Shown here: piece after piece, positions 1-32,000 of the stretch
Layout: every line of letters begins with the position of its first letter
How positions within the stretch are numbered: the stretch's first letter is position 1
Origin: Crocosphaera subtropica ATCC 51142
GTDB lineage: Bacteria; Cyanobacteriota; Cyanobacteriia; Cyanobacteriales; Microcystaceae
Assembly: GCF_000017845.1 (NCBI RefSeq)
Contig: NC_010547.1
Coordinates: 360,001 to 392,000 of the forward strand
Direction: 5' to 3'
Length of the DNA: 32,000 nt
Made by a program: the position numbers and the translations under genes
The notes under the pieces: model-generated
The model's input: only the letters and a program-made list of their open reading frames with translations
What the model was told of the DNA's origin: nothing
Databases searched by the model: none

Positions 1-191
1 TTAATGTTAAGAGCCGCTAGAATAGGAGAGCGTTTTTCTTGATTGGTAATAATACTGTAGTTGACGTAATCTGCTAAGATATTGTCTCTTAAGCGAGGGT
101 TACTAACCACCAATCCGGCTAAAGAGGGAGCAAAACGGGGTAAAGGTAGTATTATTCCTTCCCCAAGGAAGTTGGGATCATAACCAGTCAT
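1..191 (-). CDS. partial CDS (first 63 codons, continues past the left edge); possibly DNA/RNA non-specific endonuclease family
   Basis: Absent from the ORF track because it has no stop inside the window. The minus-strand ATG at 189-191 opens MTGYDPNFLGEGIILPLPRFAPSLAGLVVSNPRLRDNILADYVNYSIITNQEKRSPILAALNI with no stop down to position 1. The pattern YDPNFLG..LPLP...Y.NYS...R.P...A.NI matches my memory of the segment just upstream of the catalytic core of NucA/Endonuclease_NS proteins. The catalytic motif itself lies outside the window. Confidence 0.4.
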   Translation of the reverse strand, partial: MTGYDPNFLGEGIILPLPRFAPSLAGLVVSNPRLRDNILADYVNYSIITNQEKRSPILAALNI

Positions 192-431
192 CTTGATTAC
201 CTCTGTTTTAGGATTTTTTGTAACGAAACTTACTAAAATAAATCATAGATTTTTTGATAACAATTAAGATTAATTGTATTATTTCTTATGATCCCTAAAC
301 CTATATTCAGCCACAAATATATGGTTAATAGGAGGTTAAAAAAGGTTGATAATCTGGACAAAAGAATCTCTAATTGTTGAAGTTCGATAAGCTAATAAAG
401 TAACAAAAACGGACGGTTTAAGTATTAACTC

Positions 432-1367
432 TTACTGTCCTAATCTTCCGCCTTGACGGGGTAAAGAATAAATCATTATTCTTATTATTCCTACTGCAAC
501 AGTCATAATTCCACCCAGTAAGTAAAGTGACGTATTATTAAACCCGAGGCCAAGAAACCGCATGATCATAAAACACATCAATGCAGCAATAAGAAATGGT
601 GTCCCATCAATCCACTGAGTATGATCCAAAGCATGGCCATCTAACCCTAAATATTCTTCTCTGACAACACGACGAGCTAACATCGGATTACCGCCGGTTC
701 TCTGCTGTAATTCTGCCATTTGTCCTGGTTTTAACTCAATACCTAAGTTAACCGCCTCATCTTCCATAATTTCCCTAATGGCATGATTCGGCAACGGTTC
801 AAGTTCAATCCTGGGAAGTTTGATAAAGATGTCCCGCGCAGGAGGATAAGTGGCCAGTAATAACATCGGTTGCCCTTGTTCATGCAGTTTCTCTAACCAA
901 CAGCGAATAGACACAGGGAAACGGTGAGCATCATCAAGAATAAGAAAGGCCGTATTATTAGATAACCAGTCTGCGATTGCCTCTTGTAATTGCTGGCTAG
1001 TCATGGCCTTCCCTTCGATAGTTTCCGTGTCAATTCCTAAGTCATCAGCAATGGCCATAAAAGTTTGTTTCGCTGTCCCACTACTGGGGGCTGACACTAA
1101 AAATCCTTGTTCTATTACTTCTTGGGTTATCAGTTGTGCGAGGAAACTTTTACCACTTCCCGGTTCACCGATGACCAATAAAGATGAATTAGCCAGTAGG
1201 GCAGCTGCAATTCTTTTTTTTTCTCTGCTTCTATAGCAGATAATTGAATCAGAATCGGAACCAGTACGAATCGATAGCGATCGCCTTTGACCGTTGGGCA
1301 TGACTTGATACGTATAGATGCGTTCTTCGCCGTTTCTGAGTTTACGACGATGGCGTTCAATGGTCAT
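432..1367 (-). CDS. AAA+ ATPase (ExeA/TniB/MuB-like P-loop) with a C-terminal membrane anchor
   Basis: 311-aa ORF. Walker A is GEPGSGKS (aa 67-74) and Walker B is LILDDAH (aa 142-148). The lid-like segments IELEPLP and GGNPMLARR are typical of ExeA/TniB-type ATPases. The last ~65 aa form two hydrophobic helices (FLIAALMCFMIMRFLGLGF and LLGGIMTVAVGIIRIMIYSL). Confidence 0.75.
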   Translation of the reverse strand: MTIERHRRKLRNGEERIYTYQVMPNGQRRSLSIRTGSDSDSIICYRSREKKRIAAALLANSSLLVIGEPGSGKSFLAQLITQEVIEQGFLVSAPSSGTAKQTFMAIADDLGIDTETIEGKAMTSQQLQEAIADWLSNNTAFLILDDAHRFPVSIRCWLEKLHEQGQPMLLLATYPPARDIFIKLPRIELEPLPNHAIREIMEDEAVNLGIELKPGQMAELQQRTGGNPMLARRVVREEYLGLDGHALDHTQWIDGTPFLIAALMCFMIMRFLGLGFNNTSLYLLGGIMTVAVGIIRIMIYSLPRQGGRLGQ

Positions 1368-1382
1368 TTTATTAGTTCCGAT

Positions 1383-1466
1383 TTAGATTAAGACAATGAA
1401 AACTAAACAAATAGCAACTCCTAATAAGGTAGTGGTGGCTTCTTTACATAATCCAAAGAAATTCAT
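1383..1466 (-). CDS. 27-aa hydrophobic micro-ORF immediately upstream of the AAA+ ATPase
   Basis: My own translation is MNFFGLCKEATTTLLGVAICLVFIVLI*. AGGAG sits 9 nt upstream of the ATG, and the stop lies 15 nt before the ATPase start codon. It has one predicted TM helix. It is too short for the ORF track and no homology could be assessed. Confidence 0.3.
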   Translation of the reverse strand: MNFFGLCKEATTTLLGVAICLVFIVLI

Positions 1467-1574
1467 CTTAATATTCTCCTAATTTTCCTTAGTATGCCCT
1501 AATTGAGTGAATAGATTTAAAATTGTGAGTTTTAGGGGATTAAGTTTGAGAGGTCACTAATAGAGTATGATGGG

Positions 1575-1634
1575 CTGTATAGCTGGTTGACCATTTAACT
1601 TGTCAACAAGTTATACAGTAAACAAGTCAACCAG
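1575..1634. promoter_or_regulatory. nested inverted repeats upstream of parA (candidate ParA operator or centromere-like site)
   Basis: CTGGTTGAC (1583-1591) pairs with GTCAACCAG (1626-1634). The palindrome AACTTGT-CA-ACAAGTT lies at 1597-1612, and CTGTATA (1575-1581) pairs with TATACAG (1612-1618). The GTCAAC core occurs three times, and the cluster ends 15 bp before the parA ATG. Confidence 0.4.
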
Positions 1635-1648
1635 TTAAGTTATCAAAT

Positions 1649-2038
1649 ATGATTATTGCGATCGCTAATCAAAAAGGTGGGGTGGCCAAAACCACATCGA
1701 CTATCTGTTTAGGGGGACTATTAGCACAAACAACATCATGTTTGGTGGTGGACTTAGACCCCCAAGGAAACTTAACGGTGGGTAATGGGGTAAACATTGC
1801 TGATGACCAGTTAAGCGTTTATGAGGTAATCACAGAACAAGTAGAAGTCAAAGAAGTTGTTGTTAAAACAAAATCAGGTTTACATTTACTGCCCTCTGAC
1901 ATCTCTTTAGCTAAAGGAGAAACAGAAATACTCACCAAAGTGGGAAACTTTCTGATTCTTAAAGAACGCCTGGAAGTGGTAAGTCATGAATATGACCAAA
2001 GATTGGAGATTGCCGATTGGAGATTGGAGATTGAGTAA
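1649..2038 (+). pseudogene. parA: ParA/Soj-type partition ATPase, truncated after ~116 codons
   Basis: The N-terminus has the deviant Walker A IANQKGGVAKTT and the motif VVDLDPQGN. Similarity ends after HEYD (nt 1996), where ParA proteins continue YDxxxIDxPP. The ORF then reads into heptamer repeats (RLEIADWRLEIE) and stops. No continuation of parA is found downstream. Confidence 0.8.
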
Positions 2039-2186
2039 AAACAAGCCTTTGCTTTCAAGCATTGGTAAATCTAAAATCTATCCTCAAAAATCAACAATTA
2101 ATCTAAAATCTACAATTTTTAATCCCAAGCCCCTGTCTTTTAAGCAGGGGTCAATCTGCAATCTTCCCTCTGTAATCTGCAATTGC
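2001..2186. repeat. STRR-like heptamer arrays in inverted orientation flanking a ~115-bp core (MITE-like or hairpin-forming insertion)
   Basis: The left array is GATTGGA GATTGCC GATTGGA GATTGGA GATTGAG (2001-2035). The right array is CAATCTG CAATCTT CCCTCTG TAATCTG CAATTGC (2152-2186), whose reverse complement carries the same AGATTG(G/C) unit. The core holds a 13-bp direct repeat AATCTAAAATCTA (2068-2080 and 2100-2112) and a hairpin CCCCTG-N9-CAGGGG (2130-2150). Confidence 0.6.
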
Positions 2187-2199
2187 TTGACCTAGCTTG

Positions 2200-2325
2200 A
2201 TGGCCACATCCCAACTTCTGTTTTCGGCAAAGTTAACTCGTTCTAATCCTCCACCAAAGCAACCGTCAGAACGAGACAGGGAATATTTGCGTCCTTATGA
2301 AGTAGAGGCCATGATCCATCACTGA
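2200..2325 (+). pseudogene. N-terminal fragment (41 codons) of a FimB/TnpI-like tyrosine recombinase
   Basis: My own translation is MATSQLLFSAKLTRSNPPPKQPSERDREYLRPYEVEAMIHH*. The segment REYLRPYEVEAMI parallels REYLVPHEVEELI in the intact recombinase at 5688-6284. It stops before any catalytic residues. Confidence 0.55.
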
Positions 2326-2333
2326 ATGATCTA

Positions 2334-4727
2334 TTGTTAAGTCAGTCGTCAGAAAATATAACTCCATTTAATCGACTAAAAACTCTACCCAAACGACCTT
2401 CTCGTAACCATCTCAATGATTTATTAGCCCATGAACACTGGCTAGGTAATTTTGGAGAGATTAGTGATTATGTACAACATATAAACTCAGCCAAAGTTCA
2501 ACATTTTGCCAAAGAAGCTAGAGTTTTAGATGCTACCTCAGTTAAGAGAATTAAACGAAATAAACGCCTAACGCTTTTACTATGTCTTCTCTACGAATCA
2601 AGAAGGAAAAGCCAGGATAATCTCCTAGAAATGTTTTTGAAAAGAATGGCAACTATTCACAAAAAAGCCAAAGATAAACTGGAAGAAATAAGACAACAAC
2701 ACCAGCAAACAAGTGACCAACTCTTATCCACTTTTCAAGAAGTCTTGCAACTGTTGTCTGATGAAGACAAACCGGAAAAACCACAAGAGATTTTAGAAAC
2801 AATACAATCAACTTTAAGTGCTAATGGTGGATTAGACCAACTTCTCAGTCAATGTGAAGCAATAACGGCTTATAAGGGCAATAATTACTATCCGCTTCTC
2901 TGGCGATTCTATCAAAGTCATCGAGCTACGTTCTTTCGATTAATAAAGGCGGTTGAACTAGAATCAACCACTACAGATAACCGATTAATCAATGCTCTCA
3001 ACTTTTTATTAGAAAATAGCCATCGAAGAGGGGAATGGTTAATGGGAAAAGTTGATTTATCATTTACTTCCAAAGAATGGCAAAAAATCGTTATAGTCAC
3101 TCAAAATAAGACTCAAAAAATTGCTCGTCGTCCCTTTGAAGTCTGTATTTTTTCCTACTTCGCATCCGAACTAAAATCGGGAGATGTCTGCGTTAAGCAA
3201 AGTGCTTCTTTTGGGGATTGGCGTAAACAATTAATGCCCTGGGATGAATGTCAGTCAATCATAGAAGATTACTGTGGTTTATTAGATTTGCCTAACTGTG
3301 CAGATAGTTTTATTAAACATCTAAAAGATTGGTTAATAGAAACAGCTAGTCGTGTTGATGAAGGTTATCCAATCAATGAGCAAGTTATTATTAATGAGAA
3401 GGGAGAACCGACTTTAAAGAAACTATTAGCTCGTCCGATTTCAGAAAGTTTGAAAAATTTAGAAGCGATTATTGCTGAGAGAATTCCTAACCGAAACCTA
3501 ATTGATATTTTACAAAATGTAGATTATTGGACTAATTTCACCAGACATTTCGGACCATTAAGTGGTAGTGACCCCAAACTTAAAAATCCCACTGAACGTT
3601 ATTTATTGACAATTTTTACTTATGGTTGCAATTTAGGAGCGTCTCAAGCTGCTCGTCACATGAGAGGGATAGTAAATGCTAAATCTCTTTCTAATATTAA
3701 TAGTCGTCATATTAGTATTGAGCAGTTAAATCGTGGACTGACTGATATTATTAATCGCTATAATGTCCTAGATTTACCTCAATTTTGGGGTCAAGGAGAT
3801 TCGGCTGCTGCTGATGGGACTAAATATGATGTTCAAGAGCAAAACTTGTTATCTGAATACCATATTCGTTATGGTGGATATGGAGGAATTGCTTATCATC
3901 ATGTGGCGGATAAATATATTGCTTTATTCAGTCATTTTATTCCCTGTGGAACTTGGGAAGCTGTTTATATTCTTGAGGGACTTCTCCAAAATAAGTCTAC
4001 ACTTCAACCTCAAAAAATACATGGTGATACTCAAGGTCAATCTACCCCTGTCTTTGCTTTATCTTATCTTTTGGGGATTCAATTAATGCCAAGAATCAGG
4101 AACTGGCAAGACTTAATTTTTTATCGTCCTGATAAAGAGACTGTTTATAAACATATTGATTCTTTGTTTAAAGACTCTATTAATTGGGAACTTTTAAGAA
4201 CCCATTGGACAGATTTGATGCAGGTAGTTTTATCCATTTATACTGGTAAAATTTCTAGTGCTGCTATCCTCCGGAAGTTAGGCAACTATAGTCGCAAAAA
4301 CCGCTTATATAAAGCTTTTCGTGAATTAGGTCGAGTCATCCGCACGATATTTTTATTAGAATATATTTCTGATGGTAAATTGAGACGACAAATTACCGCA
4401 GCCACGAATAAAGTAGAGGCTTATCATGGTTTTTCTAAATGGTTCTTTTTTGGTGGGGATAGTATCATTAATTCTAATAATAGAGAGGAAATGGAAAAGC
4501 GCATCAAGTACAATGATTTAGTCGCTAATGCAGTTATTTTTCAGAATGTTGTTGACTTAACCGAGGTGTTCCAGCAACTTCAAACAGAAGGCTATTTCTT
4601 AGATAAAGAAGATGTTTCGGCTTTGAGTCCTTATTTAACCAGTCATATAAAACGGTTTGGCGATTATTTTCTTGATTTAACGCAAACCCCAACACAATTA
4701 GATGATTTGATGGTTTTAACCTTTTAA
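2334..4727 (+). CDS. tnpA: Tn3-family DDE transposase, N-terminally truncated (about 200 aa missing)
   Basis: 797-aa ORF opening at a TTG. Tn3-family catalytic-region motifs are present: AADGTKYD, HGDTQGQS and ATNKVEAYHGFSKWFFFGG. Its first residues align with roughly aa 210 of the ~990-aa transposase at 6384-9357, so the N-terminal DNA-binding part is absent. Confidence 0.85.
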   Translation: MLSQSSENITPFNRLKTLPKRPSRNHLNDLLAHEHWLGNFGEISDYVQHINSAKVQHFAKEARVLDATSVKRIKRNKRLTLLLCLLYESRRKSQDNLLEMFLKRMATIHKKAKDKLEEIRQQHQQTSDQLLSTFQEVLQLLSDEDKPEKPQEILETIQSTLSANGGLDQLLSQCEAITAYKGNNYYPLLWRFYQSHRATFFRLIKAVELESTTTDNRLINALNFLLENSHRRGEWLMGKVDLSFTSKEWQKIVIVTQNKTQKIARRPFEVCIFSYFASELKSGDVCVKQSASFGDWRKQLMPWDECQSIIEDYCGLLDLPNCADSFIKHLKDWLIETASRVDEGYPINEQVIINEKGEPTLKKLLARPISESLKNLEAIIAERIPNRNLIDILQNVDYWTNFTRHFGPLSGSDPKLKNPTERYLLTIFTYGCNLGASQAARHMRGIVNAKSLSNINSRHISIEQLNRGLTDIINRYNVLDLPQFWGQGDSAAADGTKYDVQEQNLLSEYHIRYGGYGGIAYHHVADKYIALFSHFIPCGTWEAVYILEGLLQNKSTLQPQKIHGDTQGQSTPVFALSYLLGIQLMPRIRNWQDLIFYRPDKETVYKHIDSLFKDSINWELLRTHWTDLMQVVLSIYTGKISSAAILRKLGNYSRKNRLYKAFRELGRVIRTIFLLEYISDGKLRRQITAATNKVEAYHGFSKWFFFGGDSIINSNNREEMEKRIKYNDLVANAVIFQNVVDLTEVFQQLQTEGYFLDKEDVSALSPYLTSHIKRFGDYFLDLTQTPTQLDDLMVLTF

Positions 4728-4939
4728 TATAAATCTTCCCCTCTGGCAAAAAGTTCAATAACTTCTGTTCTGGTAATATGATTTTTTTCGGCAATTTCTG
4801 CCAGCAATTCCCAGGCTGTATCCGTTAATCTCATGCTTCTTAATCGTTTTGTTTCTCCTGCGTAGTCAGGAGTAAACGTTCCATCTTCTGCGTGTGGTCG
4901 TCGGGGAGATTTCTTTCTGGTTCCTTCATATTGATTCAT
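4724..4939 (-). CDS. small ribbon-helix-helix (CopG/Arc-like) DNA-binding protein inside the Tn3-family remnant
   Basis: 71-aa ORF. The basic, disordered N-terminus is followed by the strand-helix-helix pattern RSMRLTDTAWELLAEIAEKNHITRTEVIELFARG. It is convergent with tnpA and overlaps its 3' end by 4 nt. It lies inside the element's right inverted repeat. Confidence 0.6.
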   Translation of the reverse strand: MNQYEGTRKKSPRRPHAEDGTFTPDYAGETKRLRSMRLTDTAWELLAEIAEKNHITRTEVIELFARGEDLY

Positions 4940-4969
4940 CGGTTGATTCTTGGACTTGCTTTCCTCCTA

Positions 4970-5003
4970 GTATATACATGGTTGAACACTGTATATACAT
5001 GGT
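4970..5003. promoter_or_regulatory. two 13-bp direct repeats (candidate RHH operator)
   Basis: GTATATACATGGT occurs at 4970-4982 and 4991-5003, a 21-bp spacing. Each copy contains the 8-bp palindrome GTATATAC. The repeats lie 31-64 bp upstream of the RHH start codon. Confidence 0.4.
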
Positions 5004-5020
5004 CTATTTACAAAACTTTA

Positions 5021-5058
5021 CATCGTGGCTGATTTTGCACGTATTCTTTCCATACCCC
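5021..5058. repeat. candidate 38-bp terminal inverted repeat (right end) of Tn3-family element 1
   Basis: Read inward from 5058 it is GGGGTATGGAAAGAATACGTGCAAAATCAGCCACGATG(TAAAG). The GGGG outer end and the internal ACG..TAAG-like end are the Tn3-family signature, and from memory it resembles the Tn4430 IR. The cadherin-like reading frame begins exactly at 5059. No matching left copy is present in the window. Confidence 0.55.
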
Positions 5059-5644
5059 AAATCAGGCCCCAGACGGCATGATTATTGACCCAGATACAGG
5101 GGTAATAAGCTGGCAACCCGACTTTACGGATATTGGGGAAAATACCATCACTGTTGAGGTATTTGATTCCCTCTTACAGTCCGCAACTCAAGAATTTACC
5201 CTCAAAGTAACCGGACAAAATACACCCCCCAATATTACCTCTAACCCCATCACTCAGATAGGCGTTACCCAAACTTATCGCTATGATGTAGAAGCACAAG
5301 ATCCCGAAAACAATCCCTTAACCTACCGTTTTGCCCAACGTCCCGACGGCATGACCATTGACCCAGAAACGGGGGTCATTACATGGCAACCGACGGAAAT
5401 CGGTAGTTATGACGTAGAAGTAACCGTTACCGATACGCAAGGGGGTCTAAGTCGTCAAATTTACACCATAGAAGTCATTACTCAACCCATTAACCAAGCC
5501 CCCGTCATTACCTCTACCCCAGGGTTACGGGCCGATGTTGAAACGCTCTACAGCTATCAAATTATTGCCAATGATCCCGATGGTGACAGCTTAACCTATC
5601 AGTTAATCGATGCCCCTGTGGGTATGACCATTAACAGTAATACC
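5059..5644 (+). pseudogene. internal fragment of a cadherin-like / putative-Ig (He_PIG-type) repeat protein gene
   Basis: About 95-aa repeats each carry PDGM(I/T)IDP(D/E)TGVI(S/T)WQP and xTYxL. The frame is open from 5059 (NQAPDGMIID...), and the homologous sequence ends at ..DAPVGMTINSNT, where the left IR of element 2 starts (5645). There is no N-terminus, signal peptide or C-terminus. Confidence 0.75.
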
Positions 5645-5683
5645 CGCCTTTGTATAGCAACGGAGAAATTTTGGTCGGTAAGG
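5645..5683. repeat. IR-L of Tn3-family element 2
   Basis: CGCCTTTGTATAGCAACGGAGAAATTTTGGTCGGTAAGG is the exact reverse complement of 9358-9396 (39/39 by my alignment). Confidence 0.9.
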
Positions 5684-5687
5684 AAAT

Positions 5688-6284
5688 TTAGTCAGACCAA
5701 AACTGGTTAAAGCAATTAGCTGAAAGCGTTGTGTAGCGTACAGTGTGTTGAATATTCTTGTGACCTAGATATTGTTGAATCATCCGTATATCATGTCCGT
5801 CATTAACTAACTTATAGCCACAAGCGTGTCGGAGCATATGAGGATGAACTGGAAAAGAGATTGAAGAACACTCAGCGACACGAGTCAACAGTTTACGAAA
5901 ACCAGCAGTGGTCATGGGACTTCCTCGTTCTGTAACAAACAGATAGGATGAAGGTGGAGATTCTCGTTTAAGTTTTCTCAATGCTCGTAGTTCTGGCCCT
6001 CTCAAAGGATGAACGCTGGGGAGGCCCTGTTTCAATCGTTGAACATGAAACAAACCCGTATCAAAATCGATCTGTTCCCATCGCAAAGCACATAATTCTG
6101 ATACTCTAAGACCATGACGATAGGTAAGTAAGATCATTGTGGCATCACGATGTCCATAGCGACCACGTTTTTTTGCCACAGCAATTAACTCTTCAACTTC
6201 ATGAGGAACTAAATATTCACGAGGTCTTTTCTCTTTGTAAGGAACAAAGGTCGGTGGAACTGTCCCACTTTTGATGTCTGGCAT
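5688..6284 (-). CDS. tyrosine site-specific recombinase (FimB/FimE/TnpI-like), probable cointegrate resolvase of element 2
   Basis: Catalytic-domain motifs are present: YRHGLRVSEL, HPHMLRHACGYKL and LGHKNIQHTVRYT (R..HxxR..Y). I prefer the ATG at 6284 (MPDIKSG), which has GAGGAG 6 nt upstream. The ORF track extends it to 6323. Confidence 0.85.
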   Translation of the reverse strand: MPDIKSGTVPPTFVPYKEKRPREYLVPHEVEELIAVAKKRGRYGHRDATMILLTYRHGLRVSELCALRWEQIDFDTGLFHVQRLKQGLPSVHPLRGPELRALRKLKRESPPSSYLFVTERGSPMTTAGFRKLLTRVAECSSISFPVHPHMLRHACGYKLVNDGHDIRMIQQYLGHKNIQHTVRYTTLSANCFNQFWSD

Positions 6285-6377
6285 TGTTTGACTCCTCAAC
6301 GCAATCAAGGGTATTCGAGCCAATTTTGGGACTCAAACTGTCCCACTTACAGTTTATAGTGAGACAGTTTAACTGTG
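6256..6377. promoter_or_regulatory. candidate recombination (IRS/res-like) site and divergent promoter region between the recombinase gene and tnpA
   Basis: The 13-bp direct repeat AACTGTCCCACTT occurs at 6258-6270 and 6336-6348. AAACTGTC (6335-6342) is inverted relative to GACAGTTT (6363-6370). Extra ACAGTTT/AACTGTG copies lie at 6349-6355 and 6371-6377, and GGGAC-N7-GTCCC lies at 6328-6344. Confidence 0.45.
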
Positions 6378-6383
6378 TAAATA

Positions 6384-9357
6384 ATGCCCGTCCAGTTTCT
6401 CTCTGAGGCAGAACATAAGTCTCTCAATCGTTTTCCAAGCGAAGTTAGTTCAGAAGATTTGAATCGCTTTTTCTTACTCTCGGATCAAGAATTATCAATT
6501 CTCAAACAACTTCGAGCCGAACATAATCGTCTGGGCTTTGCTTTACAGTTATGCTGTTTGCGGTATTTAGGGTTTTTCCCTGAAGAACTTCAGTTACCAA
6601 AGCCAGTGATTAACTATGTCGCTCAACAGTTACAGTTAATTCCAGAGTTATTAGTTTTCTATGGTCAACGCTCAAGCACCCAAAGAGAACATCAACGAAA
6701 AATACAAGCATTATTAGGATATCATCGTGCGTCTAATTCTGATTTGTTGAATTTAGAGCAATGGTTGACGGAGCGAGCATTAGAACACAATCAACCCTTA
6801 TTACTGTTCCACATGGCTTGCGAACACCTCAAACAGCAAAAAATCATTCGTATTGGCACAACGATTCTCGCGAAGATGGTTGCTACAGCTAGAACTAAAG
6901 CCAACGAACTAATCTACCAAAGCCTTCAAAATTTGTTAACCCAGGATAAGACTACTTGGCTTGATGGTTTGTTAGAAGTAGAGCCAAATGAGAAAAGAAC
7001 CCGTCTTTCCTGGCTACAGAAAACTCCAACAGGCAATAATCCCCAACAGATTTTAGAAACTCTTGATAAGATATCATTTCTACAACAACATCAGGTTGAT
7101 GCTTGGAATTTGAGTCAACTCAATCCCAACCGTATTAATTACTTAGCAAAAATTGGGGCAAGAGCCACCAATCAATACCTTCAAAGAGCTTCGGAAATTA
7201 GACGCTATCCTATCCTTATTTGCTTTCTCAAGCAGTCATTGTATAATTTCACTGATGATCTAATTGAAATGGTAGACCAACGTTTGTGGGAGTTATATAA
7301 CCAAGCAAAACGTAACTTCGATAGCGATCGCTTGATGGCTAGTAAAACCATTGACGAGAAGTTGAAGATGTTACAAAATATCGGTCAAATTCTTTTAGAT
7401 GGAGACATCGAAGATAATTCGGTTCGAGTTAAAACATTTGAATATATTACTCCTGACAATTTAAAGGCATCACTCTCTGAAACCCAACAGCTAATTCGTC
7501 CTGAAAATGATGCTTATGTTGATTACTTCGGGAAGTCCTATAATCGCGTTCGACGTTTTTCGAGTAAACTTTTGGCCACACTGAAATTTCAAGTCAAAGG
7601 TAGTGATTCGGGGTTACTAACAGCACTAAATTTAGTCCACGAAATCCACCTGGGACGAAGACGAAAATTACCTGATGAGGCTCCCACTGAGTTTGTCCCA
7701 GAGTCTTGGCGGCCTTATGTTCAGTCGGGTCAAAAACTTAATCGACGCTACTACGAACTAGCAGCCTTGTGGTTCTTACGACAACAGTTACGTTCGGGAG
7801 ATATTTATCTGGCTCAAAGTCGTCGTTTTAGCGAACTAGAAACCTATTTTATTCCACCAAAAGAATGGTCATTATGCCGAGATGAAGTAGTCAATTTAAC
7901 GGGAACGCCTATTGATGCCAGGCTTCGTCTAACCGAAAGAGAAAAGGAATTGGTTATTTTAATGGGGCAGGTCGAAGAACTGCTAAATCAACCAGATAGC
8001 GATCTCATAGAAGAACGAGGGAAGTTAGTTCTCAGTCCTTTTAAGGCAGACGAGAAAAACCTGGAGTTGAAACGTTTAGCTGAAGAAATTACTACTCGCT
8101 TGCCTAGAATTGAAATTACCGATCTTTTAGTAGAAGTAGATAGTTGGACTAATTTTAGTAACGCCTTTGAACATCTTAATCTAGCTCAAAATAAAGATTC
8201 TAATACCTTACTCAGTCTCTACAGTTGTTTATTGGCCCAAGCTTGTAATTTAGATTTCCAACAAATGGCCACCTCGACAGGGTTATTGTACAGACGTTTG
8301 TGTTGGTTCAATAATTGGTACATCCGCGATGAAACCTTGCGTTTAGCTAACAACGCATTGATTGATTATCATTATGACTTGCCTTTGAGTCATTTATGGG
8401 GTGGTGGAATGTTATCTTCCTCTGATGGTCAAAGATTTCCCGCTAAAGGTTCTTTACGCCAAGCTCGTTCCTTACCCCGTTACTTTGGTTATGGGAAAGG
8501 AGTGACTTTTTATAGTTGGACTAGCGACCAATTTTCCCAGTATGGCAGTAAACCAATTCCTGCCACAGTTAGAGATGCCACCTATGTTCTCGATGAAATT
8601 CTCAACAATGAAACCGAACTATCAATCTTAGAACATACGACCGATACAGCAGGATATACAGAAGTGATTTTTGCTCTGTTCGATTTGTTAGGAATGCGCT
8701 TTTCTCCCCGTATTCGAGATTTAGCCGACCAAAAGCTTTATCGAACCAGTAATACTGACCTCGGTCTATATCCCCTACTCAAGAAGCATATTCAGGGAAT
8801 CATAAATCAGAGATTAATTTTGGATGATTGGGATGAGATGTTGCGCTTGGTGGGTTCCTTAAAAATGGGCTGGGTTACAGCCTCATTAATCATCCAAAAA
8901 CTTCAAGCCTTTCCTCGAAAACATCCTTTAATGCGGGTTCTTCAAGAGTATGGCAGGCTCATCAAAACTATTCATATTCTTCGTTGGTATGCTGATGAAG
9001 CTAATCGACGCAGACAAAGAGCGACAATTGAATAAAGGAGAAGCTTTGCACAGTCTACGTTCTCATCTTTTTTATGCCAATCAAGGAGAAATTAAAACTC
9101 AGCAGGATGACCAGTTGCTAAATCAAGTAGGATGTCTGAATTTAGTCACTAATGCCATTATTGTCTGGAATACAGTTTATATCGATAAAGTCGTTCAGCA
9201 ACTTCAACAAGAAGGTTATGCTGTCGATGATGAAAATTTAAAGCATATTTGGCCAACTCGTCATGCACATATCAATGTTTATGGACAATATCATTTTGAT
9301 AAAAAACGATTGAGGAAAAAACATCCCTTGAGAGCCTTACGAAATCCTAATTCTTGA
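6384..9357 (+). pseudogene. tnpA: Tn3-family DDE transposase interrupted by a +1 frame change near 9015
   Basis: The 883-aa ORF (6384-9035) has a DUF4158-like N-terminus and the motifs SSDGQRF and HTTDTAGYT. The conserved C-terminal block RQLNKGEALHSLRSHLFYANQGEI continues only in the overlapping ORF 8950-9357. The two frames join within CGACGCAGACAAAGAGCGACAATTG. Confidence 0.85.
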
Positions 9358-9396
9358 CCTTACCGACCAAAATTTCTCCGTTGCTATACAAAGGCG
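9358..9396. repeat. IR-R of Tn3-family element 2
   Basis: CCTTACCGACCAAAATTTCTCCGTTGCTATACAAAGGCG is the exact reverse complement of 5645-5683. Confidence 0.9.
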
Positions 9397-9851
9397 AAAT
9401 TGAAAGACCTAAAAAATGCCGAAAACAGTTTTATAGTGGAAAACAAAAAGAACACACTCTCAAAACACAATTAGTAATTCAACAAAAAACTGGTCAAATC
9501 ATCTGTATTGTAAATGGAAAAGGGAAAACTCACGATTTTAAACTATTTTAAAATAGTGGGGTTAAATTTGGAGATTTAATCAAAGTAATTGCCGAAAAAG
9601 GATATCAAGGAATAGCTAAAATTCATAAATTAAGTCAAACCCCAATTAAGAAAAAGAAAGGGAAGAAATTAAGTAAAGAAGAGAAAAAATATAATCGGGA
9701 ACTGAATCGATTAAGAATTACAGTAGAACATATTAATAGACGACTTAAAATCTTTAAAATTCTCTCTTATCCTTACCGAAATCGTGGAAAAAGATTCGGA
9801 TTAAGAGCGAACTTAATAGCAGGACTTCATAACTACGATTTGGCTAATTAA
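9397..9851 (+). pseudogene. C-terminal remnant of an IS5-type (Harbinger/DDE_Tnp_4-like) transposase
   Basis: It begins abruptly at IR-R with ..IERPKKCRKQFYSGKQKEHTLKTQLVIQQKTGQIICIVNGKGKTHDFKLF. An in-frame TAA follows at 9549-9551, then NSGVKFGDLIKVIAEKGYQGIAK...RITVEHINRRLKIFKIL..YRNRGKRFGLRANLIAGLHNYDLAN*. The N-terminal half is missing, and the usual ADKGYQG reads AEKGYQG. Confidence 0.75.
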
Positions 9852-10065
9852 GTTGTAAAAAAATCCATTTACTCTCTAGTTATTTGAGCTTTTAATCATT
9901 AGCTGAACTGACTTGTGCTGCCCATTTTTAATTATTTTGGTTGGTGGCAATCGCTGACAACTATCTCATTCAAAAAAATCAGGAATTCTGGGTGTCTTGT
10001 CACATAAATTTAGATAAAAAAATACCATTCAATTATATCATAAAAGACTTTTGCAAGAGGTCTAA

Positions 10066-10323
10066 TCATCGCTTTTTGAGGAGAAACATAATCAAAGTAA
10101 GTATCAGGAGTATAATCAAAACCAAAACCCATAAAGAGCCAATTGCAATATAAAACACAGAATAAAAAAAAAGATATTCAGCCAATGTTTGCTTGATGGG
10201 GGAACATGAAGGATGAGGAGCCATTATAGGACAGTATTCATCCACTATCAGAAACAAAAGAAGAGGAAATCCAGCAATAACTAGGATAAGAATCAGTATC
10301 CCTATTAATTTTAATTCTTTCAT
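10066..10323 (-). CDS. small hypothetical membrane protein (2 TM helices)
   Basis: 85-aa ORF with two long hydrophobic segments and a Cys/Pro-containing loop (DEYCPIMAPHPSCSP). I recognise no family. Confidence 0.45.
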   Translation of the reverse strand: MKELKLIGILILILVIAGFPLLLFLIVDEYCPIMAPHPSCSPIKQTLAEYLFFYSVFYIAIGSLWVLVLIILLILTLIMFLLKKR

Positions 10324-10358
10324 CAGTGAAACTTAACTAGGTTTTATTCGCCATTGTC

Positions 10359-10856
10359 TTATGGAGCAAATTCATAAATATCGACCAAATTAATCTCATC
10401 ACCAATGCTTAACTTGTCTGCTTTTTCCTGAAACTGTTGTTCGTTGAAAGGACCGTGTGCTACTGGCGTTTTTGTATCCAAAATCCAATAATCAAAAACT
10501 TCAGGATCTTCTTCCATATAGGTATCATCGGGATTATTGGGACTTCGCCGTTTCAAACCTTGACGTTTTGCTGCGACAAAGTCATTGACAACGGATATCT
10601 CAACGACTTTGGCGGGAATCGAAGGCTGTTGAGTTTGTATTGACGATCCATCTAGCAACAAAATTTGTATATCAACAGAATTGACTCGTACCAGTTGGTA
10701 TCCATTGGGCAACTTGGTACTAAAATCTTGCGCCCCTGGAGTCAAAGCATCAAACAAATCATCAAAACTCTGTTTTTCTTGGGCAAACACATTAAAAATA
10801 CTGTTGGTAATGGCAGCCAAGCCAACACAGAAGAGAATAATAACTAATTTTCTCAT
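10359..10856 (-). CDS. hypothetical secreted protein
   Basis: 165-aa ORF with an N-terminal signal-peptide-like segment (MRKLVIILFCVGLAAITNSIFNVFAQE). The remainder is hydrophilic, and I recognise no family. Confidence 0.55.
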   Translation of the reverse strand: MRKLVIILFCVGLAAITNSIFNVFAQEKQSFDDLFDALTPGAQDFSTKLPNGYQLVRVNSVDIQILLLDGSSIQTQQPSIPAKVVEISVVNDFVAAKRQGLKRRSPNNPDDTYMEEDPEVFDYWILDTKTPVAHGPFNEQQFQEKADKLSIGDEINLVDIYEFAP

Positions 10857-10908
10857 GTTAATGCCTCGTTATACTTAATTTAGATAACTATAAACTTTAT
10901 CTCAATAT

Positions 10909-11352
10909 TTAACCTTTATTAAACCAAGGGGCTGCTTTATAAGTCGCCCAAGCTGCTAAGGGATAAGTACCAAGTTGTACTAAAAAACTTGTTATATAAC
11001 CACCATTAACTCGTCCTGGAGGTGCTTGGCTCCCGACTGAAGTCCATGGCTCAGAAAATGCAACAGGCACAATCAGGAATAAACCGTAACCTAATCCTAG
11101 CCAAACGGCATTTTGAGACGGACGACCACGAACCCAAAGGATTGTCACCAAAAAGCCGAGTGGCATAGCAATAATTGCTCCAGGAAGGATCGAAGTCACT
11201 GTCCCGATTAGAACCCATCCAAAAGAAAGAGAGTTTTCTAATAACCCTCTGGCATAGCAGACAAGGAAGTAGGTAACAGCAGCAGCAAGTCCTGAAACTG
11301 TCATAGTTACTCCAATGGCTGGTGCAGTTCGGTATAGTGAACGTGATTTCAT
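10909..11352 (-). CDS. hypothetical integral membrane protein (about 4 TM helices)
   Basis: 147-aa ORF that is Gly/Ala/Trp-rich and hydrophobic, and visibly more GC-rich than its neighbours. I recognise no family. Confidence 0.55.
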   Translation of the reverse strand: MKSRSLYRTAPAIGVTMTVSGLAAAVTYFLVCYARGLLENSLSFGWVLIGTVTSILPGAIIAMPLGFLVTILWVRGRPSQNAVWLGLGYGLFLIVPVAFSEPWTSVGSQAPPGRVNGGYITSFLVQLGTYPLAAWATYKAAPWFNKG

Positions 11353-11540
11353 AACACGGTACTCATCAAATTAGAAAAAGTTAGCGTGATATGCTATTAG
11401 CCTGTTTATTAGGTATGACATCAGTTTAGGCGATCAAAACCTTGTTTTTATTCTGAAGGGGATACCCCCTCAACTGTCACATCATCAGGTAGTGTGGTGA
11501 GAAACGCTATATTTAACTTGCTTTATGCAACCTAAGCTAG

Positions 11541-12452
11541 TTACTGAGTTTCTTCCCGCCAAATTTGCCAATAATTACCTAAACGTTCGATAAATATTGT
11601 TGGTTTTTCGGTATAAATGCGTTGTCCTAAAAATATAGCTGATAACTGTAATTCACCACGACGGCGATCAATTAAAGCAGTTAGAGTTTCTAAATTCTTT
11701 TCAATATCGAATCTTTCTGAGTTATTTAAAATGAATTTTTTTAAGATTGCTAAATCGTGGTCTTCGCCCAAATAATCAGATAGATCGTGAGTTTGGTCAA
11801 CCCATTCTTCGATTATCTCAGACCAAATAGGTCTCAGAATTCTTAGTTGATAGCGCAGATATTTGACTCGCTTACGCCATTCATGAAGGTTTTCTGCCGA
11901 GGGTTCGGACATGGATCGGTGTAAGCTTTTATAACCACGCTTGTAAACCCGTTTTAAACTTTTATCGACCGTCGACCAATTACTTGAGGTGATTTCCCAG
12001 TTATTGATGGCATTTTCGGCATCTTTTAGTTGATTTTGGACAGAAATTATAATATCTTCATCCAAGACTCGCTGATATTCTCTATGATAATCCACTTGTA
12101 ATTCTCGGCGAATATCTGTAAAAGTCATAGGGGTAACTGTATCGGCAAAATGTGTAGTTAAATTATCTAAGGTTTCAATTAGCACTTTCCTATCTCTTAG
12201 GTTGGCTAGACTTCGTCCTAGATCGCGCAAGTGAGTATTTTCCTGTTTATAAGTTTCTGATTGTAGGTGATTCCGTACTAAACGCAAAACCGCTCTAATT
12301 TTCTTTAACCGTTTACGAGCTTGGTGAACGGCTTCGTCAATGCCAAGCTTATCGGTATCAGTTAATTCTACTATTGCTTTTTCTCTTTGTTCTTGGGCAA
12401 TTCTTTTAATACCTCTCGGTATGGATTCTTGGCCTTTTAGTCGATAAGTCAT
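11541..12452 (-). CDS. CHAD domain-containing protein (polyphosphate-granule associated family)
   Basis: All-helical protein with the conserved His/Arg pattern of CHAD: AVHQARKRLKKIRAVLRL, HEWRKRVKYLRYQLRIL and LGEDHDLAIL. I prefer the ATG giving MTYRLKG (12452). The ORF track extends it to a TTG at 12503. Confidence 0.8.
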   Translation of the reverse strand: MTYRLKGQESIPRGIKRIAQEQREKAIVELTDTDKLGIDEAVHQARKRLKKIRAVLRLVRNHLQSETYKQENTHLRDLGRSLANLRDRKVLIETLDNLTTHFADTVTPMTFTDIRRELQVDYHREYQRVLDEDIIISVQNQLKDAENAINNWEITSSNWSTVDKSLKRVYKRGYKSLHRSMSEPSAENLHEWRKRVKYLRYQLRILRPIWSEIIEEWVDQTHDLSDYLGEDHDLAILKKFILNNSERFDIEKNLETLTALIDRRRGELQLSAIFLGQRIYTEKPTIFIERLGNYWQIWREETQ

Positions 12453-12607
12453 TGAATAGTCTTGTGCTTGTTCTAAGAGATTTTCTGGATGAGGCACTAC
12501 CAAGCTAAATTACATCGAGATCCTCTATGCTACTTCTTCTATACATTATACTACATTTTTTGGGGGCTAACGCATCTCTGGAGTTTAGACTAACGTTAGC
12601 TGATAGG

Positions 12608-12628
12608 GTTTAGAGCCACATATCATAC
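12608..12628. repeat. left copy of a 21-bp perfect inverted repeat
   Basis: GTTTAGAGCCACATATCATAC is the exact reverse complement of 13546-13566. Confidence 0.85.
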
Positions 12629-13019
12629 TCAGACCAAAAAGGGCCAAATCCGACAGCTTCTTGTTGCCATCCTTGTTGAGCGTCATGATCAAGCTTGTCT
12701 GTAAAAATAGTTTTTTTAACAGGGGAAGAGGACTCAAGACAAGAGCTTTGTAGCAAAGTCGTGGGGGATTGGGATCTCGACCCCTTTCGAGACAAGGTTT
12801 CTTTTAATAGCATTAGATTAACTTGTTTTCTTTGTGTCTGCCCCTAACATCTCTTATGAGAGTTATTAGATAACTCTCGTAGCAGAAAATTTCTTTCTGT
12901 CAAGAGCAGATTAACGTCTCTTTAATTATTCCTTAAAAAACAAGGGGGTTGGGAAGATTTTTCAGCTTTCTTAATTAATCTTAATAGTCGAAACACGGCA
13001 AGACTCCCAGGTGCTTCTT

Positions 13020-13517
13020 TGAGTTAGAGGACTTTCCCTGATAACGGTGTGACCATTAATTTTGACAATGAAACTCAGAGAGAAACAACGTGAAAGTTTA
13101 CGGTATCCCCAACGGAACAGATGGCTTTATTGAAATAGCTAATGGACTGTGCCGACCAGAAGACTTAGAGATAGGGGAACACAGCTTTGATATTCCCGGA
13201 CAAAAGGGAATGAATATGGTTTTATTCTCAGTGGTAGTGTGATAGGCTGCCGTGGCAAAAAGAAAGAAAGCCCTGGAGAAAGGGAAAAGATACTTGAAGC
13301 CTATCGGTAGTTAAACTTAGATGCCTTAATTGTTGTCGGTGGAGATGGGAGCCTAGAAATTATTAATGACTTGGCTGAGCAAGGGAATTGGAAATGGATT
13401 GCCATCCCGAAGACGATTGATAACGATCTTCCTTTAACTCAGCAAGTAGTGGAATTTAATCCCGCCGTAGATATTTTAACGAAGGCCCTCTACAATCTAA
13501 CCTTCACTGCATCTTAA
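13020..13517 (+). pseudogene. pfkA: decayed 6-phosphofructokinase gene
   Basis: The best-preserved block is [66 protein letters not shown], matching the PfkA motifs GGDGS and IPKTIDND. An in-frame TAG lies at 13308-13310 just upstream (..KILEAYR*LNLDAL..). There is at least one frameshift further upstream (VKVYGIPNGTDGFIE is in another frame). The C-terminal third is missing. Confidence 0.7.
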
Positions 13518-13545
13518 GATTTATTGAGAAAACTGAGAAATCTCG

Positions 13546-13566
13546 GTATGATATGTGGCTCTAAAC
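13546..13566. repeat. right copy of a 21-bp perfect inverted repeat
   Basis: GTATGATATGTGGCTCTAAAC is the exact reverse complement of 12608-12628. Confidence 0.85.
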
Positions 13567-13885
13567 GCGATTGATCTTATAACTATGTTCCCAATCGTGA
13601 TGACATTGTATTAAGATTCGGTAAATTTTTGATTAACTCAACTTACTATTTTATTGGCTTTTTCTAAAGTATAGTAAGATGGATATATATTAATTATTTA
13701 ATAACTTTTAGTTGTATGCGACCTGAAGATATAGAAGTTTTATGGATTGCCATAGTTAGTTCTAGTTTGTCTTTTATGCTCACAGTTTTGTTGAGTTTTT
13801 AGAAGTCTTATCCATAATCTTGAATGTTGATAAATTTAAGTATTTATCCTCAACATTGAAAAACTAGCACATAATTAAAAAGAAT

Positions 13886-14071
13886 ATGTCGATAAAAAAT
13901 AATAACAATAAAGTTTGGGTGATTGTTTCTAATAATGTTCCTATAGAAGTTTATGAAGATGAGTTGACGGCTCAACAAGTTGCTTACCAATGGAACGAAC
14001 AATCTCAAGCACATATTACCTGTTATCAGGTTCCTCTGATCAGCCAATCTTCAACATCGGATAATTCATAA
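13886..14071 (+). CDS. hypothetical small protein
   Basis: 61-aa ORF with no recognisable motif. It lies in an AT-rich region between decayed genes, so coding status is uncertain. Confidence 0.25.
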   Translation: MSIKNNNNKVWVIVSNNVPIEVYEDELTAQQVAYQWNEQSQAHITCYQVPLISQSSTSDNS

Positions 14072-14100
14072 CTCATTCTCGACAAATTGATCAATCTTCC

Positions 14101-14680
14101 TCGTCCAAGATGGTTTGTAAACAATAGCAGTTACGTCCTGTAGCTTTAGCACGATAAAGTGCCATATCGACCTTCTCAAATAGAGTCTGAGTAGATAAGA
14201 AAGTTGTAGGAAAACTTACAGCTATACCTAAACTAATAGTGACATAACGACTGACGGGAGAGGGATTGTGAGCAATTTGTTCAAGTTCTATCCTTTGAAC
14301 AAGTTGTGTTGATAATAACGATTAAAATAACGACGATTAGGAATGGTGGTTAAGTCATCAAAAAAAACTAAATTTTCTTGGTTAGCTAAATATGATAATA
14401 ATCGAGCGATTATTTGAGTTGAACTATCTCCTTTCATGGAGCCAATAGGTTGTTGGTCAGCTATAATTAGATATTCTGCTGTTGAATTTATTATAAATTC
14501 TCCTAATAATAAATGTCCATTAACGTCTTCAATAGAAACTGGAGTTTCGATTAAGTGAATCAAGTCAGAGAGTAGAGATTTGATTTCAAAATCATCAATA
14601 ATTTCTTTTAACGATGTGTCATGATTCATTATTCTGAGCAACTTAATCTCATTTTTACCTAATGTTAACTTTGAGTCCAT
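14101..14680 (-). pseudogene. diguanylate cyclase (GGDEF) gene with its catalytic core deleted
   Basis: ORF 14288-14680 encodes a sensor-like N-terminus and the start of a GGDEF domain (FFDDLTTIPNRRYF), then stops. In another frame, 14101-14285 encodes the domain end (VTISLGIAVSF...FEKVDMALYRAKATGRNCY). About 90 aa, including the GG(D/E)EF motif, are absent. Confidence 0.7.
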
Positions 14681-14823
14681 ATTAGAAAGTTTACTTGAAT
14701 TTTGAATAAATTAATCAATCAATTGTTTTTAACAAGCTTATTATTAGATTAGGCTCTAAATTAAAATTAGCTGTAATTGAAATCACAGAGAAATTATGAT
14801 TTGATTTTTTGCGCATCAAAAAA

Positions 14824-14858
14824 GAGAAAAAGGGCATAAAATTCTAACTCTTTTTCTC
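14824..14858 (-). terminator. possible weak intrinsic terminator downstream of the CNB-domain gene
   Basis: On the minus strand, GAGAAAAAG-N17-CTTTTTCTC is followed directly by TTTTTTG. The stem has only 3 GC pairs and the loop is long, so support is weak. Confidence 0.25.
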
Positions 14859-14936
14859 CTTGATAATTGGTGATTATTCAGTATTAAGAAAAGGCAAGAG
14901 AAATGGCCATGTTAGCTGAACCAACGACATTGAACT

Positions 14937-15305
14937 TTAGCTTCGCAAACAACGCAGGCGATCAGAATAACTTTTCATAACCTCTAGGGCAAAGATAGGA
15001 GATTGTTGCACAGCAAAGAGAAAATGTTGATGGTCAAGGGAAACAAGCTGAGTGTCTGTCTGAGCCATAGCGGTGGAACTTCTTCGGTGATCACCATGAA
15101 CAAGGGCTCCGATGCCAAAAACATCTCCCGATTCAAGGGTCTCGACTACGGTATCATCGACTAAGATATTGACGTTTCCTGTAACAATTCCGTACATGAG
15201 TTGTGCTGGCTCTCCTTGAGAAAAAATGATTTCCCCAGACTTAAAAGCCTTAGTTTCACCATTGCTTTGTAGAATTTTGACAGTTTGAACGGGTTCTAAA
15301 ATCAT
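14937..15305 (-). CDS. stand-alone cyclic-nucleotide-binding (CNB/Crp-type effector) domain protein without an HTH
   Basis: It has a beta-roll pattern (FKSGEIIFSQGEPAQLMYGIVTGNVNI) and a phosphate-binding-cassette-like segment (GDVFGIGALVHGDHRRSSTAMA). No DNA-binding domain follows. I prefer the ATG giving MILEPVQ (15305). The ORF track extends it to 15377. Confidence 0.75.
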   Translation of the reverse strand: MILEPVQTVKILQSNGETKAFKSGEIIFSQGEPAQLMYGIVTGNVNILVDDTVVETLESGDVFGIGALVHGDHRRSSTAMAQTDTQLVSLDHQHFLFAVQQSPIFALEVMKSYSDRLRCLRS

Positions 15306-15430
15306 CGCTTTACATCTCAAAAAGTTCGTTATAACATAAGGAAGTGAAAGGAAGTGAAGCTCCCTATAGCTGTACATTCAGTCAGTTGTCTTGCTACTTA
15401 GAAAGAGAAATTTCAAGAGTATAATTCCGT

Positions 15431-15742
15431 TTAAGAATTTGTAGAAAAGTCCGAAGATTGTTTAAATTCAGTGATCATTTTAGACGTATGCAAAATAGTA
15501 TCAACAGTAGATATAGAGTTATTAAGAACGTGAAAGTAAGTGAGCTTTTCTTCAACTTCTAAAAGCTGTTGTTGGAGAGAGTGAAGTTGTTGAGGAGCAG
15601 AAGTGGCTTCGATTTGACTTAATAAATTGCCTTTAGCAATTTTGTAGTAGGATTGCAGATCACGAAAATGACGGTGCAAATGTGTAGCGAGAGACAAAAT
15701 AGAGTCATCGTTTAAAGTCCACTGGGGCTTTTGATTTTCCAT
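15431..15742 (-). CDS. hypothetical helical protein, divergent from ppk1
   Basis: 103-aa ORF with a helical, coiled-coil-like composition (LHSLQQQLLEVEEKLTYF). I recognise no family. Confidence 0.45.
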   Translation of the reverse strand: MENQKPQWTLNDDSILSLATHLHRHFRDLQSYYKIAKGNLLSQIEATSAPQQLHSLQQQLLEVEEKLTYFHVLNNSISTVDTILHTSKMITEFKQSSDFSTNS

Positions 15743-15857
15743 CTTTAATCAGTTAAGGAGTATTGGGTTAATTAAGGATATTGTACGTTATTTCGGAACG
15801 TTGGTAACAAGGATAATAGCAGATAAAAAAAGCATAAAGTTACCTTAAACTTGATGG

Positions 15858-15863
15858 TATAAT
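15858..15863 (+). promoter_or_regulatory. candidate extended -10 box for ppk1
   Basis: TGgTATAAT (TATAAT at 15858-15863) lies 29 nt upstream of the ppk1 ATG. No convincing -35 element was identified. Confidence 0.3.
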
Positions 15864-15891
15864 CTAATCGGGGTAAAAGGTTTTTAAAATA

Positions 15892-18093
15892 ATGTCTAAA
15901 ACTGAAAAAGAATTTGGGGAAATGAACTTAAAAGAGGCACAATATTATCTAAATCGAGAATTGAGTTGGCTCGAATTCAATAAGCGAGTGCTTTACGAAT
16001 CAGAAGATCCCCGAACCCCACTCTTAGAGCGTTTAAAATTTAGTGGAATTTTCAGTTCAAACCTAGACGAATTTTTTATGGTGAGAGTTTCAACCCTCAA
16101 AGAGCAAGTAGAAGCTAAAGTGAGTCAATTAACACCAGATGGACGGACTCCTCAAGGACAGTTAGAAGAAATAGAGAAAACCCTTAGACCCTTAATAACA
16201 AAGCAACATGAGGATTTTGAACAAGAATTACGTCCTCAATTAAACCAAGTGGGGATTCATCTACTAAGTTATACAGACCTAAAAGAGCAACAGATTGAAT
16301 ATCTTGGCAACTACTTTAAACAACAGATTTTTCCCGTCTTGACCCCTTTAGCAGTAGACCCAGGACATCCCTTTCCAAAAATGGCTAACTTGAGCCTAAA
16401 CTTGGCTGTAGCCGTAGTCAATCCCCATAATGGACAAGAAAATTTTGCGAGAGTCAAAGTCCCCACCGATTTACTACCCCGTTTTATTCCCTTGCCGTCT
16501 CATTTGTGGGAGCAACCTCAATCAGAAGGAGTTTGGGTGGGGGTTCTCTTAGAAGAAGTCATTGCAGATAATTTGTCATCTTTATTTGCTGGGATGAAAA
16601 TCAAAGAGTTTTGTGTTTTTAGACTAACGAGAGATGCGGATTTTCCTGTACAAGAAGACGAAGCGGATGACTTATTGATAGCCATTCAACAAGAAATCAG
16701 TAAACGGCATTTTCAAGGATTTACAGTGCGTCTAGAAATTCAAAAATCAGCCTCTTCTTTCATTAAAGAAATGTTGATGAGGGGGCTAAACATTGGTCGA
16801 GACGACGTTTATGAGATAGCAGGGTTATTAAATCTCAAAGACTTGATGTTTTTCTTATCAACGCCACTTCCAGAACTAAAAGATCCTCCGTGGATACCTG
16901 TATTGCCCCCTCGTTTGCGACAAGTTCATAAATATCAAACCGCGCTAGAAAACAATGGGATGGAATTAGCTCAACCAGAAGATGTCTTTGCAGTCATTAG
17001 GCAAGGAGATTTACTGGTTCACCATCCCTATGAATCTTTTAGGGACTCGGTCGAACTATTTATCACTCAAGCGGCCGATGACCCTCAAGTGCTGGCCATA
17101 AAAATGACCTTGTATCGGACTTCAGGGGATTCACCGATTATCAAAGCATTAATTCGGGCAGCCCAAAATCGTAAACAAGTAGCGGTTTTGGTGGAGCTAA
17201 AAGCTCGTTTTGACGAAGAAAGTAATATCAACTGGGCAAAACAACTTGAAGAAGCAGGGGTTCATGTGGTTTATGGGTTAGTGGGACTGAAAACCCATAC
17301 CAAAACCGTATTAGTGGTCAGAAAAGAAGAGCAAGAAATTCGTCGTTATGTGCATATCGGAACAGGGAACTATAATTCTAAAACAGCTAAACTTTATACT
17401 GATGTCGGCATTCTCAGTTGTTGTGAAGAATTGGGAGAAGACTTAACGGATTTATTTAACTATCTAACAGGATTTTCACAACAGCAATCTTATCGAAAAT
17501 TACTGGTAGCTCCGGTCAGTCTGAGACCGCGTTTAATCAGTTTAATTGAACGAGAGAGTGAATTAGCTCAACAGGGAAAATCGGCTCAAATTACGGCAAA
17601 AATGAATTCCTTAGTTGATCCTCAATTAATTCAAGCTCTTTATCAAGCCTCCATGGCCGGGGTTAAAATTCAGTTAATTGTGCGAGGAATTTGTTGTTTG
17701 CGACCCGGTTTAGAGGGAGTTAGCGAGAATATAGAGGTCATTAGCATTATTGGCCGTTATTTAGAACATTCCCGTATTTTTTATTTTCATAATGACCGAG
17801 ATAGTGAAATATTTATTGGTAGTGCTGACTGGATGCCACGGAACTTAGATCGACGGGTTGAAGTGGTGACACCGGTTGAAGCACCGAACTTAAAGCAGCA
17901 GTTAAAAGAGATGTTAGACATTTTCTGGTCAGATAACCGTCAAGCATGGGAACTACAATCAGATGGTTCGTATCATCAACGTCATCCCCAAAATGAAGAT
18001 CCAGAAAGAAATGCACAACTGATCTTTATGGAAAAAGCGACGCAATCAATAGACTTTTCGCGTCTAACCTCTAATCAAAAAAGCGAATGCTAG
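15892..18093 (+). CDS. ppk1: polyphosphate kinase 1
   Basis: 733 aa with the PPK1 N-terminus YLNRELSWLEFNKRVL and two PLD-like HKD regions (GLKTHTKTVLVVR, and YLEHSRIFYF with IGSADWMPRNLDRRVEV). Confidence 0.95.
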   Translation: MSKTEKEFGEMNLKEAQYYLNRELSWLEFNKRVLYESEDPRTPLLERLKFSGIFSSNLDEFFMVRVSTLKEQVEAKVSQLTPDGRTPQGQLEEIEKTLRPLITKQHEDFEQELRPQLNQVGIHLLSYTDLKEQQIEYLGNYFKQQIFPVLTPLAVDPGHPFPKMANLSLNLAVAVVNPHNGQENFARVKVPTDLLPRFIPLPSHLWEQPQSEGVWVGVLLEEVIADNLSSLFAGMKIKEFCVFRLTRDADFPVQEDEADDLLIAIQQEISKRHFQGFTVRLEIQKSASSFIKEMLMRGLNIGRDDVYEIAGLLNLKDLMFFLSTPLPELKDPPWIPVLPPRLRQVHKYQTALENNGMELAQPEDVFAVIRQGDLLVHHPYESFRDSVELFITQAADDPQVLAIKMTLYRTSGDSPIIKALIRAAQNRKQVAVLVELKARFDEESNINWAKQLEEAGVHVVYGLVGLKTHTKTVLVVRKEEQEIRRYVHIGTGNYNSKTAKLYTDVGILSCCEELGEDLTDLFNYLTGFSQQQSYRKLLVAPVSLRPRLISLIERESELAQQGKSAQITAKMNSLVDPQLIQALYQASMAGVKIQLIVRGICCLRPGLEGVSENIEVISIIGRYLEHSRIFYFHNDRDSEIFIGSADWMPRNLDRRVEVVTPVEAPNLKQQLKEMLDIFWSDNRQAWELQSDGSYHQRHPQNEDPERNAQLIFMEKATQSIDFSRLTSNQKSEC

Positions 18094-18103
18094 TGAGTAA
18101 AAA

Positions 18104-18352
18104 ATGGATAAGTCAGAGTTTCTCAACCCAAAATATCCTTATCGCGGGCAAGTCAAACCAGAAAATTTAGTGTTTAATAGCAACCTGCAAGAATTTGCCC
18201 AACAAGTGGGTTACATTTGTGGGCTAGAAACAAACGGGAAAATTTCTTCGAGTGAGGCTTATACACAAATTCATTCCCTCTGGGAGCAACTAGAAAATTC
18301 TAAGCATGGATTAGGAATTAGGCATTCAGAATCGGATGACATAGAAGACTAG
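18104..18352 (+). CDS. small conserved-looking hypothetical protein, probably co-transcribed with ppk1
   Basis: 82-aa ORF starting 10 nt after the ppk1 stop. It is a hydrophilic helical protein (NLQEFAQQVGYICGLETNGKISSSEAYTQIHSLWEQL) with an acidic tail. Confidence 0.55.
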   Translation: MDKSEFLNPKYPYRGQVKPENLVFNSNLQEFAQQVGYICGLETNGKISSSEAYTQIHSLWEQLENSKHGLGIRHSESDDIED

Positions 18353-18404
18353 GATGGGGTGAATATCCTAATCTTCACAGGAGTTGTGATAAGTGGAAAA
18401 AAGT

Positions 18405-19100
18405 TTATTTAAGAACTTTTTTTTCTAAGACATGACCTGATTGATCCATCTCATAAACAAGAGGAACTCCAGTCCCAAGTTCTAAATTGGGGATAGCTTC
18501 AGAAGAGATGTTTTCTAGTTCCATAATGATAGAACGTAAAGAATTGCCGTGGGCAGCAATGAGAACATGATCTCCCTCAATAATATGTTTGAGAATACGG
18601 TCACGGAAAAAGGGCAAAGTACGACGACGAGTATCTTCAAGACTTTCACCCCCAGGGGGCCGAACATCATAAGAACGTCGCCAAGTATGCACCTGTTGTT
18701 CCCCGAACTTTTCTGAGGTTTCAGCTTTGTTTAACCCTTGTAAATCACCGTAGTAACGTTCATCAAGGGCAGCACTAAGAAAAATGGGTAATTCATCGTT
18801 AGGGTTGCCGTCATATTGATCCCAACCATGCCAATCTTTATCGTCAGTATTATGCTTAATAATGGGGATTTTGCCACCACAGATATCATCTACCTCTGTT
18901 AAGCAAATAACAGCCGTTTCAATAGCCCGAAAGAGCATACTGGTAAAACAAACATCGACACGATAAGGGCGTAATTTACAAGAGGCGACAGTGGCCTCAG
19001 CCCGACCCTGTTCACTGAGGGGAACATCAACCCAACCCGTGAATTTATTAGCTGCATTCCACAAACTTTGTCCATGTCGAATTAAAATTAGCTGAGACAT
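18405..19100 (-). CDS. gpmA: 2,3-bisphosphoglycerate-dependent phosphoglycerate mutase
   Basis: It carries LILIRHGQSLWNAANKFTGWVDVPLSEQG (the RHG catalytic motif), ERYYGDLQGLNKAET, WRRSYDVRPP and IAAHGNSLR. Confidence 0.9.
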   Translation of the reverse strand: MSQLILIRHGQSLWNAANKFTGWVDVPLSEQGRAEATVASCKLRPYRVDVCFTSMLFRAIETAVICLTEVDDICGGKIPIIKHNTDDKDWHGWDQYDGNPNDELPIFLSAALDERYYGDLQGLNKAETSEKFGEQQVHTWRRSYDVRPPGGESLEDTRRRTLPFFRDRILKHIIEGDHVLIAAHGNSLRSIIMELENISSEAIPNLELGTGVPLVYEMDQSGHVLEKKVLK

Positions 19101-19106
19101 TTCTCC

Positions 19107-20534
19107 TTAACTCCCTTGTGCAATAGTGTGAACATTAAGGAAGCTAGTGCTTCTAGCTTGTCTTAAAGGTAAACCGCCTAAAATCAAAATCTCATCTCCT
19201 GGGGTAGCAAAATTCCGTTCCAATAACACGGATTCCATTTGTTCGAGTAGTTGTTCTAAGGTGAGACCATCGTATTGAAAGAGAACAGGACGCACTCCCC
19301 AAACTAAGTTAAGACGATGATAAACCTCTAAGCTAGGGGTTAAAGCCACAACGGGAACCTTGGGACGTTCTGCTGCAGCTAATTTGGCTGAGTAACCAGT
19401 TTCAGTAAAGGCGACAATACATTGAAGCTCAAGCACTTTATCAATGGCGTTGAGAGCTTCGGCTAAGGCACCAGCTTTATCTCGATTTCGTGGGGGATAA
19501 TTAGTAAAGCTAATTTCTGGTTCAATATCACGAGCAATACTAGCTAACATCGTCACTGCTTGTACAGGAAAGTCACCGACAGCCGATTCTCCTGAAAGCA
19601 TGACGGCATCAGTCCCATCAATAATAGCATTAGCGACATCGCTGGCTTCGGCACGAGTAGGACGAGGGTTACGAATCATACTATCGAGCATTTGAGTGGC
19701 GGTAATCACAGGAATACCTTTTTGATTACACATCCGAATAATGCGTTTTTGAAGCAAGGGAACTTTTTCAGGACGCATTTCGACCCCTAAATCACCACGA
19801 GCGACCATAATGGCATCACATTCATTGACAATAGCCTCTAAATGTTCAATGGCCTGGGGTTTTTCAATTTTGGCTAAGACAGGAATATCAACATTTTTAG
19901 CGGCCAACAGGGATTTCAAGGTTTGAATATCGGCAGCTTGGCGAACAAAACTTAAAGAAATAAGATCGACCCCTTGAGAAATACCAAATTCTAAGTCTTT
20001 TTTATCCTTTTCTGTCATCGAAGGAAGTCGTAAGTTGAGAGAAGGAAAATTGACTCCTTTATGACTTTTGAGAACGCCACCTTCAACCACCTGGCAAGTC
20101 ACCGCATTACCCTCAATAGTTTCAACCCTTAATTCTAATAAGCCATCATCCAATAAAACTTGGGTGCCAGGTTGTGCTTCTTCGGCCACATAAGGATAAT
20201 CAATACCGATAGTATTCTCTTGATTTTGCCATTCTTTGAGGGGAACCAAGGTGATAGAGGAGCCATCGGTTAAGGTAATTCCGTCTTTGGGTAGTTCTCC
20301 GACCCGAATTTTTGGCCCTTGTAAGTCTTGTAAAATGGTAAGGGGTAGGTCTAATTCTTCTGAAAGCTGACGGAGTAATTTGACCATTTGACCATGATCT
20401 TCATAGCTACCATGAGAAAAATTTAATCGAGCGACATTCATCCCTGCCAGCATCATTCGACGTAGGACATCAGGGGAATGACTGGCCGGTCCAATAGTAG
20501 CAACGATTTTAGTGCGAAAAATTAAGGGTTTCAT
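19107..20534 (-). CDS. pyk: pyruvate kinase
   Basis: 475 aa carrying TKIVATIGPAS, NVARLNFSHG, IMVARGDLGVE and VITATQMLDSM. Confidence 0.95.
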   Translation of the reverse strand: MKPLIFRTKIVATIGPASHSPDVLRRMMLAGMNVARLNFSHGSYEDHGQMVKLLRQLSEELDLPLTILQDLQGPKIRVGELPKDGITLTDGSSITLVPLKEWQNQENTIGIDYPYVAEEAQPGTQVLLDDGLLELRVETIEGNAVTCQVVEGGVLKSHKGVNFPSLNLRLPSMTEKDKKDLEFGISQGVDLISLSFVRQAADIQTLKSLLAAKNVDIPVLAKIEKPQAIEHLEAIVNECDAIMVARGDLGVEMRPEKVPLLQKRIIRMCNQKGIPVITATQMLDSMIRNPRPTRAEASDVANAIIDGTDAVMLSGESAVGDFPVQAVTMLASIARDIEPEISFTNYPPRNRDKAGALAEALNAIDKVLELQCIVAFTETGYSAKLAAAERPKVPVVALTPSLEVYHRLNLVWGVRPVLFQYDGLTLEQLLEQMESVLLERNFATPGDEILILGGLPLRQARSTSFLNVHTIAQGS

Positions 20535-20565
20535 GGACGTTCGACTTCACAAAAAGAACTGTATG

Positions 20566-22140
20566 TTAGTGATAAGAGATAGTTAAGTTGGCGGGTTTGG
20601 CGCGATCTCCGGTCAAAGTTACCCCTCGTTGATTGGCGGCTAAATGGCGAACAATTTGATAAACGGTTTCACATTGTTCGCTTGCCCCTGCTTTTGCGGA
20701 CAAATCAGTGATATTTAAGGGAGTGGATGACGCTTTAAGAACCCCTAACACATCTCGCTGTAAGTCAAGAATAGAAGCAGCTGCTTTCTTTCCGGCTTCC
20801 ACTCCTGGTTGATGATAGGCGTTAATATTAACCAAAGAGGCATAAAGTCCCACGGCCCTTTCATAAAGAGCAATTAATGCACCAACGGTACGAGGATTAA
20901 CTTGGGGAATGGTAATGGTGATCGAATCTCGGTGATTATCGTATAAAGCAAGTCTGGTTCCCAGTAAGAACCCAGAGAGAAAGTCTCCTGATGTAGCTTC
21001 GGGTTCAACTTCTAAAGATTTCCCCGGACGATCTTCTAATACTTCAATAAAGGTGGCAAAAAAGTTAGGAATTCCTTCTCTTAATTGCTGTACATAAGCG
21101 TGTTGGTCTGTAGAGCCTTTATTGCCATATACCGCTAACCCTTGATGAACAATATTCCCGTCACGGTCTTGTTCTTTACCCAAGGATTCCATAACTAATT
21201 GTTGTAAATAGCGAGAAAATAACAACAAACTATCTTTATAAGGCAAAATGACCATATCTTTTTTGCCTTGACCATCCCCACTGTAATACCAAGCAAAGGC
21301 TAACAGGGCTGCAGGATTATTTTTAACTTCTGTTACTCTGGTGGCAATATCCATCTCCTTGGCCCCATCGAGTAATTCCCGAATATTAATTCCTAGTAAA
21401 GCAGCAGAAAGTAAGCCGACGGCTGACATTTCGGAGGTACGTCCCCCCACCCAGTCAAACATGGGGAATTCCGCTAACCAGCCTTCCATGCGCTCTAATT
21501 CGTCCATTTTGCTGCCTATCATGGTAATAGCAACTGCATGGGCTGGAAATTTTAAGCCTTGTTGTTCATAAGCCCATTTGACTTCGAGCATTCCGTTACG
21601 GGTTTCGGGGGTTCCTCCTGATTTGCTCGTAACAATAACGAGGGTACTCTTTAAACGATCTTTGAGGCGATTTAAGACTCGATCTATGCCGGCTGGATCA
21701 GTATTATCGATAAAATGAATGTTTAAAGGGGGAAAGTCTGGGGAAAGGGCTTCAGCTACAAATTCTGGTCCTAAAGCTGAACCGCCAATACCAACGGAAA
21801 GAATATCGGTAAATTTATCGGCTTCTGGGGGTTTAATGGTTCCTTGATGAACTTTCTGGACAAAAGCTTCAATCCCTTCGAGATTGTCGATAATCTCTTT
21901 TTTTTGTTCTGGAGGTGCGATTTCAGGATTTCGTAACCAGTAATGTCCCACCATGCGATTTTCATCAGCATTAGCGATTATACCTTGTTCTAGGGCTTCC
22001 ATTTCTTGGAAAGCTTGAGTAAATTGGGGTTTAAGACTTTCAAACAAGCTAGTTTCAAAGCGCATCCGACTAATATCGAGATAAAGGTCTAGCCCTTGGT
22101 GATAATAAAGCCAATCTTGATAACGTTGCCAAAGATTCAT
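20566..22140 (-). CDS. pgi: glucose-6-phosphate isomerase
   Basis: 524 aa carrying [30 protein letters not shown] and [15 protein letters not shown]. Confidence 0.95.
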
Positions 22141-22233
22141 GATTCACTCAGTTAATTAATACAAAAGTTTTTTAATAACAGTGATCAGTTGCTTGAACTA
22201 ATCGCTGAGAATCAGAGAGATAAAAATCTACAT

Positions 22234-23520
<1,287 letters not shown>

Positions 23521-23904
23521 CTAAATTTTGTCTGCTTTTGGGTCTTTATTTCTAATGTTTGTAAAACAGATAGGATTTTTGCACTATTAGAAACCATTAG
23601 TCGTTTTTTCCTTCATCTTCAAAACCTAGAACAATCCTATTCTAAGCTTTATATCCACTTTGAAAAATATCTTTCCTTGTCTTCTATTGATACATTTTTT
23701 GGTGAACATTTACTCTTAAAAAAATCTAAAAAAATTTTTTAACTTTTTAATAAACAAAAACTAATTAAACGTTAATTTTTTGATTAGTATAAAATGAGTA
23801 AATGAAAGAAAAATTCATATTTTCTATATTTTATATCATTTTTAATCTATTGCTAAGATAAACTACGTCCATCTTGAGAACAGGAGTTTTATTTATCTTC
23901 AAAA

Positions 23905-25188
23905 TCATTGATTTTCTTGTAATAAATTAGAAAGAGATTTTACAGCAGCAAAACTGGGATCAGGTAAAACAATCCAAGTTCCTTGGGGTGAATTATAACC
24001 ATAGTCTTGAGCAATTTTTTGAAACTCTGGTGATTGAATGATTCGTAATAATTGGGTTCCTTTCTCTGAAAAAGAGAAGAATTGATTACTATTAACAACC
24101 GTATGGGATAAGGCAACTAAGGTAAATTGAGAATTCGCTTCAATGATTTTTTTGCCAACAGAATAATAAGTTAATGCCCAAGGAAAACCTCCTTCTTCTA
24201 AAGCAACTTTAATCTTAGAGGACGTAGACTCTGCAAAACCAGAACGAAGTCTTAACTTTTCCATTTTTTTGGCAAGTTCTGGAGGCGTTTCTATTGGTAA
24301 TGGTTCAAATTGAGGAATGTCAGAACGATTGATTAATTGTGGTTGATTGGCTAAATTATTTAATAACATATTGTACCAAATTGTCCCGATTAAAGTTTCA
24401 GCCATTACGCCACCATTGGATTTACGAGCATCAGTAATAATAACTCCTGGAGGGGAGACGTATTGCATTAATCCCATTTGGTTCCAAGTTAAATTTCCTT
24501 CTAAAAAATCCGCAAAGGTAACGGTATCTACTTTATAATCAAAACCATACTTTTTGAGAGAATTATCAGCTTTAATTGCGGTAAAAAACTGATTTTCTGC
24601 TAAAGTTTGAGCGGCATTTTTATTAACGACTAAAACCATAGGATCACTAAATGTTGCTTCGTTGTCTAAAATTTTTATACCTTTAGCTTCTAGGATTTGT
24701 TTTCCTCCTTCAGCAATGGGTGCATCTCCTGTCCAAATAAAATCTAACTGATCTAAATCTGTTTGAGATTGAAGGGTAGATAATTGGGAAATTGAGCCTT
24801 TTTTTGTAATACTTCCTTCAGTTATTTGTAAATTTTGTTGTTCTAATAGTTCTCTTACTGTCTCATTTCTCACTAATAAGTCATATCGTTCTCCCCCAAC
24901 ATAACCATAAATTAAATTAGGAGTTTTAAATTTTTCTTGAATTTGAGGAAATCCAAAAACTGCTAACAAAAATATACTTAAACCCAGTAAAATATAAGCA
25001 ATCCAAGTAGAAAAGTTTTGAATTCTCTGACTCAAACTACTCGTTAAAATTAACACAGCTATACTGACAGTTAAACCAATGGCGATCGCATTGATCCAAT
25101 TGACTCCTAATAACTTGAGAACTAAGGTTATCAGAACAATTAGAATACTACTAATGAGTTGAGAGAGTTTTCTTTGTTGACGATTCAT
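23905..25188 (-). CDS. membrane-anchored extracytoplasmic protein with a substrate-binding-protein-like domain
   Basis: 427 aa. Three N-terminal hydrophobic helices (aa ~10-85) are followed by a ~340-aa soluble domain with an alternating beta/alpha, SBP-like character (DFIWTGDAPIAEGG, MVLVVNKNAAQ). It is the third gene of the 28737-23905 operon, 34 nt after the preceding stop. Confidence 0.6.
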   Translation of the reverse strand: MNRQQRKLSQLISSILIVLITLVLKLLGVNWINAIAIGLTVSIAVLILTSSLSQRIQNFSTWIAYILLGLSIFLLAVFGFPQIQEKFKTPNLIYGYVGGERYDLLVRNETVRELLEQQNLQITEGSITKKGSISQLSTLQSQTDLDQLDFIWTGDAPIAEGGKQILEAKGIKILDNEATFSDPMVLVVNKNAAQTLAENQFFTAIKADNSLKKYGFDYKVDTVTFADFLEGNLTWNQMGLMQYVSPPGVIITDARKSNGGVMAETLIGTIWYNMLLNNLANQPQLINRSDIPQFEPLPIETPPELAKKMEKLRLRSGFAESTSSKIKVALEEGGFPWALTYYSVGKKIIEANSQFTLVALSHTVVNSNQFFSFSEKGTQLLRIIQSPEFQKIAQDYGYNSPQGTWIVLPDPSFAAVKSLSNLLQENQ

Positions 25189-25222
25189 ACTATTTCACAT
25201 CTTTTAAACTAAAAAATACTGA

Positions 25223-26794
25223 CTAAATTTGAGCCTCCCGAAATGCTTTAAGTAATTCATCTAAAGTTTCACTAGCATTTTGTGAAATAATAGGTCTTGC
25301 ATCTAGTTTAGCGGATAATTGTTGCAGTTGTTGAGTATTAACTCCTCCTGCTCCAACAATCGTTAATTCTGGATTTTTATCTTGAATTGACTGATAAATA
25401 TTCAACAGTTCAGGGGTGACAGGATCACGAAATTGTCCATCGGTAAATAAGAAAATTTCCAGTTTATAATCAGAGGGAATTTTTTGAGCTGTTTCTAATC
25501 CCATGATTAACCCTTTATCCACAGGGGTTCCTCCCCCTGGTTTTACTTCTTTTTGCAAAGTTTCCCATAAAGTTTCTCTTGATATTTCTTCCCCTGGTTG
25601 ACTATTAAGAGGAATTTGGTAAGCATCATTTCTTTGATAAATAATTAAACTAAAACGATCATCAGGAGAGTATAAAAAATTATCTTTGGCTTTTTGGGGT
25701 TCTAATAATTCTGAAAAAGCAGCTAATAATTGTTCGTAACCTTGTCCTCTCATGGAACCAGAAGCATCAATAATGCCAATAATCCACCGTTTTTGTCGTA
25801 CTGAAGGGTGAAAGTTATCTAAAAGTTGACGATGCACTTCAGCAATGGGAGTGACTTCTTTGGTAACAGTATTAGGTAAGGGTGGATTTAATTGTTTAAT
25901 TTGCTGAAATTTACGGGGATTTTCTGCTTCTAATTGATTAAAAACTCCTTCAATTAATTGGGTTTTTAGGGTTTCATTTTCTGTTGTTACAAACCAAGTT
26001 GGGGTGACAGTAATAGCTGGTTTGACTTCGATTAAAGTAACCGGTTTTGATAAGGAAAGTGTTTCTCCATGATGATACAATGCTTTGCCATCGGGAGCGT
26101 ATAAAAATCGATAGAGAGCAACCAGTGTATTTTCTGGCCAATCTTTGGCTAATGTTTCCGCTAAATAACCGGTACTTTCACTAGATTTACCTAAATTTTG
26201 ATAAATAGGCTGTAGGGGTTTTAAAGACTCAGGGGTTATTTGTTCTGGGGTTAAGGTAGAAGCAATGGTTTCTCTGGTTAACCAAAGTAGAGTATTATAG
26301 CCACTATTACTATAGGTGGGAATGGTGGTGGCTAACTGTATTTCTCCTGATTTGAGTTTATCTAAAATTTCCTGACGAGGGACAATTTTGTTGTCCCATC
26401 CTAATGATTGTGCTGTGGTTTTTGGCAGAGCAAATTGTACTCGACTTTGATACAATGTTCCAGAGGTATTCACCCAATTGGCAGAAGGACATTTAATATC
26501 GGGCCACATTTCATCTGCAATAGCGATCGCATCGAGTTCTCCTTTACAAGCCATGTTAACTAAAGAAACTGACCCTTTTGGGATGATCGTAACCCTTTTT
26601 TTTGTTGCTTGTTCGGCTAAGGATGTTATTTCTTCTTCAAAGATTAAATTCTCTGAAGAAATGCCAATACGAATCCCATTATTATTACTAAAGCTATTAT
26701 TATTTTGATTATTTTGGCAACTGTAAATAGTCACTGTCAGGAAAAGTGTGACACAGAAACTAATCATTAACCGAATACTTTTATGATGACTCAT
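25223..26794 (-). CDS. substrate-binding and von Willebrand factor A (VWA) domain-containing lipoprotein-like protein
   Basis: The signal/lipobox-like N-terminus (LFLTVTIYSC) is followed by an Asn/Gln-rich linker and an SBP-like domain. The C-terminal VWA domain has a complete MIDAS motif (IIDASGS ... GGGTP ... FTDG). I prefer the ATG giving MSHHKS (26794). The ORF track start at 26866 would overlap the upstream gene. Confidence 0.8.
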   Translation of the reverse strand: MSHHKSIRLMISFCVTLFLTVTIYSCQNNQNNNSFSNNNGIRIGISSENLIFEEEITSLAEQATKKRVTIIPKGSVSLVNMACKGELDAIAIADEMWPDIKCPSANWVNTSGTLYQSRVQFALPKTTAQSLGWDNKIVPRQEILDKLKSGEIQLATTIPTYSNSGYNTLLWLTRETIASTLTPEQITPESLKPLQPIYQNLGKSSESTGYLAETLAKDWPENTLVALYRFLYAPDGKALYHHGETLSLSKPVTLIEVKPAITVTPTWFVTTENETLKTQLIEGVFNQLEAENPRKFQQIKQLNPPLPNTVTKEVTPIAEVHRQLLDNFHPSVRQKRWIIGIIDASGSMRGQGYEQLLAAFSELLEPQKAKDNFLYSPDDRFSLIIYQRNDAYQIPLNSQPGEEISRETLWETLQKEVKPGGGTPVDKGLIMGLETAQKIPSDYKLEIFLFTDGQFRDPVTPELLNIYQSIQDKNPELTIVGAGGVNTQQLQQLSAKLDARPIISQNASETLDELLKAFREAQI

Positions 26795-26853
26795 GAGACT
26801 GTTAAATAAGGTCTGCTGAAAAAATACTTTAATAGGAGCAAAGAAAAGGTAAG

Positions 26854-28695
26854 CTAATGTCCCCAAGTATTAATAACAATAATCGATAAAAACCCTAATA
26901 CAGTGGACATTCCTACAATAGAACCCCCTTTCGCATAAGCTTCGGGTAACATGGTTTCAGAAATGACGGTTAACATGGCACCTGCGGCCATCGCTCCCAC
27001 CAAAGAAACCCAATTTTCAGGAACATTGGCAAATAAAATAGTCCCCACCGACGCTAAAATACCCGTAATTAACATAATTGAACTCCACATAATTAAAATT
27101 TTCCTCACAGAAAACCCTTGTTCTTTCATGCCATGAGAACTAGAAAAAGCTTCTGGATAGTTAGAAATAAATAACCCTGCTAAGAGAGAGGGGCTTAGAG
27201 GTGCAGTGATAATATGCGCTCCAATGGTCAAAGCTTCTGGAATACCATCCATTAATAATCCTAACCAGATGGCCATGGGTGCATCTTTATGTTGAGCAAC
27301 GGTATTAGATAGGGTACTTGTTGAGGGAATTAAATGACCCGCATTCATACTTTGACAAGCTTTTTCGACCCATTGTCCAGCTTGAGATGAGGTAAAATTT
27401 TGTTGTTTGAGAAGATAATTCTCCATTTTGGGTTGTTCTAAAAACTTTTTGACACTGTCTTCGAGGTTTTTTGATTGTTGTAACATTTCCTCAAAATCCC
27501 GTTTTCTTAGTACCCAAACTTGTACATCGGTTAAAGCGATGGCACTAACAGTATGTTTCGCTCCAGTAACAAAAGATAATTCCCCAACAGGATCGCCTGG
27601 TTTTAAAACAAGAGGGGGTTTTTGCAAATGATGAGGATAAACAATTTCGATTTCCCCTTGATGAATAATAAAGAGACGATCTGAGTCTTCTTCTGGTTGA
27701 AAAAAGACATGACCATCTTTACGATGATGATAAGTTAAACGTTGGGCAATTTCTAGGAGTTCATGGTGGTATAAATAACGAAAAATAGGAAATCTTGTAA
27801 TCTGTCGGGCAATTTGTAAAAAGTCTGAGGTATGACGCTCAATTTCAACGGCGGGTAACATAACCCCTTCTTGGTGTAATTTTTGGATAGCTTTTTTTAA
27901 CCAATGGTTAACTTGAATTTCATCCAGCTTTTGGCGTTGTTGTAAATAGTTAGAAAGGTCTTGAGTTTTCCAAAATAATTCTATTTGTTGGCAAAGATAG
28001 GGAGAGGTGGGCAATAATTGTTCAAAGTCCGGACGGGGTAAAATATCAATTTCAGTTTCTTCTGTGGTTTGGGCAACGGTTTGATGAGGAGAAGCGGTTA
28101 AAAAGGCAAATTGTCCAAAAACATCGTTTTCTTCCAGTTTTTTAAAAGATTGAAAATCAGTTTGAGGATCTAATAATTTAACTTGTCCTTTTCTAACAAT
28201 ATAAAGACTTTCACTGGGATCTCCTTGTCGATAAATGGTTGTTTTGGGAGGATAATGAGCAGATAATAAGACTTTAGCTAATTTTTGTCTCAGAGATTGT
28301 GGGGATTTTTGAAACAAGTTAATTCGTTTAAAATTAGTCACCCGTTGTTGAAAACGACGGGATTGTTTTTGAGTTAAATGAGAAAGCGTTGTGGAGGGTT
28401 TGCGTAAAAAACCGCCAGAATTATTGACTAATTGATTAACAAAAGTAAAGAACAAACTGCCGAGAATTGAACCGATGACTAACTCTATAATATGTCCTTT
28501 TCGGGTCGCACTTCCTACTAAGTCAATGACTAAAGCTGCTAATAAAGCTCCACTACCAAAAGCCGTTAAAAAGGCTATCATACGAGAAACGGGAGTCCAT
28601 AGTAAAGCACTGATAGAACCTAAAGGCATGGAACAGGCACTAATGATTCCATAAACAAAAGCGGTTATGACAGGAGAAGTTGAAAGAAGGGTCAT
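26854..28695 (-). CDS. ZIP-family (ZupT/GufA-like) metal permease with two tandem CNB domains inserted in the central cytoplasmic loop
   Basis: There are three TM helices at the N-terminus. Two CNB-like domains follow (track aa ~140-245 and ~313-420). Next come ZIP TM4/TM5-like motifs (LMDGIPEALTIG, FISNYPEAFSS) and the C-terminal AGAMLTVISETMLPEA. I prefer the ATG at 28695 (MTLLST). The ORF track starts at a TTG at 28737. Confidence 0.8.
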   Translation of the reverse strand: MTLLSTSPVITAFVYGIISACSMPLGSISALLWTPVSRMIAFLTAFGSGALLAALVIDLVGSATRKGHIIELVIGSILGSLFFTFVNQLVNNSGGFLRKPSTTLSHLTQKQSRRFQQRVTNFKRINLFQKSPQSLRQKLAKVLLSAHYPPKTTIYRQGDPSESLYIVRKGQVKLLDPQTDFQSFKKLEENDVFGQFAFLTASPHQTVAQTTEETEIDILPRPDFEQLLPTSPYLCQQIELFWKTQDLSNYLQQRQKLDEIQVNHWLKKAIQKLHQEGVMLPAVEIERHTSDFLQIARQITRFPIFRYLYHHELLEIAQRLTYHHRKDGHVFFQPEEDSDRLFIIHQGEIEIVYPHHLQKPPLVLKPGDPVGELSFVTGAKHTVSAIALTDVQVWVLRKRDFEEMLQQSKNLEDSVKKFLEQPKMENYLLKQQNFTSSQAGQWVEKACQSMNAGHLIPSTSTLSNTVAQHKDAPMAIWLGLLMDGIPEALTIGAHIITAPLSPSLLAGLFISNYPEAFSSSHGMKEQGFSVRKILIMWSSIMLITGILASVGTILFANVPENWVSLVGAMAAGAMLTVISETMLPEAYAKGGSIVGMSTVLGFLSIIVINTWGH

Positions 28696-28875
28696 GAGTA
28701 ATAAAAAATGCCTAAAAAAATCATTTCTTTTGATCAAATAATACTCTTGAGATATATCGAGTTGAATTCTATTAACTTAAATAAAGATTAAGATTTCTTT
28801 TGTTAATTTTTATTTAATCATTTCTTAAAATAGCCTCATTATTATTCTTATGAATTTAGTGGTAGGAACTATTAA

Positions 28876-30102
28876 GTGATTAATATTCTAGTTCTCAATG
28901 CAGGTTCTAGCAGTCAAAAAAGCTGTCTGTATTGTTTAGATGAAAAAGAGTTACCTCAAGAAACCCAAAAACCCATTTGGAGTGCCAATATTGATTGGAC
29001 GGCGACTAGCAATCAAGGAGTTTTTAATGTTAAAGCGAATGGAATCAAACAACATTTAACTCTCGAATCCAATGACCATCATCAAGGGATTCGTCAAATG
29101 CTGGATACTTTAATTCAGGGAAAGACAAAAGTTATTGATAATTTTTCTGCCATTAATCTGGTTGGTCATAGAGTGGTTCACGGAGGAACGAACTACTCAG
29201 AAGCGACCTTGATTAATTCAGATGTTAAGGCAACGATTACCGAATTAATTCCTCTGGCTCCTACTCATAATCCTGCTCATCTTGAAGGAATAGAAATCAT
29301 TGAAAGTATCTTGAATAATATTCCTCAAGTTGCCGTTTTTGATACAGCTTTTCATAGTCAAATGCCTCTGGAAAATGCAGCTTATCCGATTCCTTACCAA
29401 TGGCTAGAAAAAGGAATTCGTCGCTATGGTTTTCATGGGATTAGTCATCAATATTGTGCTAATCGTGTCGCCGAATTAATGAATCAACCTTTATCTTCTC
29501 TCAAATTAATTACTTGTCATTTAGGGAATGGTTGTTCTTTAGCTGCGATTAAAAATGGTATTAGTATTGATACAACGATGGGATTTACCCCCTTAGAAGG
29601 TTTAATGATGGGAACGAGAGGTGGTTCAATTGATCCGGCAATTTTAATTTACTTAATGCGAGAACATAATTTCCAAGCAGAAGAATTAAATCATTTGTTA
29701 AATCAAGAATCGGGGTTAAAAGGGATTTCTGGAATTTCTTCTGATATGAGAGCAATTTGTCAAGGAATTAAAGAAGGAAATCAACGGGCAAAATTAGCCT
29801 TTGATATGTTCATTCATCGTCTTCATTCTTGCCTCGGTTCAATGTTGACTTCTTTAGGGGGATTAGATGCTCTTGTTTTCACCGCAGGAATTGGAGAAAA
29901 TTCGACAATTGTTCGAGAAAAAGCTTGTGAGGCTTTGAGTTTTTTAGGGTTAGAATTAGACTTGTTTAAAAATAATGATTCTCCTGTCGGTGTAGATATT
30001 TCTAGCTCTGATTCATCTATAAAAGTCTTTGTGATTCAGACTCAAGAAGATTGGGCGATCGCTCAATCTTCTTGGCAATTATATAACTCTCTCTCACATT
30101 AA
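28876..30102 (+). CDS. ackA: acetate kinase
   Basis: 408 aa with a GTG start, carrying ILVLNAGSSSQK, GHRVVHGG, VFDTAFH, RRYGFHGISH and FTAGIGENS. Confidence 0.95.
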   Translation: MINILVLNAGSSSQKSCLYCLDEKELPQETQKPIWSANIDWTATSNQGVFNVKANGIKQHLTLESNDHHQGIRQMLDTLIQGKTKVIDNFSAINLVGHRVVHGGTNYSEATLINSDVKATITELIPLAPTHNPAHLEGIEIIESILNNIPQVAVFDTAFHSQMPLENAAYPIPYQWLEKGIRRYGFHGISHQYCANRVAELMNQPLSSLKLITCHLGNGCSLAAIKNGISIDTTMGFTPLEGLMMGTRGGSIDPAILIYLMREHNFQAEELNHLLNQESGLKGISGISSDMRAICQGIKEGNQRAKLAFDMFIHRLHSCLGSMLTSLGGLDALVFTAGIGENSTIVREKACEALSFLGLELDLFKNNDSPVGVDISSSDSSIKVFVIQTQEDWAIAQSSWQLYNSLSH

Positions 30103-30210
30103 TTAAGAAAAGGTAAATTATAGTTTATCGTTGAATTATTTATTTTTTCTTAGGGAATGACGACGACAAAAATCTGCTATAAACAAAAACAAATAGGATA
30201 AAGAAAAAAC

Positions 30211-30228
30211 TCAATCAGAATTGATTGA
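30211..30228. promoter_or_regulatory. 18-bp palindrome upstream of xfp (candidate operator)
   Basis: TCAATCA-GAAT-TGATTGA ends 37 bp before the xfp ATG, in the 162-bp ackA-xfp spacer. Confidence 0.3.
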
Positions 30229-30264
30229 CTCCGTAACTCACAATTCTCTAAACAATGGATAACT

Positions 30265-32000
30265 ATGGTTGCAACCCCGAATAAACCACAAATACAAGAA
30301 ACTCCTTTATCTCCCGAAGAATTGAGAAAAATCCATGCTTACTGGCGAGCTTGTAACTACCTAGCCGTTGGTATGATTTATTTAAAAGATAATCCTTTAC
30401 TCAAAGAAACCTTAACCGAAGACCATGTTAAAAACCGTTTATTAGGTCATTGGGGTTCAAGTCCAGGATTGAGTTTTGTCTATATACATCTTAATCGTCT
30501 TATCAAAAAACATGACTTAGATATTGTTTATATGGCAGGTCCAGGTCATGGTGCGCCAGGTATTTTAGGACCGGTTTATTTAGAAGGAACCTACTCAGAA
30601 GTTTACCCCGATAAAAGTGAAGATGAAGAAGGAATGAAAGCCTTTTTCAAACAATTTTCTTTCCCTGGTGGTATCGGTAGTCATTGCACCCCAGAAACCC
30701 CCGGCTCGATCCATGAAGGGGGAGAATTAGGTTATAGTTTATCCCATGCTTACGGTTCTATCCTAGATAACCCGGATCTGATTACGGTTGCTGTGGTGGG
30801 AGATGGAGAAGCAGAAACCGGACCTCTGGCTACGGCTTGGCATTCTAATAAATTTATTAATCCTATCCGAGATGGTGCCGTTTTACCCGTTTTACACCTG
30901 AATGGTTATAAAATTGCTAATCCTACTATTTTAGCTCGTATTTCTCACGAAGAATTAGAATGTCTCTTTAAAGGGTACGGTTATAAGCCTTATTTTGTGG
31001 AAGGGTCTGAGCCTGAGATTATGCACCAGAAAATGGCTGCAACCCTGGAAACCGCCATTTCAGAGATCAAAGCCATTCAAAAAGAAGCCCGTGACACAGG
31101 CGTGGCCAAGCGTCCTATGTGGCCGATGATTGTGTTACGTTCTCCTAAAGGGTGGACTGGACCGAAAGAAGTGGATGGTAAAAAGACCGAAGACTTCTGG
31201 CGATCGCACCAAGTCCCCTTATCGGGAATGCACAACAACCCCGAACACATCAAAATCTTAGAAGACTGGTTAAAAAGCTATAAACCCGAAGAACTCTTTG
31301 ATGAAAACGGTACATTAATCCCAGAATTAAAAGACTTAGCTCCCACAGGACACCGTCGCATGAGTGCCACCCTTTACGCTAACGGTGGGTTATTAAGAAA
31401 AGACCTGAAAATGCCCGATTTTCGGGAGTATGGCGTAGAAGTGGACCAACCGGGTGCAGTAGAAGCGGAAAATACTCGACCCTTGGGTGTGTTTTTACGG
31501 GATGTTATGAGAAATAACATGACCACCTTCCGAGTATTTGGACCCGATGAAACCGCTTCTAACCGTCTTAATGCTATTTATGAAGTCAGCAAAAAAGTAT
31601 GGATGGCTGATATCATTGATGCAGATGCAGACGGCACAGAAATCACCACCGATGGCCGGGTGATGGAAATGTTAAGTGAACATACCTTACAAGGTTGGTT
31701 AGAAGGGTATTTATTAACCGGTCGTCATGGCTTTTTCCACACTTATGAAGCGTTTGCCCATGTGGTTGATTCGATGTTTAATCAACACGCAAAATGGTTA
31801 GATATCTGCAAAAATGAAGTGCCTTGGCGTGCGCCTATTTCTTCTTTAAATATTCTCCTTTCTTCAACGGTTTGGAGACAAGATCATAACGGTTTCTCTC
31901 ACCAAGATCCCGGATATGTGGACTTAGTAACGAACAAGAGTGCTGAGGTGGTTCGGGTTTATTTTCCTCCTGATGTCAACTGTTTATTATCCGTTGCTAA
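30265..32000 (+). CDS. xfp: phosphoketolase (xylulose-5-P/fructose-6-P phosphoketolase), partial: continues past the right edge
   Basis: Absent from the ORF track because it has no stop in the window. The ATG at 30265 opens [46 protein letters not shown]...[11 protein letters not shown]...[10 protein letters not shown]...[14 protein letters not shown]...[12 protein letters not shown]. These are hallmark XFP/ThDP motifs, and the frame stays open to 32000. Confidence 0.95.

Follow-up and report, generated by a model that had tools for sequence, protein, structure and literature searches.

The window analyzed here is a stretch of 32,000 nucleotides from the 429.7-kb replicon of Crocosphaera subtropica ATCC 51142. 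Three of its genes, p1, p2, and p3, follow one another on the minus strand (Table 1). The longest reading frames of p1 and p2 both open with TTG, and alignment to homologues favors an ATG start for each. With the preferred starts, p1 and p2 are separated by 59 nt and p2 and p3 by 34 nt; if p2 began at its TTG, it would share 13 nt with p1. A scan of the coding strand detected no intrinsic terminator between the three genes. Downstream of the trio lie eno, pgi, pyk, and gpm, upstream are the divergent ackA and xfp genes, and ppk1 and a CHAD gene are near. The co-orientation, the two gaps, and these flanks had all been given in a preliminary description of the sequence, and the reading frames, start alignments, and gene order agree with it.

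Table 1. Genes and features of the p1-p2-p3 region (window coordinates; residues of p1 in 627-aa numbering)
Feature	Coordinates	Strand	Details and basis
p1 longest ORF	28737..26854	-	TTG 28737 start, 627 aa
p1 preferred gene	26854..28695	-	ATG 28695, 613 aa; start from homologue alignment
p1 TM1-TM3	28420..28674	-	residues 22-106; AF2 helices
p1 CNB-A	27970..28299	-	residues ~147-256; Pfam cNMP_binding, Bcy1 alignment, census
p1 CNB-B	27406..27831	-	residues ~303-444; Pfam cNMP_binding, Bcy1 alignment, census
p1 TM4-TM8	26860..27282	-	residues 486-626; Pfam Zip, ZupT alignments, census
p2 longest ORF	26866..25223	-	TTG start
p2 preferred gene	25223..26794	-	ATG 26794, 523 aa; start from homologue alignment
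p2 SBP-like domain	25847..26689	-	after lipobox Cys; Pfam SBP_bac_11, invariant columns
p2 VWA domain	25253..25774	-	Pfam VWA 1.5e-10, above cut-off
p3 gene	23905..25188	-	ORF, 427 aa
p3 TM helices (three, N-terminal)	24931-25182	-	AF2 model
p3 C-terminal domain (~340 aa)	23908-24921	-	probable SBP-like fold; Foldseek

p1 has a ZIP-type membrane fold, and its TM3-TM4 loop contains two CNB domains in tandem. Its sequence is 100% identical to a C. subtropica ATCC 51142 protein labelled only 'unknown', and a literature search found no publication on this architecture of a ZIP with tandem CNB domains. The AF2 model (pLDDT 83.8) is composed of three TM helices, a linker helix, the two CNB domains, and five TM helices. 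Pfam cNMP_binding matches p1 in two stretches (4.8e-35), and Pfam Zip matches residues 477-604 weakly (E 0.005, 16.5 bits against a cut-off of 35.1). The Zip model matches 14 of 15 membrane-domain-only constructs, at best with 1.8e-9, and TM4-TM8 of p1 is 40.6% identical to a PGAP-annotated ZIP transporter (E 2e-22). TM1-TM3, after which comes an invariant GGFLRK motif, can be aligned with the N-terminal portions of E. coli ZupT and of a stand-alone Deinococcus ZIP. A family profile of the membrane domain (77 sequences) is collinear with ZupT at 19.8 bits, with an E-value of 2.6e-8 that applies to a single target chosen beforehand. hhalign to ZupT gave a low probability (7-13%), and a profile search matched no ZIP structure among the PDB sequences. 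CNB proteins filled the Foldseek output for p1, so that these matches bear on the CNB domains and not on the ZIP fold. The preliminary description of p1 as a ZIP-type permease with two CNB modules is in agreement with the Deinococcus and ZupT alignments, Pfam, and the AF2 model.

The residues at the metal site of p1 are strongly conserved within its family. TM4 carries the motif D497-G-I-P-E501-A and TM5 the motif S525-N526-Y-P-E529-A, and the TM4-TM8 segment also holds E594 and E599 within ETMLPEAY. Both canonical ZIP histidines are replaced (DGIPE, SNxPE). In a census of 77 sequences, the TM4 Asp and Glu are each found in 74 of 74, and TM5 has Ser (61) or Ala (14) together with Asn (75) and Glu (74). 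With Asp and Ser/Ala in place of the TM4 and TM5 histidines, the predicted metal site is therefore all-oxygen.

The phosphate-binding cassettes of the two CNB domains were assigned by aligning them, residue by residue, with Bcy1, the regulatory subunit of yeast PKA. The CNB-A cassette, FGQFAFLTASPHQTVA, has His218 at the canonical Arg position and lacks the Glu, and the CNB-B cassette, GELSFVTGAKHTVSA, has His395 at the Arg position. Across the 77 sequences, this position is His in 59, Tyr in 5, and Arg in 3 for CNB-A, and His in 67, Tyr in 6, and Arg in 1 for CNB-B. The cassette Glu position is never Glu in CNB-A and is Glu in 30 of 77 CNB-B domains, and an Arg lies one position upstream of the canonical site of CNB-B in 26 of 77. 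A cyclic phosphate might still be contacted by the His that takes the place of Arg, and cNMP binding is therefore possible. Of the earlier claim that p1 is cyclic-nucleotide gated, the two CNB domains are borne out by Pfam, while gating by cAMP or cGMP is doubtful because the cassette Arg is a His in both.

These residues bear on whether p1 could be a conventional zinc or iron importer of the ZIP type, gated by cAMP or cGMP and placing trace-metal uptake under second-messenger control. Two Pfam-significant CNB domains would fit such a protein, as would the best structure and sequence matches, which come from the CNB tandems of PKA and PKG. Cyanobacterial cAMP shifts with light-dark and oxic-anoxic changes, and this would suit the fermentation genes found around p1. 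Such an importer is nevertheless unlikely, given the altered cassettes of both domains, the replacement of the ZupT-type TM4 and TM5 histidines by Asp and Ser/Ala, the lack of a recurring cyclase gene near p1 in 80 loci, and the lack of a detected metal riboswitch upstream of p1. In PADLOC, the CNB region of p1 weakly matches models of PycTIR and of effectors (E 1e-8 to 3e-6), as might be expected of a Pycsar-type anti-phage effector in which a CNB sensor activated by a cyclic pyrimidine controls a membrane-disrupting domain. This is highly improbable: the matches are confined to the CNB domain, no cyclase is adjacent in the window or recurs across the 80 loci, the membrane part is homologous to ZIPs and has eight helices and a conserved metal site, and in several phyla the gene is surrounded by genes of core carbon metabolism.

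The p1 family is found in at least 474 species-level genomes from several phyla. Homologues of the window genes lie near p1 at other loci (eno at 6, pyk and xfp at 5 each, ppk1 and ackA at 4 each, and pgi at 3), and other neighbor clusters encode PGM (7 loci), glycogen phosphorylase (5), and lactate permease (5). Loci with such carbon-metabolism neighbors include those of gammaproteobacteria and Scalindua. At least 11 of these neighbor genes are within ~750 nt of p1, compared to a rough chance estimate of ~0.5 adjacent matches; the counts come from related genomes and are uncorrected for phylogeny. The proximity of ppk1 pointed out earlier recurs as well, as p1 homologues adjoin ppk1 in 4-5 other genomes. 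In Crocosphaera sp. XPORK-15E, the genes that come after p1 encode lactate permease and PGM, with eno, pgi, and pyk next, so that lactate permease and PGM fill the place held by p2 and p3 in the window.

p2 is predicted to be a lipoprotein, with its SBP-like domain at the N-terminus and its VWA domain at the C-terminus. Pfam SBP_bac_11 matches at 7.4e-5 and 23.1 bits, just under the cut-off of 25, and several p2 homologues have precomputed PF13531 matches. Within the SBP-like domain, a pair of Cys residues is conserved, and the motif TYSNSGYNT is present. The MIDAS of the VWA domain is complete (DASGS, the T of GGTPV, and the D of FTDG), and its residues D343/S345/S347, T423, and D452 are invariant in 21 p2 homologues, as is the lipobox Cys26. 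Pfam and these invariant columns thus agree with the SBP fold and full MIDAS-bearing VWA domain previously ascribed to p2.

p3 was described earlier as a three-TM protein with an SBP-like ectodomain. The three helices are predicted, and the fold is probable from an AF2 model of low confidence (pLDDT 63.6). The top 50 Foldseek matches are mainly ferric-, molybdate/tungstate-, metal-citrate-, and phosphate-binding SBPs (best E 4e-5), with target-normalized TM-scores mostly of 0.4-0.5. p3 has no match to a Pfam or NCBIfam family, its remote relatives have none to a Pfam SBP family, and no sequence similarity between p2 and p3 is detectable. With an SBP_bac_11-type domain in p2 and mostly ABC-type SBPs among the p3 matches, the two proteins might be orphan SBPs that serve an ABC transporter encoded at another site, to which they would pass a metal or oxyanion. 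One remote locus (L090) has an SBP_bac_3 gene and two ABC permease genes directly before the pair. On the other hand, neither in the window nor in nine other contexts does the pair have an adjacent gene for an ABC permease or ATPase. An SBP joined to a MIDAS-VWA domain is atypical of delivery SBPs, as is the three-helix anchor of p3, and even the remote relatives of p3 lack a match to a Pfam SBP family. A delivery role is unlikely.

The preliminary description combined the three genes into one system, in which ligand capture or sensing by the extracytoplasmic SBP/VWA proteins would supply or regulate the CNB-gated ZIP. Its co-oriented, closely spaced genes and the lack of a detected terminator on the coding strand are in its favor, and two Crocosphaera MAGs (L003 and L005) have p1, p2, and p3 in the same order. 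These two are, however, the only ones of 80 p1 loci with p2 and p3, in a survey of up to 10 kb on each side in which many contigs were shorter; the other 78 lack both genes in the fetched sequence. Close relatives with 10-kb flanks (L006, 79% identity; L007, 76%) have no p2-p3, and the pair is absent from the 2.9 kb downstream of p1 in another (L002, 82%). In L003 and L005 themselves, the p1-p2 gap widens to 171-282 nt. Conversely, the pair occurs without p1 in at least 7 other contexts (L081-L085, L087-L092, and L094), where the stop and start codons mostly overlap. One of these contexts is in another Crocosphaera MAG, where p2 (86% identical) and p3 follow a gene for a histidine kinase and p1 is absent from the surrounding 10 kb. 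Far beyond cyanobacteria, the pair is kept without any ZIP gene, and remote p3 relatives still have a full-length p2 homologue before them. A conserved three-gene system is refuted by this distribution, and a joint function of the kind first proposed is distinctly improbable. p1 and p2-p3 are independent of each other in their occurrence, and we consider the region to be two separate units that happen to lie side by side in one Crocosphaera lineage (probability roughly 0.6). Co-transcription and a lineage-specific functional link are possible.

As a unit of its own, p1 is probably a ligand-regulated transporter of hard divalent cations tied to fermentation-type metabolism. It belongs to a divergent ZIP subfamily with eight TM helices, whose stand-alone members are ~240 aa, and in p1 two CNB-fold domains have taken the place of the short cytoplasmic TM3-TM4 loop. 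The predicted TM4/TM5 metal site keeps the Pro-Glu pairs and has Asp and Ser/Ala where ZupT-type ZIPs have His, and the substrate may be Mn2+, Mg2+, or Ca2+ and not Zn2+. From structural work on BbZIP, the TM3-TM4 loop reportedly links the mobile transport domain, through one of its helices, to a helix of the scaffold. The CNB tandem may gate transport upon binding of a cytoplasmic ligand, which is probably bound otherwise than in the canonical cAMP/cGMP manner. The recurrent neighbors glycogen phosphorylase, PGM, PGI, enolase, and pyruvate kinase, and also lactate permease, phosphoketolase, acetate kinase, and ppk1, tie p1 to fermentative carbon catabolism and polyphosphate metabolism. p2-p3 is a conserved extracytoplasmic pair of an SBP-VWA lipoprotein and a membrane-anchored, probably SBP-like partner, in which p2 may dock through its MIDAS site to p3 or to a different partner in the envelope. 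In other lineages, the pair is found with TelA/XpaC, TerD, RodZ, or PBP2 genes, which suggests a role in envelope or ion-stress sensing instead of service to a ZIP.

ZupT and BbZIP (GufA-type, Pfam PF02535) share with p1 eight TM helices arranged as 3 + 5 around a cytoplasmic TM3-TM4 loop. The alignment of p1 to ZupT is collinear end to end, and the x-x-x-P-E-x motifs of TM4 and TM5 and an acidic TM7 residue are kept. The HNFPEG/HNIPEG motifs of ZupT are DGIPE(A/S)/(S/A)NxPEA in p1, with both histidines lost; ZupT scores 133 bits with Pfam Zip, far from the below-cut-off score of p1, and the p1 loop has an insertion of ~370 residues with two CNB domains relative to ZupT and BbZIP. Closer to p1 is WP_249395302.1 from Deinococcus sp. 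QL22, a stand-alone DGIPE-type protein of 241 aa named 'ZIP family zinc transporter' by PGAP and itself uncharacterized. CNB-excised p1 aligns with it over residues 6-251 to 1-240 (34% identity, E 3e-45), and the two share the DGIPES, SNIPES, and TMLPEAY motifs and the GG-basic motif after TM3. The Deinococcus protein has a TM3-TM4 loop of ~20 residues without CNB domains, and its Pfam Zip score (34.2 bits) is just under the cut-off.

PKA and PKG regulatory subunits also have two consecutive CNB beta-roll domains and are the best sequence and Foldseek matches of the p1 tandem. MloK1-type channels (MloK1, SthK) share the idea of a cytoplasmic CNB domain that controls a membrane transport protein, but there it lies at the C-terminus of a tetrameric channel and in p1 the pair is inside the loop of a carrier-type protein. 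Unlike all of these, the p1 cassettes have His for Arg and an unconserved Glu. In this, the p1 domains resemble CNB domains that have a different kind of ligand or no ligand at all, as in trypanosome PKA-R and KCNH channels.

The p2-p3 pair is similar to the ABC-type SBPs for ferric iron (FbpA/FutA), molybdate/tungstate (ModA/TupA), and phosphate (PstS) in the near-threshold SBP_bac_11 match of p2 and the Foldseek matches of p3, but it has no linked ABC permease or ATPase, and p3 is anchored by three TM helices. Remote p2-p3 pairs also occur in neighborhoods of the toxic anion/tellurite resistance type. Two contigs with such pairs have the order SBP-VWA, small membrane protein, p3-like protein, and TelA; in one (L092), the small protein is XpaC-like (Pfam PF10112). 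A Pleurocapsales-type p2-p3 pair is followed by three TerD genes. This link to TelA, XpaC, and TerD is drawn from few contigs, and none of these genes is near the pair in the window. TerY, BatA/BatB, and the magnesium chelatase D subunit have, as does p2, a VWA domain with the complete DxSxS...T...D MIDAS. In contrast to these proteins, p2 is without a partner AAA+ (MoxR-type) ATPase, PP2C phosphatase, or kinase, and it differs from them in being a lipoprotein, fused to an SBP-like domain and always paired with p3.

p1 is predicted to be a ZIP-type membrane protein carrying two CNB domains, CNB-A and CNB-B. Its AF2 model, built on a 57-sequence alignment (mean pLDDT 83.8), runs from three TM helices through a long linker helix to the two CNB beta-rolls and then to five further TM helices. 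In this model, the topology is the 3 + 5 arrangement of ZIP proteins with the CNB insertion in the TM3-TM4 loop. Pfam cNMP_binding (PF00027) matches p1 in two stretches (4.8e-35, 119.8 bits versus a cut-off of 27.5), and both beta-rolls are modelled at a pLDDT of around 90. Whole p1 stayed below the gathering score of Pfam Zip (PF02535; 16.5-17.1 bits versus 35.1, E 0.005). When the CNB region was cut out, Pfam Zip was matched by 14 of 15 family members, with a best value of 1.8e-9, and precomputed PF02535 matches are present on many p1 homologues. E. coli ZupT aligned collinearly with a 77-sequence profile of the p1 membrane domain over positions 9-219 of 244 (19.8 bits), at an HMMER E of 2.6e-8 that applies to one pre-chosen target only. 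The alignment of profile and ZupT by hhalign was also collinear, with a low probability of 7-13%.

Among plasmids, tblastn picked out a stand-alone protein of 241 aa from Deinococcus sp. QL22, annotated by PGAP as 'ZIP family zinc transporter'. BLASTP aligned residues 6-251 of the spliced p1 membrane domain with residues 1-240 of this protein (34% identity, E 3e-45), and the splice point of the p1 construct corresponds to the short TM3-TM4 loop of the Deinococcus ZIP. Because the Deinococcus protein scores 34.2 bits with Pfam Zip versus 133 bits for ZupT, p1 appears to belong to a divergent subfamily of ZIPs that the Pfam model only just reaches. When the full p1 model was compared with the PDB by Foldseek, the 50 matches listed were all CNB proteins, and the membrane-domain profile had no match among PDB sequences even at E 10. 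Overall, the support that sequence gives to p1 as a probable ZIP homologue is good, and the preliminary description of a ZIP-type permease with two CNB modules is upheld by the end-to-end homology to ZupT and the Deinococcus ZIP, the two Pfam CNB stretches and the modelled topology. The gene for the Deinococcus protein, a stand-alone DGIPE/SNxPE ZIP, is located amid transposase/integrase fragments on plasmid NZ_CP097151.1 (271140-271865; locus L095), and a gene annotated 'cyclic-di-AMP receptor' lies ~1 kb away.

p1 is a real and widespread ZIP-family variant that is apparently unstudied. Scanning a single genome for each GTDB species gave 474 relatives, each matching p1 over almost its whole length; their hosts are cyanobacteria, gamma- and alphaproteobacteria, Scalindua-type anammox bacteria and others. 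At NCBI the family goes by no more than 'cyclic nucleotide-binding domain-containing protein'. One JGI record has the automatic name 'CRP-like cAMP-binding protein/zinc transporter ZupT', so both halves of the protein are recognised by annotation pipelines. Full-text literature searches returned nothing on CNB-containing ZIPs or on the p1, p2 and p3 genes.

In the phosphate-binding cassette of CNB domains, the Arg contacts the cyclic phosphate and the Glu contacts the ribose 2'-OH. HMMER alignments place His218 of CNB-A and His395 of CNB-B at the cassette Arg of PKA/PKG regulatory domains. Across 77 p1-family sequences, the Arg position is occupied by His (59), Tyr (5) or Arg (3) in CNB-A and by His (67), Tyr (6) or Arg (1) in CNB-B. 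The Glu position of CNB-A never holds Glu; Arg, Gln, Trp, Lys or His is found instead. In CNB-B, Glu is present in 30 of the 77, including the p1 of the window, and Gly or Ala in 28. An Arg one position ahead of the CNB-B His, present in 26/77 sequences, is a caveat to the loss of the phosphate contact. Since CNB folds lacking the cassette Arg/Glu usually bind other ligands or none, cyclic-nucleotide gating of p1 is possible but would not be the default reading. The earlier notion of a CNB-gated carrier keeps its two CNB domains and loses the canonical cNMP cassette. The tandem may instead read a metabolite or an unusual nucleotide. A Pycsar-type anti-phage reading of p1 was rejected; the PADLOC similarity is at the level of the CNB domain only.

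The p1, p2 and p3 genes are co-oriented with short gaps, as had been described (59 nt for p1-p2 and 34 nt for p2-p3 with the homologue-favoured starts). The claimed setting also proved correct, with glycolytic genes on one side (eno, pgi, pyk and a His_Phos_1 phosphoglycerate-mutase-type gene, downstream of p3 on the same strand), divergent ackA and xfp upstream of p1 on the other, and ppk1 and a CHAD gene nearby. These last two genes lie 9-15 kb away, as does the gene for a small CNB protein that stands alone. The coordinates of these and other features are collected in the table. A riboswitch search found no Rfam elements in window 23300-29000 or in six p1 loci. Promoter and terminator scans gave the counts expected from shuffles and are therefore uninformative.

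Features of the window and helices of p1 (p1 residues in the 627-aa numbering, TTG start at 28737)
Feature	Position	Strand	Remarks
p1 ORF	28737..26854	minus	likely start ATG 28695, 613 aa, from homologue alignment
p1 TM1-TM3	residues 22-46, 51-80, 83-106		AF2 model
p1 TM4-TM8	residues 486-511, 516-539, 544-569, 574-604, 607-626		AF2 model
p2 ORF	26866..25223	minus	likely start ATG 26794, 523 aa, from homologue alignment
p3 ORF	25188..23905	minus	
Stand-alone CNB-domain protein	14937-15377	minus	146 aa; Pfam cNMP_binding 2.7e-18
130-aa ORF	14288-14680	minus	C-terminal end ...DDLTTIPNRRYFNRYY
Decayed 6-phosphofructokinase (PFK) gene	13308-13517	plus	inside ORF-poor stretch 12504-14287
Tn3-family transposase gene 2	6384-9035		with DUF4158
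Tyrosine recombinase gene	5688-6323	minus	
Tn3-family transposase gene 1	2334-4727		
ParA-like gene	1649-2038		truncated
AAA_22 gene	432-1367		

The PFK pseudogene is one more glycolytic gene of the cluster around p1. What remains of it is a 68-residue open fragment (...IPKTIDNDL) with stop codons on both sides, which matches solved PFK structures at E 6e-8. The stand-alone CNB protein, whose cassette reads FGIGALVHGDHRRSSTAMA, is encoded just upstream of ppk1 and divergently, which gives this metabolic cluster a second CNB protein. The 130-aa ORF had no Pfam match at E 1e-5; its end resembles the start of a GGDEF domain, and it may be a truncated diguanylate cyclase remnant.

The preliminary description united p1, p2 and p3 in one system, in which a CNB-gated ZIP works with two SBP/VWA proteins. 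This proposal found no support when the neighbourhoods of the three genes were compared. By tblastn, p2 and p3 are present in only 2 of the best 80 p1 loci, both from Crocosphaera MAGs (L003 and L005) with a p1 79% identical to that of the window, and no co-occurrence of the trio across genomes was found beyond these two. p2 and p3 are absent from the close relatives L006 and L007 within full 10-kb flanks and from L002 within 2.9 kb of downstream sequence. Conversely, 12 other contigs carry p2-p3 with no p1 homologue nearby. Even in the two MAGs the arrangement differs, the order being eno, p1, p2, p3 (eno 86 nt upstream of p1) versus p1, p2, p3, eno in strain 51142, and the p1-p2 gap being 171-282 nt versus 59 nt in the window. 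In Crocosphaera sp. XPORK-15E, p1 is followed by lactate permease, PGM, eno, pgi and pyk, with lactate permease and PGM taking the position that p2-p3 hold in the window. Tight gene spacing in one genome is no evidence of a system here, and p2-p3 is a second uncharacterised module that is unrelated to p1. A mobile-element patch at window 432-9035 suggests plasticity of this part of the replicon, which would agree with a past move of p2-p3.

The metabolic neighbours, by comparison, recur around p1. Neighbouring-ORF clustering and tblastn with the window's own genes in the best 80 of the 474 loci found phosphoglucomutase in 7 loci, enolase in 6, pyruvate kinase, phosphoketolase, glycogen phosphorylase and lactate permease in 5 each, ppk1 in 4-5, acetate kinase and the His_Phos_1 mutase in 4 each, and PGI in 3. 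At least one of these genes is present in about 24 of the 80 loci and lies within ~750 nt of p1 in at least 11; for immediately adjacent genes, a rough estimate that ignores relatedness puts the chance expectation at about 0.5 per 80 loci. For example, xfp is at +208 from p1 in a gammaproteobacterium (L050), and ppk1 lies at +170 in L070, a Pseudomonadota MAG, and at -26 in L053, from Dactylococcopsis. The site of p1 between glycolytic genes and ackA/xfp therefore reflects a recurrent association of p1 itself. Such neighbours across phyla (L006, L002, L023, L046, L064 and others) are the strongest functional clue for p1.

p2 is a predicted lipoprotein with a putative SBP-like domain and a VWA domain, and p3 is a 3-TM protein with a probable SBP-like ectodomain. 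The lipobox Cys of p2 is invariant and a Cys pair is conserved. As had been reported, p2 has a VWA domain with all MIDAS residues: the Pfam match is above the cut-off (1.5e-10, 42 bits versus 23.8), and D343, S345, S347, T423 and D452 are invariant in 21 sequences. The SBP_bac_11 match of p2 (23.1 bits) is near the cut-off of 25, with precomputed PF13531 matches on some homologues, and Pfam/NCBIfam gave nothing significant for p3, 26 homologues and 10 remote relatives. The p3 model is weak (pLDDT 63.6); in it, three helices at the N-terminus are followed by an alpha/beta domain. Nearly all of the top Foldseek matches to this model are SBPs of ABC type, most of which bind ferric iron, molybdate/tungstate, metal-citrate or phosphate, with a best E of 4e-5 and target-normalised TM-scores mostly of 0.4-0.5 and up to 0.52. 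Neither BLASTP nor hhalign detected homology of the N-domain of p2 to the ectodomain of p3, and a motif resemblance between p2 and p3 (KGSxS, SNxG, ESTS) was set aside as having no statistical support. No ABC permease or ATPase genes adjoin p2-p3 in the window or in nine other contexts; permease genes lie upstream only in L090.

Homologues of p2 and p3 share contigs, and several contexts that lack p1 have the two genes side by side, the stop codon of one mostly overlapping the start codon of the next. The pair is found between a PBP2 gene and three TerD genes (L081-L083), directly after rodZ (L084, L088, L089), in a mobile-element region (L085) and, in a further Crocosphaera MAG (L087), behind a gene for a hybrid histidine kinase. 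In Pleurocapsales-type contigs (L081, 846-7565), p2-p3 directly follow an mrdA-type PBP2 gene and precede the TerD genes. Only 27 p3 relatives turned up when 1.84 billion representative proteins were searched with a profile, and a search of plasmids gave no p3 homologue. A VWA protein precedes the p3 relative in four of five remote contigs looked up, the fifth (L093) being too short to tell, and is a full-length p2 homologue in both contigs checked with the p2 profile (L090, L091). Because the pairing is kept in contexts without p1 and in remote relatives, p2-p3 is an old and self-contained module. Two metagenomic contigs (L091, 5612-10364; L092, 3808-8198) encode, in a row, an SBP-VWA lipoprotein, a small membrane protein (XpaC-like, Pfam PF10112, in L092), a p3-like protein and TelA. 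The window itself contains no TelA, XpaC-like or TerD genes. If linked to anything, p2-p3 are linked to TelA/XpaC, TerD and cell-envelope genes, and the module may accompany the XpaC-TelA pair in a way so far overlooked. The presence of two different cell-elongation genes upstream, PBP2 and rodZ, may hint at a cell-wall role or be a coincidence. From domain content and context, p2 and p3 could form an extracytoplasmic complex, in which a cation bound at the MIDAS site would let p2 dock onto p3 or a different component of the envelope, and a small anion or a metal chelate would be the ligand of at least one of the SBP-like clefts. p2-p3 are a small conserved protein pair, with p3 outside any described family, and their tie to TelA/XpaC and TerD is a handle on those poorly understood stress genes.

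The main reading is that p1 is a ligand-regulated transporter of hard divalent cations that serves fermentative carbon catabolism and polyphosphate metabolism. We put its probability at about 0.6 as an overall picture, and lower for the substrate and for the ligand. A more speculative version, which we hold only tentatively, is that the p1 family would be the first ligand-gated ZIPs. In this version, a CNB tandem that has lost the canonical cNMP contacts would let the cell match the flux of a hard divalent cation (Mn2+, Mg2+ or Ca2+) to glycogen fermentation, to the phosphoketolase/acetate kinase route and to polyphosphate turnover, in cyanobacteria, gammaproteobacteria and anammox bacteria alike. 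The position of p1 beside glycogen-fermentation, phosphoketolase and ppk1 genes suggests an unrecognised ion-homeostasis part of dark/anoxic energy metabolism, and the link extends to the fermentation genes clustered on the 429.7-kb replicon of this cyanobacterium, a model diazotroph. p1 alone offers a clear set of testable predictions.

According to structural work on BbZIP, the loop between TM3 and TM4 connects one helix of the scaffold with one of the mobile transport domain, and regulation of ZIPs runs through a disordered, His-rich TM3-TM4 loop. No ZIP is known to be controlled by a folded ligand-binding domain. A two-CNB module at this loop would be well placed to lock or release transport upon binding of a cytoplasmic ligand, and hundreds of species with two CNB folds in the ZIP loop provide a natural system for control of a ZIP carrier by loop conformation. 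The metal site of p1 also departs from that of ZupT, and the canonical motifs (TM4 H-N-x-P-E-G, TM5 H/Q-N/D-x-P-E-G) are not present. In a census of 77 p1-family sequences, the Pro-Glu is invariant in both motifs, as are Asp and Glu in TM4 and Asn and Glu in TM5. The TM4 His is replaced by Asp in 74/74 and the TM4 Asn by Gly, the TM5 His position is Ser in 61 and Ala in 14, and E599 (TM7) and D72 (TM2) are nearly invariant. All candidate metal ligands of p1 are oxygens, from which we infer a preference for hard cations (Mn2+, Mg2+, Ca2+) over Zn2+. Where ZupT has HNFPEG in TM4 and HNIPEG in TM5, p1 has D497-G-I-P-E501-A and S525-N526-Y-P-E529-A, and since neither motif keeps its histidine, the substrate may lie beyond the Zn/Fe range that is usual for ZIPs.

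Follow-up and report, generated by a model that had tools for sequence, protein, structure and literature searches.

What kind of protein results when the membrane helices of a ZIP-type carrier flank some 370 residues of soluble, sensor-like sequence, and what might it sense and transport? The question is raised by the gene cce_5182 of Crocosphaera subtropica ATCC 51142, located in the 32,000-nucleotide stretch of DNA analysed here (the window). The open reading frame encodes 627 residues from the first TTG, with the stop codon included in its coordinates, and its product is 100% identical to ACB54528.1 of this strain. It has three N-terminal transmembrane (TM) helices, a soluble insert of ~370 residues with two CNB β-rolls, and five C-terminal TM helices. 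We regard this ZIP-plus-CNB architecture as firm, and infer the ligand, the substrate and the gating. With somewhat better than even confidence, we propose that cce_5182 encodes an eight-helix divalent-cation carrier of the ZIP family, belonging to a subfamily with a histidine-free metal site, whose cytoplasmic loop houses a duplicated CNB sensor. The layout, in window positions, is as follows.

26854..28737, minus strand: whole open reading frame, cce_5182 / ACB54528.1 (translation, identity match)
28687..28695, minus strand: probable true start M15 (ATG; 'MTL'), giving 613 residues (homologue alignment, RefSeq WP_009547555.1)
28420..28674, minus strand: predicted ZIP TM1-TM3 (residues 22-106), with a near-invariant acidic residue, D72, in TM2 (AlphaFold2, N-module HMM, hhalign, fold of a relative)
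28399..28416, minus strand: invariant GGFLRK (residues 108-113) at the cytoplasmic end of TM3 (homologue alignment)
28324..28398, minus strand: basic (K/R-rich) linker helix leading from TM3 into the insert (residues 114-138; AlphaFold2)
28003..28323, minus strand: CNB domain A (residues 139-245, β-roll 158-234; best Pfam stretch 161-242, PDB matches, AlphaFold2)
27838..28002, minus strand: helical extension after CNB-A (residues 246-300) with a conserved YLQxR...W motif (AlphaFold2 helices 246-290)
27475..27831, minus strand: CNB domain B (residues 303-421, β-roll 335-411; second Pfam stretch, PDB matches, AlphaFold2, NCBIfam)
27322..27474, minus strand: helical extension after CNB-B (residues 422-472), running into TM4 (AlphaFold2 helices 423-465)
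26860..27321, minus strand: predicted ZIP TM4-TM8 (residues 473-626; Pfam Zip, TM4-8 profile, BbZIP alignment via relatives)

The first 14 codons of the open reading frame are probably untranslated, because the homologues and the 613-residue RefSeq entry begin at M15. AlphaFold2 gave a model with a pLDDT of 83.5 and a full-length pTM of 0.57, in which the packing of the CNB tandem on the membrane domain is tentative. In this model, three N-terminal helices (residues 22-46, 51-80 and 83-106) are followed by the linker helix, the first β-roll with its helices, the second β-roll with its helices, and finally five helices across residues 473-626. The initial annotation had placed a soluble insert at 27283-28395, which on translation is exactly residues 115-485, between three and the remaining TM helices; Pfam and AlphaFold2 agree with this placement, the model having a 3+5 helix pattern with two β-rolls in the insert.

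The family comprises 474 loci in species-representative genomes of several phyla. Because more than 120 clusters have the same ~610-residue architecture, with a loop of 367 residues give or take a few, the design of cce_5182 is neither a chance product nor an assembly artefact. The complete proteins divide into 134 with two CNB domains, 43 with one and 15 without any, and a further 1794 matches are mostly one-CNB forms; none, one, two or more CNB domains thus occur at one and the same ZIP loop among relatives. The CNB-free form was considered as the ancestral state and rejected, as one such protein, P0186, which has a linker of ~45 residues, sits within one-CNB proteins at 65-84% identity and looks like a secondary loss of the CNB domain. 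The annotation of family members is generic. A GenBank relative, OQA88225.1, is misannotated as 'Cyclic nucleotide-gated potassium channel'. Literature searches for ZIP plus CNB, for the locus tag cce_5182 and for the Zip/cNMP_binding Pfam pair found no relevant paper.

Do the two membrane halves belong to one ZIP? On its own, cce_5182 is too divergent for Pfam Zip (PF02535), which gives it 16.5 bits, below the cut-off of 35.1, and matches residues 477-604 only (profile positions 168-299); the N-terminal 104 residues reach an E-value of 0.15, and the spliced core of cce_5182 scores 14.8 bits, again below 35.1. A spliced-core HMMER profile found no match in the PDB even at an E-value of 10, and the search of NCBIfam with the spliced core found no useful one. 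Against the single ZupT sequence, hhalign aligned TM7 to TM2 only (probability 7%), and BLASTP returned a colinear HSP at an E-value of 1.0. Since cce_5182 alone stays under the Pfam Zip cut-off and the spliced-core profile has no PDB match, its proposed ZIP membership rests on transitive homology.

This chain runs through the CNB-free relatives. Five of them (P0186, P0131, P0200, P0267 and P0269) score 47-75 bits on Pfam Zip, above the cut-off, over profile positions ~11-313 of 323 and in one stretch except for P0267. The spliced core of the family aligns colinearly with the CNB-free relatives (hhalign probability 100%, E-value 2e-81), with a gap exactly at the splice, and the N-module HMM, covering TM1-3, matches them at 1e-15 to 4e-35. 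They in turn align colinearly with E. coli ZupT (hhalign probability 91.5%, residues 10-230) and with BbZIP (E-value 7e-8), the only bacterial ZIP with solved structures in the PDB set searched. The eight-TM ZIP fold was assessed on the model of the CNB-free P0186, not on that of cce_5182 itself: Foldseek against the PDB returned BbZIP for all of the best 10 matches (probability 1.00, TM-score 0.61-0.81, ~300 columns), and the next match reached a TM-score of only 0.15. For the full-length cce_5182 model, the 50 matches listed were all CNB proteins. Moreover, among 18 family members the spliced cores of 14 match Pfam Zip at E-values of 0.01 or less (best 4e-8), and the TM4-8 profile matched 3388 relatives.

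The initial annotation had read the protein as a single ZIP interrupted at the TM3-TM4 loop, and had named as the case against this that the N-terminal helices come from another fold, so that a non-ZIP module would be fused to a ZIP-like C-terminal part. The confinement of the Pfam Zip match to the C-terminal part and the poor score of the N-terminal 104 residues speak for such a fusion. Against it, the N and C membrane modules occur together in every complete relative, including single-Zip-domain proteins of 295-350 residues, the alignments are colinear, and the CNB-free relative, as modelled, can be superposed on BbZIP along its entire length; that two unrelated membrane domains were simply fused is hardly conceivable. 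Because the CNB-free relatives pass Pfam Zip whole, align to ZupT, fold as BbZIP and match the spliced core, both membrane halves of cce_5182 are one ZIP, split at the TM3-TM4 loop, as first proposed. The motif GG[FY]LRK is kept in many relatives with one CNB domain or none, and is assigned to the predicted ZIP core, outside the insert.

The weak TM7-to-TM2 match with ZupT hinted at an internal repeat; in cce_5182, a repeat of TM1-3 in TM6-8 is in register and not significant (E-value 0.01, probability 4%), and stays suggestive only.

The charge distribution of the membrane part is biased, with 10 lysines and arginines facing the predicted inside and 2 facing out, and the large TM3-TM4 loop has 47 of them and consists of domains of cytoplasmic type. 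The insert is thus predicted to be cytoplasmic, as the initial annotation had held it must be, and the N-out/C-out topology of ZIPs fits.

The same annotation had recognized two CNB units joined by a helical linker in the insert. Pfam cNMP_binding (PF00027) indeed matches in two stretches (E-value 4.8e-35, 119.8 bits, cut-off 27.5), in agreement with the two AlphaFold2 β-rolls, and Foldseek with the soluble part found the tandem-CNB proteins PKG, PKA-R and Epac at E-values of about 1e-14. For CNB-B, the best NCBIfam match is encap_f2b (E-value 4.9e-18), the best matches include PKA-R of T. brucei and T. cruzi and an encapsulin 2B model, and the channel MloK1 is among the PDB matches. The two units with their helical extensions are homologous over the whole unit (BLASTP 6e-16), and Y264, L265 and W279 of the extension after CNB-A are invariant in the homologue alignment. 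As part of the explanation we favour, the loop probably grew by tandem duplication of a module composed of a CNB-fold sensor and a helical hairpin.

What such a sensor could bind depends on its two phosphate-binding cassettes.

28072..28119, minus strand: CNB-A cassette FGQFAFLTASPHQTVA, with Q209 at the Glu position and H218 at the Arg position (alignment to yeast PKA-R)
27541..27588, minus strand: CNB-B cassette VGELSFVTGAKHTVSA, with E386 kept, H395 at the Arg position and T396 kept (alignment to PKG and PKA-R)

In the two-CNB clade, the cassette arginine is histidine in 115 of 134 proteins for domain A and in 129 of 134 for domain B; H395 is invariant in the homologue alignment, and H218, H395, G385, T391 and T396 are the conserved pocket residues. 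CNB-B keeps G385-E386 and T396 (Glu in 88/134, Thr or Ser in 122/134 of the clade). CNB-A has G208-Q209 and Q219, with Gln, Arg, Lys or His at the Glu position of this domain and no Ser/Thr (Q219). The one-CNB relatives mostly have the canonical cassette FGE...PR[ST]A, with Arg in 29/43 and Glu in 32/43, and another proteobacterial one-CNB clade has a different non-canonical cassette, PPIARA. A stand-alone CNB protein elsewhere in the window has the cassette arginine (...HRRSSTA...), therefore the change to histidine is specific to the ZIP-embedded domains.

CNB folds that lack the cassette arginine have generally been reported to be unresponsive to cAMP (bioRxiv 10.1101/2024.04.23.590730; PMC10959531). 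Since a conserved histidine stands where an arginine would clamp the phosphate, ordinary cAMP or cGMP is an improbable ligand for cce_5182. Candidates are other metabolites that are phosphorylated or resemble nucleotides; alternatively, binding may be pH-dependent. The conservation of the cassette histidine argues for a function and away from decay, and other ligands are bound by CNB folds in which the arginine is missing (bioRxiv 10.1101/2024.04.23.590730; PMC10959531). The initial annotation had likened the tandem to the logic of CNG/HCN channels; a ligand-gated carrier remains plausible, but the binding of cyclic nucleotides by these pockets is doubtful.

A genuine cAMP- or cGMP-gated ZIP, in which the histidine replaces the arginine, maybe in a pH-sensitive manner, and cyanobacterial cyclic-nucleotide signalling acts on metal uptake, is rather unlikely, with an appreciable chance all the same. 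Both domains match cNMP_binding strongly, a protonated histidine carries a positive charge and could still contact the cyclic phosphate, CNB-B keeps the Gly-Glu and Thr contacts, and the mostly canonical cassettes of the one-CNB relatives imply that the ancestral fusion probably sensed cyclic nucleotides. Such gating is opposed by the near-uniform loss of the arginine in both domains of the clade, the additional loss of Glu and Ser/Thr in domain A, the reported behaviour of arginine-less CNB folds, and the retention of the arginine in the stand-alone CNB protein of the window.

Like cce_5182, several CNB domains without cAMP binding (trypanosomatid PKA-R, the CBD of family 2B encapsulins, CooA, NtcA and the CNBHD of KCNH channels) keep the fold with the cassette arginine replaced. 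Trypanosomatid PKA-R binds nucleosides, TbPKAR having Thr/Asn for the Arg and an Ala-to-Glu change that binds the ribose (PMC10959531), and the encapsulin 2B domain has a Trp at this position (bioRxiv 10.1101/2024.04.23.590730), compared to the His of cce_5182. A trypanosome-type nucleoside site was considered and set aside: the ribose-binding Ala-to-Glu change is absent, the positions being A211 and S388, and such a site in cce_5182 is unlikely.

The TM3-TM4 loops of eukaryotic ZIPs are cytoplasmic and a known site of post-translational control, being His-rich and metal-sensing in ZIP4 and IRT1 and phosphorylated in ZIP7. They are short or disordered and act by metal binding, ubiquitination or phosphorylation; the loop of cce_5182 lies at the same position of the fold but consists of two autonomous folded sensor domains. 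By analogy, the CNB-like modules might sense the transported metal or pH via their conserved histidine, giving autoregulation as by the His-rich loops in eukaryotic ZIPs or the metal sensors on the cytoplasmic side of CDF, MgtE and CorA. The strictly conserved histidine in the ligand pocket of each domain and the metal-sensing role of the same loop in characterised ZIPs point this way, as does the metal-binding subdomain reported with the CNB-like domain of family 2B encapsulins (bioRxiv 10.1101/2024.04.23.590730), the best NCBIfam match. Against this, one conserved histidine per domain with few other metal-type ligands (D173, no Cys) is too little for a classical site, and a membrane site that avoids histidine would pair oddly with a sensor for soft metals; we consider metal or pH sensing quite improbable. 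A classical metal site in each CNB domain was dropped as a leading idea on the same count of one conserved histidine per domain.

It is very improbable that the CNB tandem binds no ligand and acts as a structural, dimerisation or docking module, for example for the SBP+VWA protein described below or the polyphosphate machinery. Non-canonical cassettes, among them PPIARA, would suit such a module, and the existence of CNB-free members implies that the fold can do without the insert. However, the pocket residues are highly conserved, the loop length of 367 residues is strict, and a lid-like helical extension is kept in each unit, a pattern that fits a working allosteric sensor better than a decayed one.

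The predicted metal site of the carrier is equally unusual.

27235..27249, minus strand: TM4 metal-site motif DGIPE; D497, G498 and E501 correspond to H177, N178 and E181 of BbZIP (alignment)
27151..27165, minus strand: TM5 metal-site motif SNYPE; S525, N526 and E529 correspond to Q207, D208 and E211 of BbZIP (alignment)
26938..26961, minus strand: TM7 motif SETMLPEA; E594/T595 correspond to H275/E276 of BbZIP (alignment)

BbZIP H275/E276 are residues of the cytoplasmic release pathway (PMC9873690). BbZIP (PDB 5TSA, 7Z6M, 8GHT) and the GufA-type E. coli ZupT share with cce_5182 the eight TM helices in 3+5 order and the Pro and Glu of the x-x-x-P-E motifs of TM4 and TM5, and an elevator layout is expected. 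They differ in that their loop is short and largely unstructured, compared to ~370 residues of folded domains, and in the metal-site histidines, where BbZIP H177 becomes D497, and BbZIP Q207 or the ZupT His becomes S525. The initial annotation had reported ZIP signature motifs in the C-terminal helices, of which the Pro and Glu are kept, whereas the canonical histidines (TM4 H-N-x-x-D/E; TM5 His or Gln) are absent. Across the subfamily, the metal site reads D-[GAS]-x-x-E / [SA]-N-x-x-E, with the combination DGESNE in 128 and DGEANE in 80 proteins. In cce_5182, D497, E501, S525, N526, E529 and D72 are the predicted metal-site residues.

Because the predicted site has no histidine (D-G-x-P-E / S-N-x-P-E), zinc would be an unsafe assumption for the substrate. 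A second metal site is probably absent, since N178 is replaced by G498 and TM6 has no acidic residue. As the predicted ligands are all oxygen donors and the second site is seemingly lost, a harder cation (Mn2+, Fe2+, Mg2+ or Ca2+) is more likely than Zn2+, with ligand chemistry being a weak predictor of the transported substrate.

In BbZIP, elevator transport is carried out by a transport domain of α1/4/5/6 against a scaffold of α2/3/7/8, with α4 moving away from α3/α7 (PMC9873690). On this geometry, the static scaffold of cce_5182 would contain TM3 and the moving transport domain TM4, whose cytoplasmic end would swing off TM3 and TM7 during the transport cycle. A folded sensor held between TM3 and TM4 by a two-helix tether would be well placed to restrain or free the elevator movement. 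Because the insert bridges static TM3 and moving TM4, its occupancy by a small molecule of the cytosol could switch transport on or off post-translationally.

The covalent joining of a CNB fold to a membrane transport protein, through which a ligand from the cytosol could govern ion flux directly, is shared with MloK1, SthK and the CNG/HCN channels. CNG/HCN channels and MloK1 are tetrameric P-loop channels with the CNB domain C-terminal to S6 via a C-linker, whereas cce_5182 is a predicted ZIP-fold carrier with no ion-channel Pfam match, in which the CNB domains lie inside the TM3-TM4 loop, two per chain, with histidine for the cassette arginine. Other bacterial transporters with fused cytoplasmic sensors include those with CBS (MgtE, OpuC) and RCK (Ktr/Trk) domains and the CNBD-MFS proteins; their post-translational tuning by a recruited ligand-binding domain, the principle shared with cce_5182, is described as 'plug-and-play' in a review that does not mention ZIP (PMC10710835). 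In those transporters the sensor is attached at a terminus or forms a subunit of its own; by contrast, that of cce_5182 splits the TM domain between scaffold and transport parts.

What the carrier might serve was approached through the neighbouring genes, the nearest of which is the following.

25223..26866, minus strand: downstream gene for a lipoprotein-like SBP_bac_11 plus VWA protein (Pfam)

Its probable ATG start lies at 26794, leaving a gap of 59 nt after the ZIP stop codon, and its product is separate from the transporter and a possible partner. A protein of the same SBP+VWA architecture is encoded close to the ZIP gene of two Crocosphaera MAGs, of Thiocapsa and of a gammaproteobacterial MAG. 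The first seven contexts viewed were unrelated, and a survey of 80 loci revealed a partial, lineage-spanning and non-universal linkage to pst/ppk1, to glycolysis/fermentation genes and to SBP+VWA. The ZIP-CNB gene is adjoined by pst or ppk1 in 10/80 loci and by glycolysis or fermentation genes in 14/80, compared to 0-2 of 80 loci for each of 24 control genes, an enrichment noticed post hoc in phylogenetically related loci; about 70% of the 80 loci have neither theme. In Dactylococcopsis, pstC-pstA-pstB-ppk1-ZIP lie in this order on a single strand. Because the linkage to pst/ppk1 and glycolysis/fermentation recurs, the cation flux may serve phosphate, polyphosphate and phosphotransfer metabolism.

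We further put forward, as a conjecture that is unlikely on balance, a more specific reading in which the His-type CNB tandem senses a non-cNMP signal and gates a His-free ZIP carrying a hard divalent cation (Mg2+, Ca2+ or Mn2+). The signal might be a phosphorylated metabolite, a polyphosphate or energy-charge signal, pH, or the cation itself, and the cation would act as counter-ion or cofactor when phosphate is taken up, polyphosphate is made and phosphoryl groups are transferred in glycolysis or fermentation. Such a role would account for the operon-like pstCAB-ppk1-ZIP arrays, for the repeated presence of an SBP+VWA partner and for the location in fermentation clusters.

Across life, zinc, iron and manganese enter cells mainly through ZIPs, and defects of human ZIPs cause disease. 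Post-translational control of ZIPs is poorly understood, and in those examined so far the implicated TM3-TM4 loop is short or for the most part lacks structure. A natural ZIP with a well-folded sensor pair tethered between TM3 and TM4 would offer a test system for control at the elevator junction, and, in bacterial signalling, would bring a secondary metal carrier into the small group of effectors on which CNB domains act directly. The family also contains many conserved CNB domains in which histidine takes the place of the cassette arginine. That pst, ppk1 and fermentation genes are linked to the ZIP-CNB gene in cyanobacteria, purple sulfur and anammox bacteria, which are important to the marine cycles of N and P, suggests a possible tie of regulated cation import to phosphate and polyphosphate metabolism. 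If the conjecture of a non-cNMP signal gating a hard-cation ZIP were true, the family would extend CNB-fold signalling to a new class of effectors and ZIPs to a new class of substrates, and would contain the first natural ZIP in which an allosteric on/off handle sits at the border of scaffold and elevator domains. The design is widespread, and may reveal how ZIP carriers are switched from the cell interior.

The gene cce_5182 (26854..28737, minus strand) is a 627-residue ORF whose product is identical to ACB54528.1 of Crocosphaera subtropica (Cyanothece) ATCC 51142, and the range 27283..28395 corresponds exactly to residues 115-485 of this product. Pfam analysis revealed two cNMP_binding domains (E 4.8e-35) and a weak Zip match (16.5 bits against a cut-off of 35.1) confined to residues 477-604. 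The AlphaFold2 model, for which 30 homologues were used (pLDDT 83.5, pTM 0.57), consists of the following elements:

Residues 22-46 (kinked), 51-80 and 83-106: three N-terminal helices
Residues 114-138: linker helix
Residues 158-234 and 335-411: two beta-rolls, each with a helical extension
Between residues 473 and 626: five C-terminal helices

Structural similarity search using Foldseek showed that the soluble part resembles tandem-CNB proteins (E about 1e-14). The architecture described in the initial annotation, with three transmembrane (TM) helices, a soluble insert of two CNB domains and the remaining helices, is thus borne out by Pfam, AlphaFold2 and Foldseek. The longest ORF opens at a TTG located 14 codons upstream of the ATG of M15 (extra stretch 28696-28737). 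Because the homologues and the RefSeq entry (613 residues) begin at M15, these first 14 codons of the 627-residue GenBank model are probably not translated, leaving its N-terminus too long.

If the three N-terminal helices belonged to another fold, the protein would be a fusion of unrelated membrane domains rather than one interrupted ZIP. Direct comparisons were not decisive: HMMER search of the family profile against the PDB gave no match, comparison with a single ZupT sequence gave weak matches only, and the Foldseek list for the full-length model was filled entirely by CNB proteins. We therefore searched a profile of TM4-8 only against 1.84 billion representative proteins, yielding 3388 matches at E <= 1e-3 and 261 at <= 1e-30, which were then mapped with HMMs for the N module (TM1-3), the C module (TM4-8) and the CNB units. 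Both modules occur together in every complete protein, and the intervening loop is the sole variable part: in five proteins lacking CNB domains it spans 39-92 residues, and in a further ten such proteins it is longer; one CNB brings it to about 185-198 residues, two to about 367, and higher numbers to as much as about 600. The relatives devoid of CNB domains exceed the Pfam Zip cut-off (47-75 bits), with a match that, except in P0267, is a single stretch covering profile positions ~11-313 of 323. The spliced core of the two-CNB family, that is, both modules without the insert, aligns colinearly with these relatives over 242 columns (hhalign probability 100%, E 2e-81), and the gap falls exactly at the splice. 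The CNB-free relatives are in turn colinear with residues 10-230 of E. coli ZupT (probability 91.5%) and with BbZIP (E 7e-8). Moreover, the model of the CNB-free ZIP P0186 (pTM 0.74) matched ten BbZIP structures in the PDB (Foldseek probability 1.00, TM 0.61-0.81, ~300 columns), the first non-BbZIP match having a TM of 0.15. Altogether, the three N-terminal helices are ZIP TM1-3 and the five C-terminal helices TM4-8; the fusion of unrelated domains is refuted, and the insert interrupts a ZIP at the TM3-TM4 loop, as initially proposed. Assuming an N-out/C-out topology, the Lys plus Arg count is 10 inside and 2 outside, which places the CNB insert in the cytoplasm. TM2 (AFGSGALLAALVIDLVGSA, residues 59-81, 28495-28563) aligns in register with TM7 (AMAAGAMLTVISETMLPEA, residues 582-604, 26926-26994), and both with ZupT TM2; despite weak statistics (E 0.01), this likeness fits with the inverted-repeat organization of ZIPs.

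The TM3-TM4 loop is an evolutionary hot spot. Unit A with its hairpin (residues 135-300) shares 23% identity with unit B and its hairpin (residues 301-478) over 146 residues (E 6e-16), and both units carry the motif YLQxR...W, showing that the two-CNB form originated when a module of sensor plus hairpin was duplicated in tandem. The segment GGFLRK directly after TM3 is invariant in the two-CNB family and, as it is retained in many relatives without CNB domains, forms part of the ZIP core. CNB-free forms such as P0186 nest within one-CNB clades at 65-84% identity, suggesting secondary loss. Some relatives have three cNMP_binding stretches or inserts of 450-600 residues, partly without any Pfam family (for example P0231, 864 residues, and P0252, 805 residues).

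In residue alignments with PKA-R and PKG, H218 of domain A and H395 of domain B take the place of the cassette arginine, which holds the cyclic phosphate. Of 134 two-CNB proteins, 115 have histidine at this position in domain A and 129 in domain B; the Gly-Glu and Thr of the cassette are usually kept in domain B, but not in domain A. Most of the diverse one-CNB relatives carry the canonical cassette (FGE...PR[ST]A; Arg in 29 of 43), and a stand-alone CNB protein in the window (14937..15377, minus strand, 146 residues) likewise has an arginine in its cassette. A third cassette, FGEMALVTGLP[PA]I[AK]RA (PPIARA), characterizes a large proteobacterial one-CNB ZIP clade (P0300-P0418); it lacks Arg at the canonical position, has one three residues later, and is a candidate for another non-standard ligand site. 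CNB folds without the cassette Arg are generally reported to be unresponsive to cAMP and to bind other ligands (bioRxiv 10.1101/2024.04.23.590730; PMC10959531): the family 2B encapsulin CBD has Trp instead (bioRxiv 10.1101/2024.04.23.590730), and trypanosomatid PKA-R takes nucleosides (PMC10959531). Domain B has both of these proteins among its top matches. The ribose-binding Glu of TbPKAR is lacking in cce_5182, so a nucleoside solution of that type is unlikely. As the histidine is conserved rather than randomly decayed, the sequences argue for working but non-standard pockets in the two-CNB clade. The cyclic-nucleotide part of the comparison with CNG/HCN channels needs revision.

Metal-site positions were read from the ZupT and BbZIP alignments, with BbZIP site residues taken from PMC9873690. 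D497/G498/E501 correspond to BbZIP H177/N178/E181, S525/N526/E529 to Q207/D208/E211, and E594/T595 to H275/E276; D72 of TM2 lies opposite S106, on a weaker N-terminal stretch of the alignment. Compared to BbZIP, H177 and Q207 are replaced by Asp and Ser, whereas the Glu of both motifs is kept. Hence the ZIP signature motifs previously noted in the C-terminal helices are present in position but lack their histidines. The histidine-free pattern D-[GAS]-x-x-E / [SA]-N-x-x-E is common to the whole subfamily, whatever the insert, and by this pattern defines a distinct, predicted all-oxygen ZIP subfamily. As G498 replaces N178 and TM6 has no acidic residue, the protein probably lacks the second metal site. 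The substrate should not be taken to be zinc, and a harder cation may reasonably be inferred. Directly downstream of the Dactylococcopsis ZIP/CNB gene lies a convergent EF-hand (Ca2+-binding) gene (L063 6933-7490, minus strand), a faint hint of Ca2+.

In BbZIP, helices 1/4/5/6 form the transport domain and helices 2/3/7/8 the scaffold; during the transport cycle, helix 4 swings its cytoplasmic end away from helices 3 and 7 (PMC9873690). On the cytoplasmic side, the TM3-TM4 loop thus links the static to the moving half. We propose that a rigid, ligand-responsive CNB tandem at this junction, tethered by helix 114-138 and a long helix into TM4, would be well placed for restraining or releasing the elevator movement. 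We infer that the CNB tandem may gate transport by cce_5182, both ligand and cation being putative.

Neighbourhoods of ZIP/CNB genes are not uniformly conserved. Neighbour genes were counted in the best 80 of 474 loci (mean 15 kb), alongside 24 unrelated control genes. ppk1 occurs in 4-5 of 80 and true pstB in 6 of 80, from about five lineages in three phyla; enolase was found in 6, phosphoglucomutase in 5, ackA and lactate permease in 4 each, and pyk and pgi in 3 each. The controls reached 0-2 of 80 loci each, essentially their own locus only. Several arrays are operon-like and place the ZIP/CNB gene with genes for taking up phosphate and making polyphosphate:

L063 65-6917, one strand, gaps of 45 nt or less: pstC-pstA-pstB-ppk1-ZIP, Dactylococcopsis
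L080 10001-14045: ZIP-ppk1, Pseudomonadota MAG
L024 6151-11803: pstSCAB-ZIP, Xenococcus
L087 3923-11911: pstSCAB-pstS-orf-ZIP, then pyruvate-kinase-like and SBP_bac_11+VWA genes, Thiocapsa

cce_5182 itself sits inside a glycolysis/fermentation cluster, and ppk1 and a CHAD-protein gene are no more than 15 kb away:

11541-12503, minus: CHAD-domain (polyphosphate-associated) protein, near PPK1 and the stand-alone CNB gene
15892-18093, plus: PPK1, adjoining the stand-alone CNB gene
18405-23508, minus: phosphoglycerate-mutase-like protein, pyruvate kinase, PGI, enolase
23905-25188, minus: 427-residue ORF without Pfam match, after the SBP+VWA gene; position kept in the Crocosphaera MAG loci L013 and L015
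25223-26866, minus: lipoprotein-like SBP_bac_11+VWA protein, immediately downstream of cce_5182
28876-30102, plus: acetate kinase, divergent

The rare SBP_bac_11+VWA architecture lies near the ZIP/CNB gene in 4 of 80 loci from two phyla (Thiocapsa L087 13987-17474, two tandem copies; gammaproteobacterial MAG L054 5293-6864; L013; L015), and its product may be a periplasmic partner binding an anion plus metal. The stand-alone CNB gene beside PPK1 is a second CNB-plus-polyphosphate juxtaposition in the window. Strain 51142 has one linear chromosome (PMC3187577). Mobile-element debris at 2334-9357 and 5688-6323 comprises a phage-type integrase and two ORFs for Tn3-family transposases, one without its N-terminal domain and the other truncated at profile position 299 of 389; a short ORF follows and overlaps the latter, which probably reflects a frameshift.

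In species-representative genomes, a pattern scan yielded 474 loci, and the best 80 come from cyanobacteria, Gamma- and Alphaproteobacteria, anammox Scalindua and Brocadiaceae, and Thermodesulfobacteriota. For P0186, 1794 relatives were recovered at E <= 1e-10, the majority being one-CNB proteins of ~440 residues. Source names are generic ('cyclic nucleotide-binding domain-containing protein', 'CRP-like cAMP-binding protein', 'zinc transporter ZupT'), and the one-CNB ZIP OQA88225.1 (GenBank, P0179 cluster) is misannotated as 'Cyclic nucleotide-gated potassium channel', a name that could spread to other records. The Zip plus cNMP_binding fusion is thus widespread; our literature search for a ZIP-CNB fusion found no paper, and CNBD-MFS fusions, but no ZIP, appear in a 2023 review on how transporters are regulated (PMC10710835). 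These ZIP carriers, whose regulatory loop contains CNB-fold sensors, make up a large and unstudied family; within it, the sequences of the two-CNB clade are marked by histidine in place of arginine in both pockets and by a metal site without histidine.
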